NCBI GenBank assembly: GCA_039794045.1 | Contig: JBAMLY010000009.1 | Span: 38,609-102,608, forward strand | Length of the DNA stretch: 64,000 bases | Source of the DNA: Candidatus Micrarchaeia archaeon | GTDB lineage: Archaea > Micrarchaeota > Micrarchaeia > Norongarragalinales > UBA8480 | Direction: 5' to 3' | Part shown: one piece after another, positions 1 to 64,000 of the stretch | Layout of the letters: each line of letters begins with the position of its first letter | How positions within the stretch are numbered: the stretch's first letter is position 1 | Translations under genes and position numbers: made by a program | Notes under the pieces: generated by a model | The model's input: only the letters and a program-made list of their open reading frames with translations | Database searches by the model: none | What the model was told of the DNA's origin: nothing

Positions 1-38
1 CAAGAAATGCGAGTAAAACAAAGCGAGAAAGATTTTTC

Positions 39-449
39 GTGAAGAAAGGGTTTTTTTCTTCTGATGCCGCAATCGCGTCCTTGCTAGTGATAGCTATAAT
101 GGGTTTAGCTGTTTTTTCCTTGCGCGCCAACGCTATAAGCCTCGAACAAAAAAGCAGGGAAGCATTCCTGGAGCGCGTGGCCATAGAATCTGCCGACTTC
201 TTGTTGAAAAAGTGCGTTGGCGAGGGAGGGATTGCCGAGTGCAGCGCAACCGTGCACTCTCACGAGCTCGTGCAAGACGCTGAAAGCGCGGCGCGCGAGG
301 AAGCTAGCGAGCTTTCCAGGTTTTTCGGGGCAAGAGTGGAAGCATGGGTGCGCCCTGTTGGCGCGGAAGTAGTTGGCGGCGGCGTTTGCGTGAAGAGGCT
401 TGCCTTGCTTGAAGAAAAGGAAGTAGTGTTGGTGGTGTGCGCGCGGTGA
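39..449 (+). CDS. Pilin-like protein with class III (type IV prepilin) signal peptide, GTG start
   Basis: N-terminus MKKG|FFSSD followed by a ~20-aa hydrophobic helix, with an acidic residue at +5 after the predicted K-G cleavage site. Rest of the protein has no recognisable domain. Confidence 0.45.
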   Translation: MKKGFFSSDAAIASLLVIAIMGLAVFSLRANAISLEQKSREAFLERVAIESADFLLKKCVGEGGIAECSATVHSHELVQDAESAAREEASELSRFFGARVEAWVRPVGAEVVGGGVCVKRLALLEEKEVVLVVCAR

Positions 450-841
450 AGGGACTAGTTTTCTCTGTAGAGGCTTTGTTGAGCTTGCTCGCGGCAACCG
501 GTTTTGCTGCGCTGGTTGTAACCTCCAACGCGCCTGTCGGGCACGAGAGGGTTTACGAGTTCCAATTGGCGCAAGACTTTGCTGAAGTCTTGTGCAAGAG
601 CCACGAAAACAGGAAGGCGGTAGTTGAATTAGCTGGCGGGGGCGAGGCAACCGCGTTGCGCGAAAAAATTTTTGAGGCAGTGCACTCTCTGGGAAACTAT
701 TGCGTTAAAGTAAAGGCTGCAGAAAACGAGATCACAGTAAACTGCGATAGACAGCCAAACAATTTCGCGTCGGCGCAGAGGACTTTCTTTGACGGCAAAA
801 AGTTTTTCGTCGCCAGCGTTTCGGTTGGCTATTTTTCTTGA
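437..841 (+). CDS. Pilin-like protein, class III signal peptide
   Basis: N-terminus MRAVKG|LVFSVEALLSLLAATGFAALVV: basic residue then Gly, a hydrophobic helix and an acidic residue near +5/+6. It overlaps the upstream gene by 13 nt, which suggests an operon. Confidence 0.4.
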   Translation: MRAVKGLVFSVEALLSLLAATGFAALVVTSNAPVGHERVYEFQLAQDFAEVLCKSHENRKAVVELAGGGEATALREKIFEAVHSLGNYCVKVKAAENEITVNCDRQPNNFASAQRTFFDGKKFFVASVSVGYFS

Positions 842-1260
842 GCGAATGACACCCGCACTTCCCCGTTCAAGCAAGAAACAGTTGCCTGAAAGCTTCCACG
901 TGGAAGTCGAGTGGCGTTATAGAGGCTCACTGGGAATGAGAGGGCGCGCGAACTGTTTGAAGCCCTGCCACTTGAAGCAAAACTCATGCGAAGCTCGCCG
1001 GAGTCGGCGTCAAAGAAAAAAGAAGTATTGTCTGCCGGCAGGAAAACAGGGGTTGAAAAAGAGTTGCCGTTGCCGAGCACTGACGCATGCGAAGCCGCTT
1101 CCGCTACCCTGCTTAAAGCGCTTTCTTGAGCGCGCGACACTGCCGCGAAATTCGCGAGCGCGCGCGCAGAATTTATTGCTGGAATAAAGGCGGCAAGAAA
1201 AGCGAACAACGCCGCAAGAAGAATTATTAGTTCAACGCTGGCCTGGCTGTGCTTGCGCAT
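829..1260 (-). CDS. Pilin-like secreted protein, class III signal peptide
   Basis: N-terminus MRKHS|QASVELIILLAALFAFLAAF, i.e. Q at +1 and E at +5 like the pilins at 42-46 kb. Several N-x-S/T sequons (NTS, NSS, NAT). Confidence 0.45.
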   Translation of the reverse strand: MRKHSQASVELIILLAALFAFLAAFIPAINSARALANFAAVSRAQESALSRVAEAASHASVLGNGNSFSTPVFLPADNTSFFFDADSGELRMSFASSGRASNSSRALSFPVSLYNATRLPRGSFQATVSCLNGEVRVSFAQEK

Positions 1261-1810
1261 TATTCCAAGCTCCTACTTGAGAGAGCAGTTCGCTGGCTGA
1301 CTCGAAGTCCACGAGCGTCTTAAAGCATCCGTCGTTCAACAAAGCGACTCCGAGCGCTGGAATCCCGAGTTTTTCGCATGCCGCCAACCCGTCCTCTATT
1401 TCGCGAATGCACCCAAAGCCAATAACTGCGCCGGGCTTCTCGCGCTTTATTATCCTGAATAATATGGTGCTGCCGGGAGTAACGAAAACAGGTATTTTCA
1501 GACGCTCCTGCAAGAGCTTTACTTGGCAGGTGTCGTCGCACTTCTTGCAATGAAACCCGTTCTCGTCAAAGGAAGCGCGGCACTCGCCTTTAACGAGGCG
1601 GACGGGACTGCGAATGCAGTGCGGAAGGAAAGCGATTTTCTTTTTAGCTGCCTTGACTGCGGCGAGGTTTTTGTAGTTCTTTGCGCCTATTATGACGAGT
1701 GAAGCCTCGCGCTCGCTTATGCCGAACAAGTCGGCTACCCTGAGCTTCAAATCCTTTGAACTCAAGTCGAAGGCTATTGCCCTCTGAATAAAGTCTTTGA
1801 GTACGCTCAT
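1232..1810 (-). CDS. Conserved Cys-rich protein of unknown function (possibly DUF116-like)
   Basis: 192-aa ORF with CxxC and CxxxC clusters (HCKKCDDTC, GCIREIEDGLAAC). Family assignment is from memory only. Confidence 0.35.
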   Translation of the reverse strand: MSVLKDFIQRAIAFDLSSKDLKLRVADLFGISEREASLVIIGAKNYKNLAAVKAAKKKIAFLPHCIRSPVRLVKGECRASFDENGFHCKKCDDTCQVKLLQERLKIPVFVTPGSTILFRIIKREKPGAVIGFGCIREIEDGLAACEKLGIPALGVALLNDGCFKTLVDFESASELLSQVGAWNNAQAQPGQR

Positions 1811-1845
1811 TCAAATCAAGCAATAGAGTGGTGGACAAAGCTTTT

Positions 1846-2013
1846 CTACTTTATGTCCGCTATCTCGTCGAACGCTTTTTCGGTTTCGTTGCCGATTACT
1901 TTTTTTCCGGTTTGAGCCGTGCGCTGAAGCTGAGTAATCAAAACGACTGCAACTGCAATGACTGCTGCAATGATTATTATTAGTTCGGCGCTGACTTGAG
2001 CTTTCTCGTCCAT
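1846..2013 (-). CDS. Short Flp-like minipilin, class III signal peptide (start moved to internal ATG)
   Basis: The internal Met gives MDEKA|QVSAELIIIIAAVIAVAVVL (Q+1, E+5), the same MDE[KR]AQ start as the ORFs at 41959 and 44236. A GGAGGA Shine-Dalgarno lies about 8 nt upstream of this ATG. The 34-aa N-terminal extension in the ORF track is unlikely to be real. Confidence 0.55.
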   Translation of the reverse strand: MDEKAQVSAELIIIIAAVIAVAVVLITQLQRTAQTGKKVIGNETEKAFDEIADIK

Positions 2014-2027
2014 TTCTTTGTTCCTCC

Positions 2028-2684
2028 TCAGGCGGGCGTTCCCGCGAAAAACGCCGGGCCGAAAACCAGCAAGAAAAGCACGGCAGTTAACACTACCCAT
2101 ACAACTGCGTTCCACTTAAATATTTTCTCTCCATCGAAAGGAAAGAAGGGAATGGTGTTGAAGAGACCAAGCCAAGCGTTCGCCTTGTAGCCCAACCCTC
2201 CCACGAGCGCAACCATTCCCGCAGCTTCCTTGTTGCCTGAAGCCAGCACGAGGGGGACGACGAAGAACAACACTCCAGCGAAAAACAATGCGACAACCAA
2301 GTTAGTGAGCGGCCCGGCGATAGAAATCACTCCGTTCTGCTTGCGGTTAAGGTGCGGCCCAAAAATATATACCGCGCCAGGCGCCGCGAAAACTATTCCC
2401 ATGAATGAAGTCATTACAGCTACAAGCAGCCCAACCGGCCAGGCGCGAAACGCAGCGAAAGCACCATAGTGCTGCGCAGTGTACTTGTGAGCCAACTCGT
2501 GCAATACGAAGCCTGCGCCCACCGTCAAGAGAACGACTGCAAACGTGACGGCAAAGCTTGCGTCAGAAGGCACTCCCGCGAACGCTACAGAGAAAGCAAA
2601 AGAAATTACGGTAAGGGCAACGAAAATGTTCAGCATTTCTTGGTTATCCATAAAATTCTCCTCTCCTGCCACCAATTGCTTCAA
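2028..2684 (-). CDS. Membrane zinc metalloprotease, site-2-protease (M50) like
   Basis: HELAH (HExxH) sits in a transmembrane segment, with a downstream FDG motif resembling the LDG motif of S2P/M50 proteases. Polytopic membrane protein of 218 aa. Confidence 0.6.
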   Translation of the reverse strand: MKQLVAGEENFMDNQEMLNIFVALTVISFAFSVAFAGVPSDASFAVTFAVVLLTVGAGFVLHELAHKYTAQHYGAFAAFRAWPVGLLVAVMTSFMGIVFAAPGAVYIFGPHLNRKQNGVISIAGPLTNLVVALFFAGVLFFVVPLVLASGNKEAAGMVALVGGLGYKANAWLGLFNTIPFFPFDGEKIFKWNAVVWVVLTAVLFLLVFGPAFFAGTPA

Positions 2685-2702
2685 ACTTCTGCGTTAGCCA
2701 CT

Positions 2703-4868
<2,166 letters not shown>

Positions 4869-5651
4869 TCAAGCAGCGTCTGCGTCGCCGGGAAGCCACG
4901 CAAGCACGCCGTCATTGTTCGTTAAACCAAGAATCTTAATAACCATTTTCGCAAAATCAGTTTTCTTCACGCGCCCAGGCACCACCCGCAAAGCGCCAGC
5001 GGGCTTGGGGCAAACCACTGGAAGCACTGAAAGAATGCCTTCCCTCGCGAAGAACCACAGGCCAAGCGGAACGCCTCGAAACCACTTTCTCTCTCCGTAA
5101 ATCATGAAGCCGCCCTTTGCCACGAACTCGCCGTGAGAATACTTGCTGACTTGGTCGGGCTTCACCGCGTAAACGTCGCAAGAACTAAAGCCACCCTTCC
5201 AAGCGCTGCTGTAACTCGCAGCCCAGCAAGCAGTTTCCAGCAAGTCCTTCTCGCCAGCTTTTTGTCCGTCCTTTAAAATCGTTGCTGGCGCGCCATGAAC
5301 GTCTGCGTGAAAAAACAAGTCCCCTTCACGCAAGTACTTGGCAGCAAGCAACTCATTTTGCTTCGCATCCCTCCCAGCAACGACGAGGAACCCCCCACTC
5401 GTGCGAAACCACCGGAAAGCCTCAAACCACTCACGCTTGCGTGCTTCCTTGACGCGCACGCGCGGCGCTTCGCTCGCAGCACTTTTTTCTTCCTCTAACG
5501 CGATCTGCTTTCTTACTTCCTCCATGGAAGCAAGGGCTGCCTCGCGCTTGCGCTTGGCTTCCTTGGCTGCGTCGAAGTGCTTTGCCGCGTTCTGCCGCGC
5601 ACTCAGATTCAAGTCAATCTCTACCTGCATTAAAATCACTTTCTCCTGCAT
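4869..5651 (-). CDS. DUF814/NFACT-R domain protein (RqcH/FbpA-related)
   Basis: N-terminal coiled-coil region followed by the motif GDLFFHADVHGAP, typical of NFACT-R/DUF814. Length 260 aa. Confidence 0.45.
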   Translation of the reverse strand: MQEKVILMQVEIDLNLSARQNAAKHFDAAKEAKRKREAALASMEEVRKQIALEEEKSAASEAPRVRVKEARKREWFEAFRWFRTSGGFLVVAGRDAKQNELLAAKYLREGDLFFHADVHGAPATILKDGQKAGEKDLLETACWAASYSSAWKGGFSSCDVYAVKPDQVSKYSHGEFVAKGGFMIYGERKWFRGVPLGLWFFAREGILSVLPVVCPKPAGALRVVPGRVKKTDFAKMVIKILGLTNNDGVLAWLPGDADAA

Positions 5652-5926
5652 CTCACGAAAATTATACGCAAGCCCTCTACTATTTCGTTGTCAGGGTTTA
5701 TGCCGAAAAACCTTTCACGACCCCGCCTCTCCTCGGATACGAGACCAAGCCGCTCCAAGTTCTCCATTTCCCTGTGCACCGCGCTGAACGCCAAATCGAG
5801 TTGCTCGGAAAGCTCGCGCAAGTAAAAACTCTCGCCAGATTCTTCCAGCAACTTTGCCAAGATGAGTGCACGCGTCCGCGAACCAAACAAGCGCTCAACA
5901 CGCGAAATATCTAACCTTGAAATCAT
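5636..5926 (-). CDS. Winged-helix transcriptional regulator, ArsR/SmtB-like
   Basis: 96-aa ORF with the RALILAKLLEESGESFYLRELSEQLDLAFSAVHREMENLERLGLV helix-turn-helix region. It overlaps the upstream gene by 16 nt. Confidence 0.65.
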   Translation of the reverse strand: MISRLDISRVERLFGSRTRALILAKLLEESGESFYLRELSEQLDLAFSAVHREMENLERLGLVSEERRGRERFFGINPDNEIVEGLRIIFVRCRRK

Positions 5927-5947
5927 ATTATCTAATATTTAGATAAT
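5927..5947. promoter_or_regulatory. Perfect palindrome ATTATCTAA-TAT-TTAGATAAT abutting the ArsR-like start codon; putative operator
   Basis: A 9-bp inverted repeat with a 3-bp spacer was read directly in the sequence. It lies immediately 5' of the regulator start codon (minus strand) in an AT-rich promoter region. Confidence 0.4.
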
Positions 5948-5987
5948 AGGATTAATAATGTTTTGGGTTACTCACAACAGTGTAAAA

Positions 5988-8039
5988 TCAGTTACTTTCT
6001 TTCTTCTTTCCCCAGTTCTTCTTGGTTTCGCAGGCGGGGTCGAGGCACATCCTGAACGGGCGCTTGCCTTTGCGGACGATGGTCACTATTGGAGTCCCGC
6101 ACTTTTCGCAGGTCTTGCCTGTGGACTTGGGGACCGCGTCTTTGGGAAGCGAGTAAACGTTGCGGCACTCTGGGTAGGCGTTGCACCCCACGAAATAGCC
6201 GTACTTGCTCTTGCGTATGACGAGCATTCCTTTCCCGCATTTGCTGCACTTGCCGAGAGTGTTGGCGGAAGACTGGGTTACACGCAGTCCTTTGAGGAGG
6301 TCGGCGCCTATCTCTTGCTCTTTTTTCCTGAATTTTTCGAGTATGGCTGAAAGTTCTTTGCGGCTGTCCTCCAGCACTTTTTCTCTTGAAAGCCTTGCCT
6401 CCTGAATTTCCTCCATTTCTTTTTCGAGCGAGCGAGTCATTTCCTCGCTTAGAATGTCTGGTGCGTGCTTTTTGAGTGCCTCGAAAACAGTCATTCCCAA
6501 CGGGGTTACCTCTATGTTTTTCTCGCCGCGCAAGTAGCCCCTGTCGAAGAGCGTTTGAATTATGGCGGCGCGCGTTGCCTTCGTGCCCAACTCTTTTTCC
6601 TCGAGTTTTTTCACTAGGGAAGCGAGGGTGTAGCGCTTTGGCGGCTGCGTTTGTTTTTCCACTAACTCTATCTTGCTGGCCTCTATTTGTTGTCCTTCCT
6701 TGAAGGAAGGCAGCATTACTTCGTCCAAGGAAGCATAGGGAGCATAGAAATCTATCCAGCCAGGCTCGAGCGTGTGCGTGCCAGTAACCGAGTAAGGCTC
6801 TCCACCTATTTCCGCGTGAACGCAGTCAGTTTCCCTCCGCGCTTCCTCGGCGAAGCAGGCGAGGAACCTGCGCGTTATCAAGTCATACAATTTTTTTTGT
6901 TGCTCTCCTATTTCCGAGGGCTTCAACCCAGTCGGGTGAATTGCTGGATGCGCTGGATCCTCTTTTTTTCCTTCGCTTGGCTTGAAGCGGTTCGCTGCCT
7001 GAAGCCTGCCTGCAAGCTCAGAGTAAGCAGGGTTTTCAGCAAGCAACGAAATTATTTTCTTGAGGTTGAGTTTGGAGGGCAGTTTCTGCGAGGAAGTGCG
7101 CGGATAGGAAATGAGGGCTGCTTCGTAAAGGTTTTGCGCCAGCTGCAGGGTCTGCGTCGGAGAAAACCCGAACGCGCCGTAGGCTTCCACTTGAAGGCTA
7201 GTTAAGTCAAACGGGTGCGGTGGAAGCTGGCGGAACTCCTTGCGTTCCACGCGAACTATTCTCGCGCCGCGTTTTCCAGCCAAGCTTTTCTCGTAAGCTG
7301 CCACGGCTTTCTCTTTGTCGAAGAAATTGCCTGCCTCGTGGGAAAAGCGGACGCCGTGCTGCTTTTCGTAAGCGAACAACTGCCAGTACGGCTGGGGCTT
7401 GAATGCGCTTATCTCGTTTTCTTTTTTCGCGAGCAAGGCAAGCGCTGGTCCCTGCACTCGCCCAATGCTTAAGACGCGGAAAGCGCCTGCTTTTTTTATT
7501 GCGCTCATGAGAGCGCGGGAGAGGTTAATGCCCCAAACCCAGTCTACTTCGTGGCGGGTGCGACCTGCCTCTACTGCTTTGGAATCTTGGGGGCCGGCGT
7601 GCTCGAAGGCTTCAACTAAATCTTCTGCGACGAGTGTGGAGAAATACATTCTCTTCGGCTTTTTCACTCCGCACGCGAACTCTAAAATGTTGGCTGCGAT
7701 TACCTCGCCTTCAACGTCCCAGTCAGTGGCAGCCACGAAGTCGTCTGCTTTCTTGGCGAGCTTCTTTATGTTGTTCAAGTAGTCTTTCGTGAAAGCGCTT
7801 TCCTTGCTTACCTCGTAGGAAGGAACCCACTCTACTTCAAATGAAGGGTAAGAGTACCCTTTCTCTTTGGAGCGCAGTCCATACAAGTGACCCACGGCTG
7901 GCGCGACTATCACTTGCTTGCCGTTGTGAGTCAACTCGAACCAATAGACTTGCTTTGCACGCTCTTGCTTGGGTTTTGAGTCAGCCAACGCCGCAGCTAT
8001 TTTTGCTGCAGCCTGTGGTTTTTCTGCGAGAACCAGCAC
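5988..8039 (-). CDS. DNA topoisomerase type IA (Topo I/III-like) with C-terminal zinc ribbons
   Basis: Toprim N-terminus, a central topoisomerase IA core, and C-terminal CxxC...CxxC zinc ribbons (CSKCGKG...CNAYPEC; CEKCGTP...CLDPAC). Length 683 aa. Confidence 0.9.
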   Translation of the reverse strand: MLVLAEKPQAAAKIAAALADSKPKQERAKQVYWFELTHNGKQVIVAPAVGHLYGLRSKEKGYSYPSFEVEWVPSYEVSKESAFTKDYLNNIKKLAKKADDFVAATDWDVEGEVIAANILEFACGVKKPKRMYFSTLVAEDLVEAFEHAGPQDSKAVEAGRTRHEVDWVWGINLSRALMSAIKKAGAFRVLSIGRVQGPALALLAKKENEISAFKPQPYWQLFAYEKQHGVRFSHEAGNFFDKEKAVAAYEKSLAGKRGARIVRVERKEFRQLPPHPFDLTSLQVEAYGAFGFSPTQTLQLAQNLYEAALISYPRTSSQKLPSKLNLKKIISLLAENPAYSELAGRLQAANRFKPSEGKKEDPAHPAIHPTGLKPSEIGEQQKKLYDLITRRFLACFAEEARRETDCVHAEIGGEPYSVTGTHTLEPGWIDFYAPYASLDEVMLPSFKEGQQIEASKIELVEKQTQPPKRYTLASLVKKLEEKELGTKATRAAIIQTLFDRGYLRGEKNIEVTPLGMTVFEALKKHAPDILSEEMTRSLEKEMEEIQEARLSREKVLEDSRKELSAILEKFRKKEQEIGADLLKGLRVTQSSANTLGKCSKCGKGMLVIRKSKYGYFVGCNAYPECRNVYSLPKDAVPKSTGKTCEKCGTPIVTIVRKGKRPFRMCLDPACETKKNWGKKKESN

Positions 8040-8063
8040 TACCAGAAAGCATTACCTTGCCTT

Positions 8064-8807
8064 TCAGCCGAGAATAGAGTACTTAGACAAATAAATTTGG
8101 ACTTTGAGGCACTCCAGGAAAGGCAGGATTGCGAGCGCATTGACTACTATTGACAAGTAACGCGAAATCATTGCCTGCTCTCCCAACGCCGTCCCCAAAG
8201 CCAGGAAAAGCGCGTCGTTCGCGAGCAACAACAATACTGCAACGCCGAAAAAGCCTGCAACGTAAAACGGCTTGCGCGTCAGCAAAGAAATGCTCCTGCT
8301 GAAAACGTGTCTCGCCTCCAAGTCCTCTAAAACTATTGCTTGGCCAGCGAAAAGCACTGAAAGCGATAACGCGAAAGAGAAAAGCGCTCCAAGGAAAGTA
8401 TGCAAACCGAAATCGTAGAGCAAGTAGTTGACGCCGAAGCTCACGGCGAAAACCGCGGCGTAAACGAGGAACAACTTGAATGTTTGAACCTCTATTTTTT
8501 CGATGTCGCGCGAATTCAAGCGCAACAGCGTCCTCTGCGACTTTATCACAAGGTTTACTGCCACGACAGAGAAAGCGAATAGTAAGAGTGCGAAAACAAG
8601 GGCAGCGAAAATCAGTAAGGCGTCAAAGATCGTCAAGTCGTGGCGAATGCTTCCAAAACGCAGGAAAATGCTTCCCAGGGAAACAAAGTTGGGGAGTACT
8701 AGCGCAAGGGGAAACGAAACCAGGAAGGGAATGCTGAAAAACGAAATGAGTTTGAAGTTGCGGATGTAAGCAGATAAAGCGTGCCTCAACACGGCATAGA
8801 AAGACAT
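8064..8807 (-). CDS. Polytopic membrane protein, unknown function
   Basis: 247 aa with roughly six hydrophobic helices and no recognisable motif. Confidence 0.45.
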   Translation of the reverse strand: MSFYAVLRHALSAYIRNFKLISFFSIPFLVSFPLALVLPNFVSLGSIFLRFGSIRHDLTIFDALLIFAALVFALLLFAFSVVAVNLVIKSQRTLLRLNSRDIEKIEVQTFKLFLVYAAVFAVSFGVNYLLYDFGLHTFLGALFSFALSLSVLFAGQAIVLEDLEARHVFSRSISLLTRKPFYVAGFFGVAVLLLLANDALFLALGTALGEQAMISRYLSIVVNALAILPFLECLKVQIYLSKYSILG

Positions 8808-8859
8808 TCTATTACACCTGGAGTTGTTTAGTGCTCCACTGATTTTAAATTAAACGGTT

Positions 8860-10527
8860 TCAGGAAACAAAGCAGCTCTTCAAGTCCTCCATGACGTTCT
8901 CGTCGCTCAGCCGCGCATCGCATCCTCTGGCGCCGCGGTTGGCAAGGCAATACCATTCCTTGAGTTTTTCAGCAGAAGGAATCTCGCGCACGAGAACCTG
9001 GTTATTTATGAGTACTGCAGGTGCGCCATTTACTCCTGCTTGCGTGACGAAGTCAGCGTCCCTCTCCAGTAAGAACTTGCCTTGCCTTTCAACGCAATCT
9101 GCAATCTTGGTGGCGTTGTAACCAGCTTGCACCGCGCAATCTTGCCATGCCATGGAAGAATTGATTCCGCAAGCAACGTAGGCAGCGAAAGCGCTTGAAT
9201 TAATCGAGAAAGCGCAAGCCTGGCGAGCGTCTTCGTCGAGTTCTGCGGCAGAAGCAGCGTACAAAGAGTTGTTCGCGTAGCGCTTGACAACGAAGCGAAC
9301 GTCAAAAGAAGAGTTTTCAAGAGCGCTGGCAACGTCTCCCACGATCGCCGCCGCCACAGCAGAGGCGGGACACTTTCCCATCGCGAACAAAGTCAGTGAA
9401 TTGTTCTTCGCTTGCCTTTGCAGGAACTTGGAGGGCGCAGTGGAAGCAATTGCTTTCCCGTTCTTGTCCGCGAAAACCAGTGCGGGACTCAACACATAGT
9501 AGCCTCCCACGCTCAACAAGTCGTCTTTAACTTTTTCGTAGCCCTCGCCTTTCTTTACGCTCTCGTCAAAGACAAAGGCTGGAACTCCAGTCAAGCCAAG
9601 GTAGCGCGCCTTGCCTGCGCCAGCAATTGTTGAAACGTCTTCGAATGACGCGTTCAACCCCTTGAAGTAACCTTTTAAAACGCTTACCACTGGCTGCGCG
9701 TCGCAGGGACCACAAGAAGAGTCGGTGAAGACAGTCAAGTTTACTCGTTCTGCCGCGGAGTAAATGCATTTAGCTGAAAGCTTGCCAGCGTCAACGCACT
9801 TGCCAACCGCGCCTTCTCCTGCCGCGCACTCGAAGTCAGCCGAACAAGCTGGAATGCGCGCGCAAGCCTCGTGCGAGGGAATGACGCCGCAAACTGCTTG
9901 CATTACTGAAGTAACGGTTACTGGCTTCTGCAGCAAAGTCGTGTTTACGTAAAGCACTGGCGCGTTGATGGCGCGTACTCTAAGCGCGCTCGCCACGCGA
10001 AAACTCTCTTCAAGCAACTGCTTGCCTTCTTGGCCCTCCGCGCACGCGCTTACCACGTCGTAGTCAACGCCAGTCTGCTTGCCGCAAGTCCTGCCGTCAA
10101 TGCCGTTGGCGCGGCATGCTACAAAATCAAAAAAAATTTCAGGGTAATGTTTTTGAGCGCAAGCTTGCCTGGCGTCCTCGGCGACTTCTTCTTCCCCACC
10201 CTGCGCACGGAAAGCGTAGCCCTCGAATGCCACCACGAAATACATTTGCAGGGAAACATTGGAACCAAATTCTTCGAGGACGCGCTTGACCGCAAGTTCT
10301 GCCTCCTGCGACTTAGAGTCAAGGCCGTTCACGAACAACTCAAGTTTTACTGGCTTGAATTCGTTGTGCTGCTGCGCAACCGGCTCCTTGAACAGGAAAG
10401 CAGCCGCTATGAATAATATTACTATTACTGCCGCGGCCGCGACCCAAACGAGGGCGCCCGACTTCTCTAGCGTGGGCTGTTCCACGCGCTTTTCTGGCTT
10501 GGTTTTTTCCTTTCCTGTTTTCTTCAA
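8860..10527 (-). CDS. Membrane-anchored extracytoplasmic thioredoxin-fold protein with an internal duplication
   Basis: A Lys-rich N-terminus plus one TM helix, then a CGPC thioredoxin active-site motif (VFTDSSCGPCDAQ). The block ARQACA...FVAC appears twice. More than 20 Cys and many N-x-S/T sequons (NVS, NTT, NLT, NAS, NNS, NSS, NAT). Confidence 0.55.
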   Translation of the reverse strand: MKKTGKEKTKPEKRVEQPTLEKSGALVWVAAAAVIVILFIAAAFLFKEPVAQQHNEFKPVKLELFVNGLDSKSQEAELAVKRVLEEFGSNVSLQMYFVVAFEGYAFRAQGGEEEVAEDARQACAQKHYPEIFFDFVACRANGIDGRTCGKQTGVDYDVVSACAEGQEGKQLLEESFRVASALRVRAINAPVLYVNTTLLQKPVTVTSVMQAVCGVIPSHEACARIPACSADFECAAGEGAVGKCVDAGKLSAKCIYSAAERVNLTVFTDSSCGPCDAQPVVSVLKGYFKGLNASFEDVSTIAGAGKARYLGLTGVPAFVFDESVKKGEGYEKVKDDLLSVGGYYVLSPALVFADKNGKAIASTAPSKFLQRQAKNNSLTLFAMGKCPASAVAAAIVGDVASALENSSFDVRFVVKRYANNSLYAASAAELDEDARQACAFSINSSAFAAYVACGINSSMAWQDCAVQAGYNATKIADCVERQGKFLLERDADFVTQAGVNGAPAVLINNQVLVREIPSAEKLKEWYCLANRGARGCDARLSDENVMEDLKSCFVS

Positions 10528-10701
10528 CGCGTCCCACCCTCAAACAAGTAAAAAAATGCGGCTGCCGGGATTTTCAGACGGAAAAGCCTTTGCGGCCTTT
10601 CTTTTTCCGATGAACCCCTTCTCTTCCAGAAAAGGAGTTCTTTTGAACCCGGGTCTCCAGATTGGCAATCTGACGTCCTACCAGGCTAGACTACAACCGC
10701 T

Positions 10702-12381
10702 TCAAAAATCGGAGTAAGGACGGCTTCGCTTCAGCACTAGTATTACTGCTACCACAATTAAAAGAATTGCGACTGCCAACCCCGCCAGCATTCGAGCGTC
10801 GACGCCTGCAACCACAAGCGATTCAGTGGATGGCGTTGAAGAAGCAACTGGAGACTGCGCGGGAGGAATGCTGGCTTCCTGTCCAGAGAAAGACAAGACA
10901 AACTTTTGCGAGAAGGAACGCTTGCCGAAAACAACCCTGATTTCTCCCTCGTGGTTTCCAGGCGCGGGCAAAGGAAAAGCAAACTCGAACCTCTTCTTTT
11001 CTCCCACCTTCAAAGAAAAAGACTGCCTCTCCTCTGCTCCGTCCAGAAAAGCGTAAACGCTCGCCCCGCTTATGTCCTCGCCGCCCTTGTTACGCAACAC
11101 GCACACTAACTTAAAAGAGTCCCCAGAAGAAAGATAAGAGAGCTCGCTTACTTCCACGCCCTCGGCCAACGAAACAGCGCCGCCCTTGCGAGCCGTAATG
11201 TTGGCTTGCGCTTGCGCGCCCAAGCTCGTCACGGAAACAGGGAAAGTGTAAACATAGTTTTCAGCAAGCGAGGAAGGCACTACCACGGTCCAGTTCACTT
11301 CAGTTTCCTCCCCAGCCCGCAAGAACAAGAGCCTGTCCTTCTCGTCGACCACCTTCATTTCAACTGGTGTGGTGGGAACAGAGAGCGACAAAGGCACAGC
11401 CAAGTCTCGTGCGGCGCGCACGCGCGCGGAAACGACTGCAATCGAGCCCTCGCCAAGCGCCTGGGAAGGCACTGAAACGTTGAGGGAAACCAGGCCAGGA
11501 AAACCTTGCTTGGAAGCAAAAGAAAGCGAAGCGCCGCGCTCTATGCGGGCGAGAGACAAGTCCAAAGACCTTCCCTTGCCAGTGATTTCTTCGCGGACTC
11601 CGTCTTGGTCGACTGCCTGCGCGAACTTCAAGTGAGTAGCGTCGAGAACCACTCCCTCGCCGTAAGTCGCGTCGAATGGAACCCACTTGCCGTCTATTGC
11701 TGCCTCAACCCAAGCGTGCGGACCCCAGTCGTCGCCAGTGAAGACAAAGCCTGCCACGAAGCGCGCGGGAATCCCTTGCGAGCGAAGCATCGCAATCAGC
11801 AAGTGAGAGTATTCGCTGCACTTTCCTTTTCTCTGCTCGAAGGCCTCCTGCGACGTTAAGAGGTTGTCCCTGTAAAAACCGAGCCCCTCGTACTCTAACG
11901 CGTTGTGAACCCATTCAGTCAAGCGCGTTGCTTTCACCCAATCACTTGCGTTCCCTGCCACTTCCGCTGCCTTGGAACGAATTTCCGGGGAAATTAGTAC
12001 GTACTCGCTTTCACCCAAGTAACGCTGCGCCTCGGAAGCGCTAGCTTCTTGAAAGCCGCGCGAGTAGTCCACGGAAATGCGAGCATTCAAGTAAACCTGG
12101 CTTGGCTTCGCGCTGGAATCTAACGCGAAAACAATTACGTGGTTGCCGAAAGCGTCTTCACTCGCAGAAAAAGGAGAAAAAGCAAGAATTTCGCGGGCTT
12201 GGTGCGCGTCACTAAAAAAATCGTAGGACTTCAACTGTAAATCGCTCGCCGCCTGCCCCCCTAAGTCCACTGCCCAAGAAAGGCGGGCGTCTACTACAGC
12301 GCTGCCAATCATTTTCGGCGAGAAATCGATTGCGGCCGCCAACCCCGAAAGCAACACTAAGGCGAACACGAAGCGCTTCAT
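10702..12381 (-). CDS. Secreted transglutaminase-like (papain-fold) enzyme with C-terminal TM anchor; start moved to MKRFVF
   Basis: Signal peptide MKRFVFALVLLSGLAAA and a transglutaminase core with Cys (GKCSEYSHLL), His (GPHAWVEA) and Asp. C-terminal TM helix plus KRSRPYSDF tail. The ORF-track start at 12459 would overlap the adjacent tRNA. Confidence 0.75.
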   Translation of the reverse strand: MKRFVFALVLLSGLAAAIDFSPKMIGSAVVDARLSWAVDLGGQAASDLQLKSYDFFSDAHQAREILAFSPFSASEDAFGNHVIVFALDSSAKPSQVYLNARISVDYSRGFQEASASEAQRYLGESEYVLISPEIRSKAAEVAGNASDWVKATRLTEWVHNALEYEGLGFYRDNLLTSQEAFEQRKGKCSEYSHLLIAMLRSQGIPARFVAGFVFTGDDWGPHAWVEAAIDGKWVPFDATYGEGVVLDATHLKFAQAVDQDGVREEITGKGRSLDLSLARIERGASLSFASKQGFPGLVSLNVSVPSQALGEGSIAVVSARVRAARDLAVPLSLSVPTTPVEMKVVDEKDRLLFLRAGEETEVNWTVVVPSSLAENYVYTFPVSVTSLGAQAQANITARKGGAVSLAEGVEVSELSYLSSGDSFKLVCVLRNKGGEDISGASVYAFLDGAEERQSFSLKVGEKKRFEFAFPLPAPGNHEGEIRVVFGKRSFSQKFVLSFSGQEASIPPAQSPVASSTPSTESLVVAGVDARMLAGLAVAILLIVVAVILVLKRSRPYSDF

Positions 12382-12434
12382 GAAATTAGTTTGGCGCTCT
12401 TCAATTAAAAAGAATGCGAAAAAGAAAAAAAGAG

Positions 12435-12542
12435 TGCCGCTGGTGTGATTTGAACACACGACATACCGGTCTTCAGCTTCGTCACCCCCGGCGCTTGACG
12501 CGCCGCGGATTCGGACGCTCTCCCAGTCTGAGCTACAGCGGC
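12435..12542 (-). tRNA. Intron-containing tRNA, probably tRNA-Phe(GAA), with a ~34-nt intron at a non-canonical position
   Basis: Reverse complement: acceptor stem GCCGCTG/CAGCGGC, D-arm GCTC-AGACTGGGA-GAGC, T-arm GTGTG-TTCAAAT-CACAC, discriminator A. An anticodon-loop candidate CTGAAGA lies next to CCGGT. About 34 extra nt (containing the hairpin GGCGCGTCAAGCGCC) sit 5' of the loop, and I could not place exact exon-intron borders by eye. Confidence 0.55.
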
Positions 12543-12602
12543 ATGCAAGAAGTTATTTGGGCAGCCAACCTTTAAAACAATTCTGCGTCTTATTAATTTC
12601 AA

Positions 12603-12798
12603 GGGCCCGTAGTCGATTGGCTAAGACGCCTGTCTTACACAACCTTTTTTGCTATGCAATCACGCTTGGGCGCTCTTGCTGCGCAAAAAGCGTTGACGAA
12701 AAAGCAAGAAGGGTGTAGAAACAGGAGATGCGGAGTTCGATTCGAGCAATCAAAAGCGCGCGTCTCTTCGCTTGCTCGCGAACATCTCCGCGGGCCCA
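12603..12798 (+). tRNA. tRNA-Val(UAC) with two introns (about 80 nt at 37/38 and 43 nt in the T-loop at 58/59)
   Basis: Exon 1: GGGCCCG-TA-GTCG-ATTGGCTA-AGAC-G-CCTGT-CTTACA. Exon 2 (12720-12740): A-ACAGG-AGATG-CGGAG-TTCGA. Exon 3 (12784-12798): AT-CTCCG-CGGGCCC-A. All stems pair perfectly: 7-bp acceptor, D-stem with a G13-A22 mismatch, 5-bp anticodon stem, 5-bp T-stem. Confidence 0.7.
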
Positions 12799-12876
12799 CT
12801 CACGGCGGCGGGGAACCAAGGTTCTCCGTTAAGTCGAGTGCTCGTTTTCTTGCAAGCAGAGAAAGAGTGGTTTAAG

Positions 12877-12998
12877 CGGACCCACTGGGATTCGAACCCA
12901 GGTCAAGAGCTGTCTGCAATCAGTCTGCCGCGAGCGCGGCAGTCATGAGACCGCGATTTCCGCAAGCTCCCATTCTATCCAGGCTGAACTATGGGTCC
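12877..12998 (-). tRNA. tRNA-Arg(GCG) with a 48-nt canonical intron (37/38)
   Basis: Reverse complement: GGACCCA-TA-GTTC-AGCCTGGATA-GAAT-G-GGAGC-TTGCGG[48-nt intron]A-GCTCT-TGAC-CTGGG-TTCGAAT-CCCAG-TGGGTCC-G. Mature length is 74 nt and all stems pair. Confidence 0.8.
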
Positions 12999-13127
12999 TC
13001 GTTTGTTGCGCCGTGCTGGGGGACGGCAATAGTTTTTTGCAGGACAACCTATAAAAACAACTTGTTGCAGAATATTGTCCGCTGCTTTTCGTCGTTCGCG
13101 TTTGAAGCAGTGTTTTGGTGGTCTGCA

Positions 13128-13277
13128 ATGGCTTTTTGCTCGAGTTGTGGTAGGGAAACGAGTGACTACACTAAGTTTCCTTGCCCGAACGCGTCCTGCA
13201 ACGAGGTCGTGGTTAGGTGCAAGCCTTGCCGCGAGAACGAAGTTTCTTACGAGTGCTGCGGCTTTAAAGGTCCTTGA
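13128..13277 (+). CDS. Small Zn-ribbon protein (COG2888-like, translation-associated)
   Basis: 49 aa: MAFCSSCGRE...CPNASCNEVVVRCKPCRENEVSYECCGF with paired CxxC motifs. It is translationally coupled to the downstream gene by an ATGA-type overlap. Confidence 0.5.
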   Translation: MAFCSSCGRETSDYTKFPCPNASCNEVVVRCKPCRENEVSYECCGFKGP

Positions 13278-13705
13278 TTGCGATGACTGGGCGCGTGATG
13301 GCTTTCGGTACTTTTGACGTGCTTCACTTGGGCCACCTCAAGTTTTTTGAGGCGGCTCGGCGGCTGGGAAGCGAGCTCGTCGTCGTGGTGGCGCGCGACT
13401 GGATAGTCGAGAAAGTAAAAGGGCGAAAGCCTTTTTTTTCTGAGGGCGAGCGGCTTGAACTCGTTTCAGCGCTCAAGCCGGTAGACAAGGCCGTGCTCGG
13501 CTGCGAGGGAAACAAGTACGAAGTGATAAAACGCTTCAAGCCAGATGTAGTGGTGTTGGGCTACGACCAAAAAGATGACGCAAGGGTTTTGCGTGCGAAG
13601 CTTGACGAGATGGGCTTGAAGAAGACGAGGGTTGTTCGCTTGAAGCCTTTCGCGACGGGCAAGCACAAGAGTTCGCGAGTGAAAGAGTTTTTGAGGAAGT
13701 GTTGA
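13274..13705 (+). CDS. ribL: FAD synthase RibL (CTP-dependent archaeal FMN adenylyl/cytidylyltransferase)
   Basis: GTFDVLHLGH nucleotidyltransferase motif, and VVVARDWIVEKVKGRKPFFSEGERLELVSALKPVDKAVLG which closely matches archaeal RibL. Length 143 aa. Confidence 0.8.
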   Translation: MIAMTGRVMAFGTFDVLHLGHLKFFEAARRLGSELVVVVARDWIVEKVKGRKPFFSEGERLELVSALKPVDKAVLGCEGNKYEVIKRFKPDVVVLGYDQKDDARVLRAKLDEMGLKKTRVVRLKPFATGKHKSSRVKEFLRKC

Positions 13706-13718
13706 CGTGGTGGTTTGA

Positions 13719-13967
13719 ATGGGTAAAGTTATGACTGTAATGAAGATTTATCCTTGCGAGGGAGCTGACTTGACCAAGTTGCTTGACGCTGTTTACTCGG
13801 TCAAGGGGTGCAATTCTGCCAAGATAGAGGAATTCGTTTTCGGCGCCAAGATTTTGAAGGCTTCCTTTATTTGCGACGACAAAGAAGGAGTGGACTTCGA
13901 GGAAATAGTCAAGAAGATTGAAGGCGTCAGCGAGGTTCAAGTGGACGAAGTCGGCTTGATTAGTTGA
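13719..13967 (+). CDS. ef1b: Translation elongation factor aEF-1 beta
   Basis: 82-aa protein MGKVMTVMKIYP...GVSEVQVDEV, matching archaeal EF-1 beta in length and pattern. Confidence 0.85.
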   Translation: MGKVMTVMKIYPCEGADLTKLLDAVYSVKGCNSAKIEEFVFGAKILKASFICDDKEGVDFEEIVKKIEGVSEVQVDEVGLIS

Positions 13968-14455
13968 TGGCGTGGTTTCTTGCGCGAGACTAGCCTTTTT
14001 ATTCTAGCAGCAGTCGCTTTTATTTCGCGCCAGTGCGTTCCCTTCCAATAGATTTTGCCGCATGCGGTGCACTGCCAGAATTCGCGGTGGCGCTTGAATA
14101 CTCTTGGGAACACGTGGTTTTTCACTGTCTGCTTTGACACTCTCTTTATTTCTCCGCCGCAGGCGGGGCACAGTGAGCGCTTTGAGAGAGGCTTCAACTC
14201 GAGCGCGAATTCTGCTGCGACTTCAGCGAACTGGTTTTCAAGGTTGTTTGACTTAACTAGGAATGCCTTGCAGTAGTCTCTTGCCTTGCGCGCTAGTTCT
14301 TCGTCGCGCGTTAAAAGAATTCGGTTGCTGTTAATTGCTTTGCGTAAAACTTCCTCGTCTTCCGCGTCCTTTCCTGCGTACTCGCAGTCAAAACCGAGGA
14401 TGCGCAGCCACCTGCATAGTTTTCCAAGCATTGAGTCCGCGAAAAACTTTTTCAA
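13937..14455 (-). CDS. Mut7-C/DUF82 domain protein (predicted RNase) with Zn-ribbon
   Basis: MLGKLCRWLRILGFDCEY motif typical of Mut7-C (PF01927), plus CPACGG...CTACG. Convergent 31-nt overlap with ef1b. Confidence 0.7.
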   Translation of the reverse strand: MKKFFADSMLGKLCRWLRILGFDCEYAGKDAEDEEVLRKAINSNRILLTRDEELARKARDYCKAFLVKSNNLENQFAEVAAEFALELKPLSKRSLCPACGGEIKRVSKQTVKNHVFPRVFKRHREFWQCTACGKIYWKGTHWREIKATAARIKRLVSRKKPRHQLIKPTSST

Positions 14456-14576
14456 GTGATTTCGCCTTGCGCAGATACTTCAAGCATTCCTCGCAAGTAT
14501 TGCGTTGTTTGCTGGTTTTTAATTTTGTGCAGCGCCGAAAAAGGGCTTTAAAGCAACGCGGACTCAATTTATTGCA

Positions 14577-17213
14577 ATGATTTCTTCACTGAAGTTGAGG
14601 CACTGGAAGTCGCACGAGAAAACCGAGCTTTCCTTTGGCGCCGGCACTAACTTGATAGTGGGCGCTATGGGGAGCGGCAAGACGAGCTTGATGGACGCGA
14701 TTTGCTTTGCGTTGTACGGCACTTTTCCCGCTCTGCGCAGTCGCAAGATTACGCTGGATGAAGTGGTGATGCTGCGCCCGAGAAAGTATGATTCCGCGGA
14801 AGTTGAACTGCGCTTTCAGGCGGGGGGAAAGACTTTCACGGTTTCGCGGGTGGTAAGGAAGGGTGCTACTGAGGCGTTCTTGCGCGACTCGGACTCTCGC
14901 TTGATTGAAGGCCCTCAAAGCCAGCGAGTTACTGAAGCGGTAGAGGACTTGCTGAAAGTGGACTACGAGTTGTTCACGCGAAGCATTTACGCAGAACAAA
15001 ACCGCATTGACTACTTCATTGCGCTCGGCAAGGGCGAGCGCAAGAAGCAAATAGACGAGTTGCTGGGAATAGACAAGTTCGAGACCGCGCGCGCCACGGC
15101 AGGCGCGGTGGCCAACAAACTGAAGTCGCTTAAGGCCCAGTCGCAGGGCTTGCTTCAAGGAATGGACTTCGAGGGAATGCGAAAGGAAAAAGAATTGCTT
15201 GAAGGCGAGCTTGGCTCGCTGCAATCCCGCGCTGCTGCCGCAAGCGAGGAGCTCGCGCTAGCACAGGAAAAAGCCGGAAAGCAAAAGAAACTCGTTGCAC
15301 AACTGGAGGAAAGCGAGGCGAGGGCGAGCCAACTCGAGAAACGCAAGGCCGCCGCCGAGGCTTCGTTGTCCGAGCTTTCAGCAGAACTGGAACGCAAAAA
15401 AAGGTTTTTTGGGAGGAAAGTCACGCGCGCGGAGTTGGAAGGAAAGAACGCCTTGGAACGCGAGCTCGAAGGACTGCGCAACGCGCGCGCTGAAGCCGCC
15501 GAGCTAGACAAGAAGCTCGAGCGCTTGCGTGGAGAAAAAGAGGCAGTGGAATCTCAGTTAAAGGAATTCTCTTCGTTGAAGTCTTATTCTCTTGAAGGAG
15601 CAAGAGAGCAAGCGCAGAAGCTTTCGCGCGAGGTTGAAGTCAAGCGTGCTGAGGCGAGAAGGCTCTCGGAAGCAATTGCTTCCTTGAAGGCGGATGGTGC
15701 TTCTGCGGCGAGAGAGGCTGCGGAGGCGCGAGAGAAGGGAGGACAGCTTCGCGTACTCGTTTCAGCTTTCCAGGAAAAGCTTTCTGCTTTGGGTGGCTTG
15801 AATGCCGTGCGAGAAAAGCAAGTCCGTTCAGAGGAGAGGCTGGCTGGCGTTCGCAGGGAGTTAGAGGAAGCCCTTGTTTCAGTTGAAGTTGCTTCAACTG
15901 CTCTCGGCTCGCTTAAGGCGGGAACGGGAGAGTGTCCGGTGTGTGGTTCTCCTTTGTCGGACGAAAAAGTGGTTTCACTTAAGCGCGAGAAGGAGGGCGC
16001 GCGGGCTGCCGCTGTAGAAAAAGCGCGTCGTTTGCAGGAAGAACGCGCTTTGCTTGAAGGAGAGCTCGCCGAATTAAAGCAGGTTTTAGCTGATGCTGCC
16101 GCGTTCGAGGAAAAGAAAGTCGAGCTCGCGGTACTCGAAGAACGCGTGAAAGCCCTTGAAGCTAAGGCAAGGAAGGCAGCCGGCGAGGCGGCGCAGTTGG
16201 CGGAAGCCGCGAATGCTTTAAACGCAGAAATTGCGTCGCTAGAGGAAAGCTTGTCGCGCGCTCGCGCCGAGAAAGACAAGCTAGAATTGAAGGAAAGGCT
16301 TTCCGCCCAGCTTTCTCGTTTGACAGCAGAAGAACAGCGCTTGCAGGCTCTAGCGGCAGCGTGCGCCAAGCGTTTTTCTGAGCAAAAAATTCTTGAAACA
16401 GAGAAAAAGATTGAAGAGCTTCGTGCGGCAGAAGAGTTTTTCCGCGTTGAAGACGCTGTTGCAGAAGCGCGAAAGCGGTTGGAGGATGCAACGCGAGAGC
16501 TTTCCGTTCTCGGTTTTGAAGCGGCGCAGCTTGCTAGCGCGCGCCAGGTGTTGTCCTCGCTTGAAGCGCAGGCAAGCGTTCTTCGCGCTGAGTCGCGTTC
16601 GCTTGCCGAGTTGTTGAAAGAGAAGAGGAAGAGGCTTGACTCGGTTCAGTCGCGTCTTTCACTCCTTGAACAGCGCAGGAATGAAATCGCTTTGCTTTCT
16701 TCGCTTGTAGAAGAACTTTCTTGTTTCCAGGAAGCGCTCGTGCAGACGCAGGCGGAGTTGAGGCAGGAGCTCGTGGCCGCTGTCAACGAGGCAATGTCTT
16801 CTCTGTGGCGCTCGCTTTACCCTTACGGCGACTATTCTTCGTTGATGTTGGAGTGCAGCGAGGACGACTATTCTTTGAAGTTGCAGGCTTCGAGTGGCGA
16901 GTGGGTTGGAATTGAAGAGGCTTCAGGGGGGGAAAAGAGTTGCGCTTCGCTGGCGTTGCGCGTGGCGTTCGCGATGGTGCTGACGCCTAATTTGAGTTGG
17001 CTGGTTTTGGACGAGCCAACACACAACCTTGACTCGCAGGCGGTGAGCTTGCTCGTGAGCGTCTTGCACGACGAGATTCCTAAGATAGTGCAACAGACTT
17101 TCATAATAACGCACGACGAGGCGTTGAAGGAGGGGGCGAGCGCAAAGGTTTACCGCGTCGAGCGCGACAAGGAGCGGGGAGACGCCAGCGTCGTGGAAGA
17201 GCTCTTTGTTTGA
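14577..17213 (+). CDS. rad50: Rad50 DNA double-strand break repair ATPase
   Basis: Walker A GAMGSGKTS, long coiled coils, zinc-hook CPVCGS in the middle, signature SGGEKSCASLA and Walker B LVLDEPTHNLD. Length 878 aa. Confidence 0.85.
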   Translation: MISSLKLRHWKSHEKTELSFGAGTNLIVGAMGSGKTSLMDAICFALYGTFPALRSRKITLDEVVMLRPRKYDSAEVELRFQAGGKTFTVSRVVRKGATEAFLRDSDSRLIEGPQSQRVTEAVEDLLKVDYELFTRSIYAEQNRIDYFIALGKGERKKQIDELLGIDKFETARATAGAVANKLKSLKAQSQGLLQGMDFEGMRKEKELLEGELGSLQSRAAAASEELALAQEKAGKQKKLVAQLEESEARASQLEKRKAAAEASLSELSAELERKKRFFGRKVTRAELEGKNALERELEGLRNARAEAAELDKKLERLRGEKEAVESQLKEFSSLKSYSLEGAREQAQKLSREVEVKRAEARRLSEAIASLKADGASAAREAAEAREKGGQLRVLVSAFQEKLSALGGLNAVREKQVRSEERLAGVRRELEEALVSVEVASTALGSLKAGTGECPVCGSPLSDEKVVSLKREKEGARAAAVEKARRLQEERALLEGELAELKQVLADAAAFEEKKVELAVLEERVKALEAKARKAAGEAAQLAEAANALNAEIASLEESLSRARAEKDKLELKERLSAQLSRLTAEEQRLQALAAACAKRFSEQKILETEKKIEELRAAEEFFRVEDAVAEARKRLEDATRELSVLGFEAAQLASARQVLSSLEAQASVLRAESRSLAELLKEKRKRLDSVQSRLSLLEQRRNEIALLSSLVEELSCFQEALVQTQAELRQELVAAVNEAMSSLWRSLYPYGDYSSLMLECSEDDYSLKLQASSGEWVGIEEASGGEKSCASLALRVAFAMVLTPNLSWLVLDEPTHNLDSQAVSLLVSVLHDEIPKIVQQTFIITHDEALKEGASAKVYRVERDKERGDASVVEELFV

Positions 17214-17215
17214 AG

Positions 17216-18658
17216 TCAGGCTGGTTGTCTGGAAAGCCACCAGTCGCGGCGGAACACGAATTTTTCGAGGAAGGGAAGCGCCTCTTCTTCGAAGGCTTTG
17301 GAGCGAGTTATCTCGTCGCCTTCAAAAATTCTTGCTTTGCTTACTGGTTTGAGGAAGTGGGAGGCAATGCCGTTCGCCTTGGGTTGCGAGACTATCTTTT
17401 TTAGTGCGTCGCGCGCGTTAGTGGTCTCGCGTTTTTTTTCGGCTGCGAGGCTTCCTCCTTCCACGTAGGGGCCGCGCGCCCACTCGCTTGGCTTGTGTGA
17501 GGCCAAGAAGTTTTCGCATGCTTTCTCGTCGGTTACGGGGGGTCCACGTACTCTCTTGAGGGGCGCGAGGCAACTCGTTTCCAGTTCGAAGAGCATGAAG
17601 CAGTTCTTACTGGAGGAAAAAGAGGTGAAGTCGTAGATGTTGAAGTCGACGCGCTCGAGTTGGCGTGCTATGGCGGCGGCGCTCTTGCGCAGTTGGGGCG
17701 TGAGCACGTCGGCTACGATGCCTGTTGGCTTGCTTGTTTGGACGAGGAAGAGCGAGTGTCCTCTTGCTGTAATGGCTTTTGCTATTCTTGTAGCGTCAGG
17801 TTTTTTTGGCTCGTGGAAAAAGAATTCGAGTGAGGGACGGCGCCAGAATGCGCGGCACAGCGTAATGAATTTGGAGAGGTTGGTTGCGTTGACGGCCGCC
17901 GCCGCGTTCCTGTTGTAGTCGATGGCGTCCACGAGAATTAACGGCGAGTCGGAAAATTTTTTGGTGAGGGCTTGCCGTCCCGCTTCTCCTTGGTATGCTC
18001 CCTCTAAGTCTATTATTACTGGGGGCTTCCAGTCTTTGGCTGCTTCAACGAGTCCAGCGAGAGAGCGGTAGTTCAAAATCATTTGCTCGCATACGAGTCC
18101 ACTGAATCCTTCTACTTCTATTTCTGCGCCGTATATTCCGTTGGCTTTCAAGAGTTTTTTTAGGACGCGCACGTCCCTCCGCTGGCGGGGGGAAAGCTTT
18201 TCCTGCAAGTACTTCATGTGGAGGGGCGAGCGGTCTACGGCGCTCTTGATTTTTTGTTGTGGTTTTATTTTAAAGCAAGGGATTACTTCTACTTCGTAGC
18301 CTGAAACGTTGGCGCGAAGGTAAGGGTGTTCAGCGTAATGCATTTCCCATTTCGCTTTCACTGCAGACTTCGTAGCGGAAATGGTTTTTCTTATTATGTA
18401 TTCGCGGTCGCGCGAGACTGGAAAGGCGACGAACAAGTCAATGTCTCTGTCTCCTGCGAGTCCAGTGTCTCTCGCTGCAGAGCCAACGAAGTTTATTTCC
18501 GCTTCTCTTCCGAGTTTTGCGGCTAGCTTTCTTGAAAGCGTTGCAGCAAACTTTTTTTCTGCAGCGGCTTCTGCCGGCGAGGGGGAAACTTTTCGTGAAA
18601 CAATTTCCGCTATTTTTTCTATTGCTTTATGAGTCTCTTCCGTGTCGCTGGATTCCAT
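17216..18658 (-). CDS. cca: CCA-adding tRNA nucleotidyltransferase (archaeal class I)
   Basis: GSAARDTGLAGDRDIDLFVAFP catalytic motif. Length 480 aa. Confidence 0.85.
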   Translation of the reverse strand: MESSDTEETHKAIEKIAEIVSRKVSPSPAEAAAEKKFAATLSRKLAAKLGREAEINFVGSAARDTGLAGDRDIDLFVAFPVSRDREYIIRKTISATKSAVKAKWEMHYAEHPYLRANVSGYEVEVIPCFKIKPQQKIKSAVDRSPLHMKYLQEKLSPRQRRDVRVLKKLLKANGIYGAEIEVEGFSGLVCEQMILNYRSLAGLVEAAKDWKPPVIIDLEGAYQGEAGRQALTKKFSDSPLILVDAIDYNRNAAAAVNATNLSKFITLCRAFWRRPSLEFFFHEPKKPDATRIAKAITARGHSLFLVQTSKPTGIVADVLTPQLRKSAAAIARQLERVDFNIYDFTSFSSSKNCFMLFELETSCLAPLKRVRGPPVTDEKACENFLASHKPSEWARGPYVEGGSLAAEKKRETTNARDALKKIVSQPKANGIASHFLKPVSKARIFEGDEITRSKAFEEEALPFLEKFVFRRDWWLSRQPA

Positions 18659-18754
18659 GCTTTCTTGAACGCTTGCCGTCTTTAAAACTTGTTTCCTTTT
18701 GATTGCGTTGCTAGCCCAGGCAAGGTTTTAATTGAAGTCCTTCCTTTTAAGCGC

Positions 18755-20164
18755 ATGGCAAAAATTCGCGTGGGCTATCCGTTTCCAGAGTACGTGGTTG
18801 ACGAGCCAGTGCTAGGCAGGGAAGCAAAGCGCTTGCTGGAAAAATTTGTTGGCTTGGCGCAACGCAGGGTTTCAGTGAAAGAGTTTTGCGAGGAATTTGG
18901 CTTGGATGAAGGAGAAGCTGAAGAGTTCCTCAAGAGCTTGGATGTTTCTTCTTTCGGGAAGCCGTTGCCGCGCCAAGAAATGGAGGAAGTTGTCGCGAGC
19001 GCACGCAAAGTAGTTGCTGGGCTATCGGAAGCTGAAACGATTGCGAGGGGCGTGGCGCGCTCTCTCTACGGTTTCAAGGTAGTGCAGCCGTTGTTCGAGG
19101 ACGACGACTTGGAAGAAATAATGGTTAATGGTTTTTCTTCGCCTGTAATCGTGGCACATCGAAAGCATGGTTTATGCAAGACTAACTTGCGGTTCAAGAA
19201 CGAGAGAGAGTATGGGGACTTCTTGGTGCAGGTTTGCGGTGGCTCGGCTGGCGCCGCGTGCGATGTCCGCCTCCCGGATGGAAGCCGTGCTAACGTGGTT
19301 TTCCCGCCTGCGGCAAGCGAAGCAGCGGTTACCGTGCGCAAGTTCCGCCGCCAGCGTTTGAGCTTCGTTGAACTCGTAGAGGAAGGCGTTTTTTCTTCTC
19401 ACTTGGCGGCGTTCTTGTGGCTCTGCATTGAGGGAATGAGGGTTAGGCCGTTGAATGTCCTTTTCGCTGGCGGTACTGCCTCGGGCAAGACTTCTTCTCT
19501 TGACGCATTTTCTTGCTTTATTCCCCCGCACGAGCGAATTATAAGCATTGAGGACACGCGAGAGCTTTCCCTGCCAGGCAAGGAGAACTGGGTTGCGTTG
19601 GAGAAGACTGAAGAACTTGACTTGAACGCCTTGCTGCGCAACTCGCTGAGAATGCGTCCCGACAGGATAATCGTGGGCGAGGTGAGGGGCGCGGAAGCTG
19701 AAACGCTTTTCACGGCAATGAACATTGGGCAGAATGGAGTGCTTGGAACTCTTCACGCTAACAGCGACCGCGATGCCATCCAGCGCTTGGAGGCCGCGCC
19801 AATGAACGTCCCCCGTGACTTGATTCCGTTGCTTGACGTGGTAGTAGTTCAGCACAGGGTTTATGATGGAGGCGAGTTGAAGCGGCGCGTTACGCAAGTG
19901 AGCGAGGTTTCCCGCATTGAGGACAAGATTGCTTTGAATGAAGTGTTCAAGTGGGACGCGGGAAAGGAGAGCGTGGTGCGCACGCAGCAGACGAGCGAGT
20001 TAGTTGAAAAGATTGCTTTGCTGTCCGGCAACCCGATAAGTGCCGTTAACGCCGAGTTAGACCGCCGCCGTGAAATAGTTGACTTCTTGGTTGAAAAAAA
20101 GGTAAAATCGCAGGAGGACGTCACCGAGTTCATGAAAAAGTATTACGCTGAAAGCCTGCCTTGA
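18755..20164 (+). CDS. Type II/IV secretion-family ATPase (FlaI/PilB/TadA-like), orphan paralog; start moved to MAKIRVGY
   Basis: Walker A FAGGTASGKTS, motifs RPDRIIVGEVRG and GTLHANS. Paralogous to the ATPase at 38089. No neighbouring pilin or PilC genes. Confidence 0.8.
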   Translation: MAKIRVGYPFPEYVVDEPVLGREAKRLLEKFVGLAQRRVSVKEFCEEFGLDEGEAEEFLKSLDVSSFGKPLPRQEMEEVVASARKVVAGLSEAETIARGVARSLYGFKVVQPLFEDDDLEEIMVNGFSSPVIVAHRKHGLCKTNLRFKNEREYGDFLVQVCGGSAGAACDVRLPDGSRANVVFPPAASEAAVTVRKFRRQRLSFVELVEEGVFSSHLAAFLWLCIEGMRVRPLNVLFAGGTASGKTSSLDAFSCFIPPHERIISIEDTRELSLPGKENWVALEKTEELDLNALLRNSLRMRPDRIIVGEVRGAEAETLFTAMNIGQNGVLGTLHANSDRDAIQRLEAAPMNVPRDLIPLLDVVVVQHRVYDGGELKRRVTQVSEVSRIEDKIALNEVFKWDAGKESVVRTQQTSELVEKIALLSGNPISAVNAELDRRREIVDFLVEKKVKSQEDVTEFMKKYYAESLP

Positions 20165-20203
20165 CTTTTTAGAGTAAGACGTGGAAAGCAGTGTTTAAAG
20201 CGT

Positions 20204-20782
20204 TCAACTCAACTTAAAACAAGCTATTTCTTCGTGTACTGGCCGGTTTGGCGTGAGAGTGCTTTTCTTTAAAGCTACCTTGTCTGCCGTGAACTCAGCG
20301 AGCTCTTTTTCCGCGTATTCTTTTTGGAGGGCGCGCAGTAGCGCAAGGTTTTCTCTTCCCTTCACCCGGCATATTGTGACGTGCGCCGTGAAGTTTTTTT
20401 CTTTGCCTTGCACGCCCACGGCTTTGGCTATGGCTTGCCTTAACTCGTTCAAGCCACTTCCTTGCACGCCAGTCCAGAAGACGTTGATGCGTTGCTCGCT
20501 CGGAAAAAAGCCGGCGCCCTTTAGCTTTAGCGCGAGTGGTTTCATTCCCTGTAGTGCCCCCCTTAGTTTGGCTGCCGTCTCTGCTGCCTTGCTTTCAGTG
20601 ATTTCGCCGAGGAAGGCGAGCGTGACGTGCCATTCTTCCGGTGAAGTGAAGGTAGCGTGCAAGCCTAGTGCCTTCGCCTTGGCGGAAAGCTCGCCGATTT
20701 TTTGTTTTGCCTCGGCTGGAATTTCAAGTGAAACAAAGCAACGCAAGCCAATCACAAGTTTTTTTAATTTCGTTTCATTCAT
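20204..20782 (-). CDS. thpR: RNA 2',3'-cyclic phosphodiesterase / 2'-5' RNA ligase (LigT/ThpR, 2H family)
   Basis: Two HxT/S motifs (HVTLAFLG and HVTICRV). Length 192 aa. Confidence 0.8.
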   Translation of the reverse strand: MNETKLKKLVIGLRCFVSLEIPAEAKQKIGELSAKAKALGLHATFTSPEEWHVTLAFLGEITESKAAETAAKLRGALQGMKPLALKLKGAGFFPSEQRINVFWTGVQGSGLNELRQAIAKAVGVQGKEKNFTAHVTICRVKGRENLALLRALQKEYAEKELAEFTADKVALKKSTLTPNRPVHEEIACFKLS

Positions 20783-20788
20783 TCAAGC

Positions 20789-21631
20789 ATGAAGAAATTG
20801 TTTCCCGTATTTTTACTGGTTGCGGTATTCGCCTCAGTTGCTTCGGCTGCTCACTTGAAAGTCATAGCTCCCACGGCGCACGAGATTCAATCAGGTGATT
20901 ACGCCCAGCCAGTCGAAATAGGCGTGGTTGGGCCAGGACAAAAAGTAGAGATTTCTATAGAGCGCGGCACTGGGCAGATGAGCAACGACAAGACTACTTT
21001 CGGGCAGGAAGCGATTTGGGACCGGCTTGAAGTAATTCGTTCTTCGCTGCCGAGCGGGTGGGACGCGCGCGACAGCCTCGTTTACGAGACTCCTTTGACT
21101 GCCTTCGTAATAGTCTCTCCTGAAGCTTCTGACGGGGAGTACGTCGTCGAAATGCAGTCAGTTGACGAGTACGAGGGAGTCGCGCCCATCAAGTTCAAAG
21201 CGAAAATCAGGGTGGCGCGCGACGCTTTTTCTTTCTCCATGAATCCATCGAGCGTGATAGCGGGAGTGGGACAGCCCGCCGTTTATTCTTTCAAATTGAA
21301 GAGCAACAGCGACGCTTCTGATGCCTACCAGATTTCAGCGGAAGGGCTCCCCTACAACTGGGGTTTCACTAAAAGCGTTTTCTTGCCACGCCGCGGCGAA
21401 GCGATAGTAGCTTACGAAGTGGTTGGCTCTTCGCAGAAGCAAGTAAGCTTCAACTTCAGGATTCGCTCGCTTTCTAGTTCTTTGATTGAGGGAACGCAGG
21501 AGGCGAGGCTCGTCACTGTTTCTTCGTTGTGGCAGGACATGAAGGCGGCAGCGTCAGGCATTCCCTTGTTTCCAAGCGCCGAGCAACCAATTCACTCGTT
21601 GTTGGGCTTCACAGCAAACTTGTTCCCTTGA
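20789..21631 (+). CDS. Secreted protein of unknown function (signal peptide)
   Basis: N-terminus MKKLFPVFLLVAVFASVASA. A beta-rich 280-aa protein with no recognisable motif. Confidence 0.45.
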   Translation: MKKLFPVFLLVAVFASVASAAHLKVIAPTAHEIQSGDYAQPVEIGVVGPGQKVEISIERGTGQMSNDKTTFGQEAIWDRLEVIRSSLPSGWDARDSLVYETPLTAFVIVSPEASDGEYVVEMQSVDEYEGVAPIKFKAKIRVARDAFSFSMNPSSVIAGVGQPAVYSFKLKSNSDASDAYQISAEGLPYNWGFTKSVFLPRRGEAIVAYEVVGSSQKQVSFNFRIRSLSSSLIEGTQEARLVTVSSLWQDMKAAASGIPLFPSAEQPIHSLLGFTANLFP

Positions 21632-21677
21632 ATGCGCCACAGCACGCCTAATATTCTTTTTCGTTCCCAGAAATTAC

Positions 21678-23273
21678 GTGGCTTCCAGTGCAGCGCAGGC
21701 GAGAATTAATGCAGCGAGAGAAGTAGCGCGAGCCATTGCGGGAATGCGTTCAAAGCCTAGTCCACGCAAGCTGATGGCTTTAAAGCGCGCGGCGTGCAAG
21801 AGACACGGCTTGAGCGAAATGCTTTCAAACGCGGAATTGCTTGAAGCCCTCCCGTCAGCGGTATTGCGAGAAAAAAAACAGTTTTTCAGGACGAGGCAAG
21901 TGCGCTCGCTTTCAGGCGTTTGCGTTGTCGCGATAATGGCGAGGCCTGCTGAGTGCCCGCACGGCAGGTGCGCTTACTGTCCTGGAGGCCCGCAAAACAA
22001 TTCGCCTCAAAGCTATACGGGGCGCGAGCCAGCGGCAATGCGTGCTTCTCAGAACGGCTTCGATTCCTTTGCGCAAGTTAGGGCGAGGCTCGACCAACTG
22101 CGCGCCATTGGCCACGAGCCACAGAAATGCGAGTTGATAGTAATGGGCGGCACTTTCAACGCCCAGCCTCTTGAATACCAACGCGTTTTCTTGAAGCGCG
22201 CCTTTGAAGCATTCAATGAAGGCACGTCGCGTTCTCTTGAAGCCGCGATAAAAGCTAACGAGGGCGCGCGGCACAGGGTGGTGGGACTGACTTTCGAGAC
22301 GCGTCCTGACTGGGCGACTCGCGAGAGGATTTCCAGGCTCGTGGACTGGGGGGCGACGAGGATAGAGTTGGGAGTTCAGACTTTAAGCGACGAGGTTTAC
22401 AAGAAAGTGGAGAGGGGGCACTCGGTTGCCGACGTAGTGGAAGCCACGCAGACTTGCAAGGATGCGCTCCTCAAGGTAGGCTATCACTGGATGCCTGGGC
22501 TTCTCTGCGGCCCTCGCGACGACGAGAGGATGTTCAAGCGCTTGTTTTCTGACTCGCGTTTCAGGCCCGACATGCTGAAAATTTATCCTTGCCTGGTAAT
22601 GCCTGGCACGAAAATGTTTGAGTGGTGGGAGAAAGGAGAATTCGTTCCCTACGACGCTGAAACCGCGGCGAGAGTGGTGGCACGCTTGAAGCGTTTAGTT
22701 CCGCCTTACTGTAGGGTGATGCGCGTAGAGCGAGACATTCCAGTGCAGTTGATTGCTGCGGGCGTCAAGAAAAGCAACTTGCGGCAGCTCGTGCGCAAGG
22801 AAATGCTTGAGCGCGGGTGGGAGTGCAAGTGCATTCGGTGCAGGGAAGTTGGCTTCAAGCAAGCGGCTGGCGCGAAAATTGATTGGAGCGCCGTTGAGTT
22901 GAAGCGCTTTGACTACGAGGCGAGCGGCGGCAAAGAAGTTTTTCTTTCTTTCGAAGAGCCGGGAGCGGATGCGCTGGTTGCCTTCCTGCGCCTGCGATTA
23001 CCTGGCAGGCCTTGGCGCAAAGAATTCCGTGAAGGAGACGCTGGCGTGCGCGAGTTGCACGTCTACGGCGAGCAGTTGCTCGTGGGCGAGAGAAAGGAAG
23101 TGGCAGCGCAGCACAAGCGCTTTGGGCGCCTGCTGTTAGGGGAAGCCGAGCGCATAGCTGGCGAGGAGTGGGGTTCGCGGAAGCTCTTCGTTATAAGCGG
23201 CGTTGGAGTGCGTCCTTACTACAAGCGGTTGGGCTACGCTCAAGACGGTGCTTTCGTCTCCAAAAAACTATAA
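21678..23273 (+). CDS. elp3: Elp3-like radical SAM/GNAT tRNA modification enzyme
   Basis: Radical SAM Cys triad (AECPHGRCAYCPGG) and a C-terminal acetyltransferase region. GTG start. Length 531 aa. Confidence 0.9.
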   Translation: MASSAAQARINAAREVARAIAGMRSKPSPRKLMALKRAACKRHGLSEMLSNAELLEALPSAVLREKKQFFRTRQVRSLSGVCVVAIMARPAECPHGRCAYCPGGPQNNSPQSYTGREPAAMRASQNGFDSFAQVRARLDQLRAIGHEPQKCELIVMGGTFNAQPLEYQRVFLKRAFEAFNEGTSRSLEAAIKANEGARHRVVGLTFETRPDWATRERISRLVDWGATRIELGVQTLSDEVYKKVERGHSVADVVEATQTCKDALLKVGYHWMPGLLCGPRDDERMFKRLFSDSRFRPDMLKIYPCLVMPGTKMFEWWEKGEFVPYDAETAARVVARLKRLVPPYCRVMRVERDIPVQLIAAGVKKSNLRQLVRKEMLERGWECKCIRCREVGFKQAAGAKIDWSAVELKRFDYEASGGKEVFLSFEEPGADALVAFLRLRLPGRPWRKEFREGDAGVRELHVYGEQLLVGERKEVAAQHKRFGRLLLGEAERIAGEEWGSRKLFVISGVGVRPYYKRLGYAQDGAFVSKKL

Positions 23274-23325
23274 TAAGCGCGCGCTCTAAACCGTGTTGGT
23301 GTCTCGCTTGTATTCCGAAAAGATA

Positions 23326-24642
23326 ATGCTGGCCTTGAAGGCTGCCGGCGCTTCTTTTGGCGACCGCGTTCGCGTGAAGTCTGGCAGTGCAGTGTTCGAG
23401 GGAGTTCTGTTGCCACGCCACGACTACGGTGACCCGGATTGCCTTGTGCTAAAGCTTTCCAGTGGCTATAACGTCGGGGTGGCGTTTGACTCCAAGACTT
23501 TGGTGGAGCGGGTTGGTGGCGCGGCGAAGGCAGGAAAGGAGGCGTTGCCTCGGTTTCCGCGCAATCCCTTGCTTCCAGACGTCTCGCTTGTCGCGACTGG
23601 CGGAACGATTAGCGCGAGAGTGGACTACAAGACTGGCGGGGTGGACATGTTCTTGTCCCCTGAAGAAATTCTTGCGGTTGCACCTCAAGTTGCTGAAGTA
23701 ATCAATTTAAGGAACTTGATTAGCCCTTTCAGGGTGGCTAGCGAGGACATGACTTTCAGGGAGTGGAAGAAGATTGCCGCCGTGGTGGCGAAAGAGCTTT
23801 CCAGTGGCGCGGCTGGCGTGATAGTCACTCACGGGACTGACACTCTCCACTTTACTGCAGCCGCGCTGTCGTTCATGCTCCGCAACCTCGAACAACCAGT
23901 AGCTCTCGTTGGCGCTCAGCGTTCTCCTGACAGGGGAAGTTTTGACGGCACCATGAACTTGGTTTGCGGTGCTCACTACGCGAAAAGCTCGCTTGCCGAA
24001 GTTGCAGTGGTAATGCATGGCACGAGCAGTGACGACTACTGCCTCGCCATTCGCGGAACTAAAGCGCGAAAAATGCATACTACTCGCCGCGACGCCTTCC
24101 GTCCAATCAATGACTTGCCTCTCGCGAGAATTTGGCCTGACGGCAGGATTGAAGGAGTTCAGGGGGCTCGCGCGCGGGGCAGTGGAGTAGTTGAGTTAGA
24201 CGACTCTTTCGAGCCGCGCACTGCGCTAGTGAAAGTATTTCCCGGCGCTTCCCCGGAAGTAATTGATTTTTACGTTGACAGGAAGTACCGTGGCATTGTT
24301 TTGGAGGGTACGGCTTTGGGGCACGCGCCAGTTGCCACGCTTGACTCGCGCGACAGCTGGCTGCCTTCCATCGAGCGCGCCGTGGAAGAAGGAGTGGTTG
24401 TCGCGATGGCGACGCAGTGCCTTTACGGTTCCACTAATCCCTTCGTTTACGCTAACGGCCGCCGCCTCGCCCGCGCTGGCGTTGTTTACTGTCGCGACAT
24501 GCTTCCAGAAACGGCTTTCGTGAAGCTCGGCTGGCTTTTGGGGCACAAGGGTTTGTCGCTCGAGGGGGTTGCCGCGAGAATGACTGAAAACTTGTGTGGC
24601 GAAATAAATGCGCGCTTGACTGAAGCGCACTTTCTTGCGTGA
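23326..24642 (+). CDS. gatD: Glutamyl-tRNA(Gln) amidotransferase subunit D (GatD, asparaginase-like)
   Basis: N-terminal GDRVRV...EGVLLPR...YNVGV domain and an asparaginase core (TGGTISARVD, IVVTHGTDTL). An alternative GTG start lies at 23293. Confidence 0.9.
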   Translation: MLALKAAGASFGDRVRVKSGSAVFEGVLLPRHDYGDPDCLVLKLSSGYNVGVAFDSKTLVERVGGAAKAGKEALPRFPRNPLLPDVSLVATGGTISARVDYKTGGVDMFLSPEEILAVAPQVAEVINLRNLISPFRVASEDMTFREWKKIAAVVAKELSSGAAGVIVTHGTDTLHFTAAALSFMLRNLEQPVALVGAQRSPDRGSFDGTMNLVCGAHYAKSSLAEVAVVMHGTSSDDYCLAIRGTKARKMHTTRRDAFRPINDLPLARIWPDGRIEGVQGARARGSGVVELDDSFEPRTALVKVFPGASPEVIDFYVDRKYRGIVLEGTALGHAPVATLDSRDSWLPSIERAVEEGVVVAMATQCLYGSTNPFVYANGRRLARAGVVYCRDMLPETAFVKLGWLLGHKGLSLEGVAARMTENLCGEINARLTEAHFLA

Positions 24643-24648
24643 TTTGAA

Positions 24649-26493
24649 TTGATTGACTTCAAGGCAATTGGCTTCAAGTGCGGCGTCGAAGTCCACCAGC
24701 GAGTGGACTCGCACAAGCTGTTCTGCGAGTGCTACTGCAACCCCAACAAGGAAGGGGAGAAAGGACAGGTTTTCGAGTTGAAGCGGAGGCTGGCGGCGGT
24801 GGCGGGCGAGCTTGGCGGCTTGGATCCGGCTGCTGCCTTCGAGGCTGCACGCGGAAAGGAATTCACTTACTTTTCTGACTCGAAGACTTCTTGCTTGGTT
24901 GAGTGCGACGAAGAACCACCACACCAAATAAATGAAGAGGCAGTGAAGGTGGCTTTGCAGATTGCGCTTGCTTTGGGGGCGCGCCCCGTGGACGAAGTTC
25001 AGGTAATGCGAAAGACGGTGGTGGACGGCAGCGCAGTAAGCGGCTTTCAGCGCACTGCGTTGGTTGCTTTGAATGGCTTACTTGAAACCTCGCGGGGCAG
25101 GGTAGGAATTCCCACTATTTGCGTGGAGGAAGAAAGCGCGGGAATCGTTGAGAAGTCGGCTGGCTCGGCGGCTTACAGGCTGGACCGCCTCGGCATTCCG
25201 TTGATTGAAATTGCTTCCGACGCGTCAATAAAAGACGGCGTTCACGCAGCCGAAGTCGCTGAAAAGATTGGGCTCTTGTTGCGCACTACGGGGAGAGTGC
25301 AGAGGGGAATTGGCACGATAAGGCAGGACTTGAACGTAAGCGTCGAGGGAGGCGCGCGCGTAGAGATTAAGGGAGCGCAAGAGCTTGCCGCGATTCCTGC
25401 GATTGTTGAGAACGAGGCGCGACGCCAAGTCGAGTTAATCAAAATCAAAAAAAAGTTGGCTGGAAAGAAAAAAATCGCAGTGCAGCCTGCCGTGAGGGAC
25501 GTCACGCACTTGTTGAAGGAGGACGGTCCTTCTTTCGTGCGCAAAGCGATTTCTGAGGGCGCTTCCGCGATGGCGGTCAAGCTTGAAGGCTTTGCCGGCT
25601 TGCTTGGCAGAGAGTTGATGGAGAACCACAGGCTGGGCACTGAATTGAGTGACTACGCTAGAGCCAGCGCGGGCGTGAAGGGAATTATTCACTCCGACGA
25701 AGACCCGGCAAAGTATTCTTTGGAGGAAAGCGTTTTCTCGGCCGTCGCAAGGCAACTCGGCTGCACTGCTTCCGATGCGTGGGTTTTGTGCGTGGAAAAA
25801 GAGCTCGTTGCCGTAAAGGCTTTGGATGCGGCGTTCCACCGAGCTCGTCTCGCCTTTGACGGCGTGCCGAGCGAGACGCGGCGCGTTGAGGGAGAGAAAA
25901 GCGTTTTCATGCGCCCCATGCCTGGAGCGGATAGAATGTACCCTGAGACTGACGTCGCGCCGCTGCGCTTGAACGCCGTCTTCTTGGCTGGAGTGAAGCC
26001 TTTAGAGGACTTTGAGGCAAGGAAAAAGCGGTTCAAGGCAATGGGTTTGAATGAGGAACTAGCAGAAAAAATACTGCGAGGAAGCGAAGCAAACTCGTTC
26101 GAGGAACTCGTGCGCGACAGTGGCGCAGACGCTTTGTTTGTGGCAGTGACTTTAGAGGATACCTTGAAGGCGCTGCGGCGCGCTGGCTTTTCGGTTGACT
26201 CTCTTGGCATTGAGCGGTTGCGCGAGGTTTTCTCGCTTTACGCGAAGGGAAGAATAGTGAAGGCGGCGGTCCCAGAGTTGTTGAAGGCGTTGTGCGAGTG
26301 GCCAGCCCCAGCTGAAACTGTCTTGCGCGAGAAAAAGCTCGAGAAATTCAGTTCAAGGCGTCTTGCCGCTACAGTCAAGGCATTGCGCGAGGAAGGAGTG
26401 AGCGAGAAACAATTGTTCGCGGAAGTAATGAAGAGGCACAGGTTAAACGTTGACGCTGGCGAGCTTCAAGCTTTGTTGAAGAAGGCATTTTAA
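24649..26493 (+). CDS. gatE: Glutamyl-tRNA(Gln) amidotransferase subunit E (GatE)
   Basis: MIDFKAIGFKCGVEVHQ N-terminus, GatB/E core and a C-terminal GatB_Yqey-like tail. Length 614 aa. Immediately downstream of gatD. Confidence 0.9.
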   Translation: MIDFKAIGFKCGVEVHQRVDSHKLFCECYCNPNKEGEKGQVFELKRRLAAVAGELGGLDPAAAFEAARGKEFTYFSDSKTSCLVECDEEPPHQINEEAVKVALQIALALGARPVDEVQVMRKTVVDGSAVSGFQRTALVALNGLLETSRGRVGIPTICVEEESAGIVEKSAGSAAYRLDRLGIPLIEIASDASIKDGVHAAEVAEKIGLLLRTTGRVQRGIGTIRQDLNVSVEGGARVEIKGAQELAAIPAIVENEARRQVELIKIKKKLAGKKKIAVQPAVRDVTHLLKEDGPSFVRKAISEGASAMAVKLEGFAGLLGRELMENHRLGTELSDYARASAGVKGIIHSDEDPAKYSLEESVFSAVARQLGCTASDAWVLCVEKELVAVKALDAAFHRARLAFDGVPSETRRVEGEKSVFMRPMPGADRMYPETDVAPLRLNAVFLAGVKPLEDFEARKKRFKAMGLNEELAEKILRGSEANSFEELVRDSGADALFVAVTLEDTLKALRRAGFSVDSLGIERLREVFSLYAKGRIVKAAVPELLKALCEWPAPAETVLREKKLEKFSSRRLAATVKALREEGVSEKQLFAEVMKRHRLNVDAGELQALLKKAF

Positions 26494-26539
26494 ACGAGGA
26501 CTGCCTTCTTAGAAAAGGTTTTGTTAAGGGTTTTCGTTT

Positions 26540-27565
26540 ATGGCAGACGATTTCGGCGAGGCTGCTCCTCAGGAAGGCGGTGGCTTCGACAAAGAGAAAA
26601 TTATTGCTTTGCTGAAGAAGTTCGCGCCTTTCTTAGTGGCTGCAGTGGTAGTGGTTGGTGGCGTGCTTTTCTATTTCAGCCTGCCAAAGCCGGCCACGGT
26701 AACAGTTTGCGTTGACGGCTTGGACCAAGCCACGAAAGTGGAGGCTGCGTCAGTTACTTTTTCTCGGGGCGACGAGTCTTGGTCTGTTGACTTGGAGGAC
26801 CGCTGCGGCGAGTTGAGTGGCACACTGCCAGCGGGAGTAGAGTTGAGCGTGGAAGTGGATGCGGGCTCGAAGTATTCTTCTACTCCAGACCCTTCTTCAG
26901 TCATCCTTGAACCCGGCACTAACACTGTTAACTTGAAGCTTCCCTACGACTACAAGCTTTCAGCGAACCAAAAGTCTTTCACGATAGACACTGCGCCGGG
27001 CTGCAACCGCACCATCATCCTCGGCGTGAAAAACAATGGCAAGTCCGCGGCTGAAATTGGTTTAGTGCCTGAAGGCGACGCCCGGCAATACTTGTTTGTT
27101 CCGCCGTTCAAGACCATCGCAGCTGGCGCGGACACGACTATTGCGGTTTCGGTTTTAGTGCCGGCCGCGGGCCAGAAAACGATTACTGGTGCGTTGAGGC
27201 TCGCGCATACTACAACCAAGATTCCGGTGACAATAAACGTGGGAGAGGGAGCCAAGCTAAGTATAACTCCTACTTCGGTGAGGCTCTCAAACGACGACAA
27301 AGTGCTGGTCACGGTGAAGAACGCTGGAAAGACTGACGTTACCGACTTGCGCGTTGAAACTTGTTATTCCGAAGAAAAGATAAGCGTGTCTTACAACGCG
27401 CAGTCAATTACAAAATTCTTAGCTCCTGGAAGCCAGACTACTTTCCCGGTAGACGTTTACTCTGCCGAGCCAGGAAAGTTTTTCGCGAAACTCTGCATTT
27501 CAGACGGCGGCTGCCAAGCGACCGAGGTTCCGATAACGCTGGAGAAGGCCGCGCCGCGCTCGTGA
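26540..27565 (+). CDS. Membrane-anchored extracellular protein, unknown function
   Basis: One N-terminal TM helix then a beta-rich 300-aa ectodomain with sequons NRT, NGK. Confidence 0.45.
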   Translation: MADDFGEAAPQEGGGFDKEKIIALLKKFAPFLVAAVVVVGGVLFYFSLPKPATVTVCVDGLDQATKVEAASVTFSRGDESWSVDLEDRCGELSGTLPAGVELSVEVDAGSKYSSTPDPSSVILEPGTNTVNLKLPYDYKLSANQKSFTIDTAPGCNRTIILGVKNNGKSAAEIGLVPEGDARQYLFVPPFKTIAAGADTTIAVSVLVPAAGQKTITGALRLAHTTTKIPVTINVGEGAKLSITPTSVRLSNDDKVLVTVKNAGKTDVTDLRVETCYSEEKISVSYNAQSITKFLAPGSQTTFPVDVYSAEPGKFFAKLCISDGGCQATEVPITLEKAAPRS

Positions 27566-27631
27566 GCTACGCCGCAGCCTTTGGTTGTCTTGCGAACACA
27601 CATTAAAATAATGCGTCGCCCAAAATAGTTA

Positions 27632-29110
27632 GTGGTGTTGCTATTGGATTGCGCGAGCGCTTGCCTTTCACCCCAGGAATTCGAGTCTACAGCGGAAGTA
27701 AGCATTCCTCGTGACCCATTGCAGCAAGTGATTGGGCAAGAGGAAGCCGTGCGGCTGGCGCGCATTGCCTGCAAGCAAAGACGCAACTTGTTGTTGGTTG
27801 GCCCGCCAGGCACTGGCAAGAGTTTGATAGCGCAAGCAATAGCTTTCCATTTGCCTAAGCCGAGCCAAGAAGTAAGCGTTCTCCACAACCCTGAAGCGCC
27901 GGAGAGGCCAATCGTGGAAGTGCGCACTGCTGCAGACATAGCCAAGGAAAAAAAGCTTTTGCGGGAAATACAAGGGAGGCTTGTTTCCCCAAGCGAAGTG
28001 CCTTCATTCGTCGCCGAGAGGCTGGGCTTCAGGTGCAGGAAGTGCGGGAGGCTCAGCAAGCCAGACGAGCAAGCATGCCCGAACTGCGGCAATGAAAAAT
28101 ATTCCGTGGGCGGCTCTCCCTTCGGCGACTTGCTGGCGCCCTACCTCGAAGAAGGCAAGCGAGTGCAGAGAGTTCACACGACCCGCAGCGTCGGCGACAA
28201 GGAAGAAGTAATCGTTTACGAGGCAGCAGGAGAAAAAATTCACGTGCTAGACCAGCCCGCGCTGGAAAAAATTGATGCTTTAAAGAAGGCGCGTCCTCGC
28301 AAGGTGCTCGTGCCTTTGGAGCGCAAGACTTTCGTGGCTGCGACTGGCTCAAGCGAGACCGAGTTGTTGGGCGACGTGCGACACGACCCGTACGGCGGGC
28401 ACGCGCAAGTGGGAACGCTTCCTTACGCGCGCGTCTTGCCTGGCGCGGTACACGAAGCGCACGAGGGCGTCTTATTCATAGACGAGTTAGGGGCGTTGAA
28501 TGCAGTGCAAAGGTTTCTCTTGACTGCCATGCAGGAGAAAAAGTATCCAATAGTTGGAAAAAACCCTCAAAGTGCTGGGGCGAGCGTGCGGGTGGACGAC
28601 GTCCCTTGCGACTTTATTCTCGTCGCTGCATCCAACATCAACGACTTGCACTTGATTTTGCCTCCCTTGCGCTCGCGCCTCATCGGAAACGGTTACGAGG
28701 TCTTGCTTGACACTTTCTTGCCGGACACGCCTGAAAACCGCGCTAAATTCGTTCAATTCGTTGCCCAGGAAATCCGGAAAGACGCAAAAATACCGCACGC
28801 GCTGCCAGAGGCAGTACAAGCTATCATAAGCGAGGCGAGGAGGAGGGCTTTCGTGGTGGACGGCGCCGCGAATTCCTTGACTCTGCGCTTGCGCGAGTTG
28901 AGTGGCGTGATCAGGCTAGCAGGCGATTTAGCGGTTGCCGAGAAAGCGCAGTTCATTGAAGAACGCCACGTTGCGCGAGCAATAGAAAAAGCTAAAGCTA
29001 TAGAACAACAGTTGGCGGAAAAGTACGGGAGCGTTTGGAAAGCCAGTGCGAGCGAGGCGTCATTCAACGCGAGGACAACTAATGCAAGCGCGGGCAAAGA
29101 AATCAGTTAA
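27632..29110 (+). CDS. LonB-like AAA+ ATPase lacking both the membrane insertion and the protease domain
   Basis: VIGQEEAVRLARIACKQRRNLLLVGPPGTGKSL, LLGDVRHDPYGGHAQVGT...HEGVLFIDELG and CDFILVAASN...RSRL...YEVLLD match archaeal LonB. A Zn-ribbon (CRKCGR...CPNCG) sits where LonB has TM helices. The protein ends at 492 aa without the Ser-Lys protease domain. Confidence 0.75.
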   Translation: MVLLLDCASACLSPQEFESTAEVSIPRDPLQQVIGQEEAVRLARIACKQRRNLLLVGPPGTGKSLIAQAIAFHLPKPSQEVSVLHNPEAPERPIVEVRTAADIAKEKKLLREIQGRLVSPSEVPSFVAERLGFRCRKCGRLSKPDEQACPNCGNEKYSVGGSPFGDLLAPYLEEGKRVQRVHTTRSVGDKEEVIVYEAAGEKIHVLDQPALEKIDALKKARPRKVLVPLERKTFVAATGSSETELLGDVRHDPYGGHAQVGTLPYARVLPGAVHEAHEGVLFIDELGALNAVQRFLLTAMQEKKYPIVGKNPQSAGASVRVDDVPCDFILVAASNINDLHLILPPLRSRLIGNGYEVLLDTFLPDTPENRAKFVQFVAQEIRKDAKIPHALPEAVQAIISEARRRAFVVDGAANSLTLRLRELSGVIRLAGDLAVAEKAQFIEERHVARAIEKAKAIEQQLAEKYGSVWKASASEASFNARTTNASAGKEIS

Positions 29111-29160
29111 TGCTTTTAAACGATTGCATGCTAAAAATTAGAGAGGGAGGCGAGAAGAAA

Positions 29161-29505
29161 ATGCCGGAAAAAAACAGCGTTCTTTTCAATCAGCCAGGCA
29201 TTCATCCTGCGGCTTACCCAAAGAAAACAGCGCAGTTTTCTCTCTCCCGCCGAACACCGCACGCCATTGAATCAATAAAAAAAATTTCTTCGGGTTACTC
29301 TGCCCGCGTTTCTTCTTACTTGGTTGAAGGCAAGAAAGCATTGCACCGCGACTTCTACAACCAAAACCTTGCAGTGCTCCTCAAAAAAAGAATTCCGTTG
29401 GAGGCCGCGCGAAAGCTCGCCGGCGTTCCCGGGGCAGTGAAGTGGAGGAAAGGCAAGCCAGTCTTTAACGCTGCCCAGTTAAAGCGCTTTGCTGGACGCG
29501 CTTAA
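29161..29505 (+). CDS. Hypothetical basic protein (start moved to an ATG behind GAGGGAGG)
   Basis: 114 aa, Lys/Arg-rich, with a GGAGG-like motif upstream of MPEKNS. No domain recognised. Confidence 0.35.
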   Translation: MPEKNSVLFNQPGIHPAAYPKKTAQFSLSRRTPHAIESIKKISSGYSARVSSYLVEGKKALHRDFYNQNLAVLLKKRIPLEAARKLAGVPGAVKWRKGKPVFNAAQLKRFAGRA

Positions 29506-29523
29506 AAAAATAGTGGGCCGCAC

Positions 29524-29958
29524 TCATTTTCGCTTGTGCGCTTTGTGGGCGGCAACCGCTTTCTGAATCAGCGCTCGGTGGTGCTCGCTTATTTTTTGCT
29601 CGTATTCTTCCACTGGCAAGACTACCTTGCCTGCCTGGTAAACCATTATTGCGACCACCATGACGCCAAGCCAGAACAAGAACGCTGCAACTGGACCCAA
29701 CAACACGCCGAGCACGTCCTGTGAAGTAAAGTGGCCGAACCCGCCTGGAGCCGCGCCAATCGCCCAACCAAACAATGCGGGAATAAGAGAGGGATTGAGT
29801 TGCGCGTAAGTCGCTTTCTGTACTGTAACGAAAATCTGGTAAGCAGACTGGGCCACCATTAAAACGGCGGCGACAACGAAGAAGGCGCCGGCAAGCTTTA
29901 TCATGTGAAGCTTCTTTCCGCCAACCCTCAACCAAATTATTCTGTGCATGAAAACCAC
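29524..29958 (-). CDS. Small membrane protein
   Basis: 3-4 TM helices, 144 aa. Confidence 0.4.
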   Translation of the reverse strand: MVFMHRIIWLRVGGKKLHMIKLAGAFFVVAAVLMVAQSAYQIFVTVQKATYAQLNPSLIPALFGWAIGAAPGGFGHFTSQDVLGVLLGPVAAFLFWLGVMVVAIMVYQAGKVVLPVEEYEQKISEHHRALIQKAVAAHKAHKRK

Positions 29959-30388
29959 TCCTCCTTTCCCAGTAAAAACCCACGTGGGAACGCAATTTAA
30001 AGGTTACCTTTCAAGTCGCCGCCAGCGCTTCTCTGGCTGGAATGAAGGTTTTTTTAAGCCCTTTTTCCTTTATTGGTCGATGGCTTACAACGTGGTTCTC
30101 GGCTTGGCGGCTTTCTTGTTGGCGCTAGCCCTGCTTTTCGCGGTTTACTTCTTTTTTCGCGCTTTCAAGGAAAGCAGTCTTGCTCGCGCGCTCTTGATAG
30201 TTGACGCGGGCTTGCTCGCAGTTTGTTTTCACGCGGCGATCGAGCTCTTGAATGGAGTTGGCGTGACTGACTTCGCGGAAGCGCCCTTCATTGAAATACT
30301 GGCTTACGTAATCATATTAATTGGTTTGTTCGTCGCGCGCAAGGACTTTCAGTCGTTCGACTGGCTCAAGGAAATAACTCGTGGTTGA
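29948..30388 (+). CDS. Small membrane protein
   Basis: Hydrophobic helices, 146 aa. Confidence 0.4.
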   Translation: MKTTPPFPVKTHVGTQFKGYLSSRRQRFSGWNEGFFKPFFLYWSMAYNVVLGLAAFLLALALLFAVYFFFRAFKESSLARALLIVDAGLLAVCFHAAIELLNGVGVTDFAEAPFIEILAYVIILIGLFVARKDFQSFDWLKEITRG

Positions 30389-30399
30389 GGTAGAAAGAA

Positions 30400-30771
30400 A
30401 TGGCTTCAAGGAAAAACGTGAAAAAAAAGGGAGACGCTGATGTTTCAAGGATTACTGCCGCGTTCTCTTACTTGCTTTGCTTTGTGTCCGCAGTAATAGT
30501 TTTGTTGTTGAGGTACGACGACGAGCACGCAAAGTTTCATTCCCTGCAATCCATTCTCTTCTGGGCTCTCTGGATAGTCGGGGGCTTTGCCGTGGCAGCG
30601 GTTGCAGGCGTTCTTTTGCTCGTGCCCTTCATTGGCTGGATTTTCGGCGTAATAGTAGTAGTAGCATTCTACGCGGCCTTCCTTGTTTCCTGGATTTACT
30701 TGATGTACAAGGCGTTGAAGGGAGAAAAGTACGAGTATCCCTTGATTGGAAAGTACGCTGCGAGGTGGTAA
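30400..30771 (+). CDS. DUF4870-like membrane protein
   Basis: SYLLCFVSAVIV...DDEHAKFHSLQSILFW pattern typical of DUF4870. Length 123 aa. Confidence 0.45.
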   Translation: MASRKNVKKKGDADVSRITAAFSYLLCFVSAVIVLLLRYDDEHAKFHSLQSILFWALWIVGGFAVAAVAGVLLLVPFIGWIFGVIVVVAFYAAFLVSWIYLMYKALKGEKYEYPLIGKYAARW

Positions 30772-31075
30772 AATGATTTTGAAGTCAGTAAAGCCCTCCA
30801 CTGCCGCCATAATTGGGGGAGGAGTAGGCGGAGTCATTGGATTCATTCTCGGCTTAGTCAGTGCCTTGTGGTGGTTGCTTGCTGGCGTGGCTTCCTCGCT
30901 CGTGGCAGGCCCGCTTGGAAGCGGGTTAGGCGTAGCCGCAGCAATCATTTCAGTTGCAATCATTATGGTTTTAAGCGCGGTCGTGGGCGCAGTGTACTGC
31001 GGTTTTGTCGCGGTAGTCTACAACTTTGCTGCCAGCAAGTTCGGCGGCTTGCAATTAGATTTAAAGAACGAGTGA
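30746..31075 (+). CDS. Gly-rich small membrane protein
   Basis: 109 aa with GGVGGVIGFILG-type glycine-zipper helices. Confidence 0.4.
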   Translation: MESTLRGGKMILKSVKPSTAAIIGGGVGGVIGFILGLVSALWWLLAGVASSLVAGPLGSGLGVAAAIISVAIIMVLSAVVGAVYCGFVAVVYNFAASKFGGLQLDLKNE

Positions 31076-31081
31076 GCCACT

Positions 31082-32380
31082 TCAAGGATAGCTCCTGTTT
31101 ATCACGCGCGGGAAGGGAATGGCGTCGCGAATGTGGTTGAGCTTGCAAATCCAGCGCAGCACGCGCTCCACTCCCATTCCGAACCCACTGTGGGGAACGC
31201 TTCCATAGCGCCTCAAGTCCAAGTACCACTTGAAGTCCTCTGGTTTTTGGCCGTTGGCGCGCAGCCTTGCAGTCAAGGCTTCAACGCTGTCCTCGCGCTG
31301 GCTTCCCCCAATTATTTCGCCGAAGCCCTCGGGCGCCAGGCAGTCGTTGCTTAGCACGAGGCGCTCGTCCTCTGGGTCTTCCTTCATGTAGAACGCCTTG
31401 AACGTCTTTGGGTGGCGGACGACGAAAACAGGTTTCTTCAAGTCTTGAGTTAAAAGCCTTTCCTCTTCAACGCCAAAGTCGTCTCCCCACTCTACTTGCG
31501 CGCCCTTGCCGCGCAGCAACTCGACCGCTTCAGAGTACGAAATTCTTTGGAATGGTGGCTTTACTTCAAGCAATTCTTTGGGGTCACGCCCAAGAAAACG
31601 CAGTTCCTTGCCGCGCTCGCGCGCGACTTTATGGCACGCAAAACTCACGAGCTGTTCCTCGAATTCCAGCAACTGCTCGAAGTTCATGTGCGCTTCCTCT
31701 CCCTCAACGTGCCAGTACTCTGCAAGGTGGCGCACCGTCCTGCTTTTCTCGGCACGGAAGGAAGGAGTAATAGAATAAACTTTTTCTAGGCTGTAAATCA
31801 GTGCCTCCAAGTAGAGTTGCGCGCTCTGCGACAGGAACGCTTTCTTGCCGAAGTAGTCGAATTCGAAGAGAGTGCTTCCGCCCTCGCAAGCGCCGCTCAC
31901 TATTATGGGGGGAGTGGTTTCCCAGTACCCCTTGTTCTTAAAGAACTCGCGGCACGCTTCTAGGAGCGAGTGCTTTACCTTCATTACGGCGGTGAGCTCG
32001 CGCGAGCGAATGGAGAGATGACGGATGTCCAAGAACCATTCCTCGCTGTTGTCCTTCGCTATGGGAAACGGTTCGGCGGCCTGAATTGTTGCAAAGTCAG
32101 TTGCCTGCAACTCGAAGCCGTTCGGAGCGCGAGCGTCCTTCACGACAACGCCTGAAACTATGACGCTTGACTCTACTCGCGCAGACTCGGCCATCTTCCA
32201 AGCGCGCGCGCTCACCTTATCTTTTTTTACGGCGGCCTGGATGACGTCTGTAGAGTCCCTCAACACCAAAAATTTCACGCCGCCGCTTGAACGCTCCCTG
32301 TAAACCCAGGCGCGCACCGAGAACTCTTTTCCTACAGCGTCGTCGTCAAGCAATTCCTCGATCTTGGTGTAAGAAACCAT
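31082..32380 (-). CDS. asnS: Asparagine--tRNA ligase (class IIb aaRS; AspRS is not excluded)
   Basis: OB anticodon-binding N-domain and class II motifs. The C-terminus GEIIGGSQRE...WYLDLRRYGSVPHSGFGMGVERV...RDAIPFPR closely resembles AsnRS. Confidence 0.8.
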   Translation of the reverse strand: MVSYTKIEELLDDDAVGKEFSVRAWVYRERSSGGVKFLVLRDSTDVIQAAVKKDKVSARAWKMAESARVESSVIVSGVVVKDARAPNGFELQATDFATIQAAEPFPIAKDNSEEWFLDIRHLSIRSRELTAVMKVKHSLLEACREFFKNKGYWETTPPIIVSGACEGGSTLFEFDYFGKKAFLSQSAQLYLEALIYSLEKVYSITPSFRAEKSRTVRHLAEYWHVEGEEAHMNFEQLLEFEEQLVSFACHKVARERGKELRFLGRDPKELLEVKPPFQRISYSEAVELLRGKGAQVEWGDDFGVEEERLLTQDLKKPVFVVRHPKTFKAFYMKEDPEDERLVLSNDCLAPEGFGEIIGGSQREDSVEALTARLRANGQKPEDFKWYLDLRRYGSVPHSGFGMGVERVLRWICKLNHIRDAIPFPRVINRSYP

Positions 32381-32785
32381 TCAAAGCAACTCCGCCGACT
32401 TCTTCGGCACCACTACTTCTAAGACTCCGTTCTTGAAGGAAGCCCTGGCCTTGCTCGCGTCAGTGTCGGAGGGAAAGCGCACGTACTCATTGACTTCCTC
32501 CACTTCCTCGCCGCGAGTGAACCACTTTCCGCTGCCTTCGGGCCTGAGGTTGCGGCCTGCCTTGACGCTCATTCCGTCTCCGAAAATCTTGAGGCGAATG
32601 TTTTCGCGAGAGTAGTTAGGCAAGTGCACGATGACGACGACTTCACGCGCGTTCTCGAAAGCATCTATTTCAGGCGAGCCAGCGGAAGCCACGCGTGGAA
32701 GCCGCTTGTACTTCAAGTCTTCTTCTCTTTCAAGAAAGGGACTAGAGACTCCCCACTTGCGTTTTAGTTCGTCAAAAGAAACCAT
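32381..32785 (-). CDS. hsp20: Small heat shock protein (Hsp20/alpha-crystallin)
   Basis: 134-aa protein with an alpha-crystallin domain pattern (VVIVHLP...SFKNGVLEVVVPK). Confidence 0.85.
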   Translation of the reverse strand: MVSFDELKRKWGVSSPFLEREEDLKYKRLPRVASAGSPEIDAFENAREVVVIVHLPNYSRENIRLKIFGDGMSVKAGRNLRPEGSGKWFTRGEEVEEVNEYVRFPSDTDASKARASFKNGVLEVVVPKKSAELL

Positions 32786-32840
32786 ACTGGAAAATTACTG
32801 CGACTCAATTAAAAAAAGCTTGCCGCCCACAAGAAAAGCA

Positions 32841-34727
32841 ATGGCAGAAGTTAGTCTCTTGTTCCGCCACGAAAATTTCAGGGCAGGGCAAAAACAAATA
32901 GTTTCCGACGTCTGGCACGCCTTGAAGGCCGGAAAGCACTTGCTATTGAACGCGCCAACTGGAAGCGGCAAGACTGACGCCGTGCTTTCTCCCGCGCTTA
33001 CTTACGCTCTGCAAAACGACTTAGATGTTTTCTTCGTGACGCCTAAGACGTCGCAGCACGAAATCGCTTTTCAGGCTGCAGCGGGAATAGCGGACAAGTA
33101 TGGCTTGGACTTCGGAATCGTGGACTTCAACGGCAAGAAAAACATGTGCTTGGACGAGAAAACCAAGGAAAGCCCTGACTTTTACCACGCTTGCCGCGCG
33201 CGCTCGAAAGCCCGCAAATGCGTTTACTATGCTAAGTCGCGCGACGAAAGCGCTTGCCGAGAGGCTGTCTTGCGCTTGCAGGGAAAAGCGTCGCGCGAGC
33301 AACTGCTCGCGGAATGCGCGAAGCAAGGCTTGTGCGCTTACGAAGCGGCAGTGCGAATCGCGCGAAGCGCTCGCTTGGTCATCGCGGACTACTACCAGTT
33401 GTTCGCTCCAGGCATCAAGGAAAAGTTTTTGCGGGGCACTGGAAAGAACTTGAGCCAGTCAATAATAATCGTGGACGAAGCACACAACCTGCCCCAGCGC
33501 TTGCGCGACTACTTGAGTTCTTCCGTGAACGAGGCAGTCTTTCAAGGCGCTTGCAGGGAAGCCGCTGCCACGCGCCACCCAGTCAGGAAATCCGCTGAGA
33601 AAGCCGCGCTCGCGTTCGCCGAATTCAAGGCGCGAAGGTTGTGCGCTTGCAGCTTGGATGAGCTGAAGCGGGAAGCCAGTGGCGGCGCTCCCTCGCAGTT
33701 GGCTTTGGCTGAAGAACTCGAGTTGCCAGTAGCCAAGAACGAGTTCTTGGAGTTGCTGGGCGGGGAAGAGGAAGCCGCGGCCTTGTCTGCTGCGCTCGCC
33801 GAGTGCGGCGAAAAGTTTCTAGAAAGAGAAGAGAGGCAGAAGAGCGCGTGCATTAAGTTGTCGGAATTCATTGCGTTGTGGCTCTCTGCTGGAAGCGATT
33901 ACTTGCGGGCACTGAGCGCGCGGGGACTGGAGTGCAAGTGCCTTGACTCTGCTCCGGCTACTAGCGCAGCAAACTCTGCTTACTCTTGTATAGCCATGAG
34001 CGGCACGCTCTTGCCGCTTGAAATGTACCGCGACGTCATCGGCTTGCCGGAAAGCCGAACGCTTTTGAAGGAGTACCCTTCTTCTTTCCCGCCAGAGAAT
34101 AGGTTGAACTTGGTTGTGGACGAGGTTACAACGCGGTTTTCCGAGCGCTCTCCAACCAACTACGAGAGAATCGCAGCAATATTGCAGGAAGTCGGTAACG
34201 CCATGAGTGGAAAGCGCACCGCGTTCTTCTTTGCTTCATACAAGGTAATGCGCGAAATCATTCCGTTGCTGCGCTTTCAGAAAATGTTCGTGCAGAAAGA
34301 ACAGGCGAGCGCCGTGGAAACCAGTGAATTAATTGAAGCATTCAAGAAAGACCCTGGAGTGCTTTGTGGGGTGATGGGCGGCTCGCTTTCCGAAGGAATA
34401 GACTACGATGGAGGAGAACTGAAGTGCATTTGCTTGGTGGGCGTGCCGTTGCAGGAAGTAAGCCTTGAAACGCAGTCGCTTGTTTCGTATTACGACAAAA
34501 AGTTTGGGAGGGGGTGGGAGTACGGCTATGTTTTTCCTGCCATGAACAAAGCGCTTCAAGCAGCTGGACGAGGCGTGAGGAGCACGAAAGACAAGTGCGT
34601 CGTCTTGTTCATGGACTCTCGTTACTTGGAGAAGGCATACAAGCAGTGTTTTCCCCGCGACCTCTACTTCTATCGTGCGAGAAACCCAGCCGCTCAAGTG
34701 GAAGCTTTTTTCTCCAACCAATTTTAA
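32841..34727 (+). CDS. xpd: XPD/Rad3-family 5'-3' DNA helicase with FeS domain; start moved to MAEVS
   Basis: Walker A APTGSGKT, DEAH box (VDEAHNL), four Cys of the FeS domain (C...C..C...C) and a C-terminal helicase domain. The ORF-track start at 32631 overlaps hsp20 on the opposite strand. Confidence 0.85.
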   Translation: MAEVSLLFRHENFRAGQKQIVSDVWHALKAGKHLLLNAPTGSGKTDAVLSPALTYALQNDLDVFFVTPKTSQHEIAFQAAAGIADKYGLDFGIVDFNGKKNMCLDEKTKESPDFYHACRARSKARKCVYYAKSRDESACREAVLRLQGKASREQLLAECAKQGLCAYEAAVRIARSARLVIADYYQLFAPGIKEKFLRGTGKNLSQSIIIVDEAHNLPQRLRDYLSSSVNEAVFQGACREAAATRHPVRKSAEKAALAFAEFKARRLCACSLDELKREASGGAPSQLALAEELELPVAKNEFLELLGGEEEAAALSAALAECGEKFLEREERQKSACIKLSEFIALWLSAGSDYLRALSARGLECKCLDSAPATSAANSAYSCIAMSGTLLPLEMYRDVIGLPESRTLLKEYPSSFPPENRLNLVVDEVTTRFSERSPTNYERIAAILQEVGNAMSGKRTAFFFASYKVMREIIPLLRFQKMFVQKEQASAVETSELIEAFKKDPGVLCGVMGGSLSEGIDYDGGELKCICLVGVPLQEVSLETQSLVSYYDKKFGRGWEYGYVFPAMNKALQAAGRGVRSTKDKCVVLFMDSRYLEKAYKQCFPRDLYFYRARNPAAQVEAFFSNQF

Positions 34728-34736
34728 TAAGCTGGA

Positions 34737-34991
34737 ATGCATTCACTTGGTTGGGGTGGTTTCGTGGCTGAACTAAACGAATTCATTGAAGAAATAGAGA
34801 AAGAGCAAAAAGCGTTAGAGGAAGCGCCAAAACAAAAACCGGAAATGCATATTTACCAGCCTGACGTGGACCAGCAAGGAAAAAAGAAGTTCGTGGAAGT
34901 TGGTGCAATTTGGAGGAACACGAGCAAGGCAGGGCGAACTTTTTACTCCATCAAGATAGGCAACCTTCGCTTGATAGCTTTTCCAGCTTGA
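34737..34991 (+). CDS. Small hypothetical protein (weak DUF736-like segment)
   Basis: 84 aa. VGAIWRNTSKAGRTFYSIKIG resembles the G-A-W-x-x-TS-x-x-G-x-x-Y-x-S-x-K signature of DUF736. Whether it is a real gene is uncertain. Confidence 0.3.
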   Translation: MHSLGWGGFVAELNEFIEEIEKEQKALEEAPKQKPEMHIYQPDVDQQGKKKFVEVGAIWRNTSKAGRTFYSIKIGNLRLIAFPA

Positions 34992-35004
34992 ATGCGCGAA
35001 AAAC

Positions 35005-36525
35005 TCAAATGAATGCTTTCTCGTCGCCATCGAGTTTGGCGGAAGCGCTTTCCTCGAATTCCAGCGCCTGCTCTTCAACCGACTTGCTTTTCCCGGCCTT
35101 CGCGCTCTTCCTCTGGCGCACGCGCAAGAACAATGGGAAATTAACTGCCTCGCCCAAAAGAATTCCTTCGCCGGTGCGAAGGGAAGTAATTTGGTTTTGC
35201 GCGGAACGGTCTATTCCCTCGCAAGACTTTGCAATGTGTTCTACGTCGTAAGGGTTGGTGACGCGCATGACGAGGAACGAATTGCATTGAGACAAGGCGG
35301 TCGTACTCAACTGCACGGGGCGCTGAGAGACGAGGCACAAGCAAGCCCCAAACTTTCTTCCCTCCCTCGCAACGGTTTCAATTATGTTTTTAGATAAAGC
35401 ATTCTCTCGCGAGGCTTTCTCTGGCGCGAAATTGTGGGCTTCCTCTACTAACATCAAGTACGGAGGAATTTCTTGCTGGCGCCTCAAGGCAAACAACATC
35501 TTAGCGACAAAAGAAACGAGCAACTGCTTCTTCTTCAAAGAGTTGACGCCGCTCAAGTCAAAGACTGCGAGCTTGCCTGGGCGAATGACTTCCCGCAAGT
35601 CAGGATTGTCCGCGCGCCCGAAAACACTTATTTCGCTTAACTCCTCGAGCCACCCAAGCAAGGGAAGGCGCACGTTTTCTTTCAGCGACTCGTCGCCCTC
35701 CACCGCGTCCACTATCTCGGAAACTTCCAAGCCAGCGTTTCCCCTCTCTTTAGAGAGGCGCTGCAAAGTCCTTGAGAACTCTCTCGCGCCAGTCGCCGTA
35801 ATCTCTGGAAGTATCTCGCGCAGGAAAGACGCGGTCAAGTGCTTCGTGGAAATCCTCAAGTCACCGCAGTCAACTACTTTAGTGTGCGCGCCGAAAGCCG
35901 TGCTCGCGTCAGCAAAGCCGAGGTAGTCTCCGTGCGCGTCGAAAACCACTGCCGCCAGCCGCCCCTCGCCTGCCTTGCGCGACAAAACCTCTTCCAAAAC
36001 CACTGCTGCCGCATGAGACTTGCCGCTGCCGCTCATACCGAGGATGGCAAGGTGCTTTTGAAGCAGCCTCGAAAGATTAACTCTCACAGGAATGCCGTGG
36101 TTCAACAACTCGCCTAACTCCACGCCGCCGTCAAAGCCAGCCACCGTCGAAACAACTTGCTGGTCGGCGGCTAGCACTCTCGCGCCAGGAGCCGGCGGGA
36201 AGCCACACCTCTTCAACGCACCAGAGTCAAGCACACCAAGCACGCCGCAATTCGCGAGAACGTATTCCCACTCGCCAGCAGGAAACTGTTCCGTGAAAGC
36301 CCCGCTCTTCTCGTACTCGCTCACGCTGTCAGCGCGCTCGAAGTACTTGTTAACGCGGAAAATCTCGCGCACCCACCCCACCACCAAGCCTTCCTCTGAA
36401 TAGACTTGAACGAAGGCGTTCTTGCGCACGGACTTGCCAGCGCTCACCACGAAAGAAAAACTCGAAGTGTTCGGGCCCTCCAAAGTCGAAACAACTGTAC
36501 CAAGTTCAGTCACGCAAACCACCAA
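35005..36525 (-). CDS. herA: HerA-like FtsK/HerA-family hexameric ATPase/helicase
   Basis: Walker A GMSGSGKSH and Walker B LMLVEEAHNF. Length 506 aa. Adjacent to nurA. Confidence 0.8.
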   Translation of the reverse strand: MVVCVTELGTVVSTLEGPNTSSFSFVVSAGKSVRKNAFVQVYSEEGLVVGWVREIFRVNKYFERADSVSEYEKSGAFTEQFPAGEWEYVLANCGVLGVLDSGALKRCGFPPAPGARVLAADQQVVSTVAGFDGGVELGELLNHGIPVRVNLSRLLQKHLAILGMSGSGKSHAAAVVLEEVLSRKAGEGRLAAVVFDAHGDYLGFADASTAFGAHTKVVDCGDLRISTKHLTASFLREILPEITATGAREFSRTLQRLSKERGNAGLEVSEIVDAVEGDESLKENVRLPLLGWLEELSEISVFGRADNPDLREVIRPGKLAVFDLSGVNSLKKKQLLVSFVAKMLFALRRQQEIPPYLMLVEEAHNFAPEKASRENALSKNIIETVAREGRKFGACLCLVSQRPVQLSTTALSQCNSFLVMRVTNPYDVEHIAKSCEGIDRSAQNQITSLRTGEGILLGEAVNFPLFLRVRQRKSAKAGKSKSVEEQALEFEESASAKLDGDEKAFI

Positions 36526-36545
36526 CCACGCAAACCAAATTTTCT

Positions 36546-37652
36546 TTAACGAAAAGGACGCTCGTTGCGCCTCAAGCCAAACAAGGAAGCGCTGAAGCCA
36601 AGCTTGGAGCGAAAGCGCGCTACCTCGTTCTCCAACTCCCGGCCTTCAATCGCGGCACGCAAGTCTGCTTCAATTAATGCAGCGGGATAGCCGTAAGCCC
36701 TGTTGATCGCACTCAAAGAAAAAACAATTGAAGCAACTTTTTCCGCGCCCTCGCGCCCCCCAACTGTTTTCCCTCGCAAGAAGTCCACTCTCAGCGGCCG
36801 GTCAAAAGCAACCGGCTTAACGTAAAACGAGCAAACGCGCTCCGCCCACTTACCCAAGTCGCGCAAGACGCCGTGCTCGGACGGAATTGAAGAGTAAGAA
36901 AAGCAGGCGCTGCGCTCTCCCTCGCCAAGCAAGAAATAAAGAAAAAGCGAGTCCGTCGTGCGCCCAGCCTCTCCAAGCAAGCCCCGCGCTTCAGGAAAAC
37001 AAGAAGCAACTATTGCGGCAAAGTGCTTTGCGCGAGAGTCCTTAACCACTCCAGCCAACAACGCGCCCCTCTCCTCAACCTCGCCGTAAAGCCGCAAATA
37101 CTTTTCAATAACTCGCTCGTATTCACTGAAAACCCTGCTCTCGCGGGGAGGCTTGTCTGCAGTCTGTGGAACAATGCTACCGTCAAGCAACAACACTTGC
37201 GGAGAAAACTTTTTCAGCACTCCCAAAGCGCAGTCCAGTTCCACGCCAAGCCGCTTCAAAGACTTCATCCAAGCCACTTCAAACGGCTCCCACGAGTAAT
37301 TCGCCAGAAACTGCAAAGCAACAAATTTAGAGGGAAAATAGTGGTGCCCGCGAAGGCGTCCTTCGCTGTAGTCGAAGACTGCGGCGGCAGCGCGATAGAA
37401 AAGCAAGTCCAAGCCGTGAAGCTCCACCAACGCAATCCCTCCGTCCACGGCCGCGACTCGCCCGCTGAATTGCTGGCGCTTGACTGGCAAGAACAAGCGC
37501 TCGTCGAAAACCTCGCGCGCCTCAAGCTCCGGGGACTCGCGCAGCCTAGCGCAAAGCCTCGCCTGGCGTTCTTCTAGGTCGCGCAACTTCTTTACTGCTT
37601 CCTCCCAAGAATCCATTCCGCACTCACGAGAAACAAGCTTAAAGAATACCAC
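36546..37652 (-). CDS. nurA: NurA 5'-3' nuclease
   Basis: VAAVDGG and LLLDGSIVPQ motifs, as in the NurA catalytic Asp motifs. Length 368 aa. Immediately downstream of herA. Confidence 0.7.
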   Translation of the reverse strand: MVFFKLVSRECGMDSWEEAVKKLRDLEERQARLCARLRESPELEAREVFDERLFLPVKRQQFSGRVAAVDGGIALVELHGLDLLFYRAAAAVFDYSEGRLRGHHYFPSKFVALQFLANYSWEPFEVAWMKSLKRLGVELDCALGVLKKFSPQVLLLDGSIVPQTADKPPRESRVFSEYERVIEKYLRLYGEVEERGALLAGVVKDSRAKHFAAIVASCFPEARGLLGEAGRTTDSLFLYFLLGEGERSACFSYSSIPSEHGVLRDLGKWAERVCSFYVKPVAFDRPLRVDFLRGKTVGGREGAEKVASIVFSLSAINRAYGYPAALIEADLRAAIEGRELENEVARFRSKLGFSASLFGLRRNERPFR

Positions 37653-37670
37653 GCAAACAAACTATTTTAA

Positions 37671-38036
37671 GTGGTTGGAGTGAGCGAGTTCAAGCAAGCA
37701 ATAATAATTCGCTGCGACCTCGGAATGGGGAAAGGAAAAATGGTGGCGCAAGGAAGCCATGCGTCGCTCCTCGCCTTTGAGGAAGCCCTAAAGAAAAACG
37801 AGGAAGCCGCGCGCGCTTGGCAAGCGAGCGGAAGCAAGAAAATAGTTCTGAGGGCTGCAAGCGAAAAAGAACTCGTCGAACTATACGCTAAAGCAAGGAA
37901 GGCAAGACTGCCTGCAGCGCTCGTAGTTGACGCGGGGCACACGCAAATAGAGGCGGGCACGAAGACCGCAGCTGGCATCGGACCAGCAGAAGAAAGCGCG
38001 CTTGACAAGATCACTGGAAAACTCAGGTTGTTATAG
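37671..38036 (+). CDS. pth2: Peptidyl-tRNA hydrolase Pth2 (archaeal type)
   Basis: 121 aa: KQAIIIRCDLGMGKGKMVAQGSHASL...GIGP, characteristic of Pth2. Confidence 0.85.
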   Translation: MVGVSEFKQAIIIRCDLGMGKGKMVAQGSHASLLAFEEALKKNEEAARAWQASGSKKIVLRAASEKELVELYAKARKARLPAALVVDAGHTQIEAGTKTAAGIGPAEESALDKITGKLRLL

Positions 38037-38088
38037 CGCTGCCACAAAGCTTTTTGAACACTCGCCGCATTCTATTTTTGAGCGCAAA

Positions 38089-39645
38089 ATGGCTTACTTG
38101 GACGAATTGATAGGGAAAGCGAAAGCGCAAAAAAAGGGAGTGGCTGGGCTCACGCCTGGCACGAAAGAACCAGAAAAGCCAGGCGGGCCAGAAAAAGAAA
38201 AAGTGTTGATTGACACTTACGACTCAGTCCACATCTACCGCGTGCCAGGAGAAGCCCTCTACTTCTACGAAGTCCCAACCCCGCGCTACCGCGGCGAAGA
38301 AAAAGCCTTGATTCAAGCCCTCATGGACATCGCAAGCAAAGTAATAGAAAGCGAGCACGAAGTCCCCCGCACTCTAGAGCAAAAGCGTTTCGCTTACAAG
38401 CAAAAAATCCTTGACATAATAGAGTCAACGCCGGAACTCAAAGTGCCGCCTGCCGCTAAAGAATTTTATGCTGACGCGGTAGTGCGCGAGATGGTAGGCT
38501 GGGGCTTGATAGACCCGCTCCTGGAAGACGAGTGGCTTGAAGATGTTATGGTGAACGGCCCAAACCAGCCAGTCTACGTCTTCCACAGGAAATACGACAT
38601 GATGAAGACGAACATAGTCTTCTACGACGACAAAGACATTCGCGACTTGATAGACCGCATCGCGCGCACCATAGGACGCCACATAGACATTCAAACCCCT
38701 TTGCTGGACGCGAGGCTCCCCGACGGAACGCGCGTGAACGCAACAGTGCCGCCAGCGAGCTTGAACGGCTCCACTTTGTCAATAAGAAAGTTCCGCACCG
38801 ACCCAATAACCATAATAGACTTAGTAAACTACGGCACGCTCAACTACGAAGTGGCCGCGTTTCTTTGGCTGGCAGCCGACGGCTTCGGAGCAAAGCCAGC
38901 CAACATGATAATAAGCGGCGGCACGGCAAGCGGGAAGACGACGCTATTGAACGTCATCTCGTCACTGGTGCCGAACAGCGAGCGCGTCATCACAATAGAA
39001 GACACTGCTGAACTCAACTTGCCGCTGGAGCAATGGGTTCGCTTTGAAACAAGGCCTCCTGGCGTGGAGGGCGGCGGCGAACTCACGATGGACATGCTGT
39101 TAAAGAACTCGCTGCGCATGAGGCCAGACCGCATCATTGTCGGCGAAATCCGGGGAGAGGAAGGACACACTCTTTTCTCGGCGATGAACACAGGACACGA
39201 CGGCTGCCTTGGAACGCTTCACGCAAACAGCGCGCGTGAAACCCTCATTCGCCTCAGCAACCCGCCAATCAACGTTCCCCTCATAATGCTTTCTTCCCTC
39301 AACTTCATCATAATGGAGCAGAGAATCAATGACCGCCGCAAGGGACTCATTCGCCGCATCACGGAAATAGCGGAAGTGATTTCAGTAGAGGAAAACAAGA
39401 TGCCCGAACTCCAAGTAATCTATCAATGGGACCCCGCAAAAGACGTCCTGCAAAGCACTGGAATGAATCCCTTGTACTTCCAAGTACTGCAGCGCTACAC
39501 GGCCTACACCAAGGACGTCATAGAAGAAGAACTCAAAAACCGCGCCAACATATTGAGGGAACTAAACTCGCGTGGCGTGCGCAGCCTCTCTGACGTGTGC
39601 GCCGTAACCCACAACTACATCTTGCGCACTCAAGGAAAACTGTGA
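38089..39645 (+). CDS. Type IV pilus assembly ATPase (FlaI/PilB/TadA-like); start moved to MAYLDEL
   Basis: Walker A ISGGTASGKTT, Asp/His boxes (RPDRIIVGEIRG, GTLHANS). It heads a locus with PilC-like genes and many prepilins. Confidence 0.85.
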   Translation: MAYLDELIGKAKAQKKGVAGLTPGTKEPEKPGGPEKEKVLIDTYDSVHIYRVPGEALYFYEVPTPRYRGEEKALIQALMDIASKVIESEHEVPRTLEQKRFAYKQKILDIIESTPELKVPPAAKEFYADAVVREMVGWGLIDPLLEDEWLEDVMVNGPNQPVYVFHRKYDMMKTNIVFYDDKDIRDLIDRIARTIGRHIDIQTPLLDARLPDGTRVNATVPPASLNGSTLSIRKFRTDPITIIDLVNYGTLNYEVAAFLWLAADGFGAKPANMIISGGTASGKTTLLNVISSLVPNSERVITIEDTAELNLPLEQWVRFETRPPGVEGGGELTMDMLLKNSLRMRPDRIIVGEIRGEEGHTLFSAMNTGHDGCLGTLHANSARETLIRLSNPPINVPLIMLSSLNFIIMEQRINDRRKGLIRRITEIAEVISVEENKMPELQVIYQWDPAKDVLQSTGMNPLYFQVLQRYTAYTKDVIEEELKNRANILRELNSRGVRSLSDVCAVTHNYILRTQGKL

Positions 39646-39657
39646 GGCCTTCAGTGA

Positions 39658-40797
39658 ATGCCTGAAAGCAAGCTGGAAAAAATAAAGCGCGCCGTGGAAA
39701 AAACAGAGCTTGAAACCCGCGCCGAAGTCTTGAAGGAAGAAGAGCTGGCGCGCCGCCGCGAACTCGACGAAATAATCGCAAAACTCAAGGAAAAACAAAA
39801 AAAAGGTTTTGTGGCAGAAAAGCGGCTGGAAAAAATAAAGGAGCACGTAGAAGAAAAACCAGAAATAAGCGAGGAAGAAACCAAGGCAGCAATCCGCTTG
39901 CAAGTAAGCAAGACGAAGGGAGTAGGCTGGTTTTACTCTTCCCTGCAAAAACCCATAACTTCAGTGTCAAAAGTTTTCTCTGTTATTCCAGTCGCAAAAA
40001 ACTTGAAGAAAGAACTCGCAAGCGCAGACATGCACATCACGCCAGAAGCCTACCTCGCCCTAACTACCACGGTCTCCGTCATAGCCGCAATAACTACTTG
40101 GATTGCCGCAGGCATTCTAGCGACTAGCTTGAGTAACTTGAGTGTAATAGAAATAGCTTCATCTATCTCGCTTGCCTTCGTTGGAGCAGTGCTGGCGTTC
40201 TTCGGGGTTTCTGCAGTCGCGCTCGCTTACCCTTCAATTCGCGCGTCCGAGCGAGCAAACAAAATAGACAAGGAACTGCCGTTCGCGTTGCGCCACCTCG
40301 CCACTCAACTCAAGGCCGGCGTGAGCCTCAACCGCGCAATGCGGTCAGTCGCGGACGCCAACTACGGCGCACTCACGCAAGAGTTCAGAAAAACGCTCGC
40401 TGACTTGGAGAGCGGCTTGAGCACGGAAGACGCGTTATTGAAGCTTGCAGACCGCAACCGCTCTCGAGGCCTAAAGCGCGCGGTAGTGCAAATAACGCGC
40501 GCGATCAGGACGGGCGGAAACCTCGCCGAAATAATTTCATCCATAGCAGACGACATCTCGTTTGAGTCCCGCATGAAAATACGCGACTTCACGGAAATGC
40601 TGAACATAATAAGCATAGTCTACATAATGGTAGGAGTAGTCGCGCCAGTAATGATAACCATTCTGTCCGCCGTAGCCCAGCTGCCAGTGTTCGGTGGCGG
40701 GATAGCATTCGGATTAGTGCTCGCAGTGTTCGCGGGAATAGTGGGCGCTACTGGCGCCCTCATCTTCCTAATCAAGAGACTAGAACCAGTAGCGTGA
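39658..40797 (+). CDS. Type IV pilus platform membrane protein (TadC/FlaJ/PilC-like)
   Basis: 379 aa with a coiled-coil N-terminus, then TM helices and a GspF/TadC-like cytoplasmic segment (LPFALRHLATQLKAGVSLNRAMRSVAD). Follows the ATPase. Confidence 0.65.
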   Translation: MPESKLEKIKRAVEKTELETRAEVLKEEELARRRELDEIIAKLKEKQKKGFVAEKRLEKIKEHVEEKPEISEEETKAAIRLQVSKTKGVGWFYSSLQKPITSVSKVFSVIPVAKNLKKELASADMHITPEAYLALTTTVSVIAAITTWIAAGILATSLSNLSVIEIASSISLAFVGAVLAFFGVSAVALAYPSIRASERANKIDKELPFALRHLATQLKAGVSLNRAMRSVADANYGALTQEFRKTLADLESGLSTEDALLKLADRNRSRGLKRAVVQITRAIRTGGNLAEIISSIADDISFESRMKIRDFTEMLNIISIVYIMVGVVAPVMITILSAVAQLPVFGGGIAFGLVLAVFAGIVGATGALIFLIKRLEPVA

Positions 40798-40801
40798 AAA
40801 A

Positions 40802-41845
40802 ATGACTTCGCTTTCGCAGCAGTGGGAAAACTTGAAGCGCTACTATGCGGCAACCGGCTTCCGAATAAGCCTGCCTGCCTTCATGGCGGTGATGCTGGCT
40901 TTCGCGGCAATAGCTGCCATGGCAAGCCTTGCGTTAATTCAACTCTTGCCGCCGGACTTGAAGCAGAACGCCCCCATAGTCGCGGCAGCATGCTTTGCAG
41001 CAATAATTTCGTTAATCATAGGCATTCCCGTTACGATCAGAAACAACCGCATTTCAGCAATAGAAAATAACTTGCCTGACGCGCTCAAGCACATGGCTTT
41101 AGTATTAAAGGCAGGCGGAACCACTGAAGCCGCGCTAGAAGAAGTGGCGAACGCAGACTACGGCCCACTCAGCGCAGACCTCAAAATTGGCTTGAAGGGC
41201 TTGAAGGAAGGAAAGCCGTTCGACGACGTGCTCCGCGAAACCGCAATAAACACTGGCTCGGTGTTGTTCAACAGGACTAGCGCAATAATGGTTGACGCGC
41301 GCCGCGCTGGCGCTGGCTTGGCAGATGTCATGAACGCGGTGGGAGACGACGCGCGAGACATTCTCCGCATCGGGCGCGAGCGAAAGAGTAGGACGATGAT
41401 GCACGTAATGTTCCTAATAATTTCAGGGTTGTTTCTCTCGCCATTCATTTTCGGCTTCACGATGAGCATTGTTTCCTTCATGTCTTCCGGAATTGCAGTG
41501 AGCGGCACAGGGCTCGGCGAAAGCGGGAGCACCGTCAACATGACAATCGCAGACTGCAGGGTTCCCTGCCTCATTCAAACCGACCCAGTAATGGCTGGCT
41601 TTCTCGCGGCCGGCCTTGCTCCCTTGAACACCGTAAAGCCATTGTACGAGTGGAGGCTCAACGCAATGGACCAGCTTTTAATGGTTTTCCTCGCAATAGT
41701 TTCAATAGTCACGCTCGTAGCAATAGGAGTTATAAGGGAAGGAAAACTGTTCAAGTACGTGCTTTACTTCCCCTTCGCCATACTCGCAGTAATAGTAATA
41801 TATTTGGCTGGAAAAATATTCAGTGGATTCATTATTGGGTCGTGA
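40802..41845 (+). CDS. Second TadC/FlaJ/PilC-like platform membrane protein
   Basis: 347 aa, paralogous in layout (LPDALKHMALVLKAGGTTEAALEEVANADYG). Tandem with the 39658 gene, as split PilC halves would be. Confidence 0.65.
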   Translation: MTSLSQQWENLKRYYAATGFRISLPAFMAVMLAFAAIAAMASLALIQLLPPDLKQNAPIVAAACFAAIISLIIGIPVTIRNNRISAIENNLPDALKHMALVLKAGGTTEAALEEVANADYGPLSADLKIGLKGLKEGKPFDDVLRETAINTGSVLFNRTSAIMVDARRAGAGLADVMNAVGDDARDILRIGRERKSRTMMHVMFLIISGLFLSPFIFGFTMSIVSFMSSGIAVSGTGLGESGSTVNMTIADCRVPCLIQTDPVMAGFLAAGLAPLNTVKPLYEWRLNAMDQLLMVFLAIVSIVTLVAIGVIREGKLFKYVLYFPFAILAVIVIYLAGKIFSGFIIGS

Positions 41846-41849
41846 AAAA

Positions 41850-41951
41850 ATGAGGGCGCAAACAGCAATAGAATACCTTCTCTTGATAGCGATGGCGGTT
41901 GTCGCGGTAACCGCCATAACTTACTTCGTGAAAACGGTTTTGTCGCGGTGA
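41850..41951 (+). CDS. Minipilin (33 aa) with class III signal peptide; absent from the ORF track
   Basis: MRA|QTAIEYLLLIAMAVVAVTAITYFVKTVLSR, with Q+1 and E+5. I found it by reading the sequence, and it is below the ORF-track size cutoff. Confidence 0.45.
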   Translation: MRAQTAIEYLLLIAMAVVAVTAITYFVKTVLSR

Positions 41952-41958
41952 AAGAAAA

Positions 41959-42165
41959 ATGGATGAAAAAGCACAGGGAGCATTCGAGTACATTTTAATG
42001 CTGGCAGGCATTCTCTTGATCGTGGTCGTAATAATAATGGTGGTGAAGTCCAACATTCTCTCGCCGGCCACAGGGACAGTAGAACAAACAACTGGTCAAT
42101 ACCAGCAAACCACTAACTGTAGTGACTTGAACGCTTCAACGCTGCAGGAATGCTTGAACAAATAA
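41959..42165 (+). CDS. Short pilin (68 aa), class III signal peptide MDEKA|QGAFEY
   Basis: The signal peptide and helix are nearly identical to the four major pilin paralogs, but the C-terminal part is short (2 Cys, sequons NCS, NAS). Confidence 0.6.
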   Translation: MDEKAQGAFEYILMLAGILLIVVVIIMVVKSNILSPATGTVEQTTGQYQQTTNCSDLNASTLQECLNK

Positions 42166-42179
42166 GGAAGGTGAAAAAA

Positions 42180-42602
42180 ATGGGTTTTGCGCCGCGAAAG
42201 GGACAGGGAGCCTTCGAGTACATATTATTGCTCGCTGGCATTCTCTTAATAGTAGTAATCGTAATAATAGTCCTCAAAAGCGGTTTGACGCAGCAGTCGA
42301 GCACGAACATTGGAGAGTCAAGCGAGAAAATCCGCGTGAACGCGGCAGTGCGGTGCCTAGACTTCTGCGGCGACGGCGCGTGGGCTTGGGTAAAGTCAGC
42401 TAACTCGTCGATAACGCTTCAATACAACTCTTCTTGCCCGATTGCCGCAGGACTCAATGGAACTCCTAATTGCTTCTGGACTGGAAGCGACAACGCCGTC
42501 GGCTGCAACGCCACGTGGTCTACTGGAAGCAGCGTCTACGCCAACACTCCGCCCAACAACGCGAAATTCTGTCAGTTGGCGCAGCAGAGCTCGAGCAGCT
42601 GA
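42180..42602 (+). CDS. Major pilin paralog 1 (class III signal peptide, 6-Cys framework)
   Basis: MGFAPRKG|QGAFEYILLLAGILLIVV, then CLDFCGDGAW and C..NC..GCNAT..FC. Sequons NSS, NSS, NGT, NAT. RBS AGGAAGGTG upstream. Confidence 0.75.
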   Translation: MGFAPRKGQGAFEYILLLAGILLIVVIVIIVLKSGLTQQSSTNIGESSEKIRVNAAVRCLDFCGDGAWAWVKSANSSITLQYNSSCPIAAGLNGTPNCFWTGSDNAVGCNATWSTGSSVYANTPPNNAKFCQLAQQSSSS

Positions 42603-42610
42603 GCGCCACC

Positions 42611-42643
42611 CCTCTTTTTATTTTTATTCAAACTATTTTTTTC
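42611..42643 (+). promoter_or_regulatory. AT/T-rich intergenic element (TTTTTATTTTTATT): putative TATA/BRE promoter for pilin paralog 2 and T-rich terminator for paralog 1
   Basis: This is the only AT-rich stretch between the two pilin ORFs and lies about 20-30 nt upstream of the ATG at 42644. Confidence 0.35.
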
Positions 42644-43081
42644 ATGCCACGAAAACGCGGGCAAGGAGCTTTTGAATACATCTTGTTAGTCGCAGGCATT
42701 CTGTTAATCGTGGTCGTCGTCGTCTTGCTCTTGAAGTCAGGCGTAGTGCAAGGCGCGCAGAAAAACGTTGGCGAAAGCAGTGGAAGGCTTTCCGTGAACA
42801 GCAAGATAAGCTGCCTAGATTTCTGCGGCGAAGGGGCTTGGAGTTACGTGGCGAACGCCGAGCCAAGCGCGCGCGTGACGCCTTACGTTGACGCGTGCAC
42901 TCTCGCGGAAGGAGTGAACGGCAACGCTTCCTGTTTTTACGGTGAAAGCGACGCGGCTGCGCGCGACGGCGCCTACCATTACTGGTGCAACGCATCCAAC
43001 GTGACTGGAATGCAGAAGTACGCAAACACGCGTCCCAACAACCAGTTGTTCTGCGGCTACGTGCGCGAAAACGCTCCCTGA
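42644..43081 (+). CDS. Major pilin paralog 2; start moved to MPRKRG|QGAFEY
   Basis: Same signal peptide; CLDFCGEGAW, AC..SC..WCNAS..FCGYV. Sequons NAS, NAS, NVT. Confidence 0.75.
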   Translation: MPRKRGQGAFEYILLVAGILLIVVVVVLLLKSGVVQGAQKNVGESSGRLSVNSKISCLDFCGEGAWSYVANAEPSARVTPYVDACTLAEGVNGNASCFYGESDAAARDGAYHYWCNASNVTGMQKYANTRPNNQLFCGYVRENAP

Positions 43082-43099
43082 AAAGAATTTATATCGCGG

Positions 43100-43588
43100 T
43101 TGATTATTGGCTTAAACGGTTTGAGAGAGATTAAATTGAGAATTCCAGAGTTTGGGAAAAGAGGCCAGGGAGCCTTTGAATACATTTTGCTCGTCGCAGG
43201 CATTCTGCTCATCGTCGTGCTCGTCATACTACTCCTAAAGGGCGGGCTGGTGTCGCAAAGCGGTGCCAACGTGGCCGAGTCAGGCGAGAAAGCACGCATA
43301 AACAGCGAAATAAATTGCCTGCAATTCTGTGGCGCTGGCGCGTGGAAGTACATAACGCCAAATGCGAAGGGTAATTACACTAATTGCACTGTAAGAGAAG
43401 GAATAACCGGCAATCCGGCGTGCTTCTGGAACGCCAGCACTGGCGACACGGCAACCTGCAACGTCACTGCAGTTCTCATCGAGGCAGGCTATACTCCATC
43501 CGAGGCAGCAAAATACTACAATGTAACGCCCGCCAACACTGACTTCTGCGGCTACGTAAGGCAGACCGCCAAGGAAAGCACGAGGTAA
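43100..43588 (+). CDS. Major pilin paralog 3 (start uncertain: TTG at 43100, 43121 or 43136)
   Basis: ...EFGKRG|QGAFEYILLVAGILLIVV; CLQFCGAGAW, NC..AC..TCNVT..FCGYV. Sequons NYT, NCT, NAS, NVT, NVT. A TTTATAT box sits at about 43088. Confidence 0.7.
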   Translation: MIIGLNGLREIKLRIPEFGKRGQGAFEYILLVAGILLIVVLVILLLKGGLVSQSGANVAESGEKARINSEINCLQFCGAGAWKYITPNAKGNYTNCTVREGITGNPACFWNASTGDTATCNVTAVLIEAGYTPSEAAKYYNVTPANTDFCGYVRQTAKESTR

Positions 43589-43686
43589 GCAACGCGACCC
43601 ACCCGTGACTTTAAAAAAGCCACGAAATTTATTTTTAAAGAAGTGAACGCCTTCGAGGCGTTAAAAAGAATGGAGGGAAAAAGAAA

Positions 43687-44157
43687 ATGGTGCCCACCTT
43701 GAATTTAAAAAAGAAGAAAGGGCAGGGAGCCTTCGAGTACATCTTGCTCGTCGCAGGCATTCTGCTCATCGTAGTAATCGTGGTCTTCCTGTTGAAGGGA
43801 GGACTGCAAGCGCAAGCCGGAAGCGGCGGTGTAGTAAGCACGAGCACGGAAAAAATCAACATCAACGTGGAAAGCCAGTGCTTGGACTTCTGCGGCCCGG
43901 GCGCTTGGGCAGCGTACGGAGTGCAAAACAGTGACTTCGCAAACACTAATTGCACTCTCGCCGAAGGAGTAAACGGCAACAGCAGCTGCTACTACTCTGC
44001 AACCACTATAGGCAATAACGGCTTATGTAACGCGACTTACGTCTTAAAGCCCGGCGTTGCGCAAAGCAAGGGCTTACTGAACTCAAGTGGCGCCACGGTA
44101 GTACACCCGCAGAACACGCAGTTCTGCACTTACGTGCGCCAAGCAAGAGCAGGCTAG
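43687..44157 (+). CDS. Major pilin paralog 4
   Basis: MVPTLNLKKKKG|QGAFEYILLVAGILLIVV; CLDFCGPGAW, NC..SC..LCNAT..FCTYV. Sequons NCT, NSS, NAT, NSS. GGAGGG RBS upstream. Confidence 0.75.
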   Translation: MVPTLNLKKKKGQGAFEYILLVAGILLIVVIVVFLLKGGLQAQAGSGGVVSTSTEKININVESQCLDFCGPGAWAAYGVQNSDFANTNCTLAEGVNGNSSCYYSATTIGNNGLCNATYVLKPGVAQSKGLLNSSGATVVHPQNTQFCTYVRQARAG

Positions 44158-44235
44158 AACTTCCCGCTTTTCCCCCTTTTTTTATTTCTTCTTTTCCCTA
44201 AACCTTTTTATTGAAGGCGGGCCTGCAATAAAGTC

Positions 44236-44406
44236 ATGGACGAGCGAGCGCAGACCGCCACTGAGTACTTGCTTATTCTAGCGCTTGGCCTCGTCTTGCT
44301 CGGCGTCGTGCTCGCCATGGCTTTGCGCCTCCGCGACTTCAGCAACGTCTTGACCGGCCGCGTGGCAGAAGAAAGAAACAATACCTTGTCGATGCTAGTC
44401 AGCTGA
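44236..44406 (+). CDS. Minipilin (56 aa) with class III signal peptide; absent from the ORF track
   Basis: MDERA|QTATEYLLILALGLVLLGVVLAMAL.... The start mirrors the ORFs at 1846 and 41959. Confidence 0.5.
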   Translation: MDERAQTATEYLLILALGLVLLGVVLAMALRLRDFSNVLTGRVAEERNNTLSMLVS

Positions 44407-44439
44407 ACTAATTTTATACCAGCGGCGCTACTTGATTGC

Positions 44440-45492
44440 ATGCAGTACGCCTTGCCGGCATTAGTGGCAGCAGCTTTTGCTTGCACTGCAACAGTGTGGG
44501 ACTTGAGGAAGCGCTTGATTCCCAACGCGTTAAACTATTCATTTCTCGCCGCGGGGGCGGCGCTGGCGCTAGCGCAAGGAATTTTTTCTGTGGGTTACGT
44601 CGGACTAGTTGCGTTGTCTTTTGCTTTCGCTTATGCTTTGTACAAGGCAGGCGTTTGGGCTGGGGGAGACGCAAAGTTTTTCACGGCGCTCTCGTCTTTC
44701 CTGCCTTTCTTTTGGCAAGTACCGTTGACTGGCTGGAACGTTTTCTCTTTCCTAGCAATATTTTTTTACTCGGTGGCAGCAGGAGTGCCTGTCACTCTCC
44801 TCGCTTGCGCGCCAAAGCTGTGGTTGTTGCGTGGCGAGCTCGCTTCGCTCTTGCGCGCAGCAGCGCCGCGCGCTTTCTCGGCAGCGCTTGCTTCAGCGGC
44901 GGTTGCCTTTGCGTTGCAAAAGTTTTTCGCGCTCGTTCCACAAGCTGGTTGGGTTGCCTCGGCAGCCGCAGTCGTGTTTTTGTTGGCGGCGCGCGTGCCG
45001 CTAGCGGTTTCTGCGGCCGTCTTCGTTGCCGCTCTCGCGCTAGACCCGTTGAACTCGCTTGAGTTGTTTGCTGGCGCGCTCGCGGTCTCGTGGCTTGCGT
45101 TGTTCGCGTGGCAGGCGCTCGCGCTTGCCAGGAACAAGGTTTTGCGCCGCCACGTGAGAGTAGACGAGTTAGAAGAGGGAATGATTCCGGCTTACTCTGT
45201 GGTCGTTGACGAGAGCGGAAGAGCGCGGGAGTTGAGAACGCCTGGCTTAAAGGAGTTGCTTGCCGCCGCGGGAAAGGCTGATGCTGCCGCGCTGGCGCGG
45301 TTGCTCAAGCCACGGGAAAGAATAGTCGCGGACTCCAGGCTAGCTCGTGGTTTGAGTGAGACAGAGATAAAGGAATTAAAGGCGCTTGGAGTAAAGAGTT
45401 TGGTTGTCCGCGAGTCCATCGCGTTCGCGCCAGTAATGGTTGCTGGGTTCGCGTTGGCGGCTTTGCTGGGAGTGAAGTGGCTTGGCTTTTAA
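44440..45492 (+). CDS. Prepilin/preflagellin peptidase (A24 family, FlaK/PibD/EppA-like)
   Basis: First catalytic Asp in DLRKRLIPN, second in GGDAKFF, and a polytopic membrane topology. At 350 aa it has a long hydrophobic C-terminal extension. Confidence 0.8.
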   Translation: MQYALPALVAAAFACTATVWDLRKRLIPNALNYSFLAAGAALALAQGIFSVGYVGLVALSFAFAYALYKAGVWAGGDAKFFTALSSFLPFFWQVPLTGWNVFSFLAIFFYSVAAGVPVTLLACAPKLWLLRGELASLLRAAAPRAFSAALASAAVAFALQKFFALVPQAGWVASAAAVVFLLAARVPLAVSAAVFVAALALDPLNSLELFAGALAVSWLALFAWQALALARNKVLRRHVRVDELEEGMIPAYSVVVDESGRARELRTPGLKELLAAAGKADAAALARLLKPRERIVADSRLARGLSETEIKELKALGVKSLVVRESIAFAPVMVAGFALAALLGVKWLGF

Positions 45493-45916
45493 GAGAGGAC
45501 AGTTGGGAATAGAGTTTTTCTTGGTGGTGGCGTTCGTGCTTGTTCTCGGCAGCGTCTTGAGTGCTTCCGTGGACGAGCAAGTCATTGCCGCGAGGGCCTT
45601 AGACAGGGCTGCGCTAGCGAAAAGCGCGGTGGATGCAGTGTCTCACGCAATAAACCTCGTCACGCTGGAAGGCAACGGGGCTCTTGCCAGCAGAGAAGTT
45701 TTCTTTCCAGCTGAAACGCAGTGCATCCAGTACAGCAGCGCACGCAAGGCGCTTTACTGCGATGTCGCGGGAGCAGGCAAGGTTTACGGCGTAGCGCTTT
45801 ACCGCGAGCCGACAGTGTTACTGAATTGTTTTTCTTCAGGCACTCAAGGCTGGTTCCTTGTGACCGTGAATGGAACCAGCAATGGAGCGCAAGTTAATTG
45901 TACTAAACTGGGTTGA
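45482..45916 (+). CDS. Pilin-like protein (class III signal peptide MAFKRG|QLGIEFF), TTG start
   Basis: Q+1 and E+5, a hydrophobic helix and 3 Cys. It overlaps the peptidase stop by 11 nt. Confidence 0.6.
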   Translation: MAFKRGQLGIEFFLVVAFVLVLGSVLSASVDEQVIAARALDRAALAKSAVDAVSHAINLVTLEGNGALASREVFFPAETQCIQYSSARKALYCDVAGAGKVYGVALYREPTVLLNCFSSGTQGWFLVTVNGTSNGAQVNCTKLG

Positions 45917-45922
45917 AGTTGT

Positions 45923-46312
45923 TTGCGGGGGCAAGCTTTTTCAGAGTATTTGCTCGTCGTCGCCTTCATCGTGGCGCTGGCGGCGTTCTTCGTGCTTCCA
46001 GGCGCCCACCAAACAGAGGTGACGATGGGCTTGGCTGGCGCGCGCCTGGGTTGCGCGGAATACTCTGCAATTGAAAACTCTTCAGTTTACTGCACAGAGT
46101 TTTCTTACGCGGCAAGCGGACCGAACTTGACTATTTATCCCAAGGTGTTCGACTTGCAAGGCAAAAGAGTCACGGACTTGCCTGGAAGTTTTTACGCGCG
46201 AGTAATTTCAGGCATCGCAGGAAACATTTTAAACAACCGGAGTTTTTCTTGCGTTAACTGTATTTCGTGTTGGGTGGGGCACTACAATTACTGTGTTAAC
46301 GCGACGAGTTGA
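45923..46312 (+). CDS. Pilin-like protein (class III signal peptide MRG|QAFSEYLL), TTG start
   Basis: Q+1 and E+5, 6 Cys, sequons NSS, NLT, NRS, NAT. Confidence 0.6.
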   Translation: MRGQAFSEYLLVVAFIVALAAFFVLPGAHQTEVTMGLAGARLGCAEYSAIENSSVYCTEFSYAASGPNLTIYPKVFDLQGKRVTDLPGSFYARVISGIAGNILNNRSFSCVNCISCWVGHYNYCVNATS

Positions 46313-46836
46313 TGCGAGTGGACAACGCTTCAAAGTTTTACTTGCTGCTTGTTTGCGGGCTCGCGTTCGCCAGCGTTTCGGCTTTCGCGGAACCTTTGTT
46401 AGCGTTCGCTGGCTTTGCAGCGTTCTTGGTTGCAGCCATTGCTTTATCTAAGCGGTTCAAGGAAGCCGAGTTAAATGACGCGTGGAAGCTGCTCGCGCTC
46501 ACTGCCGTGATGGCTGCGCTCATGTTCAACGCGCGGTTGTTGTCTCGCGCTGGCGCTTTCGCCGTCGCAGTTGCGCTTGCTGTAGTCGTAGCGGCGTTCA
46601 CTGCGTTCAAGTTGCTTGCAAGCCGCAACGCGGTTGGCAGGGTGGTGGGGAGAAGGCGCGGCTTCATTTTAGTTGAAACAACTCGTTCGCTCTTGTCTCC
46701 TCTTCCTCCAGGAGTTTACGCCGTGAAAAGCACTGCAAGGCACCGAGAAGGAGAAAAAGTTGAGTTGCGCGTGAGCAAGGGCTTGTTTGGCCCGCCAAAG
46801 CCCGTGGAAGTGCTTTCTTGCAAGAAAAAGGAATAA
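46312..46836 (+). CDS. Membrane protein with C-terminal beta-rich (possibly NfeD-like OB) domain
   Basis: Three TM helices then GFILVETTRSLLSPLPPGVYAVKS...GEKVELRVSKG. Its ATG overlaps the upstream stop (TGATG). Confidence 0.4.
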   Translation: MRVDNASKFYLLLVCGLAFASVSAFAEPLLAFAGFAAFLVAAIALSKRFKEAELNDAWKLLALTAVMAALMFNARLLSRAGAFAVAVALAVVVAAFTAFKLLASRNAVGRVVGRRRGFILVETTRSLLSPLPPGVYAVKSTARHREGEKVELRVSKGLFGPPKPVEVLSCKKKE

Positions 46837-47201
46837 TTTTTTTCTGCGTCATCGTCTCGCTTGCAGGGGTGGCGGCGCTGTTTTTCTTGTCTTGGTCTCT
46901 CGAGCCACGCAAGGCAGCAATAAACGAGTTGGGTTTGGAGGACGTCGGCAAGAAAGTGCTTGTTTCTGGGTTTGTGGCGTCCGCGCGCAAGTCTGGCGGA
47001 AACTATTTCTTGAAGGTCTGCGATTCAAGCGCCTGCATTCAAGTCCCCGTTTTTTCCTCTGTTGCGGCGAGAATGAAGGAAAGGGGTTTTGACGCGGGCA
47101 GCGTGGGAAAGGGAGACTTCATTGAAGTAGTAGGCGCGGTAAGCGAGTACGGCGGCGAGCTCGAAGTCGTGGCAGCCGAGTTAGACGTGCTTAGAAAATG
47201 A
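46818..47201 (+). CDS. Membrane-anchored OB-fold protein
   Basis: N-terminal TM helix then KKVLVSGFVASARKSGGNYFLKVCDSSACIQV...GDFIEVVGAVSEYGGELEVV, a typical OB-fold (tRNA_anti-like) pattern. Confidence 0.45.
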   Translation: MQEKGIIFFCVIVSLAGVAALFFLSWSLEPRKAAINELGLEDVGKKVLVSGFVASARKSGGNYFLKVCDSSACIQVPVFSSVAARMKERGFDAGSVGKGDFIEVVGAVSEYGGELEVVAAELDVLRK

Positions 47202-48343
47202 GTGAGTTAGTCGCTTTTCTTGCTGGAACCGCGGTCGGCGCGCTCGGATTGATTCCGTTTCTTCACACTAACACTTTAGTGGAGTTGCTTCCGCGTTTTC
47301 TTGAAAGCGGGCCTGCAGCCGTTTTCGTGGTCTCCCTCGCCTTCAGCCACGCCGTGTTCGAAGTGCTTCCCGCGACTTTCTTTGCGGTGCCGTCCGCCTC
47401 GCAGAACATAAGCGTCGTGCCTGCGCACAGGCTAGCTCGCGAGGGGAAAGGCTTTCAAGCAATGAAGTTGATGGCTTACTCTCTCGCCGCCGGCGTTTTC
47501 TTTGGCGTGCTCGCGTCTCCTGCAGCCACGTTCTTGCTTCCATTGGCTTACTCGCTCGTCAAGCCAGTTACGGCCTTGCTTTTGTGCGGCGTGGTCGCAG
47601 TAATGCTCGCAGGAGAAAAAAACTTTTTCGCGGGATTGATTGTAGCGTGCTTGTCTGGATTGCTGGGCTTAGCTTCTTTTGGCTTGCCTCTCCCAGAACC
47701 AGTTTTTCCTTTGCTGGCGGGCTTGTTCGCAGTTCCTGCAGCGCTTGCTGGCGCTCGCGCGAGCGAGTTGGTGGAGCAGAGTGCGGGCGAACCACGCGTG
47801 CCGTGGGCGATGGTGCTGCTCGGCGCTTTTCTTGGCGCGTGCTCTGGGTTGCTGCCTGCCTTGAGTCCCGCCCTCTTGGCGGGAATCGCTTTCGTCTTCG
47901 TCAAGTCTGGTTCGGAGAAATTCATTGCTTTGACTTCCTCGATTGCCGGCGCAAAACTGGTTTCCGACTTGATAGTGCTTGGAGAGCTCGGCAAGGCCAG
48001 GTCTGGCGCGGCCGCAGCAGTGCAAAGCTTTCTTGGAGTGCCTTCTGCAACTGAAACCACTTTATTGGTGGTAGCGGGCGCGGCTGCGCTCGCGGCAGCG
48101 CTGGCTGCGCTGTTGCTGGTTTACAGGCGGGCCGCGCTAGCGCTTTGCGGCAAAAACTATGCTTTTTCAAGCAAGGTTTTCTTGTCGTTCTTGGCAGTCA
48201 TGTTGTTCTTTTTCGGTGGTTGGCTGGCTTTATTTGTTTGCGCTGTCGCCGCGTGCGTGGGAGTGCTTGCGCTCTTGCTGAATTGCAAGCGCAGCCTATG
48301 CTGTGCGGCGCTCTTGGTTCCAGCAATAGCTGCCTTGATTTAA
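47198..48343 (+). CDS. Polytopic Ala/Gly-rich membrane protein (possibly DUF112/TctA-like)
   Basis: 381 aa with roughly 10 TM helices. ATGA overlap with the upstream gene. The family call is from memory. Confidence 0.45.
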   Translation: MSELVAFLAGTAVGALGLIPFLHTNTLVELLPRFLESGPAAVFVVSLAFSHAVFEVLPATFFAVPSASQNISVVPAHRLAREGKGFQAMKLMAYSLAAGVFFGVLASPAATFLLPLAYSLVKPVTALLLCGVVAVMLAGEKNFFAGLIVACLSGLLGLASFGLPLPEPVFPLLAGLFAVPAALAGARASELVEQSAGEPRVPWAMVLLGAFLGACSGLLPALSPALLAGIAFVFVKSGSEKFIALTSSIAGAKLVSDLIVLGELGKARSGAAAAVQSFLGVPSATETTLLVVAGAAALAAALAALLLVYRRAALALCGKNYAFSSKVFLSFLAVMLFFFGGWLALFVCAVAACVGVLALLLNCKRSLCCAALLVPAIAALI

Positions 48344-48373
48344 CTCTTTTAAACCGAGGCGAGTAATGTTTTC

Positions 48374-48790
48374 ATGGTGCGCGCCCAACTGTCAATTGAA
48401 TTGTTTTTTGCTTTAGCATTGTTTTTCCTGGTGCTTTCGTGGGTGTCAAACTATGCTTCCACTGTCTATGACTCGCCAGCCCTCGTTTACACGCAGGAAA
48501 AAGCGGTAGCCAACTCACTGGTTGCCGCCGCGAACGCAGCCTGCGCTTCAAACACTTCGTCTTCTTTTTATTTGCCCTGCATTTCCAAGCGCGGCACAAA
48601 CTACGACTACGAGGCATTCAACGCGACCTCTAACTCGCCCGAGTTGCGAGTGCGCGTTCCAGCCCTGAACTCGTTCGCGCAAGCCAGGGCCTTGTGCCCA
48701 ATTTCAGGTTACGCCTCGGCTGAATGCGGGACTCTCGTGTGCATGAAAAGTAATTCTTCGTCAGTGTTGCTGAAAAACGGTGCTTGTTGA
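48374..48790 (+). CDS. Pilin-like secreted protein (class III signal peptide MVRA|QLSIELFF)
   Basis: Q+1 and E+5, 7 Cys, sequons NTS, NAT, NSS. Confidence 0.55.
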   Translation: MVRAQLSIELFFALALFFLVLSWVSNYASTVYDSPALVYTQEKAVANSLVAAANAACASNTSSSFYLPCISKRGTNYDYEAFNATSNSPELRVRVPALNSFAQARALCPISGYASAECGTLVCMKSNSSSVLLKNGAC

Positions 48791-49162
48791 GTGAAGGGAC
48801 AATTTTTCACAATGGATTTCCTCGCCGCAATAATAGTGGTCACTGCAGTGGTAGGTGGAATGCTTCACTTCCACGAACTCAACCAAAAAGCCTTCCTGCG
48901 CGCGACTGAATACAACTCTAACTCTGCTGAAGCGCTGGCGGAATACTTCGTGAACAACAACGCCACGCCTCCCTTCCAGCCGGCTTGCTGGTGCGCAGTG
49001 ATGCGGAACGCGACAAGCGTTTTCTACGACGACTGCAGAGAAAAAGAGTGCATGCGTTCTTGCAGTACGGTGTTCGCAGCAACGCGTCTTTCCCGCTACT
49101 GCTTGAACGCTACTTGCCCATGCGAAGGAGTTTCGTGTGCTTTAGAGGTGAGAACGTGCTGA
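48791..49162 (+). CDS. Cys-rich pilin-like secreted protein (MKG|QFFTMDF), GTG start
   Basis: K-G-Q motif plus a hydrophobic helix, 11 Cys, and three NAT sequons. The start codon abuts the upstream stop. Confidence 0.5.
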   Translation: MKGQFFTMDFLAAIIVVTAVVGGMLHFHELNQKAFLRATEYNSNSAEALAEYFVNNNATPPFQPACWCAVMRNATSVFYDDCREKECMRSCSTVFAATRLSRYCLNATCPCEGVSCALEVRTC

Positions 49163-49542
49163 AGGCCGCCATACTGTCTTTCGACGCGCTGCTGGCGCTT
49201 GCCGTCGCCGCTATAGCGTTCGGCTCAGTTGTTTCGTTCAGCAGCCTTGGCGCCGACAACTCCAAGAACGCACAGTTGAACGCGTTGGCGTGGGACTTCC
49301 TACACGACAAATACGGATTGAATTTGACTGTTTCAGCTGACGACTTCCACAACTTGACTGGACGCCACGTATTCGAAAGCCCTCCTTCAACAGCGCCCGC
49401 CGGGCACGCTCTTTACTACAAGTACAACAACTTGTGCGGTTGCGGGCAGTCATGCTACCTTGAAAACGAAATTAACACGTCGTGCTTGGAAGCGCAGGAC
49501 AATAACTCGAAGTACGAGTTCGAGGCTTGGGTGACTCCTTGA
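49156..49542 (+). CDS. Secreted or membrane-anchored protein with N-terminal hydrophobic helix (GTG start overlapping the upstream stop)
   Basis: GTGCTGA start-stop overlap. MLKAAILSFDALLALAVAAIAF, then CGCGQSC and sequons NLT, NLT, NTS. Confidence 0.4.
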   Translation: MLKAAILSFDALLALAVAAIAFGSVVSFSSLGADNSKNAQLNALAWDFLHDKYGLNLTVSADDFHNLTGRHVFESPPSTAPAGHALYYKYNNLCGCGQSCYLENEINTSCLEAQDNNSKYEFEAWVTP

Positions 49543-50192
49543 AAGCGTTTTTTTCGGCTTTGAGCGCGGCCCTCGTCATCGCAGCGATAACTGCTTCCGC
49601 GATCGCCGTACTCCACCTCTCCTCTCAAGAGGAAGTACAGCTCGCGCAAGTTTCAGCGAAAATAGCTTCCGATCGCCACGCATCAGTAAAACAGTTTTTC
49701 GCTGACGCTGTGAACGACGCCTTAGCTGACGCGGCTTACTCTGTTTACGGGTGCGCGCCATCCAAGCCAAATTTTTGCGAGCAAGTGAATCGCTCCACGT
49801 CTACAGACAAGGTCGTGGCTTACCTGAATTGGTCGCTTTCAGCCACTAACAACTCGCTAGTGGCAGTGTCTTACTCTCTCGCCAACCCTTACGCAACCCT
49901 CCCTTACGAGTGCTACGAGTTCGCCGCAGAACCCGGCTACAACCACTCATTCAATTACTCGACGCTATTGAACTTGCGAGTGGACTCGCCGAACGCCTTC
50001 AAACAAGACCAAACGCTTTTGTCCCGCAACGTTTCAGTGCGCGACTACGCACCAAAAATAATTAATGCAAGTCAAACTTGCTCGGAAGCCCAGTTGCTGC
50101 GCATCACGATTACCGGCAACTACGGTGCCGCCAAAGACTTCCTAGTAGACTGCAACCAAACCATCGACTTAGGCAACAACCCCTGCCCCTAA
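49539..50192 (+). CDS. Secreted or membrane-anchored protein with N-terminal hydrophobic helix (TTG start overlapping the upstream stop)
   Basis: cTTGAa overlap. MKAFFSALSAALVIAAITASAIAVL, and many sequons (NRS, NWS, NNS, NHS, NYS, NVS, NAS, NQT). An alternative TTG start lies at 49527. Confidence 0.4.
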   Translation: MKAFFSALSAALVIAAITASAIAVLHLSSQEEVQLAQVSAKIASDRHASVKQFFADAVNDALADAAYSVYGCAPSKPNFCEQVNRSTSTDKVVAYLNWSLSATNNSLVAVSYSLANPYATLPYECYEFAAEPGYNHSFNYSTLLNLRVDSPNAFKQDQTLLSRNVSVRDYAPKIINASQTCSEAQLLRITITGNYGAAKDFLVDCNQTIDLGNNPCP

Positions 50193-50238
50193 GTTTTTCG
50201 CAAGGATTTAAAGAGGAAACAACTCTTACTAGTAAGGG

Positions 50239-50856
50239 ATGCAAATGACTAAAAAACTCGTATTATGGGCTTTGTTCTTCCTCGTGCTCGCAATAGTCGT
50301 GCCTCCCTTCCTAAGCTTAGTGGACTATTCATTGAACGCCAAAAACTCGCAGCAAATAGACGCGGCACTCGCCGCGAAGCTAATCAAGGACGACGCGCGC
50401 GCGGCGTTCGGCGAGAGCGCGGCAGTCACGCTTAAGTCGCTCAACCAGAAAAACGGCAAATGGGAAGCAGAAGTGGAAATAGAGCAAGAACCGCACTCTG
50501 CCTGCCCAAAGCTCTACCGCCGGTATTACTCCCTTATGCCTATTTACTCGGTGACCGAAAACGTTTTGACTTCCTGTCAAGCCCTGCCCCCCGTAAGCAA
50601 CCGCGTCGAAGCAATAATTTTTTCTTCAAAGCTAGCCTCAATAGCGCAGCACGCTAATGCTAACGCCTACGCTTGCGCGTTCAAGGCCGGCGAAGAAATA
50701 GACTCTTCTTACTGCCCGAAAGCCAGTCCCGCCGAAATAAAGGCGTTCGCTGACTCTACGCCACGAGCTCGCTGGATAACCGCCTGGTTTTACGGCGACG
50801 GTTCAACTGCACTAATAGCCTTGGACGAGAAAGGAAGCGTGGTAGCGCAGCGCTAG
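50239..50856 (+). CDS. Secreted protein with signal anchor
   Basis: MQMTKKLVLWALFFLVLAIVVPPFLSL. Length 205 aa. Last gene of the pilus locus. Confidence 0.45.
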   Translation: MQMTKKLVLWALFFLVLAIVVPPFLSLVDYSLNAKNSQQIDAALAAKLIKDDARAAFGESAAVTLKSLNQKNGKWEAEVEIEQEPHSACPKLYRRYYSLMPIYSVTENVLTSCQALPPVSNRVEAIIFSSKLASIAQHANANAYACAFKAGEEIDSSYCPKASPAEIKAFADSTPRARWITAWFYGDGSTALIALDEKGSVVAQR

Positions 50857-52634
50857 CCGCGCGCTTCATAGTAATAGTATTCTCCTGCCTCGCGTTGCTC
50901 CCTATCCAGAGCAGACCCTGGCTTGTTGGCTCTCGGCCTACCAGTCAAAGCATCGCGCCTGAAAGTCACGTTCATTTGCTTGAGCAACGCAGTCATTCCC
51001 TCCTTCAAGCCAACCGGCGCCAGCGCCTTGCCGCGAACCCCGGGACTGCCTTCAAACACTATAACCCGGTTAGCAGTCTTGTCAACGAACAAAACGTCGT
51101 GCTCGACTACAAAGCATGGAACGCCAGTAGCCTCGGCAACTTTCTTGATGAGCGAAGCAGCGCGAAGCCTTTGCTCCACGTCCAAAAACGCTGACGGCTC
51201 GTCAATCAAGCGCACTCCAGCGTCCTTGCACAAGCACAAAGCAATTGAAACGCGTTGCAGTTCTCCGCCGCTCAAGCTCTTCACTGGTTTGTCAAAGAGC
51301 TCAGAAATCTCGAGTCCCTCGCGCACTTCCGCGTCGAAGAGTTCCTTGTTCAAGTCTTTTTGCGCAGCGAAAAGCTCTCGCACAGAGCCGCCGAACTCAG
51401 AGTAAGGATGCTGGGGCTTGAAGGCAATGCTTACCTTCTCCGAAAAACCGCTTCCCTCGTCGGCTTCCTCAACGCCGGCGAGAAGCTTCACGAAAGTGCT
51501 TTTGCCGATAGCGTTAGGGCCCACCACCGCAATTACTTCGCCTTTGCCTACGCCGCCTCCTTCGACTTCAAGGGAAAAAGATTGATTTCCGTGAAAGCTC
51601 TTGCGCAAGCTCGAGTAAGAGTAAATTACGCTGGGCTTCTGAGACTGAGGCTTTACTGCCTCGAACTTTATCGAGTTGACTCGAAAGCGCACGTTCTCGT
51701 CGCGCAGGAAGCCATCCAAGTACTCGTTCACGCCGTTCTTCGCGCTCTTCAGCGAGGAAACCACTCCGTAAACTCCTTTAGAGCCGTATAAGACGTGAAC
51801 GTAGTCACTTAAGTAGTCCAGCACAGCCAAATCGTGTTCCACTACGACCACTGCAGCCTTCGCTGAAAGCTCGCGAATGCGGGCGGCAACTTTCAACCTC
51901 TGCCGTATGTCCAAGTAGCTTGAAGGCTCGTCAAACACGTACGCGTTCGCATTGCGAAGCATCGTGCAAGCTATCGCCAGCCTCTGCAGTTCTCCGCCAC
52001 TCAAACTCGACAAGCTCCTGTCCAGGAAAGAGGAAAGCTCGAAGGACTCGATTGCTTGAGGCGCCTCGTTTTTCTCATCGCAGGCTTCCAGCAACTGCCG
52101 AGCAGTTCCCCTCCCTTTTGCCAGCTCGTCAACATACTGCATTTTGTAGGCCACGCGCACTTGCTTTGAAGCCAGTTTTTCCAGGAACGCCTGAATTTCT
52201 TGCCCGCGGAATTCCTTGCGGATTTCCTCCCACGACGGCTCGCGGTTGAAGTGACCAAAATTTGGCTTCAGCGCGCCTGCAAGCATTTTCAACGCAGTAG
52301 TCTTGCCTATGCCGTTTACGCCCACTATGCCCACCACCGCTCCTTGCTTGGGCAAAATCATTCCGTAAACGCGGAAAGTGTTTGCGCCGTACTGGAAGGT
52401 AGGGCGCCCGCTTTCCCCCGGCAAGTTAATTACTCGAATAGCATCCCGCGGGCACCGCTTTACGCACAAACCGCAGCCCGTGCAAAGCTCTTCGTTTATT
52501 ACTGGAAAAGAAGAGCTTGGCTCTACAACTATAACTTCCTCGCGCATTTTAACGCCGGGACAAATTTTAATGCATTGAAAGCCACAGGCGACGCTGGTAC
52601 ACTTGTCTCGGTCAATGACTGCAATCCTAGGCAT
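50853..52634 (-). CDS. abce1: ABCE1 (RNase L inhibitor-like) ribosome-recycling ATPase
   Basis: N-terminal FeS domain (CxxCxxxC pairs: CTSVACGFQCIKICP, CTGCGLCVKRCP) followed by two ABC cassettes. Length 593 aa. Confidence 0.95.
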   Translation of the reverse strand: MPRIAVIDRDKCTSVACGFQCIKICPGVKMREEVIVVEPSSSFPVINEELCTGCGLCVKRCPRDAIRVINLPGESGRPTFQYGANTFRVYGMILPKQGAVVGIVGVNGIGKTTALKMLAGALKPNFGHFNREPSWEEIRKEFRGQEIQAFLEKLASKQVRVAYKMQYVDELAKGRGTARQLLEACDEKNEAPQAIESFELSSFLDRSLSSLSGGELQRLAIACTMLRNANAYVFDEPSSYLDIRQRLKVAARIRELSAKAAVVVVEHDLAVLDYLSDYVHVLYGSKGVYGVVSSLKSAKNGVNEYLDGFLRDENVRFRVNSIKFEAVKPQSQKPSVIYSYSSLRKSFHGNQSFSLEVEGGGVGKGEVIAVVGPNAIGKSTFVKLLAGVEEADEGSGFSEKVSIAFKPQHPYSEFGGSVRELFAAQKDLNKELFDAEVREGLEISELFDKPVKSLSGGELQRVSIALCLCKDAGVRLIDEPSAFLDVEQRLRAASLIKKVAEATGVPCFVVEHDVLFVDKTANRVIVFEGSPGVRGKALAPVGLKEGMTALLKQMNVTFRRDALTGRPRANKPGSALDREQREAGEYYYYEARG

Positions 52635-52705
52635 TCAAAACTTCCTCGAGCGGCAACCGCCTAAAACAAGGGAGAAAGAAAAATAAAAAAGGTTGAGAAA
52701 AGCGT

Positions 52706-52906
52706 TTAAAGAACAAGGATGAACAAACCAATCAAGAACAAGAACAACCCTGCCCAGAAAACGCCTGCCACGAGCACGGAAACGATCAAGGAAACAATGC
52801 TGGCAACCACGCCCGCACTCGACTGAAAGAAGGCAAAATACCACACCGCCACCATTAACACTAGGCCGCCAAGAAAAGAAACTATTCCTGCTTTGCTTAC
52901 GGTCAT
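52706..52906 (-). CDS. Putative small membrane protein (66 aa)
   Basis: Two hydrophobic helices, located in the abce1-pelota intergenic region. Low confidence that it is real. Confidence 0.25.
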   Translation of the reverse strand: MTVSKAGIVSFLGGLVLMVAVWYFAFFQSSAGVVASIVSLIVSVLVAGVFWAGLFLFLIGLFILVL

Positions 52907-52990
52907 GCATTCTCACCTGCAATAAAACATTTAATTGATTAAGACAAAGAGTTTAAGCGAAAAACTATTAATAAAGCTTTAGTGAACTGC

Positions 52991-54040
52991 ATGAAAATAA
53001 TTCGCTTTGACAGGAAAGAAGGCGTCATTAAAGTCGAGCCGCAGTCGGTAGAAGACTTGTGGTACCTCGCAAAAATAATTGGGGAAGGAGACTTCGTGGA
53101 AGGGCGTTCCTTCAGGCGCTTCAAGCCAGAGGGAGCAACGCAGGCAAGCTCTGGAGAAAAAAAGCCCGTGCGCGTCGAAGTACGCGTCGAAAAAACAGAG
53201 TTCGCCGAGCAAGCAAACAAGTTGAGGGTGACTGGCAAAATCGTTGCAGGCGAGCCAGAAGAATACTGTCCTCACGGAGACTACCACACCCTCGAAGTAG
53301 AGCCACGCCAAACCATAACCGTGAAAAAAAAGTTCGGCGCTTACGAGGAAGCCTTGCTCGACGAAGCCATGAAGCAGTCGCAGCACGTCAAAGCACTAAT
53401 AATAGCTATGGACGAAGAAAAAGCGGTTTCCGCGCAACTGAGAACTACTGGAATAAAGTTTGGCGCGGAATACTACTGCCACGCGAACAAGAGAGACCCT
53501 TCAAGCTTCGAAGAAAAACAAAAACACTTTTTCTCTGAAATCGCGGCGGCCTTAAAAGAAGCTGGGCAAGACAGTCACTTAGTGGTCGCCGGCCCAGGCT
53601 TCACGAAAGACGCCTTCAAGAAATACTTGACGGAAAAAAACCCTGCCCTCGCAAAGAAAATCTTGTGGGAGCACGCAGACAGCGCTGAACGCACAGCGGT
53701 TTACTCTTTGCTCAAGCAAGGCACCCTCGAAAAACTCTTGGGAGAACAAAAGCTTCAAACAGAGTTCGCTGCCCTCGAAAAACTCAAGGCAAGCATTGGG
53801 CGCGGCGACGGCTTGAGCGTTTACGGCTTGAGCGAAACCAGAGAGGCAGCCGCGAGCGGCGCCGTAGCAGAACTACTTGTTTTAGACGAGCTCGTGAGAA
53901 AAAACGAGGAAGCAAGAGAAGTAATGGAATTGGCGAGAAAAAACGGCGCAAAAATACTAGTGTTCAACTCAGAAGACGACGCCGGCGCTGAATTCAAGGC
54001 GTTCAAGATAGCGGCTCTCTTGCGCTACAAAACTTATTGA
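52991..54040 (+). CDS. pelA: Pelota/Dom34 ribosome rescue factor; start moved to MKIIRFD
   Basis: MKIIRFDRKEGVIKVEPQSVEDLWYLAKII N-terminus typical of aPelota, and an eRF1-like C-domain. Divergent from abce1. Confidence 0.9.
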   Translation: MKIIRFDRKEGVIKVEPQSVEDLWYLAKIIGEGDFVEGRSFRRFKPEGATQASSGEKKPVRVEVRVEKTEFAEQANKLRVTGKIVAGEPEEYCPHGDYHTLEVEPRQTITVKKKFGAYEEALLDEAMKQSQHVKALIIAMDEEKAVSAQLRTTGIKFGAEYYCHANKRDPSSFEEKQKHFFSEIAAALKEAGQDSHLVVAGPGFTKDAFKKYLTEKNPALAKKILWEHADSAERTAVYSLLKQGTLEKLLGEQKLQTEFAALEKLKASIGRGDGLSVYGLSETREAAASGAVAELLVLDELVRKNEEAREVMELARKNGAKILVFNSEDDAGAEFKAFKIAALLRYKTY

Positions 54041-54049
54041 GCGAGCGCG

Positions 54050-55063
54050 TCAAACGCCGCCGTTCCTTCCTCCAACCAAAACCATTTGAGCAAGCAGCGC
54101 CTCCAACTGAATTCGCTCGTCAGCTCCCTCGCTCATACGGAAGTCGTACTCCCCTATCTTGTCCACGAGAACAACCTTGTCTTTCTCAGGCAAGGAAAGC
54201 CCTCCAACTTCAGAGAAAACCTGTTTTATGACGTCCTCGCCAGACATCCCGTACTTGACGAGCAAGTCATCCAAAAACTTTCGCGCTTCCAAGAACTTGC
54301 CGTTCAACGCAAGCGAAACCATTTCCTTTATTTCCTTGGGGCGCGCACGAGAAGAAACCTTGTAGACGTCTTCCTCAGTTATCTTCTTGCCGGAAAGCGC
54401 TGCGGCTTGAAGGCAGTTCGTCGCCTTCCTCGCGTCCCCTGCGGCAACGTAGACTACCGCGTCCTCGGCTCCACCATCTAGTTTTAGCCCCTCGCTCTCG
54501 CAAATCCGCTTTATTATTTGGCGCACTTCCGCTTCCGAGAGGGGACTGAAGCGAAAGACGGCGCACCTGCTTTGAATTGGCTCTATTATCCTGCTGCTGT
54601 AATTGCAACTCAAAACAAAGCGCGTGTTAGATGAAAAGCGTTCCATCGTCCGCCTAAGCGCCTGCTGAGCGTCCGCGGTCATGGAGTCAGCTTCGTCAAG
54701 CAAAATCATCTTGAATGGAACGCTATTCAAAGGCAGCGTGCGCGCGAAGTCCTTTATTTTTCCCCTGACTACTTCAATGCCTCTCTCGTCTGAAGCGTTT
54801 AGTTCCAGAAAGCTTTGCTGGAAAGCGTCTCCGAACAACTGGCGCGCCAATGCCAAGGCGACCGTGGTCTTGCCCGTTCCCGCAGGACCAGAAAAAAGCA
54901 GGTGAGGCATGTTGCGTGCCTTCGCGTAAGCCTCCATTCGCTTTACTGCGGCAGCGTGCCCCACTACCTCTGAAAGTTTTTTGGGGCGGTATTTCTCTAC
55001 CCATGGCACGAAGTCTTGCTCGGTTTTAGGGTCAGTACTTTCAGTCAAACTAAAACACCGCAA
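54050..55063 (-). CDS. rfcS: Replication factor C small subunit
   Basis: PWVEKYRP, Walker A LLFSGPAGTGKTT, DEADSMT, SCNY and SRC motifs. Length 337 aa. Confidence 0.9.
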   Translation of the reverse strand: MRCFSLTESTDPKTEQDFVPWVEKYRPKKLSEVVGHAAAVKRMEAYAKARNMPHLLFSGPAGTGKTTVALALARQLFGDAFQQSFLELNASDERGIEVVRGKIKDFARTLPLNSVPFKMILLDEADSMTADAQQALRRTMERFSSNTRFVLSCNYSSRIIEPIQSRCAVFRFSPLSEAEVRQIIKRICESEGLKLDGGAEDAVVYVAAGDARKATNCLQAAALSGKKITEEDVYKVSSRARPKEIKEMVSLALNGKFLEARKFLDDLLVKYGMSGEDVIKQVFSEVGGLSLPEKDKVVLVDKIGEYDFRMSEGADERIQLEALLAQMVLVGGRNGGV

Positions 55064-55150
55064 AAAGCCACGCTAGAATAATGCGCGGAACGATTTTAAA
55101 TACGTGGAGGAGTCGCCGAATATTTATAATTTGAGTTACACGATTAAGGC

Positions 55151-56407
55151 ATGCGAGTATTCATTGAAACTTATGGCTGCACCTTCAACCAAGCGGACTC
55201 GGACGCTCTCGCGAACGCGCTCAAGAAAGCAGGGCACTGCGAGACTGAAAGCGAGAAAAACGCGGACTTGATTGTTGTAAACTCTTGCGGAGTTAAAAAC
55301 GCTACTGAACAGCGAATCCTGTTGCGCTTGCGGAACCTGCGCGGAAAACGCGTTCTCGTCACCGGCTGCCTGGCGCAAGCCGACCCTGCAAAGCTATTGA
55401 AAGCAAACCCCGAAATTTCATTGCTTGGAACCTTCTCTCAAAAAGAATTCGTGAAAGCAGCCGAGGCAACGCTTCAAGGAAGGCAAGTGAAAATCCTTTC
55501 AAGAAAAGGCTTCGCTGAACCAGTAGTGCGAGTAGAGAACGCGAAAGCAAGAATCCAGGTGGCGAGAGGGTGCCTGGGAGAATGCTCGTTCTGCCAAACC
55601 AAGCTCGCACGCGGCACCTTAGAAAGCATTCCGGCCAAGAAAGTGGTTCGATTGTGCGAGCAAGCCGTCAAGGCCGGAGCAAAAGAAATCCAGTTAACCG
55701 CCCAAGATACTGGCTGCTACGGTTTCGACCGCAGAGACAGCGTTCTCTTGCCCGACCTCGTAAAAAGAGTTTGCGCGATTACAGGAAGGTTCAGGACCAG
55801 AATAGGAATGATGAACCCCCAGCACGCCAAGAAAATACTTTCTCGGTTGCTGGAAGCATACGAGGACGAGAAAGTATTCAAGTTCCTTCACTTGCCCCTT
55901 CAAAGCGGCAGCGACGCCGTCTTGCGTGAAATGAAGCGCCACCACTCGGCGCGAGACTTCCTCGAAGCCGCCGCAGCATTCCGCAAAAAATTTCCTTTGG
56001 GTACGCTTGCCACTGACGTAATAATTGGTTTTCCAGGAGAAAGCGAGCAAGACTTCTGCGAGACCCTGTCAGTGCTCAGAAAAGCAATGCCAGACTGCGT
56101 CAACATCTCGCGTTACAGCGCGCGGCCCAAGACACCGGCCGCTGGAATGAAGCAGTTAAGCAACGAAACAATAAACCGCCGCACTCGCGAGTGCAGCGAG
56201 TTGTGCAGGGCTATTGCACGGCAACGCAACCAACAAAGAATCGGGGAAAGTGGAGTAGTGCTCGTCACAGAAAAGCAAGAAAAAGCTTGGCTGTCGCGCG
56301 ACGAAAACTACGCGCCCATCTTGTTGAGGAAGGGAAGAGAAGGCGAGTTCGTGAGAGCGCGAATAATTGGTTCTGCAGAAAGAGTGTTGAAAGGGGAAAG
56401 GATTTGA
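55151..56407 (+). CDS. MiaB-like tRNA methylthiotransferase (archaeal MtaB/CDKAL1 type)
   Basis: N-terminal MTTase Cys (ETYGCTFN), radical SAM CLGECSFCQT, and a C-terminal TRAM-like domain. Length 418 aa. Confidence 0.85.
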   Translation: MRVFIETYGCTFNQADSDALANALKKAGHCETESEKNADLIVVNSCGVKNATEQRILLRLRNLRGKRVLVTGCLAQADPAKLLKANPEISLLGTFSQKEFVKAAEATLQGRQVKILSRKGFAEPVVRVENAKARIQVARGCLGECSFCQTKLARGTLESIPAKKVVRLCEQAVKAGAKEIQLTAQDTGCYGFDRRDSVLLPDLVKRVCAITGRFRTRIGMMNPQHAKKILSRLLEAYEDEKVFKFLHLPLQSGSDAVLREMKRHHSARDFLEAAAAFRKKFPLGTLATDVIIGFPGESEQDFCETLSVLRKAMPDCVNISRYSARPKTPAAGMKQLSNETINRRTRECSELCRAIARQRNQQRIGESGVVLVTEKQEKAWLSRDENYAPILLRKGREGEFVRARIIGSAERVLKGERI

Positions 56408-57180
56408 TTGAAGCGAAAGCCAAAAAAGTGCTCGTCGAGTCAAGGCTCGCGGACTACTGCGTAAACCCCTATTCTGGATGCGAGCACGCCTGCAAGTACT
56501 GCTACGTTCCAAGAATGCCTTGGAACAAAAAAAGAGCAGAGGCTAGGACAGGCAAGGAATTGCCAGAGACCTGGGCTTCCGACAGTGTTTCAGTTAAAAT
56601 CAACGCCTCAGAAGTCCTAGAAAAAGAATTGAGGAAAGCACGTCCCGGCACGGTAATGGTGAGCACTTCATGCGATGCTTGGCAGCCAGCAGAAGAAAAA
56701 TACGGCGTGACTAGAAAGTGCTTGGTCGTCCTCGCCGAAAAAGATTTTCCGTTGGTGGTGCTCACGAAGTCGCCTCTGGTGTTGCGCGACGCTAGCTTGC
56801 TGAAAAAATTTTCGCGTGCTTCAATCGGCTTCACTGTTTCAACTGACGACGACGCGGTAGCGGCAGCCCTTGAACCGAAAGCCGCGCCGCCAAGCGCTAG
56901 GATTGAAGCGCTCGACGCACTCAAGAAAGAAGGCCTCGAAACTTATGCCTTCATAGGGCCTTTGCTGCCCTTGAATGCCGCGAGGCTAGCAGAAAAACTG
57001 GCTGGAAAAATAGATTATGCCTTCATAGACCGATTGAATTACGTGGATGAAAGCCTAACAAGAGAGCTCGAGCGCCTTGGCTTAAGTGATTGCGCGAAAG
57101 TTGAGTGGAGCAAAGCAAGAAAACAAGAGCTGGAAAAAGAGCTGGCTAGGCAAGGAATTGAAGCGAAGGCGTTGTTCTAG
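56404..57180 (+). CDS. Radical SAM protein, SplB/DNA-repair-photolyase-like (COG1533); TTG start overlapping the upstream stop
   Basis: [14 protein letters not shown] (CxxxCxxC). The ORF-track N-terminal extension (56191-56403) overlaps the MiaB-like gene in another frame and was discarded. Confidence 0.65.
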
Positions 57181-57524
57181 CCCACTCTCGTGCCTTCTGG
57201 AACATCTTTTTCTGGGGAGAGCAACACTACTTTTGACTCTCCTTCAGTCACCGCCGCCAAAAGCATTCCTTTAGACTCAACGCCCCTAATCACGCGTGGG
57301 GCGAGGTTCGCCACCACAACTATCTTTTTTCCGACGAGTTCCTCGGGAGAGTAGTGAAGACCAATGCCTGCAGCGATGGTGCGTTCCTCGCCGCCAAGCG
57401 ATACAGTAAGCTTCAATAGCTTGTCAGCGCCAGCAATTTTTTCAGCGGAAATTATTTTAGCGACCCTCAAGTCAAGCTTCGCGAAATCCTGGAAAACTAT
57501 TTGCTCCAACAAAACCACTCCCAA
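57177..57524 (-). CDS. tRNA-binding protein (Trbp111/CsaA-like EMAP/Myf domain)
   Basis: [41 protein letters not shown] is typical of the MetRS C-terminal-like tRNA-binding OB domain. Confidence 0.8.
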
Positions 57525-57552
57525 ACAAAAATTTAGCGCTTTGCTTTATAAA

Positions 57553-58461
57553 TCACTCTAGGAACTCGACCGCGTCTACTACCCCGTCGCCGTCCTCGTC
57601 GAATCCTTCCACGACGCGCGCGAAAACACTGGAACTACGCGAGTTTCCTTTCTCGACTTCGCTCAAGTGCTTTGCGATGGCGAGGACTGCAGCACGCGTT
57701 CCAGAGTGATTCAAGCCACCCACGAGCAACAGCTTGCGCATGCGGTTGAAGGGACTTTCAACTAATTCTATCACGCCCACGTTCTCCGAATACCTTTTGC
57801 CGCTCAAGTCACTTTCCACTCCAGAAAAACTCTTGTTGAACCGCACTGGCAGGAAAGGGTTTGCTTCAGCAACCAATAAGTTGACTTTCGGTCCGCCCAC
57901 GAGCAACAAGTTCTGCTTCCTGTGAGACTCCCTCACTTCAGTGTCCAACAAGTAAAGCGGAAAAGAAAAAGACGCGAAAGCACCCAAAACCATTGCTATT
58001 TCCGCCGCGCACAAGTCGCTGCCCCTCATGCGGAACGGGCCGTGCGGGTCAGGAGAGCCTACCACCATCTTGCCGTCGAACACTCCTCCGCTCACGAACG
58101 GCTTGAAAAAAGAAGGAGGTTTTTGGGTGCGGGCAAGAAAAGGCTTCCACGCCGAATCATTCAAAACAAGAGCCAAACCGTCGGCAGCCACAGCGTACTT
58201 TTTTGCGAGCGCGCCACCTTTCTCCTCGTATTCCACTAACTTAACCAAGCCAGCGCGCTGAAGCAAGCGAACATGGTAGTAAAGCGTTTGCACTTGCTCC
58301 CCCATTTCTTTGGCGAGTTGAGCAGGATACTTTGGCTCGCACGCGAGGGCACGCAAGATACGCAGCCTGTCAGCAGACAAGTTGTGCAGCGCCGCTTCCT
58401 CTACCAACTTCACTGAAACGCTTTTATCTTCCACTACGAGCTTACCTTCCACCAACAACAC
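57553..58461 (-). CDS. Winged-HTH (ArsR-like) regulator fused to a 200-aa C-terminal domain of unknown function
   Basis: N-terminus LSADRLRILRALACEPKYPAQLAKEMGEQVQTLYYHVRLLQRAGLV. The C-terminal half is unassigned. Confidence 0.5.
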   Translation of the reverse strand: MLLVEGKLVVEDKSVSVKLVEEAALHNLSADRLRILRALACEPKYPAQLAKEMGEQVQTLYYHVRLLQRAGLVKLVEYEEKGGALAKKYAVAADGLALVLNDSAWKPFLARTQKPPSFFKPFVSGGVFDGKMVVGSPDPHGPFRMRGSDLCAAEIAMVLGAFASFSFPLYLLDTEVRESHRKQNLLLVGGPKVNLLVAEANPFLPVRFNKSFSGVESDLSGKRYSENVGVIELVESPFNRMRKLLLVGGLNHSGTRAAVLAIAKHLSEVEKGNSRSSSVFARVVEGFDEDGDGVVDAVEFLE

Positions 58462-58671
58462 CTTTTTTTAAAAACTTAATAATAATGCAAAAACTTTTTT
58501 AAAAAAATGCGTTTTTTACTCAAAAAATTTTAAAGTATTTCAAATCAAGAAAAAAATGAATTTATTGGGGTATAAAAACAATGCCATTGAACTGTTTCAG
58601 GCAATGCGTTAAACGCGAAGCAAAAAAGGGAAGGCGTTGTAAAGCGCCTCCCCTTATCCCCCCTGATTTTC

Positions 58672-59877
58672 ATGGCATGCAAGTTCGTTGTCCTCGCAGC
58701 AGGAAGCGGCACCCGCCTTTGGCCAATCACTGAAGAATACCCCAAACCGTTAGCGCGAGTGCTCGGCAAGCCATTGCTTGGCTGGATTCTTGACGCCATA
58801 GCGCCCGCAGCAAAAGAAATAGTGGTCGTAGTCGGCGCGAAACAAGAAAAAATAAGAGAGTACGTGGCGGGAACGCCTCACGCGCGAAAGACTTCCTTTG
58901 CCGTGCAAGAAAAACAGTTGGGCACAGGGCACGCCATCCTTCAAGCCGCTTCCTTGTTCGACGACGACTTCGTAGTATTGAATGGCGACTTCTTCGCATC
59001 CCAAAAATTTTATTCGTTGTTGCGCGAGAACGCTGGAAAGAACTTTTTCGTGGCAGCAAAACGCGTTGCAGATGGAAGCCGCTACGGCGTGATAAGCGAG
59101 GAAAACGGTTTTTTCAAGAAAATACGCGAAAAGCCGGCCAACGCGCGCAACTGCCTTGCAAACACTGGCGCGTTCTTTGTGCCAGCCGAGTTCAAGAAGT
59201 TCTTGAAAGCGTTAAAGCCTTCGCCGCGCGGGGAACTCGAGGCAACCGACGCCTTGAATGCGTTCGCGGAAAAAAACGACTTAAAAGTGCTCGAGTTCGA
59301 CGGCTACTGGGACGACATAGGAAGCTACTGGAATCTTGTTGACGCCAACTTGTTCGCAGTAACAGAGTGTGGCCGCCCTTGCGTGGGCAAAGCCAGCGAC
59401 AAAGCCGTTTTGAAAGGCAAAGTCATCTTAGAAGAGGGCGCGAGAATCTTGGACGGCGCAGTAGTAGAAGGGCCTTCCTGGATTGCAGCGAACTCCGTCG
59501 TTAAAGGCAGCGCAAAAATAACGCGCGCAGTCATAGAAGAAAACTGTTTCGTGAGCGACTCACAAATAACTGGCTCTCTCTTAATGCGGGAAAGCAAGTG
59601 CACTAAAAGCAATGTATTCAATTCCGTGTTATGCGAGAACTCACTCGTTGAAGGAGCACTGCTTTCAGCGCGAGAGAATGGCTCTCCACCAATACTCGAA
59701 GTAAACAACAAAAAAATTGAGTGCGGCGACAGAGCAGTTGGAAGCGTGGTGGGAGCGCGAGCTAAAGTGCTGGCCGGCGCGAGAGTGAAGGGCGGTTCGC
59801 TCGTTGGCGTTGACTGCGTGGTGGGCAAGCAAGCAACAGTGCAAGGAAGCGTTCCCTCGCGCACCACAATTACTTGA
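58672..59877 (+). CDS. Bifunctional sugar-1-phosphate nucleotidyltransferase with left-handed beta-helix domain (GlmU-like)
   Basis: VLAAGSGTRLWPITEEYPKPL NTP-transferase motif, plus C-terminal hexapeptide repeats. Confidence 0.8.
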   Translation: MACKFVVLAAGSGTRLWPITEEYPKPLARVLGKPLLGWILDAIAPAAKEIVVVVGAKQEKIREYVAGTPHARKTSFAVQEKQLGTGHAILQAASLFDDDFVVLNGDFFASQKFYSLLRENAGKNFFVAAKRVADGSRYGVISEENGFFKKIREKPANARNCLANTGAFFVPAEFKKFLKALKPSPRGELEATDALNAFAEKNDLKVLEFDGYWDDIGSYWNLVDANLFAVTECGRPCVGKASDKAVLKGKVILEEGARILDGAVVEGPSWIAANSVVKGSAKITRAVIEENCFVSDSQITGSLLMRESKCTKSNVFNSVLCENSLVEGALLSARENGSPPILEVNNKKIECGDRAVGSVVGARAKVLAGARVKGGSLVGVDCVVGKQATVQGSVPSRTTIT

Positions 59878-61816
59878 ATAAAGGCCTCCTAGACAAGTGG
59901 TCTGGCAGCGTGCACCGCTCGAAGGGCTTGCCCGAAGTTTCTCCTTTTACCAAGTCGCTTAACTGCTGGGGGGAAAGCCTTTCATTCTTGCCGCTCGACC
60001 GAACTCTGACGCTCAAAGTGTTCGAGGCCGCTTCTTTCTCGCCAACTACTGCAATAAAAGGAATCCACTCGTGTTCCGCGTCACGAATTTTTTTCTGGAG
60101 CGTCTCGCTGCGGTCATCGACGTCAGCGCGAATGCGGCAGGGCGGCGCGTTCAAGAGCTTGAGCACTTCTTCAGCGTACTGCTTCTGCTTGTCAGTGATT
60201 GGAATTATGCGCACTTGAATTGGGGCAAGCCACAACGGAAACGAGGGCGTCTTGCCAGCCGCTATCTTCATTGCCTCGCGCTCCAGTATCGCGTAAAGCA
60301 CGCGGTCTATCGCTCCGCTTATCGAGGCGTGAAGGATGACGGGGCGCTTTTTCTTGCCGTCTGAGTCAATGAAAGCCAAGTCATAAGTTTCAGCGTTTTC
60401 AACGTCTATTTGCACGGTGCTGAGGCCTGAAGCCTTGCCGGCCGCGTCCACGAAATTCATCTCGAATTTTGTGATGAAGTAAGCGTAGCGCACGTCAAAG
60501 ACTTCAAGCAAGATTGGCTTGTTTATTTTTTGAACCATGCGCAAATACCAGTCCTTGTTTTCTTCAAAGAAGTCTTTCTGCGCCCTGAAAGCAACTTCTA
60601 CTGGAATCCCTAAGTCCATGTTCCACTCGGCGCACTTGTAGTACTGCTTCTCGAACTCTTTCTTCGCCATCTCCAAGTCCGCGGCGACCGTGTGCATGTC
60701 GGGCATCGTGAAACAACGCAAGCGCTTCAAGCCGGCTAGCTCGCCTGACTGCTCGCGGCGGAATGAATAGTGCGTTAGCTCGTACATTTTAAGTGGAAGG
60801 TCTTTGTATGAGATGTTCATGTCGTGCTTTATGAGGAACTGGCCAAAGCACGCCGCAAAGCGCAGGAAGAACTCTTTATCGTCAGAGCGCACTACATACT
60901 GTCGTGCGGGAAAGCGATTCAAGTACTTCTTGAGCGCAGGGTGGTCGTAGTCGTACATTATCGGCGTCTCCACCTGCATTGCGCCGTAATCAACCACTAA
61001 GTCGGTTATCGCGCGCTCCAACAACTTTTTAATGACTAATCCTTTTGGAAGCCAGCGCAAGTTCCCCGAGTCACTGGCTGGCTCGTAATTCACTAAATCG
61101 TGTTCCTTCATCAACTTAATGTGAGGCGGTTCTTGGGCGTAAACACGGGCTTTGTGAATCTCGTAGTCAGCGAACTTCTTCAAGTTTTCGTGCCCAGAGA
61201 AATCAAACTTACTTGCCTCAACTAGTTCTCCTTTCGGCGTTAAAACGTAGAAGCGGCTATTCATTTTCTCTTCTTGCTTGAGGGACTCGCTGACTACTGA
61301 TTCTACCTCTGTTTTTTTCTGTGGCTCCACTGAAACCTCGCGCGCTTCCACGACTCCCTTGCCTGCAGCCTTCAAAACAACTTTTTTCCCTGCCTCGGCT
61401 GAAATGTGTTTGCTCAACTCGCTTAACGGGTGCCCCTTGCACTTTATCTCAAACGACTTGTACCAGCCAAATGGGCTCTTGTGCGCTTTCGGCGCGAACT
61501 TCTGGCACGCCGCGTAAAACTTGTTCAAGAGCTTTACCGCCTCAGGGGGCTTGGCGAGGTCGCTTGACAAGTGCGCGTAAGGATAAACTAACAAGTTCTC
61601 GGCTTTCACTTCCCTGTAGTTTTTCTTGACTTCCTCCGCCGCCTCCCTCACTACTTCTTCGTTGTCTTCAGACTCAATGGAAGTGAACACCACCAAAACG
61701 TTTTCAAGCCTCACTCCACGCCGCTGCTCTTCAGTAGCTTCCTCTGCACCCTTCTTTATTGCTTTCTCGCGGGCAGCGTATTGCGCGTAGTCGCAGTGCA
61801 GTTCCAATAACTTCAT
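59870..61816 (-). CDS. thrS: Threonine--tRNA ligase (archaeal type with N-terminal editing domain); start moved to MKLLELHCDY
   Basis: N-terminus resembles the archaeal ThrRS editing domain. Class II core with motif 2 (RCFTMPDMH), then an anticodon-binding domain. Confidence 0.8.
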   Translation of the reverse strand: MKLLELHCDYAQYAAREKAIKKGAEEATEEQRRGVRLENVLVVFTSIESEDNEEVVREAAEEVKKNYREVKAENLLVYPYAHLSSDLAKPPEAVKLLNKFYAACQKFAPKAHKSPFGWYKSFEIKCKGHPLSELSKHISAEAGKKVVLKAAGKGVVEAREVSVEPQKKTEVESVVSESLKQEEKMNSRFYVLTPKGELVEASKFDFSGHENLKKFADYEIHKARVYAQEPPHIKLMKEHDLVNYEPASDSGNLRWLPKGLVIKKLLERAITDLVVDYGAMQVETPIMYDYDHPALKKYLNRFPARQYVVRSDDKEFFLRFAACFGQFLIKHDMNISYKDLPLKMYELTHYSFRREQSGELAGLKRLRCFTMPDMHTVAADLEMAKKEFEKQYYKCAEWNMDLGIPVEVAFRAQKDFFEENKDWYLRMVQKINKPILLEVFDVRYAYFITKFEMNFVDAAGKASGLSTVQIDVENAETYDLAFIDSDGKKKRPVILHASISGAIDRVLYAILEREAMKIAAGKTPSFPLWLAPIQVRIIPITDKQKQYAEEVLKLLNAPPCRIRADVDDRSETLQKKIRDAEHEWIPFIAVVGEKEAASNTLSVRVRSSGKNERLSPQQLSDLVKGETSGKPFERCTLPDHLSRRPLFK

Positions 61817-61865
61817 TAAACCACCAATATCCCTCAATCAAATAAGCGGCTTCTTTTTTATTTCG

Positions 61866-63008
61866 TTACGCGGCAAGGATTTTTGCGACTATTTCCTTGG
61901 AGTCGAACTCCACTAAGTCGCCGTAATCTTGCCCCATTCCAACAAACAAAACAGGCAGCTTAGTCTCAAAAGCAATCGAAATAGAATTGCCTCCCTTCGC
62001 GTCGCAGTCGAGCTTCGTCAACACAAGGGCATCCACTCCAACCGCTTTCGAAAACTCTTTCACTTGCTCTACCAAGGCATTGCCAGCAATTGCTTCACCA
62101 ACGAAAACCTTCAAGTCAGGCTTTATCACTCGGCTTATCTTCTCCATTTCCTTCAACAAGTTCGCATTCGTTTCCTGCCTTCCAGCCGTGTCCACCAACA
62201 CCACGTCAACCTTGCTGGCTTTCGCGTGAGAAACAGCGTCGAAAGCCACTGCGGCTGGGTCGGCGCCATAACCCTGCCTGATTACTTTAACGCCAAGCTT
62301 TTCCCCGTGGTGAATTGCTTGCTCTAACGCGGCAGCGCGGAAAGTGTCGCTAGCGCTTATGACGCACGAAAAGCCTTTTTGCTTCAAGCGCCAAGCTATC
62401 TTCGCAATCGTGGTGGTCTTGCCCGCCCCATTTGGGCCCATGAACAAAACGACGAACGGCCTTCCCTGCGCCCGCGCCGCCTCAACGCGTTCCACTAAAT
62501 CGATTTTTGGAGTAGAGGAGAGAATGGATTCAAGCGCCAACGCGATTTCAGCCTTTATTGCCTCGCTCAAGCGCTCCCTGAAAAACTTTTTGCCGATTAT
62601 TCGCTTCTTCAAGTCGGCGACCAGAAACTGCGCAGCGTCAAAAGAAACATCGCTTTCAAGCAAAGCCACTTCAAGTTCGTCGAACAACTGCCGAGTTTCA
62701 GCCTCGCTTACTGACACTTCCCCCGAAAAAACGCTTTTTATTTTAGTGAAGGCGCTGAGCTTCGGCGTCAAGTCGCGTTGTTCTTGTGACTCGATGAAAG
62801 CAGGCGACTGGCTTGGTTCAGTCACTGTTTTGCGTTCGTTTTCTTGGGGGGGCTCGCTCGCCTGCTGGACAGGCTGCCTGGCTTCCTGCACGGAATCCAG
62901 CGCTTGCACTTTATCTGTAGGCGATTCCTCTTTCTTGCCCGCAATAGTTGAAACGAATGAAGACAATTTTTTCTTCAGCAAGTCAAACAATTCAGTTACC
63001 CCGACCAC
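61866..63008 (-). CDS. ftsY: Signal recognition particle receptor FtsY
   Basis: Acidic N-domain, then SRP-GTPase motifs GPNGAGKTTT, DTAGR and TKLD. Length 380 aa. Confidence 0.9.
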   Translation of the reverse strand: MVGVTELFDLLKKKLSSFVSTIAGKKEESPTDKVQALDSVQEARQPVQQASEPPQENERKTVTEPSQSPAFIESQEQRDLTPKLSAFTKIKSVFSGEVSVSEAETRQLFDELEVALLESDVSFDAAQFLVADLKKRIIGKKFFRERLSEAIKAEIALALESILSSTPKIDLVERVEAARAQGRPFVVLFMGPNGAGKTTTIAKIAWRLKQKGFSCVISASDTFRAAALEQAIHHGEKLGVKVIRQGYGADPAAVAFDAVSHAKASKVDVVLVDTAGRQETNANLLKEMEKISRVIKPDLKVFVGEAIAGNALVEQVKEFSKAVGVDALVLTKLDCDAKGGNSISIAFETKLPVLFVGMGQDYGDLVEFDSKEIVAKILAA

Positions 63009-63174
63009 GCCTCGCCTTCCTTAGTTTAGAGGCAAACAACTCGTAATCGTCTTTCTTTCCCGTCTCTTGCACGACGCCGTTGAAGCCGCACTCGCGGCAC
63101 TTGCAAGTAACGGCAGAGAGCCCGGAAGTAAAAATTATTTCAACTTCCCTTGAACCACACTTGGGACACAACAT
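62992..63174 (-). CDS. Small Zn-ribbon protein (60 aa)
   Basis: MLCPKCGS...CKCRECG: two CxxC pairs. Sits between pfdA and ftsY. Confidence 0.4.
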   Translation of the reverse strand: MLCPKCGSREVEIIFTSGLSAVTCKCRECGFNGVVQETGKKDDYELFASKLRKARRGRGN

Positions 63175-63180
63175 GCTTCA

Positions 63181-63645
63181 TCAGCGTTGGCGCGCCGCCT
63201 CCAACTCGGCGGCGGCACTCTGTATTTCGGTTGCCCTTTCGGCTACCGCAGCAAGGTTTTGCTGTAGTTCATTCAAGACCTTCTCTAACTCTGACTTTTT
63301 TTGTTCCAAGAACTTAGTGGCTTCGGGAATGCTCTTCTCGGAAAGCACACGCGCGCCAACTTCCACTAAAACTTTTTCAGAGCTCGCAACCCGTATCTTA
63401 GCGAACACGCCCGAACCAATTGGCATGAGGGAATCACTCATTTCCTTGAGCGCGGAAAGAGCCTTTATCGCCGCGTCGTTTTCTGCGTTGAGCTGGCTGG
63501 CGAGTTGCAGTTGCCTTTGCAGCTCGCTCGCCTGCTGCTGCAGGACTTCGTACTCGTAACCAAGCCGCTCAAGTTTTTCGTCGCTAGCGCCAAGCACGGC
63601 GCCGCCAACTGATTTCCTAGCTTTTCCAGCAGCCACTAAAACCAC
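63181..63645 (-). CDS. pfdA: Prefoldin alpha subunit
   Basis: Coiled coil, beta-hairpin region (PIGSGVFAKIRV...VLVEVGARV), coiled coil. Length about 150 aa. Confidence 0.8.
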   Translation of the reverse strand: MVLVAAGKARKSVGGAVLGASDEKLERLGYEYEVLQQQASELQRQLQLASQLNAENDAAIKALSALKEMSDSLMPIGSGVFAKIRVASSEKVLVEVGARVLSEKSIPEATKFLEQKKSELEKVLNELQQNLAAVAERATEIQSAAAELEAARQR

Positions 63646-63652
63646 CCTTTAA

Positions 63653-64000
63653 TCAAGACAATGCCTCGTAAACTCTTTGAACCTCGAAACCAGAAGTGAG
63701 TTGCCCCACCAGCGCCCCATTAGTGTTTGCGACTACCCCGAACGCGTTACACACAGAACCCATGTTGGAAGTCCCCCGCGCCCCGTGAACGCCAAAGATT
63801 TGAATCAAGCGCTTGAACTCTACATCGGTTACTTCGTTGAATGCAAGCAAGCCCTTGTTAGTCACAACGTTGAGCGACCCAACCACTCCCCTACTCGTAA
63901 TCGGTTGCTGGAAAACTTCTACGCCCAAGCAGTCGCCTATCCTCCGCGCGTCAGATGGGTGAATCGCTGGATTCAAGAGCGCCGCCTTGTCGTTGCACAA
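63653..64000 (-). CDS. eif6: Translation initiation factor 6 (aIF6), C-terminal part only; N-terminus lies beyond the window edge
   Basis: Pentein-repeat pattern (TNKGLLA, GTSNMGSVC, VANTNGALVG). Confidence 0.85.
   Translation of the reverse strand: MCNDKAALLNPAIHPSDARRIGDCLGVEVFQQPITSRGVVGSLNVVTNKGLLAFNEVTDVEFKRLIQIFGVHGARGTSNMGSVCNAFGVVANTNGALVGQLTSGFEVQRVYEALS

What the first reader, a model, noticed from the sequence alone, without database searches (positions are those of the whole stretch)
39..2684. A second, smaller group of prepilin-like genes at the window edge (three pilin-like ORFs, one minipilin, an S2P-like membrane protease)
Three consecutive ORFs (39-449, 437-841, and 829-1260 on the minus strand) each begin with a basic residue, a small residue, a ~20-aa hydrophobic helix and an acidic residue at +5/+6. 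The small ORF at 1846-2013 starts MDEKA|QVSAELIIII behind a GGAGGA RBS, mirroring the minipilins at 41959 and 44236. Pilin-like genes are therefore not confined to the main locus at 38-51 kb. The neighbouring M50-like membrane protease (HELAH...FDG) is an unusual neighbour for pilins.
Basis: partly seen in the sequence, partly recalled or inferred. Interest (0 to 1): 0.5.

Follow-up and report, generated by a model that had tools for sequence, protein, structure and literature searches.

The report
Second prepilin gene cluster in Micrarchaeota
Far from its main pilus genes, this tiny symbiotic archaeon carries a second, evolutionarily conserved set of six small pilin-type surface proteins, only partly inside the window; this is real but fairly ordinary for archaea, although the protein families involved have never been annotated.

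Summary
It also encodes a 55-aa minipilin (1846-2013,-; PF04021 above threshold), a DUF116 protein and an M50 protease.

The source contig (Candidatus Micrarchaeia MAG) shows the window cuts the cluster. Two more genes, A and B, lie upstream of coordinate 1, and A-B-ORF1-ORF2 are joined by GTGA start/stop overlaps.

The same neighbourhood recurs in eight or more Micrarchaeota lineages. There the leaders vary from 2 to 20 residues, while the [KR][GAS] junction and the following hydrophobic, acidic-at-+5/+6 N-terminus stay fixed. That is the signature of prepilin peptidase substrates.

- ORF3 is a full-length paralog of a pilin gene in the main locus (hhalign 94%).
- ORF2 belongs to a family of about 76 sequence clusters. 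The members that carry names are all Micrarchaeota hypothetical proteins, and none matches Pfam.
- ORF2's head domain models confidently but resembles PDC/Cache sensor domains, not solved pilins.
- No assembly ATPase lies within 10 kb in any lineage.

Most likely this is a machinery-less pilin set served by the 38-45 kb machinery. The M50 adjacency is conserved, but a functional link is untested. Verdict: new members of a known kind, moderate interest.

The parts
1..42 (+). 3' end (last 13 codons plus TGA) of gene B. B is a 119-aa class-III-type protein (MKA|QLSMEFMV...) whose body, together with the 204-aa gene A, lies upstream of the window.
   Evidence: Source contig fetched as L001. The TGA at 40-42 overlaps the GTG start of ORF1 at 39 (GTGA).
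39..449 (+). ORF1, family C, 136 aa: MKKG|FFSSD followed by a 19-residue uncharged helix. Four conserved Cys (59, 68, 117, 134).
   Evidence: Conserved in 8 lineages, with leaders of 2-9 residues. AF2 gives low confidence (pLDDT 48) with a long N-terminal helix and 3 strands. No Pfam or NCBIfam hit. One distant orthologue scores 25.8 bits to DUF7263, just under the threshold of 27.
446..841 (+). ORF2, family D, 131 aa (alternative start 437): MKG|LVFSVEALLSLL. Near-invariant E9, D44, C86, C100 and R112.
   Evidence: The exhaustive profile search found 76 cluster representatives, 44 of them at E<=1e-10, all with the same N-terminal architecture. AF2 pLDDT is 77 overall and about 90 for the head domain.
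829..1260 (-). ORF3, family E, 143 aa: MRKHS|QASVELIILL. Q1, S3, E5 and P22 of the predicted mature protein are invariant. Three N-glycosylation sequons.
   Evidence: Paralog of window 45482-45916. 2 of 9 family members hit PF04021. IMG names one member 'UPF0333 family'.
1232..1810 (-). DUF116 protein, 192 aa, Cys-rich. It sits between the minipilin and ORF3 and overlaps the ORF3 start by 29 bp.
   Evidence: PF01976 at 9.9e-30. Present in the window's subclade only; absent in L009 and L015. Probably an insertion and not a core part.
1846..2013 (-). Minipilin, 55 aa: MDEKA|QVSAELIIIIAAVIAVAVVLITQLQ..., giving a predicted 50-aa mature protein.
   Evidence: PF04021 at 26.2 bits against a threshold of 23.7. 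It is the most conserved protein of the neighbourhood among the closer lineages (75-87% identity against 29-53% for the others); in the most distant lineage it is 51% against 48% for M50.
2022..2027 (-). Shine-Dalgarno-like GGAGGA, 8 nt upstream of the minipilin ATG and abutting the M50 stop codon (2028-2030).
   Evidence: Read directly from the sequence.
2028..2651 (-). [quoted passage not shown] Motifs HELAH and NTIPFFPFDG.
   Evidence: PF02163 at 29.3 bits against a threshold of 27.2. Both motifs are conserved in 7 lineages, and the gene always lies directly upstream of the minipilin.
44440..45492 (+). Presumed processing enzyme: A24 prepilin peptidase with an archaeal C-terminal domain, 350 aa. 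This is an inferred partner, not part of the flagged interval.
   Evidence: PF01478 at 3.4e-11 and PF06819 at 1.7e-6. Contains WDLRKRLIPN and AGGD Asp motifs.
38002..41845 (+). Presumed assembly machinery: a T2SSE-family ATPase (38002-39645) and two T2SSF/TadB-TadC-like membrane proteins (39658-40797 and 40802-41845). This is an inferred partner.
   Evidence: PF00437 at 3.6e-48; PF00482 at 1.1e-25 and 5.1e-17.
45482..45916 (+). Main-locus paralog of ORF3/E, 144 aa: MAFKRG|QLGIEFF.
   Evidence: hhalign of the 9-sequence E family against this protein gives 94.2%, E 1.1e-7, 130 columns.
48374..49542 (+). Main-locus trio in the same order as B-C-D: 48374-48790 (MVRA|QLSIE), 48791-49162 (MKG|QFFTMD) and 49114-49542 (..KA|AILSFDALL).
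   Evidence: D family against 49114: hhalign 65.5%, E 5.8e-5 and hmmsearch 4e-4. C against 48791: 42%. B against 48374: 25%, N-terminus only. Paralogy of the trio is only suggested.

Best explanation
The window edge carries the downstream half of a conserved Micrarchaeota neighbourhood that encodes a machinery-less set of prepilin-type (class III signal peptide) proteins.

Shown:
- Four small genes form a translationally coupled operon: A and B lie upstream of coordinate 1, C is ORF1 and D is ORF2.
- This operon converges on E (ORF3), which lies in the unit M50 protease -> 55-aa minipilin -> DUF116 -> E.
- B, C, D, E and the minipilin each start with a short basic leader ending in [KR][GAS]. 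A roughly 20-residue hydrophobic helix follows, carrying Asp or Glu at +5/+6.
- The leader varies in length between lineages, while the junction and the mature N-terminus are conserved.
- E is homologous to a pilin-like gene of the main T4P locus.

Inferred:
- The precursors insert in the membrane and are cut at that junction by the A24 prepilin peptidase encoded at 44440-45492.
- The T2SSE ATPase and TadB/TadC-like platform at 38002-41845 then extracts and polymerises them.
- The almost invariant 50-residue minipilin is most likely a fibre-forming, Flp/EpdE-like subunit.
- B to E evolve fast and have small Cys-paired heads. They are most likely minor pilins made in fixed ratios, forming a priming or tip complex with an adhesive, possibly host-contact, role.
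- A may be a Sec-type or anchor protein rather than a pilin.
- M50 and DUF116 are neighbours with no demonstrated role in this.
For: - Gene map and the operon extension beyond the window.
- GTGA or TTGA start/stop overlaps at all three junctions in five lineages.
- Sense-frame conservation, with the antisense ORFs not conserved.
- The same gene order in the window/L001, L003, L004/5, L006, L007/8, L009 and L015. Partial versions occur in L011, L013 and L014.
- N-terminal table showing variable leaders and a fixed junction. The same holds across about 70 D-family representatives.
- Class-III-like N-termini occur only in the two clusters of the window (15 true hits, against 0-1 in controls).
- The minipilin passes PF04021.
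- E is a paralog of the main-locus pilin (94%). Q1, S3, E5 and P22 are invariant in E.
- Peptidase, ATPase and two T2SSF genes are on the same contig.
- Each protein has a single N-terminal hydrophobic segment and no other transmembrane segment. Cys pairs are conserved and E carries glycosylation sequons.
- The minipilin is the most conserved protein of the neighbourhood.
- Literature: pilin genes outside T4P operons are common in archaea, such stand-alone genes have proved to be major pilins, and one ATPase/TadC pair can serve several pilin sets (PMC4858521). [quoted passage not shown]
Against: - No T4P ATPase, TadC or peptidase lies within 10 kb of the cluster in any of the loci examined. 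In the window the machinery is 37 kb away.
- ORF1-3 get no Pfam or NCBIfam hit, and 0 of 68 D-family members hit Pfam.
- The C model has low confidence.
- C and D have a hydrophobic +1 residue, whereas the only peptidase seen is EppA-like in size and domains, and M. maripaludis EppA requires Gln at +1.
- ORF3 has Ser at -1 in the window's clade; it is Ala or Gly in more distant orthologues.
- Family A lacks the acidic residue and has an AxA-like site after a Pro, so it could be a Sec signal peptide.
- No prediction server (FlaFind, SignalP) and no experiment was available.
Confidence: 0.6

Rival explanations
1. The proteins have pilin-like N-termini but are not pilus subunits. They form a short pseudopilus or a membrane-anchored surface complex, comparable to the Sulfolobus bindosome with its class-III-signal binding proteins and BasABC. 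This complex would display small ligand-binding heads such as D's PDC/Cache-like domain, for substrate capture or sensing rather than fibre formation.
Confidence: 0.2
2. The M50 protease and the minipilin are a functional pair. The site-2-type intramembrane protease cleaves or degrades the 50-residue, N-in single-pass minipilin, and perhaps other unassembled pilins. The cassette would then be about proteolytic control or peptide release rather than simply fibre building.
For: M50 lies directly upstream of the minipilin in 7 lineages, with a 0-71 bp gap. In the window the minipilin's ribosome-binding site abuts the M50 stop codon. The catalytic HExxH and NxxPxxxxDG motifs are conserved. E. coli RseP degrades small membrane proteins (PMC10470546). 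Substrates of archaeal S2P enzymes are unknown (PMC9263693).
Against: The whole region, including the unrelated genes for CDC48, NFACT, topoisomerase and RFC, is syntenic in the same lineages. Adjacency alone therefore carries little weight. M50 could equally belong with CDC48 and the 135-aa membrane protein in protein quality control. No test outside Micrarchaeota was possible.
Confidence: 0.08
3. The N-termini are ordinary Sec signal peptides or uncleaved signal anchors. The proteins would be unrelated secreted or anchored proteins that merely look pilin-like.
For: Family A (outside the window) has a Pro followed by an A-x-A-like site after about 13 hydrophobic residues, and lacks the acidic residue. 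ORF1-3 have no PF04021 hit.
Against: A conserved Asp or Glu sits 5-6 residues into the hydrophobic stretch. The most conserved part of each protein is the very start of the predicted mature sequence. Leaders vary from 2 to 20 residues but always end in [KR][GAS]. E has pilin-type Q1, S3, E5 and P22 and is homologous to a T4P-locus gene. Such N-termini occur nowhere else in the window.
Confidence: 0.05
4. ORF1 and ORF2 are spurious. The real gene would be the 181-aa antisense ORF at 105-650.
For: The antisense ORF is longer, and a greedy longest-ORF map picks it.
Against: The antisense translation is not conserved in the relative, whereas ORF1 and ORF2 are conserved full-length. Two independent annotations call ORF1 and ORF2. 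ORF2 has about 76 homologous clusters.
Confidence: 0.01

Closest known systems
Epd pili of Methanococcus maripaludis (EpdA-E pilins, EppA peptidase)
   Same: Class III signals with Gln at +1 and Glu at +5 occur in B, E, the minipilin and all main-locus pilins. There is a large A24 peptidase with an extra archaeal C-terminal domain. A short candidate major pilin is encoded away from the machinery. [quoted passage not shown]
   Different: Apart from the PF04021 N-terminal motif, no sequence relationship of A to E to any annotated family (Pfam, NCBIfam, PDB sequences) was detected; Epd proteins were not compared directly. C and D have a hydrophobic +1 residue, which EppA does not accept in M. maripaludis. 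Here the set is a coupled four-gene operon plus a convergent pair, conserved as a block next to M50 and CDC48.
Bacterial Tad/Flp pili (Flp pilin, TadE/TadF pseudopilins, TadB/TadC)
   Same: The platform protein is split into two T2SSF-domain genes. The helical pilin is very small (about 50 residues mature). Additional pseudopilin-like proteins are present.
   Different: The minipilin matches PF04021, and no Flp-family match was listed for it. It has Gln at +1 rather than the Flp motif. There are five accessory pilin-like proteins rather than two. The organism is archaeal.
Bacterial minor-pilin operons (GspH-I-J-K, FimU-PilVWX, ComGD-GG)
   Same: Four consecutive small genes with prepilin-type N-termini and an acidic residue at +5/+6. 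They are co-translated, which suits a fixed-stoichiometry priming or tip complex. Cys pairs are present in the heads.
   Different: No homology was detected (PDB sequence searches were empty). D's head does not retrieve any minor pilin structure. The operon is unlinked to the machinery.
Sulfolobus bindosome system (class-III-signal binding proteins plus BasABC)
   Same: Non-fibre use of prepilin-type signals. Small pilin-like proteins are combined with extracellular ligand-binding folds.
   Different: No dedicated BasE/F-like ATPase or membrane protein lies next to the cluster. The proteins here are far smaller than substrate-binding proteins.
Pfam PF04021 Class_IIIsignal / UPF0333
   Same: The minipilin passes the threshold. 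2 of 9 E-family members hit it at E<=7.5e-5, and IMG labels one E member UPF0333.
   Different: The window's ORF1, ORF2 and ORF3 do not reach any reportable score.

Membership tests
Archaeal class III (prepilin-type) signal peptide proteins | A short basic leader ends in a small residue and is followed directly by a roughly 20-residue hydrophobic segment at the extreme N-terminus. | tested here: met
   ORF1 MKKG|FF.., ORF2 MKG|LV.., ORF3 MRKHS|QA.., minipilin MDEKA|QV... Each has an uncharged stretch of 18-24 residues and no other transmembrane-like segment. The -1 residue of ORF3 is Ser, which is non-canonical; it is Ala or Gly in L009, L013, L014 and L015.
Archaeal class III (prepilin-type) signal peptide proteins | Across orthologues, the leader varies in length and sequence while the cleavage junction and the mature N-terminus are conserved. 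| tested here: met
   Leaders are 2-9 residues in C, 2-20 in D, 3-6 in E and 5-14 in the minipilin. The +1 to +12 region is the best conserved part of each family.
Archaeal class III (prepilin-type) signal peptide proteins | Match to Pfam PF04021 at or above the gathering score. | tested here: met
   This applies to the minipilin only: 26.2 bits against 23.7.
Archaeal class III (prepilin-type) signal peptide proteins | Match of ORF1, ORF2 and ORF3 to PF04021 or any pilin HMM. | tested here: not met
   No Pfam hit at E<=0.1 and no NCBIfam hit. 0 of 68 D-family members hit Pfam. 2 of 9 E-family orthologues hit PF04021, one of them (L013) below threshold at 16.7 bits.
Archaeal class III (prepilin-type) signal peptide proteins | A cognate A24 prepilin peptidase is encoded in the genome. 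| tested here: met
   Window 44440-45492 matches PF01478 and PF06819, and both Asp motifs are present.
Archaeal class III (prepilin-type) signal peptide proteins | Actual cleavage at the predicted site. | not testable with these tools
   This needs mass spectrometry or a cleavage assay. FlaFind and SignalP were not available.
Type IV pilins / minor pilins (structural subunits of a T4P-like filament) | Homology to a pilin-like gene inside a T4P machinery locus. | tested here: met
   E family against window 45482-45916: hhalign 94.2%, E 1.1e-7, 130 columns. D against 49114: 65.5%, N-terminal 47 columns only. C (42%) and B (25%) are weak.
Type IV pilins / minor pilins (structural subunits of a T4P-like filament) | Genomic linkage to an assembly ATPase and a TadC/PilC platform. 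| tested here: inconclusive
   They are on the same contig but 37 kb away. None lies within 10 kb in any of the roughly 10 loci examined. Unlinked pilin genes are common in archaea (PMC4858521).
Type IV pilins / minor pilins (structural subunits of a T4P-like filament) | Pilin fold: a long N-terminal helix packed on an antiparallel beta-sheet head, or an Ig-like head as in solved archaeal pilins. | tested here: inconclusive
EppA-type substrates (Methanococcus Epd-like pilins) | Gln at +1 and Glu at +5. | tested here: met
   This holds for B, ORF3/E and the minipilin (Q1 and E5).
EppA-type substrates (Methanococcus Epd-like pilins) | Gln at +1 in ORF1 and ORF2. | tested here: not met
   ORF1 has Phe, Ile or Val at +1. 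ORF2 has Leu, Ile or Phe at +1. The acidic residue is at +5 (ORF1) or +6 (ORF2).
Peptidase M50 (site-2 protease family) | HExxH and NxxPxxxxDG metal-binding motifs in a polytopic membrane protein, with a Pfam match above threshold. | tested here: met
   HELAH at 62 and NTIPFFPFDG at 176, both conserved in 7 orthologues. PF02163 at 29.3 bits against 27.2. Membrane topology was not computed.
DUF116 (PF01976) | Pfam match above threshold. | tested here: met
   103.5 bits against 25, covering profile positions 5-153 of 155.

The most novel reading that the evidence does not exclude
The conserved gene pair 'M50 site-2-type protease -> 50-residue minipilin' is a protease-substrate pair. The intramembrane protease would cut or clear the N-in, single-pass minipilin, whose ectodomain is short enough to need no site-1 cleavage. 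This would control the membrane pool of a pilus subunit or release a peptide. It would be the first candidate natural substrate for an archaeal S2P and a new layer of pilus regulation in host-dependent DPANN archaea.
Probability: 0.1. Interest if true: 0.65.

Novelty: new member of a known kind. Interest (0 to 1): 0.35.

Why it matters
Micrarchaeota are ultra-small, host-dependent archaea. Thin pilus-like filaments and 'pili-like connections' to hosts have been seen by cryo-tomography, but their components are unknown (PMC11329633).

This work defines a conserved gene block of five unannotated pilin-like families plus an almost invariant 50-residue minipilin. In the named members it is restricted to Micrarchaeota. 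These are concrete candidates for the fibre subunit and for its tip or adhesion proteins.

It also gives a usable profile for family D (about 76 sequence clusters, none with a Pfam match) and corrected gene starts.

For genome annotation in general it is an unsurprising case, because archaea commonly scatter pilin genes away from the assembly machinery (PMC4858521).

Tried and rejected
- Word-index homology search with ORF1 found only itself. With a 2-sequence profile of A it found only 5 proteins.
- I concatenated B+C+D+E from five genomes into one profile, to recover all families in a single capped search.
- The genome-contig scan anchored on DUF116 gave a single related locus. It was useful but narrow.
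With the close alignment it gave only 3 loci, one of them a duplicate.
I got round this by registering the same sequences through the cluster look-up.
- The AF2 model of ORF1 was too poor to search with.
- The afdb50 fold library was unavailable.
- PDB sequence searches with the D and E profiles were empty.
- Family A showed no detectable paralogy to the main-locus genes at 49527 and 50239.
- Pairwise BLAST among the window's pilin-like proteins showed little beyond their N-termini.
- The idea that the antisense 181-aa ORF is the real gene was rejected by conservation.
- A literature search for DUF7263 found nothing.

Full report
**What is in the interval.**
- ORF1 (39-449) and ORF2 (437/446-841) are on the plus strand.
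- ORF3 (829-1260), a DUF116 gene (1232-1810, PF01976 at 9.9e-30), the 55-aa minipilin (1846-2013) and the M50 protease (2028-2651/2684) are on the minus strand.
- ORF2 and ORF3 converge and overlap by 13 bp.
- The minipilin is the only one of the four pilin-like ORFs with a Pfam hit: PF04021 Class_IIIsignal, 26.2 bits against a threshold of 23.7.
- M50 passes PF02163 (29.3 against 27.2) and has HELAH and NTIPFFPFDG.
- GGAGGA sits at 2022-2027, between the M50 stop codon and the minipilin ATG.

**Is it more than chance?** I scanned every six-frame ORF and every alternative start for a specific pattern. The pattern was [KRH][GAS] within the first 20 residues, an acidic residue at +5 or +6, then 15 uncharged residues with high hydropathy.
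- The window gave 16 hits: four at 39-2013, eleven at 41959-49542, one false hit inside the peptidase gene, and none in the remaining roughly 50 kb.
- The reversed sequence gave 0 hits and ten shuffles gave 0-1.
- The main locus is a bona fide T4P/Tad-like locus. It has a T2SSE ATPase, two T2SSF genes, PF04021 pilins and an A24 peptidase with the archaeal C-terminal domain and both Asp motifs.

**The window cuts the cluster.** An exact-protein look-up placed the window on a 156-kb JGI contig and an NCBI MAG contig of Candidatus Micrarchaeia.
- Upstream of coordinate 1 lie two more plus-strand genes: A (204 aa, MKA|VISF...) and B (119 aa, MKA|QLSMEF..., a textbook QxSxE start).
- The A/B, B/ORF1 and ORF1/ORF2 junctions are all GTGA start/stop overlaps. 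This also argues that ORF2 starts at 446 (MKG|LVFSVE).
- Further upstream come a DUF4897-like surface protein, RFC, a GTPase and Cdc6, with no additional pilus machinery.

**They are real, conserved genes.**
- A second Micrarchaeota MAG (L003) has the same order. The sense-frame identities are A 49%, B 38%, ORF1 34%, ORF2 42%, ORF3 42%, minipilin 84%, DUF116 58% and M50 50%. The antisense ORFs are not conserved.
- Three further lineages found through family A keep the same block. Two more distant ones, found through family D (L009 and L015), keep it too.
- The block reads RFC - Y - [A B C D] -> <- [E - (DUF116) - minipilin - M50 - (X135) - CDC48 - NFACT - TopoI].
- L011 keeps A-B-C-D in another context. 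L013 and L014 keep only the convergent D/E pair.
- In five lineages the three junctions are GTGA or TTGA overlaps.
- DUF116 is present only in the window's subclade.

**Are the N-termini class III signals?** The strongest argument is comparative. The residues before the junction vary freely, while the junction and the next dozen or so residues are the best conserved part of each protein.
- C leaders: MKK, MK, MNLLEKRR, MQDKRQSK.
- D leaders: from MK to MARVVFLSRASGK.
- Minipilin leaders: from MDEK to MAFLNNSFLGDSK.
- Conserved junctions: B KA|QxSxE; C G|[FIV]FSxD; D [GA]|[LIF]xFSxEALL; E [SAG]|Q[AL]SxE; minipilin A|QVSAELIIVIAALIAVAVVL.
- E has invariant Q1, S3, E5 and P22 of the predicted mature protein.
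- Each protein has one N-terminal hydrophobic segment only. Conserved Cys pairs occur in B (51/99), C (59/68 and 117/134) and D (86/100), and E carries 1-4 N-glycosylation sequons.
- A conserved acidic residue inside the hydrophobic stretch, together with this pattern of conservation, is not what Sec signal peptides or plain anchors show.
- Family A is the exception. It lacks the acidic residue and has a Pro plus an A-x-A-like site, so it may be Sec-type.
- Remaining caveats: the window's ORF3 has Ser at -1. C and D lack Gln at +1, whereas the peptidase looks EppA-like, and M. maripaludis EppA needs Gln at +1 (PMC4371748).

**How wide are the families?**
- The word-index search saw almost nothing.
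- The exhaustive profile search with D found 76 cluster representatives (44 at E<=1e-10). Almost all are 110-152 aa, match end to end, and share the N-terminal architecture.
- All members that carry a name are 'hypothetical protein, Candidatus Micrarchaeota'.
- None of 68 members hits Pfam, and the window proteins hit no NCBIfam model.
- One distant C-family member scores 25.8 bits to DUF7263, just under the threshold.

**Structure.**
- With 7 sequences, AF2 models D at pLDDT 77, and about 90 for residues 33-131. The model has a transmembrane helix, three helices and a four-strand meander, with C86 and C100 near each other in sequence.
- The C model is unreliable (pLDDT 48), although it shows a 56-residue N-terminal helix followed by strands.
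- The fold evidence therefore neither confirms nor excludes a pilin head.

**Link to the main locus.**
- A 9-sequence E profile aligns over 130 columns with the pilin-like gene at 45482-45916, immediately downstream of the peptidase (hhalign 94.2%, E 1.1e-7).
- The main locus also ends with three genes in the order B-like (48374, RA|QLSIE), C-like (48791, MKG|QFFTMD) and D-like (49114, KA|AILSFDALL).
- The D profile matches 49114 at 65.5%, E 5.8e-5, including the post-helix QLAQDxL motif. C against 48791 gives 42% and B against 48374 gives 25%.
- The second cluster thus looks like an old, diverged duplicate of the main locus's accessory pilin set, firmly for E and tentatively for the rest.

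**Mechanism proposed, and rivals.** Most likely (0.6) this is a machinery-less pilin set.
- The precursors would be cut by the A24 peptidase and assembled by the ATPase/TadBC platform 37 kb away.
- The minipilin is the most conserved protein of the neighbourhood (75-87% identity among the closer lineages). It would be a Flp/EpdE-like fibre subunit.
- The co-translated, fast-evolving B to E would be minor pilins forming a priming, tip or adhesion complex.
- This fits what is known for archaea. Pilin genes outside T4P operons are common, such stand-alone genes have proved to be major pilins, and one ATPase/TadC pair can serve several pilin sets (PMC4858521). M. maripaludis needs several minor pilins, including EpdD (PMC4371748).

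The rivals are:
- a pseudopilus or bindosome-like surface complex with ligand-binding heads (0.2);
- a functional M50-minipilin protease-substrate pair (0.08), plausible because S2P enzymes degrade small membrane proteins (PMC10470546) and archaeal S2P substrates are unknown (PMC9263693);
- ordinary Sec signals or anchors (0.05);
- spurious ORFs (0.01, refuted).

**The M50 neighbour.** The adjacency is conserved in seven lineages, and in the window the two genes are almost fused. However, the flanking housekeeping genes are conserved in the same way. M50 may equally belong with CDC48 and a small membrane protein that the window lacks. I could not test the association outside Micrarchaeota.

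**Verdict.** It is a new set of unannotated families of a known kind (archaeal class-III-signal, pilin-like proteins encoded away from the machinery). It is of moderate interest, mainly as a source of candidate surface or host-contact proteins of Micrarchaeota.

Noticed in passing
window 12435-12542 (-): The single Rfam hit in the window is a tRNA spanning 108 nt, much longer than a standard tRNA. It probably contains an intron.
   Followed up: no
window 2652-2702; L004 4377-4784; L006 5528-5935; L015 11684-12103: Most relatives have a 135-139 aa membrane protein between M50 and CDC48, with an N-terminal transmembrane region and a C-terminal 'KIKVRLPDGRRGEG' OB-like segment. The window lacks it, and the two genes there are only 18-50 bp apart.
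   Followed up: partly
L015 12200-16099; L009 8474-11173; window 2703-4862: The neighbouring CDC48 gene carries an intein in one lineage (PF14890, 1299 aa) and is 899 aa in another. The window copy is 719 aa and has no Intein_splicing (PF14890) match among its listed Pfam hits.
   Followed up: no
window 1232-1810: The DUF116 gene sits between the minipilin and ORF3 only in the window's subclade. In L009 and L015 the minipilin is followed directly by E. DUF116 therefore looks like an insertion into the unit rather than a core component.
   Followed up: partly
window 41959-44157: Four tandem paralogous pilins (42150, 42644, 43121 and 43687; 145-156 aa) and a 68-aa mini version (41959) share a nearly identical mature N-terminus, QGAFEYIL(L/M)(L/V)AGILLIVV. 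The greedy ORF map mis-called several of them on the wrong strand.
   Followed up: partly
window 47198-48343: A TctA-family permease (PF01970, 1.5e-25) is embedded among the pilin-like genes of the main T4P locus.
   Followed up: no
window 1846-2013 and orthologues: In the closer lineages the 55-aa minipilin is far more conserved than every neighbour, including the M50 protease (75-87% identity against 29-53%); DUF116 was compared only in L003 (58% against 84%). In the most distant lineage the margin is small: 51% against 48% for M50. This points to strong packing constraints.
   Followed up: partly
L001 12231-12962 (upstream of the window, divergent from gene A): A 243-aa protein with an N-terminal signal sequence, a C-terminal transmembrane anchor and a near-threshold DUF4897 match (27.4 bits against 28.6). 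It is conserved next to the A-D operon in L001, L003, L004, L006, L007, L009 and L015, and could be an associated surface protein.
   Followed up: no
L014 8821-11074: In one distant MAG the D/E convergent pair occurs without A to C. It lies next to an unrelated 379-aa protein and in a different neighbourhood, so D and E are the most tightly linked pair of the set.
   Followed up: no

What the first reader, a model, noticed from the sequence alone, without database searches (positions are those of the whole stretch)
8860..12381. Extracytoplasmic CGPC thioredoxin-fold protein and secreted transglutaminase-like enzyme, both sequon-rich, next to the tRNA cluster
The 555-aa protein has an N-terminal anchor, a canonical CGPC thioredoxin motif, an internal duplication (ARQACA...FVAC twice) and more than 20 Cys. 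Its neighbour is a secreted transglutaminase-like enzyme (Cys-His-Asp) with a C-terminal TM anchor. An extracellular thiol-disulfide oxidoreductase is notable here because the pilins in this window carry a conserved six-Cys framework. I therefore suggest this protein is the Dsb-like factor that oxidises them, and that the transglutaminase-like enzyme could process or cross-link surface proteins.
Basis: partly seen in the sequence, partly recalled or inferred. Interest (0 to 1): 0.5.

Follow-up and report, generated by a model that had tools for sequence, protein, structure and literature searches.

The report
Surface GILT/DsbA-like redox protein plus transglutaminase-like neighbour
A tiny symbiotic-type archaeon (Micrarchaeia) encodes a membrane-anchored, sugar-decorated, three-domain thioredoxin-fold protein whose closest solved relative is the animal lysosomal reductase GILT; it probably handles disulfide bonds of exported proteins in general, and nothing ties it specifically to the pilins or to the transglutaminase-like enzyme next door.

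Summary
Gene 8860-10527(-) encodes a 555-aa protein with one N-terminal membrane anchor, CGPC, a real internal duplication, 20 invariant Cys (not more than 20) and 10 sequons against 2.1 expected. Gene 10702-12381(-) encodes a secreted, C-terminally anchored transglutaminase-fold protein with an invariant Cys188-His222-Asp237 triad.

The 555-aa protein has three thioredoxin-fold domains:
- D1 is GILT/DsbA-like and has lost its active-site Cys.
- D2 is a small thioredoxin-like domain carrying CGPC.
- D3 is GILT/DsbA-like and keeps only the first Cys (CPAS), which co-occurs with Cys in the C-terminal tail.

The family has no conserved neighbours. A transglutaminase-like gene lies within 7 kb in 2 of 80 loci, and pilus genes in 3 of 80. 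In this clade a tRNA-Gly gene separates the two genes.

Best reading: a general, PDI-like extracytoplasmic thiol-disulfide oxidoreductase. The dedicated pilin-oxidase idea is unsupported, though not excluded. Interest is moderate.

The parts
8860..10527 (-). Gene for the 555-aa membrane-anchored GILT/DsbA-like three-domain thioredoxin-fold protein (TTG start, stop at 8860-8862)
   Evidence: ORF. It is 100% identical to an NCBI 'hypothetical protein' of a Candidatus Micrarchaeia archaeon MAG. Pfam hits, AF2 model, fold matches.
10390..10458 (-). Signal-anchor transmembrane helix (aa 24-46), preceded by a Lys-rich cytoplasmic N-terminus
   Evidence: Hydropathy and charge. The AF2 model has a helix at aa 27-44. 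Translation checked.
9883..10356 (-). D1 (aa 58-215): GILT/DsbA-like Trx fold with a helical insert. The active-site Cys is lost: NGLDSK replaces the family motif MSQCP[YF]G, and Asp70 aligns with Cys386 of D3.
   Evidence: Pfam GILT hit at aa 103-144 (21.5 bits, just under the 22.4 cutoff). Alignment of D1 to D3. Family motif. Inferred Cys pairs 123-162 and 138-148 from presence/absence covariation (phi 0.95).
9754..9882 (-). Cys-rich hairpin linker (aa 216-258). Cys222 pairs with Cys213 of D1. The Cys quartet 228/234/244/254 is an insert present in about 46% of family representatives.
   Evidence: phi 0.94 for 213-222; 0.96-1.0 within the quartet. AF2 strands at aa 240-245 and 253-258.
9490..9753 (-). 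D2 (aa 259-346): small thioredoxin/glutaredoxin-like domain with CGPC (aa 272-275, nt 9703-9714) and an invariant cis-Pro-type Pro316
   Evidence: TIGR00411 MJ0307-family thioredoxin, E 3.4e-7. Pfam Thioredoxin_2. The profile matches P. furiosus PDO 1a8l at E 6.7e-10 across D2 and into D3. The CxxC is kept in about 85% of 152 representatives and Pro316 in 152 of 152.
8938..9405 (-). D3 (aa 375-530): GILT/DsbA-like Trx fold with the single-Cys motif CPAS (aa 386-389, nt 9361-9372)
   Evidence: Pfam Thioredoxin_4 at aa 377-513, 29.8 bits, above the 23.2 cutoff. AF2 model. Family motif CP[YF][GA]. Inferred pairs 438-478 and 453-464.
8863..8937 (-). C-terminal tail (aa 531-555) with Cys536 and Cys552. 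Together with Cys527 these co-occur with the D3 active-site Cys386 across the family.
   Evidence: A tail Cys was present in 106 representatives, all of which have the D3 Cys, and in none of the 30 that lack it. Phi is 0.92 with the Cys536 equivalent.
10557..10700 (-). tRNA-Gly(GCC) with a 71-nt intron in the T-loop. It lies between the two protein genes and is followed by a T-run.
   Evidence: Read by eye. Partial Rfam match. The orthologue in L001 is intronless and those in L002/L003 have a different intron. The in-silico spliced sequence is called tRNA-Gly by ARAGORN.
10702..12381 (-). Gene for the 559-aa exported transglutaminase-fold protein. Layout: signal peptide aa 1-18, beta-sandwich aa 27-105, core aa 118-270, Ig-like beta domains aa 279-498, disordered Ser/Pro linker aa 503-528, TM anchor aa 529-552.
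   Evidence: Transglut_core E 3.7e-23. PDB 3isr E 6.6e-12. AF2 pLDDT 89.4. Foldseek finds 3isr, then animal TG2/TG3/FXIII.
11671..11820 (-). Catalytic triad codons: Cys188 (11818-11820), His222 (11716-11718), Asp237 (11671-11673)
   Evidence: Invariant in 38 Micrarchaeota orthologues. Codons checked.
8064..8807 (-). Gene for a 247-aa polytopic membrane protein of unknown family (one Cys), 52 nt downstream. It is conserved next to the GILT-like gene only in the four closest contigs.
   Evidence: Absent from 80 wider family loci. It is part of the local synteny block, and no functional tie has been shown.
12435..12542 (-). tRNA-Phe(GAA) with an intron. It overlaps the upstream extension of the mechanical transglutaminase ORF.
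   Evidence: Rfam 44.4 bits. ARAGORN with introns allowed.
12877..12998 (-). tRNA-Arg(GCG) with an intron
   Evidence: Rfam 47.8 bits. ARAGORN with introns allowed.

Best explanation
The 555-aa protein is a type-II membrane-anchored, N-glycosylated ectoprotein of a large, uncharacterised prokaryotic family. The family is built from two GILT/DsbA-like thioredoxin-fold domains flanking a small CxxC thioredoxin-like domain.

It most likely works like a cell-surface protein disulfide isomerase or oxidoreductase for exported Cys-rich proteins in general.
- D2 (CGPC) and D3 (Cys386 of CPAS, together with Cys in the C-terminal tail) form the redox-active unit.
- D1, which has lost its catalytic Cys, serves as a non-catalytic, substrate-binding or scaffold domain. 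This is the role of the b/b' domains in PDI.
- The six-Cys pilins and the protein itself, with about 10 disulfides, are plausible clients. It is not a dedicated pilin factor.

The neighbouring gene encodes an independent, Micrarchaeota-wide, surface-anchored transglutaminase-fold Cys-His-Asp enzyme. It could be a protease or a cross-linker, and the direction is unknown. Its adjacency here is clade-specific synteny, not a functional module.

Shown: the fold, the domain layout, the motifs, the conservation, the distribution and the lack of conserved context.
Inferred: the outside topology, the Cys pairings, redox activity and its direction, and the clients.
For: - Redox features. CGPC follows beta1 and precedes the helix that starts at aa 278 in D2, and Pro316 is invariant in 152 of 152. 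The CxxC is kept in about 85% of representatives. At least one CP[YF]G Cys is kept in 150 of 152. Loss of the D2 CxxC goes with loss of the D3 Cys (16 of 23) but not of the D1 Cys (1 of 23), so D2 and D3 behave as a unit.
- Tail Cys. It is found only where the D3 Cys is present: 106 representatives with it against 0 without.
- Outside topology. The N-terminus is Lys-rich with net charge +4, followed by a single TM segment. There are 10 sequons against 2.1 expected, five of them conserved in position. Twenty invariant Cys fall into covarying pairs. Twenty-two of 152 representatives carry lipoprotein-type signal peptides.
- General rather than pilus-linked. There are at least 597 species hits across DPANN, CPR, Myxococcota and Spirochaetales, and no neighbour cluster occurs in more than 8 of 80 loci once an antisense artefact is set aside. 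Pilus genes occur in 3 of 80 loci and a transglutaminase-like gene in 2 of 80.
- Transglutaminase-like protein.. Its orthologues elsewhere are not next to a GILT/DsbA gene. A tRNA-Gly gene with a T-run separates the two genes.
- Clients exist. Three pilins with six aligned Cys, plus further Cys-rich pilin-like proteins, lie in the window.
- Precedent. An MdbA-like oxidoreductase was proposed to fold pilins in CPR bacteria (PMC6744442).
Against: - No activity data exist for any family member.
- The xx dipeptide of the D2 CxxC is hypervariable across the family (CGAC, CAEC, CADC, CKDC and others). That is unusual for a tuned redox site and would fit a structural disulfide.
- About 15% of representatives lack the CxxC.
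- D1 is catalytically dead, and D3 lacks the resolving Cys of a CxxC.
- No DsbB, VKOR or CcdA-type partner was seen in the window. This rests on inspecting the polytopic ORFs only; the rest of the genome was not available.
Those statistics leave two pairing schemes open.
- GILT-fold domains can be non-catalytic binding modules. The plant VSR1 Trx-like domain matched 15 of 35 relatives.
Confidence: 0.5

Rival explanations
1. First reader's reading. The protein is the dedicated Dsb-like oxidase that introduces the disulfides of the six-Cys pilins, and the transglutaminase-like enzyme processes or cross-links those surface proteins.
For: - The ectoprotein has a Trx fold and a CxxC.
- Three pilins with six aligned Cys and a complete type IV pilus-like locus lie in the same window.
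- Pilin-folding oxidoreductases are known in Actinobacteria and have been proposed for CPR bacteria (PMC6744442). V. cholerae DsbA (TcpG), which is required for pilus formation, is among the fold matches.
Against: - The pilus locus is about 28-33 kb away.
- In 80 family loci, pilus-type genes lie within 7 kb in only 3, and there is no conserved neighbour.
- The family occurs in many lineages irrespective of pilus context.
- The motif is CGPC rather than a DsbA-type CPHC.
- No reoxidising partner was found.
- Adjacency to the transglutaminase-like gene is limited to four close contigs and is interrupted by a tRNA gene.
Confidence: 0.1
2. Net reductase, GILT-like. The protein reduces disulfides outside the cell, either to proofread mis-oxidised exported proteins or to unfold external or host-derived disulfide-rich proteins for uptake by a nutritionally dependent DPANN cell.
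For: - The closest solved structure is the reductase GILT.
- CGPC is the classical thioredoxin (reductant) motif.
- D2 resembles MJ0307-type thioredoxins and PDO.
- The family is enriched in episymbiotic DPANN and CPR lineages.
Against: - A sustained reductase outside the membrane needs an electron conduit of the CcdA/DsbD type, and none was seen nearby.
- The GILT-like domains lack GILT's CxxC.
- The family also occurs in free-living Myxococcota.
Confidence: 0.2
3. Non-catalytic surface glycoprotein. The Trx folds are rigid, disulfide-stapled scaffolds or ligand-binding modules for adhesion or host contact, and the CxxC is merely a structural disulfide.
For: - D1 has lost its active-site Cys, and D3 has only one.
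- The CxxC dipeptide is hypervariable and is absent in about 15% of representatives.
- GILT-like folds serve as non-catalytic binding domains in plant VSR1, which matches the family.
- The protein is heavily sequon-decorated, as surface proteins are.
Against: - At least one CP[YF]G Cys is retained in 150 of 152 representatives.
- The cis-Pro-type prolines are near-invariant: Pro316 in 152 of 152, Pro190 in 141 and Pro503 in 133.
- The CxxC is kept in about 85% despite free variation of the residues between the two Cys. This is the signature of selection on active-site geometry.
Confidence: 0.15

Closest known systems
[quoted passage not shown]
   Different: - GILT is a single-domain eukaryotic enzyme with a CxxC active site.
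- Here two GILT-like domains are fused around an extra Trx domain and anchored in the membrane.
- D1 has no active-site Cys and D3 has CPAS.
- This particular protein scores just under Pfam's GILT cutoff (21.5 against 22.4 bits).
- A 2008 survey stated that no prokaryotic GILT homologues were known (PMC2398784).
Gram-positive-type DsbA oxidases (S. aureus DsbA 3bci, B. subtilis BdbD 3eu3, Actinomyces/Corynebacterium MdbA 4z7x; Pfam Thioredoxin_4/DSBA)
   Same: - Both are membrane- or lipid-anchored extracytoplasmic Trx folds with a helical insert.
- The family's cis-Pro loop is of the G-S/T-P-T type (GSPT/ASPT; NAPV and GAPA in this protein).
- Thioredoxin_4 scores above its gathering cutoff for D3.
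- MdbA folds pilins (PMC6744442).
   Different: - No CxxC lies in either DsbA-like domain.
- The architecture has three domains.
- There is no adjacent VKOR or DsbB.
- The Pfam DSBA score is below its cutoff (21.2 against 25.6).
Protein disulfide oxidoreductase (PDO) of Pyrococcus furiosus (1a8l), and eukaryotic PDI as an architectural analogue
   Same: The profile match is E 6.7e-10, spanning D2 and the start of D3. The D2 CxxC aligns with the PDO N-unit CQYC, and the D3 family motif MSQCPYG aligns with the C-unit CPYC. The mix of catalytic and degenerate Trx domains in one chain resembles PDI's a-b-b'-a' layout; this comparison is from general knowledge.
   Different: - PDO is cytoplasmic, has two units, and has CxxC in both.
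- Here the second site is monothiol, and the flanking domains carry GILT/DsbA-type helical inserts.
- This protein is exported and glycosylated.
Transglutaminase-like superfamily (PF01841), for example the Cytophaga hutchinsonii putative cysteine protease 3isr and animal TG2/TG3/factor XIII
   Same: - The neighbour scores 82.3 bits against Transglut_core.
- Its Cys-His-Asp triad is invariant.
- 3isr is the best sequence hit (E 6.6e-12) and the best Foldseek hit (E 4e-16, TM 0.65).
- The overall order of beta-sandwich, core and beta-barrel domains recalls animal transglutaminases.
- Exported archaeal transglutaminase-like proteins have been proposed as cell-wall cross-linkers (PMC11915815).
   Different: It is anchored by a C-terminal TM segment through a disordered Ser/Pro linker. 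The substrate and the reaction type (protease, amidase or cross-linker) are unknown. The orthologue set is restricted to Micrarchaeota.

Membership tests
Thioredoxin-fold superfamily | beta-alpha-beta ... beta-beta-alpha fold | tested here: met
Thioredoxin-fold superfamily | CxxC at the N-terminus of helix 1, plus a cis-Pro loop | tested here: met
   Met for D2 only. CGPC is at aa 272-275, between strand 262-268 and helix 278-287, and Pro316 is invariant in 152 of 152 representatives. D1 has no Cys at this site and D3 has CPAS.
DsbA family (PF01323 / PF13462) | Trx fold with an inserted helical domain | tested here: met
DsbA family (PF01323 / PF13462) | Score above the curated Pfam cutoff | tested here: inconclusive
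   Thioredoxin_4 scores 29.8 against a cutoff of 23.2 (met). DSBA scores 21.2 against 25.6 (not met).
DsbA family (PF01323 / PF13462) | Redox-active CxxC within the DsbA-like domain | tested here: not met
   D1 reads NGLDSK, with Asp70 at the Cys position. D3 reads CPAS. The family consensus is CP[YF][GA].
DsbA family (PF01323 / PF13462) | A reoxidising membrane partner (DsbB or VKOR) in the genome | not testable with these tools
   None was recognised among the polytopic ORFs of the 64-kb window or among the neighbours in 80 family loci. The complete genome could not be searched.
GILT family (PF03227) | GILT fold, including the disulfide-stapled helical insert | tested here: met
GILT family (PF03227) | Score above the curated Pfam cutoff | tested here: not met
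   This protein scores 21.5 bits against a cutoff of 22.4. However, 30 of 35 relatives match at E <= 1e-3, best E 6e-26.
GILT family (PF03227) | CxxC active site | tested here: not met
   The second Cys is absent in both GILT-like domains, in this protein and in most of the family.
Transglutaminase-like superfamily (PF01841) | Score above the curated cutoff, and the papain-like core fold | tested here: met
   82.3 bits against a cutoff of 23. Foldseek finds 3isr at E 4e-16, followed by animal transglutaminases.
Transglutaminase-like superfamily (PF01841) | Cys-His-Asp catalytic triad | tested here: met
   C188, H222 and D237 are invariant in 38 orthologues.
Transglutaminase-like superfamily (PF01841) | Transamidase or protease activity | not testable with these tools
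   Needs biochemistry.
Pilus-associated oxidoreductase (TcpG/MdbA-like functional class) | Genomic or phyletic association with pilus genes | tested here: not met
   Pilus-type genes lie within 7 kb in 3 of 80 family loci. In the window the pilus locus is about 28-33 kb away.

The most novel reading that the evidence does not exclude
The family may be a self-contained extracytoplasmic disulfide relay of a new design. A monothiol CP[YF]G cysteine in a GILT-like domain would pair with a cysteine on a flexible C-terminal tail, forming a 'split' active site. That site would exchange with the adjacent CxxC thioredoxin domain. This would give DPANN archaea, CPR bacteria and others disulfide catalysis without a classical DsbA/DsbB or VKOR pair. 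The family may also represent the prokaryotic stock from which eukaryotic GILT and the VSR Trx-like domain derive.
Probability: 0.15. Interest if true: 0.65.

Novelty: new variant of a known kind. Interest (0 to 1): 0.35.

Why it matters
How archaea make and repair disulfides in exported proteins is poorly understood. This applies especially to the reduced-genome DPANN lineages, which live by surface contact with hosts.

This window shows an organism that exports many Cys-rich, sequon-rich proteins, including pilins. It also carries a conserved multi-domain GILT/DsbA-like ectoprotein from a family that spans DPANN, CPR and several bacterial phyla, and that nobody appears to have characterised in the literature searched.

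If the family is catalytic, it is a candidate general oxidative-folding or isomerase factor for these organisms. It would also be a prokaryotic counterpart of GILT, which was once thought to be restricted to eukaryotes.

The specific instance here is otherwise ordinary. Both genes are recognisable members of known superfamilies, and their adjacency carries no demonstrated meaning.

Tried and rejected
- ARAGORN with default settings found no tRNAs. The 'tRNA cluster' appeared only with Rfam, intron-aware ARAGORN and reading the intergenic sequence.
- A second word-indexed homologue search with the 35-sequence alignment returned only the same four proteins, so that search was wasted. The exhaustive HMM search is what revealed the family.
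- The search for related loci with the 35-sequence alignment failed because no stretch was conserved enough. It worked with a 10-sequence alignment led by P0005, so the 80 loci are biased towards members with an intact MSQCPYG motif.
- The afdb50 fold library was unavailable.
- The largest 'neighbour cluster' (9 loci) proved to be antisense ORFs overlapping the family gene in GC-rich Myxococcota, and was discarded.
- The bacterial sigma-70 and intrinsic-terminator scan gave counts at shuffle level. It does not apply to an archaeon.
- I considered the 247-aa downstream membrane protein as a DsbB/VKOR-like partner and rejected it. It has one Cys and no family hit, and it is absent from wider family loci.
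- I considered the transglutaminase and Trx genes as an operon or module and rejected it. A tRNA gene with a T-run lies between them, and the adjacency is not conserved outside four close contigs.
- Exact disulfide geometry could not be checked, because the model coordinates are not exposed by the tools.

Full report
**Source and gene models.** The 555-aa product of 8860-10527(-) is 100% identical to an NCBI 'hypothetical protein' from a Candidatus Micrarchaeia archaeon MAG, a DPANN archaeon. The neighbouring ORF is listed mechanically as 585 aa from a GTG at 12459. That extension overlaps an intron-containing tRNA at 12435-12542(-).

**Checking the observation.**
- The 555-aa protein has one hydrophobic segment (aa 24-46) after a Lys-rich N-terminus.
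- It has CGPC at aa 272-275.
- It has exactly 20 Cys, and 10 N-x-S/T sequons against 2.1 +/- 1.3 in composition-preserving shuffles.
- All 20 Cys are invariant in the three closest homologues at 40-53% identity.
- Five sequons are conserved in position in all four proteins.
D1 and D3 align at 31% identity over 145 residues (pairwise E 2e-9), and the four helical-insert Cys are in register.
- The transglutaminase-like protein hits Transglut_core at E 3.7e-23.
- Its C188/H222/D237 triad is invariant in 38 orthologues. It has a signal peptide and a C-terminal TM segment.
- Its sequon count (4 against 1.5 expected) is only marginal.
- The pilus locus at 38002-50856 contains a T2SSE ATPase, two T2SSF proteins, an archaeal A24 prepilin peptidase and class-III-signal pilins. 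Three paralogous pilins share six aligned Cys.

**Anatomy of the 555-aa protein.** With a 35-sequence alignment, AlphaFold2 gives pLDDT 89.7 and pTM 0.78. The layout is as follows.

| Part | Residues | Features |
|---|---|---|
| TM helix | 27-44 | signal anchor |
| D1 | about 58-215 | Trx fold with a helical insert |
| Linker | 216-258 | Cys-rich hairpin |
| D2 | 259-346 | small Trx/Grx-like domain with CGPC ahead of the helix at 278-287, and Pro316 before strand 317-320 |
| D3 | 375-530 | second Trx fold with a helical insert |
| Tail | 531-555 | docked tail carrying Cys536 and Cys552 |

Structural and profile matches:
- A profile of the family matches P. furiosus PDO across D2 and into D3 at E 6.7e-10. 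In that alignment CxxC aligns with CQYC, and MSQCPYG aligns with TPTCPYC. The same profile matches GILT across D1 at E 6e-9.
- Pfam on this protein alone gives Thioredoxin_4 above its cutoff for D3. GILT falls just below its cutoff for D1, and Thioredoxin_2 and TIGR00411 match D2.

**The family.** An exhaustive HMM search finds 2364 cluster representatives at E <= 1e-3 and 295 at E <= 1e-30. A scan of one genome per GTDB species returns at least 597 confirmed hits. These come from Altiarchaeota, Woesearchaeota, Micrarchaeota, Nanoarchaeota, CPR bacteria (Gracilibacteria, Kuenenbacteria), Spirochaetales and Myxococcota/Deltaproteobacteria. Sources name members 'DsbA family protein', 'thioredoxin domain-containing protein' or 'hypothetical'.

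- In the wider family, D1 and D3 each carry a single-Cys motif, MSQCP[YF]G, in place of a CxxC. D2 carries a CxxC whose middle residues vary freely.
- The window's subfamily (four sequences) has replaced the D1 motif by NGLDSK-type sequences and keeps CPAS/CPY[AL] in D3.
- Thirty of 35 relatives hit Pfam GILT, best E 6e-26.
- A 2008 paper stated that no GILT homologues were known in prokaryotes (PMC2398784). I found no paper in the held library describing this prokaryotic family.

**Cysteine bookkeeping.** Presence/absence correlations over 152 representatives give the following pairs, in this protein's numbering.

| Cys pair or group | phi | Note |
|---|---|---|
| 123-162 | 0.95 | D1 helical insert |
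| 138-148 | 0.95 | D1 helical insert |
| 213-222 | 0.94 | D1 to linker |
| 228/234/244/254 | 0.96-1.0 | quartet, present in about 46% of representatives |
| 272-275 | 0.95 | the CxxC of D2 |
| 438-478 | 0.92 | D3 helical insert |
| 453-464 | 0.95 | D3 helical insert |

- The D3 active-site Cys386 co-occurs with Cys536 (phi 0.92), Cys527 (0.78) and a Cys within the last few residues (0.75).
- A terminal Cys occurs in 106 representatives that have the D3 Cys, and in none of the 30 that lack it.
- By analogy with D1, where the 213-222 equivalents behave as a pair independent of the active-site Cys, I favour 527-536 plus 386-552. The alternative pairing (386-536, 527-552) is not excluded.
- Only 2 of 152 representatives lack both CP[YF]G cysteines. 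Loss of the D2 CxxC goes with loss of the D3 Cys (16 of 23) but not of the D1 Cys (1 of 23). This suggests that D2 and D3 act as one functional unit, and that unit is intact in the window protein.

**Topology.** No predictor was available. Four lines of evidence all indicate that the Trx domains lie outside the membrane:
- the positive-inside N-terminus with a single TM segment;
- sequon enrichment, with sites conserved in position;
- ten inferred disulfides;
- lipobox signal peptides in 22 of 152 mostly bacterial homologues.

**Context.**
- The order transglutaminase-like gene, tRNA-Gly, GILT-like gene, 247-aa membrane protein gene, topoisomerase gene recurs in three other Micrarchaeia contigs. 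This is general synteny of close relatives.
- The intervening tRNA-Gly(GCC) at 10557-10700(-) ends in a T-run about 30 nt before the GILT-like start codon. A strict operon with the transglutaminase gene is therefore unlikely.
- In 80 wider family loci, no neighbour cluster occurs in more than 8 loci once an antisense artefact is removed.
- In those same loci, transglutaminase-like genes occur in 2, the 247-aa protein in 0, and pilus-type genes in 3.
- Transglutaminase orthologues in three more distant Micrarchaeota have unrelated neighbours.
- A different Micrarchaeota subclade has a DUF2085 membrane protein 2-10 nt upstream of its intact-type family member in 7 contigs. This is a lead for a partner, and it was not tested.

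**The transglutaminase-like protein.** AF2 gives pLDDT 89.4. The model shows a signal peptide, an N-terminal beta-sandwich, the core (aa 118-270), Ig-like beta domains up to aa 498, a disordered Ser/Pro linker and a TM anchor. Foldseek finds the Cytophaga putative cysteine protease 3isr first, then animal TG2, TG3 and factor XIII. About 50 full-length orthologues were found, and all of those that carry a source name come from Micrarchaeota. Whether it cleaves or cross-links cannot be decided from sequence. Exported archaeal transglutaminase-like proteins have been proposed as wall cross-linkers in pseudomurein archaea (PMC11915815).

**Interpretation.** The most economical reading is a general, PDI-like extracytoplasmic thiol-disulfide oxidoreductase.
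- It has one degenerate domain (D1) and one intact redox unit (D2 with D3 and the tail).
- It is encoded beside, but not functionally tied to, a surface transglutaminase-fold enzyme.
- Pilins are plausible clients, because they are abundant exported six-Cys proteins. The analogous idea exists for CPR bacteria (PMC6744442). No evidence here singles them out.
- The direction of catalysis is open. GILT and CGPC point towards reduction or isomerisation. The need of this organism for many extracellular disulfides points towards oxidation or isomerisation.
- A purely structural or adhesive role is the main non-catalytic rival. The hypervariable CxxC dipeptide and the VSR1 precedent support it. The near-universal retention of at least one CP[YF]G Cys and of the cis-Pro prolines argues against it.

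**Verdict.** The thing itself is a new variant within a known kind, the thioredoxin-superfamily ectoproteins, and it belongs to a widespread but unstudied GILT-like family. Interest is moderate at 0.35. It would be higher only if the split-active-site relay or the link to the origin of eukaryotic GILT were borne out.

Noticed in passing
window 10557-10700 (-); L001 about 3945-4018; L002 2011-2120; L003 9885-9990: The tRNA-Gly(GCC) between the two protein genes carries a 71-nt intron in the T-loop, a non-canonical position. The orthologous gene is intronless in one related contig and has a different T-arm intron in two others. ARAGORN with default settings and Rfam at gathering threshold both miss it.
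   Followed up: partly
window 12435-12542 (-) and 12877-12998 (-): tRNA-Phe(GAA) and tRNA-Arg(GCG) both contain introns of about 35-50 nt. Bacterial-mode ARAGORN reported no tRNAs at all in the 64-kb window.
   Followed up: partly
window 8064-8807 (-): A 247-aa polytopic membrane protein with no Pfam or NCBIfam hit and a single conserved Cys. It is very well conserved (for example NLVIKSQRTLLRL and ILPFLECLK) directly downstream of the GILT-like gene in the four closest contigs, and absent from 80 wider family loci.
   Followed up: partly
L006 2126-3034, L007 7083-7991, L034, L043, L046, L070, L075 (immediately upstream of the family gene): In another Micrarchaeota subclade, a DUF2085 membrane protein (motif CHQLPERS...PICSRD) sits 2-10 nt upstream of the intact-type GILT/DsbA-like gene in 7 contigs. 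It is a possible membrane partner and would be worth testing.
   Followed up: no
window 38002-50856 (+): A complete archaeal type IV pilus-like locus: a T2SSE ATPase, two T2SSF proteins, three paralogous class-III-signal pilins with six aligned Cys and 3-5 sequons each, an A24 prepilin peptidase, further Cys-rich pilin-like ORFs, and an embedded TctA-family membrane protein (47198-48343).
   Followed up: partly
family-wide (152 representatives): One of the two GILT-like active-site Cys has been lost repeatedly and independently. D1 is lost in the window clade and in P0088, P0112 and P0114. D3 is lost in about 30 representatives, always together with the C-terminal Cys. The D2 CxxC is usually lost together with the D3 Cys.
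   Followed up: partly
window 12945-13277 (+): The C-terminal part of this ORF encodes a small Cys-rich zinc-ribbon-like peptide (CSSCG...CPNASC...CKPC...). It lies just beyond tRNA-Arg and upstream of a gene at 13274-13705 that, by eye, looks like a cytidylyltransferase/FAD-synthase-type gene (not tested with any tool). It is unrelated to the finding.
   Followed up: no

What the first reader, a model, noticed from the sequence alone, without database searches (positions are those of the whole stretch)
12435..12998. Cluster of three intron-containing tRNA genes on alternating strands within 560 bp
All three tRNAs are interrupted: tRNA-Arg(GCG) by a 48-nt canonical intron, tRNA-Val(UAC) by two introns, and a putative tRNA-Phe(GAA) by a ~34-nt insertion at a non-canonical position in the anticodon arm. 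Every six-frame ORF in 12405-13128 is therefore an artefact of reading tRNA or intron sequence. Ubiquitous, multiple and non-canonical tRNA introns are a hallmark of a few archaeal lineages (Thermoproteales and Thermofilum-like Crenarchaeota, Korarchaeota and some other uncultured groups). The cluster is thus a lineage marker and it also defines the substrates of the splicing endonuclease.
Basis: seen in the sequence. Interest (0 to 1): 0.6.

Follow-up and report, generated by a model that had tools for sequence, protein, structure and literature searches.

The report
Intron-split tRNA genes in a Micrarchaeia genome

Summary
tRNA-Phe(GAA) at 12542..12435 (-) has a 34-nt intron at 30/31. tRNA-Val(UAC) at 12603..12798 (+) has an 80-nt intron at 38/39 and a 43-nt intron at 59/60. 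tRNA-Arg(GCG) at 12998..12877 (-) has a 48-nt intron at the canonical 37/38 site. A fourth interrupted gene lies 1.7 kb away: tRNA-Gly(GCC) at 10700..10557 (-), with a 71-nt intron at 59/60. So all four tRNA genes in the 64 kb are split.

Every junction forms a 3-4-3 bulge-helix-bulge motif. A relative carries intron-less syntenic copies: its Phe equals my in-silico spliced Phe at 74/74 bases and its Val at 71/73.

The lineage guess was off. The source is a Candidatus Micrarchaeia MAG (DPANN), not Thermoproteales or Korarchaeota. Heavy tRNA gene disruption and a broad-specificity three-unit (epsilon2) splicing endonuclease are already published for this phylum (ARMAN-2).

One thing goes beyond the precedents I found. 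Syntenic orthologues carry introns at different positions, and the window's Gly T-loop intron is homologous to a relative's Gly anticodon-loop intron.

Verdict: a real feature and a new member of a known kind. Splicing itself and the enzyme in this genome are inferred, not shown.

The parts
12435..12542 (-). tRNA-Phe(GAA) gene, 108 nt, mature 74 nt. 5' exon 12542..12512, intron 12511..12478 (34 nt, between positions 30 and 31 in the anticodon stem), 3' exon 12477..12435. No encoded CCA; followed by a T7 run.
   Evidence: Rfam 44.4 bits. ARAGORN on the spliced sequence. BHB helices H1/H2/H3 = 2/4/4 bp. The spliced sequence is 74/74 identical to the intron-less L086 Phe and to the spliced L087 Phe. 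The same 30/31 intron occurs in L087 and L089 with compensatory changes in helix H3.
12603..12798 (+). tRNA-Val(UAC) gene, 196 nt, mature 73 nt. Exon 1 12603-12640, intron 1 12641-12720 (80 nt, 38/39), exon 2 12721-12741, intron 2 12742-12784 (43 nt, 59/60 in the T-loop), exon 3 12785-12798. No encoded CCA.
   Evidence: Not detected unspliced. ARAGORN finds Val(tac) once the introns are removed. Intron 2 BHB is 7/4/7, and the unconstrained minimum-energy fold reproduces it. Intron 1 has central helix UUAC/GUAG and a 12-bp H3 but no contiguous H1. Intron-less L086 Val is 71/73 identical and has the loop CUUACAC, which fixes C38 and excludes 37/38.
12877..12998 (-). tRNA-Arg(GCG) gene, 122 nt, mature 74 nt. 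5' exon 12998..12960, intron 12959..12912 (48 nt, canonical 37/38), 3' exon 12911..12877. No encoded CCA.
   Evidence: Rfam 47.8 bits. ARAGORN with intron search. Strict hBHBh' motif, 7/4/5. Syntenic orthologues sit upstream of the aS21-like and RibL-like genes. L003 has identical exons and a 32-nt intron. L006 has a 39-nt intron with compensatory changes. L005 has no 37/38 intron but a 56-nt intron at 59/60.
144 nt, mature 73 nt. 5' exon 10700..10642, intron 10641..10571 (71 nt, 59/60 in the T-loop), 3' exon 10570..10557. It starts 1 nt after the stop codon of the transglutaminase-like ORF and is followed by a T7 run.
   Evidence: BHB-removal plus ARAGORN pipeline. BHB 5/4/2. 65/73 identical to the intron-less L086 Gly. 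Fold z = -5.03.
12571..12577 (.). A/T-rich TATA-like element (TTTAAAA) in the middle of the 60-bp spacer between the divergent Phe and Val genes. It may act as a promoter element for both.
   Evidence: It lies at -32 of Val and -34 of Phe. Promoter function is inferred only. The motif AATTGTTTTAAAGGTTG is also present between Val and Phe in L086.
17216..18658 (-). Archaeal class I CCA-adding enzyme. It is needed because none of the four tRNA genes encodes a 3' CCA.
   Evidence: Pfam NTP_transf_2, tRNA_NucTransf2 and CAA_C domains on the identical protein. The gene 3' ends were read.

Best explanation
These are the working tRNA-Phe(GAA), tRNA-Val(UAC) and tRNA-Arg(GCG) genes of an uncultured Candidatus Micrarchaeia (DPANN) archaeon, together with tRNA-Gly(GCC) 1.7 kb away. 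Each is interrupted by archaeal bulge-helix-bulge (BHB) introns.

Shown from the sequence:
- In the primary transcript each exon-intron junction pairs into two 3-nt bulges separated by a 4-bp helix.
- Removing the introns gives standard cloverleafs.

Inferred, not shown:
- The archaeal splicing endonuclease EndA cuts after the second nucleotide of each bulge.
- An RtcB-type ligase joins the exons, and the intron is released.
- RNase P and RNase Z trim the ends.
- The CCA-adding enzyme encoded 4 kb away adds the missing 3' CCA.

Four of the five introns lie outside the canonical 37/38 site (30/31, 38/39 and 59/60 twice). One 3' site, in Val intron 1, is not a clean 3-nt bulge. The enzyme must therefore have relaxed specificity. 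The three-unit epsilon2 EndA that is widespread in this phylum is the likely one.

Across Micrarchaeota the introns in these same syntenic genes are evolutionarily labile: absent, retained with covarying helices, or placed elsewhere.
For: tRNA identity:
- Rfam and ARAGORN on native and spliced sequences.
- There were no other hits among about 77,000 spliced candidates in the window.

Junctions:
- All five window introns, and ten introns in relatives, have 4/4 central-helix pairs in the 3-4-3 register.
- The junctions tested were derived independently, by aligning each pre-tRNA to the mature sequence.

Functional product:
- Intron-less syntenic orthologues in L086 equal the predicted spliced products: Phe 74/74 and Val 71/73, including C38.
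- L087 Phe carries two introns yet has a mature sequence identical to the window's.

Covariation:
- Helix H3 of the Phe 30/31 intron is AUCC/GGGU in the window, AUUU/AAAU in L087 and UUCCUCC.../...GGAGGGA in L089.
- Arg H3 is AA/UU in the window and AC/GU in L006, and L006 also has compensatory exon-stem changes.

Lineage:
- Candidatus Micrarchaeia names on 100%-identical proteins and the NCBI taxonomy.

Enzyme plausibility:
- A query rebuilt from the ARMAN-2 EndA (PDB 4FZ2) finds more than 1,400 homologues. The top 120 are all 368-406 aa and span all three units.
- Most of the named hits are Micrarchaeota, Micrarchaeia or Micrarchaeaceae.
- The four looked up (all labelled Candidatus Micrarchaeia) map to six assemblies with neighbouring GCA_04996xxxx accessions.

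Published precedent:
- ARMAN-2 has 56% disrupted tRNA genes, introns at 59/60 and 53/54, and two introns in one gene. Its epsilon2 EndA cleaves relaxed BHB motifs (PMC3239211; PMC5829648).
Against: - No transcript data, so splicing is not shown.
- No EndA or RtcB gene lies in the 64 kb (Pfam). The EndA of this particular MAG (GCA_049969435.1) was not retrieved.
- The 3' site of Val intron 1 lacks a contiguous outer helix (H1 = 0). Either U31 and C32 face a 3-nt bulge, or a 2-nt bulge faces C32. Efficient cleavage there is assumed.
- The Gly intron's inner helix H3 is only 2 bp.
- Only 64 kb of the genome was seen. Uninterrupted second copies elsewhere cannot be excluded.
Confidence: 0.9

Rival explanations
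1. The loci are decaying tRNA pseudogenes disrupted by random insertions, and functional copies lie elsewhere in the genome.
For: Only 64 kb of the genome was examined. Default tRNA finders see nothing here. Val intron 1 has an imperfect 3' site.
Against: Random insertions would not create a 3-4-3 BHB at all five junctions. Exons are intact to the base: Phe is 74/74 against an intron-less orthologue. Intron helices covary between lineages. The same genes are interrupted in several Micrarchaeota while their mature sequences stay conserved. Small DPANN genomes usually carry a single copy of each tRNA (general knowledge).
Confidence: 0.03
2. Val intron 1 is a canonical 37/38 intron (12640-12719), which would give the anticodon loop CUUACAA rather than a 38/39 intron.
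For: 37/38 is by far the commonest site. ARAGORN accepts both spliced versions. The outer helix at the 38/39 3' site is missing.
Against: At 37/38 only 2 of the 4 central-helix pairs form (hand check of the sequence). Accordingly my 4/4-central-helix scan lists 38/39 and further right-shifted registers but not 37/38. The 38/39 register has the central helix UUAC/GUAG followed by a 12-bp H3. Intron-less L086 Val, and L087 Val with an uninterrupted anticodon loop, both read CUUACAC-ACAGG, so position 38 is C. A cut at 39/40 would give the same mature sequence and cannot be excluded from sequence alone.
Confidence: 0.05
3. The window comes from a Thermoproteales, Thermofilum-like or korarchaeal genome. 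The introns would then be handled by an (alpha-beta)2 or korarchaeal alpha'2 endonuclease.
For: Multiple and non-canonical tRNA introns are best known from those groups (PMC4033280; PMC3239211).
Against: Identical proteins are deposited as Candidatus Micrarchaeia archaeon. All named homologues of the flanking transglutaminase-like protein are from Micrarchaeota. The closest RibL-like relatives are from Micrarchaeota and Iainarchaeum. NCBI places the class in Nanobdellati.
Confidence: 0.02
4. The insertions are self-splicing (group I or II) introns or insertion elements rather than protein-spliced BHB introns.
For: Group I introns do occur in archaea and in the tRNA genes of Patescibacteria (PMC6125680; PMC13011429).
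Against: The insertions are only 34-80 nt. Rfam finds no intron family at gathering score or at E <= 1. All of them carry BHB motifs.
Confidence: 0.01

Closest known systems
Disrupted tRNA genes of Candidatus Micrarchaeum acidiphilum (ARMAN-2) and its epsilon2 three-unit splicing endonuclease (Fujishima et al. 2011, PMC3239211; Hirata et al. 2012, PMC3488258; PMC12397907)
   Same: Same phylum. A large fraction of tRNA genes is interrupted. Introns occupy non-canonical sites, including 59/60 in the T-loop, and one gene can hold two introns. Both strict and relaxed BHB motifs occur. Homologues of the epsilon2 EndA are widespread in Micrarchaeota and Micrarchaeia MAGs.
   Different: This is a different, uncultured Micrarchaeia MAG, not the acid-mine Micrarchaeum. 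The sites seen here include 30/31 and 38/39, which I did not find listed for ARMAN-2 in the text I read. The EndA of this genome was not seen. Here, syntenic orthologues from several relatives show the introns turning over.
Multi-intron tRNA genes and tRNA intron transposition in Thermoproteales (Sugahara et al. 2008; Fujishima et al. 2010, as cited in PMC4033280 and PMC3239211)
   Same: Multiple and non-canonical BHB introns. Sequence-similar introns occur at different tRNA positions: the window's Gly 59/60 intron matches the L090 Gly 37/38 intron.
   Different: DPANN rather than TACK. The enzyme is presumably epsilon2 with the ARMAN-specific loop, not (alpha-beta)2 with the Crenarchaea-specific loop. 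The relocation is seen between orthologues of one gene in two genomes, not among many paralogous introns within one genome. No intron paralogues were found in this window.
Canonical archaeal and eukaryal tRNA intron at 37/38 with a strict hBHBh' motif
   Same: The 48-nt Arg(GCG) intron is a textbook case. Anticodon-loop nucleotides 32-35 pair with the intron, there are two 3-nt bulges, and the outer helices are 7 and 5 bp.
   Different: The other four introns lie in the anticodon stem, one nucleotide beyond the canonical site, or in the T-loop. Strict alpha4 or alpha'2 enzymes are not expected to process these (PMC5829648).

Membership tests
Archaeal BHB-intron-containing (disrupted) tRNA genes | Removing the insertion(s) restores a standard cloverleaf with a sensible anticodon and conserved T- and D-loop residues. 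| tested here: met
   ARAGORN calls Phe(gaa), Val(tac), Arg(gcg) and Gly(gcc) on the spliced sequences. The spliced products match intron-less orthologues at 74/74, 71/73 and 65/73, and those orthologues score 62.9-64.1 bits on Rfam tRNA.
Archaeal BHB-intron-containing (disrupted) tRNA genes | Both splice sites lie in 3-nt bulges separated by a 4-bp helix (hBHBh'), or in a relaxed derivative. | tested here: met
   The central helix is 4/4 paired at all five window junctions. Outer helices H1/H3 are Arg 7/5, Phe 2/4, Val 59/60 7/7 and Gly 5/2, which are strict. Val 38/39 is 0/12, which is relaxed at the 3' site.
Archaeal BHB-intron-containing (disrupted) tRNA genes | The host genome encodes the EndA splicing endonuclease and an RtcB-type ligase. 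| tested here: inconclusive
   Neither is in the 64-kb window (Pfam). Three-unit EndA homologues occur in many Micrarchaeota MAGs; the four looked up map to six assemblies with neighbouring accession numbers.
Archaeal BHB-intron-containing (disrupted) tRNA genes | The introns are actually excised, so mature spliced tRNA exists. | not testable with these tools
   No transcript data are available.
ARMAN-2-like Micrarchaeota tRNA sets (highly disrupted, epsilon2 EndA) | The organism belongs to Micrarchaeota (NCBI phylum Microcaldota, class Micrarchaeia). | tested here: met
   Names on the 100%-identical proteins P0001 and P0121. The homologue distribution of the flanking protein. NCBI taxonomy.
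ARMAN-2-like Micrarchaeota tRNA sets (highly disrupted, epsilon2 EndA) | A majority of tRNA genes are interrupted, with non-canonical positions and more than one intron per gene. | tested here: met
   4 of 4 genes in the window are interrupted, 4 of 5 introns are non-canonical, and Val has two. This covers only 64 kb, so the genome-wide fraction is unknown.
   The closest relatives are Micrarchaeota and Iainarchaeum MAGs.
Transposed or relocated tRNA introns (Thermoproteales type) | Introns at different tRNA positions share significant sequence similarity. | tested here: met
   Window Gly 59/60 intron against L090 Gly 37/38 intron: local score 40 against a dinucleotide-shuffle null of 17.6 +/- 3.2, with 0 of 1000 shuffles reaching it. 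It is the only significant blastn hit of any window intron in 1.29 Mb of loci (E = 0.005), and it falls inside the orthologous gene's intron.
Transposed or relocated tRNA introns (Thermoproteales type) | There are families of similar introns in several tRNA genes of the same genome. | tested here: not met
   The five window introns show no significant similarity to each other. blastn of each against the rest of the window gave only short exact matches of 11-14 nt, E >= 0.008. Only 64 kb was examined.
Self-splicing group I or II introns | A ribozyme core detectable by covariance models, with a length above about 200 nt. | tested here: not met
   The insertions are 34-80 nt, and Rfam finds nothing but tRNA.

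The most novel reading that the evidence does not exclude
Micrarchaeia tRNA introns are currently mobile rather than frozen relics. The same intron has moved between the anticodon loop (37/38) and the T-loop (59/60) of the orthologous tRNA-Gly(GCC) gene. Position 59/60 is a recurrent landing site, used by Val and Gly here, by Val and Phe in L087, and by Arg in L005. One relative has cleanly lost every intron from the same three syntenic genes. If so, this clade would be a natural series for catching BHB-intron gain, relocation and precise loss in the act, possibly by reverse splicing through EndA and RtcB followed by reverse transcription and recombination. It would extend the 'intron transposition' described for Thermoproteales to DPANN and to a different endonuclease architecture.
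Probability: 0.35. Interest if true: 0.6.

Novelty: new member of a known kind. Interest (0 to 1): 0.4.

Why it matters
- Annotation: in 64 kb, default ARAGORN found none of the four tRNA genes, and Rfam at gathering score found one. MAGs of this clade will therefore look tRNA-poor, and completeness or codon-usage inferences will be wrong. The literature already notes incomplete tRNA sets in DPANN (PMC5829648).
- Enzymology: the five junctions are concrete natural substrates for the epsilon2-type endonuclease. They comprise a strict 37/38 site, an anticodon-stem site at 30/31, a site shifted to 38/39 with a non-standard 3' bulge, and two T-loop sites.
- Evolution: the syntenic series has five members (window, L086, L087, L089, L090). 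It shows the same genes with zero, one, two or possibly three introns and with a relocated homologous intron. This is a compact data set for testing how BHB introns are gained, moved and lost.
- None of this overturns current understanding.

Tried and rejected
- Default ARAGORN on the window found 0 genes. Rfam at gathering score on the whole window found only Phe. Arg appears only in E-value mode. Val and Gly never appear unspliced.
- ARAGORN's forced anticodon-loop model for Phe (35-nt intron, mispaired stem) was rejected in favour of 30/31. The reasons are the BHB register and the intron-less orthologue.
- Alternative BHB candidates were rejected because they do not give a cloverleaf. These were a 46-nt variant in Arg, a 63-nt 5'-shifted variant in Val intron 1, and 76-nt and 78-nt variants in Val.
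- A metagenome scan with a 23-nt Val exon pattern gave 0 hits.
- A metagenome scan for the Gly intron core GGAARAGAARGGGTTCATC gave 115 hits. None extends beyond the seed. Those I inspected look like chance matches, mostly in coding sequence (several read L-E-E-K-G-F-I).
- A genome-contig scan with a RibL-like alignment found no relative closer than 59% identity. Many hits were CPR bacteria.
- Similarity between the window Gly intron and the L087 Gly 53/54 intron looked suggestive by eye but is not significant (159/1000 shuffles).
- I looked by eye for C/D-box motifs in the Arg and Val introns and saw no convincing C or D boxes. This was not a formal search.
- I could not retrieve EndA from the window's own MAG. 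The four Micrarchaeia EndA proteins I looked up map to six other assemblies.
- L089 tRNA-Phe has extra insertions downstream of the anticodon, possibly a 13-nt and a 34-nt intron. I could not fit these to BHB motifs and they are left unresolved.
- No EndA, RtcB or other splicing gene lies in the window (Pfam).
Full report
**1. What is in the sequence**

The Rfam tRNA model matches two of them. It scores 12877-12998(-) at 47.8 bits and 12435-12542(-) at 44.4 bits, against a gathering score of 29. Each match has a large insertion in the anticodon arm. Default ARAGORN finds no tRNA in the whole 64 kb. With intron search it recovers tRNA-Phe(gaa) and tRNA-Arg(gcg) with a 48-nt intron.

The plus-strand gene at 12603-12798 is invisible to both tools. 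Removing 12742-12784 lets ARAGORN call tRNA-Val(tac) with an 80-nt intron. Removing both insertions gives a clean 73-nt cloverleaf.

**2. Splice sites**

I scanned for the archaeal bulge-helix-bulge (BHB) register. In this motif two 3-nt bulges, each cut after its second nucleotide, are separated by a 4-bp helix. Below, H1 is the exon-side outer helix, H2 the central helix and H3 the intron-side outer helix, counted in base pairs.

| Gene | Intron (window coordinates) | Length | Position | H1/H2/H3 |
|---|---|---|---|---|
| Arg | 12959..12912 | 48 nt | 37/38 | 7/4/5 |
| Phe | 12511..12478 | 34 nt | 30/31, in the anticodon stem | 2/4/4 |
| Val, intron 2 | 12742-12784 | 43 nt | 59/60, in the T-loop | 7/4/7 |
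| Val, intron 1 | 12641-12720 | 80 nt | 38/39 | 0/4/12 |

- An unconstrained minimum-energy fold reproduces the BHB of Val intron 2.
- Val intron 1 has the central helix UUAC/GUAG and a 12-bp inner helix. This places the cuts after C38 and before A39.
- At its 3' site there is no contiguous outer helix. Either U31 and C32 face a 3-nt bulge, or a 2-nt bulge faces C32. This is a relaxed motif.

**3. A fourth gene, and a chance control**

I built a pipeline that removes every BHB-like segment and runs ARAGORN on the product. I applied it to both strands of the whole window. With strict criteria it tested about 9,600 candidates, and with relaxed criteria about 77,000.

tRNAs appeared only at the three known loci and at one new one. 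The new gene is tRNA-Gly(GCC) at 10700..10557(-), with a 71-nt intron (10641..10571) at 59/60 and BHB helices 5/4/2. So all four tRNA genes in the 64 kb are interrupted. There are five introns, and four of them are non-canonical.

None of the four genes encodes CCA. A class I CCA-adding enzyme lies at 17216-18658(-).

**4. Whose genome**

- Proteins 100% identical to window genes are deposited as Candidatus Micrarchaeia archaeon.
- The contig occurs in NCBI assembly GCA_049969435.1 and in JGI metagenome 3300041911.
- The transglutaminase-like protein between tRNA-Gly and tRNA-Phe has named homologues only in Micrarchaeota MAGs.
- NCBI places the class in Nanobdellati (DPANN), phylum Microcaldota.

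**5. Independent confirmation from syntenic orthologues**

I fetched the contigs that encode homologues of the flanking proteins. They give the same tRNA genes in the same places. In the table, "n.s." means the gene was not found on the locus held.

| Locus (flanking protein, % identity to window) | Val(UAC) | Phe(GAA) | Gly(GCC) | Arg(GCG) |
|---|---|---|---|---|
| Window | 38/39 (80 nt) + 59/60 (43 nt) | 30/31 (34 nt) | 59/60 (71 nt) | 37/38 (48 nt) |
| L086 (transglutaminase-like, 53%) | none | none | none | n.s. |
| L087 (transglutaminase-like, 48%) | 59/60 (54 nt) | 30/31 (32 nt) + 59/60 (59 nt) | 53/54 (37 nt) | n.s. |
| L089 (transglutaminase-like, 39%) | n.s. | 30/31 (34 nt) + further unresolved insertions | T-loop intron, position read by eye, not BHB-checked | n.s. 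|
| L090 (transglutaminase-like, 40%) | n.s. | D-loop (31 nt) | 37/38 (77 nt) | n.s. |
| L003 (RibL-like, 79%) | n.s. | n.s. | n.s. | 37/38 (32 nt) |
| L006 (RibL-like, 53%) | n.s. | n.s. | n.s. | 37/38 (39 nt) |
| L005 (RibL-like, 54%) | n.s. | n.s. | n.s. | 59/60 (56 nt) |

- The three intron-less L086 genes score 62.9-64.1 bits on Rfam tRNA.
- L086 Phe is 74/74 identical to my spliced window Phe. Its Val is 71/73 identical and reads CUUACAC-ACAGG. That fixes C38 and excludes a 37/38 intron. Its Gly is 65/73 identical.
- L087 Phe has a mature sequence identical to the window's despite carrying two introns.
- L003 Arg has exons identical to the window's.
- L006 Arg shows compensatory changes in the acceptor, anticodon and T stems and in helix H3.
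- L005 Arg has an intact anticodon loop.
- L088 duplicates L087.
- All 15 introns (5 window, 10 in relatives) have 4/4 central-helix pairs at junctions that were defined independently by aligning each pre-tRNA to the mature sequence.
- Helix H3 of the Phe 30/31 intron covaries: AUCC/GGGU, AUUU/AAAU and UUCCUCC.../...GGAGGGA.

**6. Intron relocation**

I compared 17 introns all against all. The strongest pair was not two introns at the same position. It was the window's Gly 59/60 intron against the L090 Gly 37/38 intron. Thirty-three of 35 aligned bases are identical, with two gaps.

The local score is 40 against a dinucleotide-shuffle null of 17.6 +/- 3.2, and 0 of 1000 shuffles reach it. In a blastn search of all five window introns against 1.29 Mb of loci, this is the only significant hit (E = 0.005). 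It falls inside the intron of the orthologous gene.

So the same intron sits at two different positions in orthologous genes. A metagenome scan for the shared core found no further members.

**7. The enzyme (inferred)**

No EndA or RtcB gene is in the window.

I rebuilt most of the ARMAN-2 epsilon2 EndA sequence from the PDB 4FZ2 alignment and searched with it. This found more than 1,400 homologues. The top 120 are all 368-406 aa and cover all three units. Most of those with names are labelled Micrarchaeota, Micrarchaeia, Micrarchaeales or Micrarchaeaceae; a few carry other labels (Marsarchaeota, Nitrososphaerota).

The four I looked up (all labelled Candidatus Micrarchaeia) lie in six assemblies with neighbouring accession numbers (GCA_04996xxxx; the window's is GCA_049969435.1). 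In each they follow a RadA gene and a TP_methylase gene. The window's own MAG was not among them.

Published work shows that this enzyme type cuts relaxed BHB motifs, including a 59/60 substrate. It also shows that ARMAN-2 has 56% disrupted tRNA genes (PMC3239211; PMC5829648; PMC12397907).

**8. Verdict**

The mechanism is the standard archaeal pathway of EndA cleavage, RtcB ligation and CCA addition. The BHB substrates are shown; the processing itself is inferred.

The lineage assignment is corrected to Micrarchaeia. There this phenomenon has a direct published precedent, so the finding is a new member of a known kind.

The part with some novelty is comparative. The same syntenic genes range from intron-less to multiply interrupted, 59/60 recurs as an insertion site, and one intron has been relocated.

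Noticed in passing
It starts 1 nt after the stop codon of the transglutaminase-like ORF (10702-12381). It has no TATA-like motif in the 70 nt upstream, so it may be co-transcribed with that mRNA.
   Followed up: yes
window 10571-10641 vs L090 11710-11785: The window's Gly T-loop intron (59/60) and the anticodon-loop intron (37/38) of the orthologous Gly gene in another Micrarchaeota MAG share a core of about 40 nt (CCUUUUCU..GGAARAGAARGGGUUCAUC..AAAAGAAA). This core looks better conserved than the two Gly exons (60/73 identical). That suggests either recent relocation or selection on the intron core.
   Followed up: partly
L086 1755-1827, 1941-2014, 3946-4019: A relative (Logan run ERR7015355, transglutaminase-like protein 53% identical) has the same syntenic Val, Phe and Gly genes with no introns at all. 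Heavy tRNA disruption is therefore not uniform even within this clade.
   Followed up: yes
window 12571-12577: A single TTTAAAA element lies midway in the 60-bp spacer between the divergent Phe and Val genes, at -34 and -32 respectively. It may be a shared TATA box. The surrounding motif AATTGTTTTAAAGGTTG is conserved in L086.
   Followed up: partly
window 13128-26493 and 31082-32380, 55151-57524, 59870-61837: The neighbourhood is rich in tRNA- and translation-related genes. These are an aS21/HVO_2753-like zinc ribbon, aEF-1beta, a Mut7-C RNase, the CCA-adding enzyme, a LigT/2'-5' RNA ligase-like phosphoesterase (20204-20782), an Elp3-like radical SAM enzyme, GatD/GatE, AspRS, a MiaB-like enzyme, a tRNA_bind domain protein, and ThrRS with the archaeal editing domain. 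A LigT-type enzyme acts on 2',3'-cyclic phosphate ends of the kind EndA cleavage leaves, but no link was tested.
   Followed up: partly
window 12809: The window has C where both public contigs carrying the identical locus (L001 and L002) have T. L002 also has a 1-nt deletion at 13018 and a 1-nt insertion at 13130. All three differences are outside the tRNA genes. The window therefore comes from a third, near-identical assembly or strain.
   Followed up: partly
L089 9832-9986: tRNA-Phe(GAA) of a more distant Micrarchaeota MAG appears to carry three insertions: 34 nt at 30/31, about 13 nt near 39/40, and about 34 nt near 44/45. Only the first fits a BHB motif in my analysis.
   Followed up: partly
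L029 10590-10725 and L032 10528-10667: In two CPR (Patescibacteria) loci fetched through the RibL-like gene, ARAGORN in intron mode calls tRNA-Asn(gtt) with a 59-66-nt insertion just downstream of that gene. A 2026 paper reports group I introns in Patescibacteria tRNA-Asn genes (PMC13011429, abstract only). These insertions are much shorter than group I introns and may be false positives.
   Followed up: no
window 38002-45492: A type IV pilus or archaellum-like cluster. It has a T2SSE ATPase, two T2SSF membrane proteins, three small proteins with class III signal peptides and an A24 prepilin peptidase. A second T2SSE ATPase lies at 18689-20164.
   Followed up: no
window 14577-17213 and 35005-37652: A Rad50/SMC-like ATPase is encoded 18 kb away from a HerA-NurA pair, and no Mre11 was noticed among the ORFs scanned. 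These genes usually form one operon in archaea (from general knowledge).
   Followed up: no
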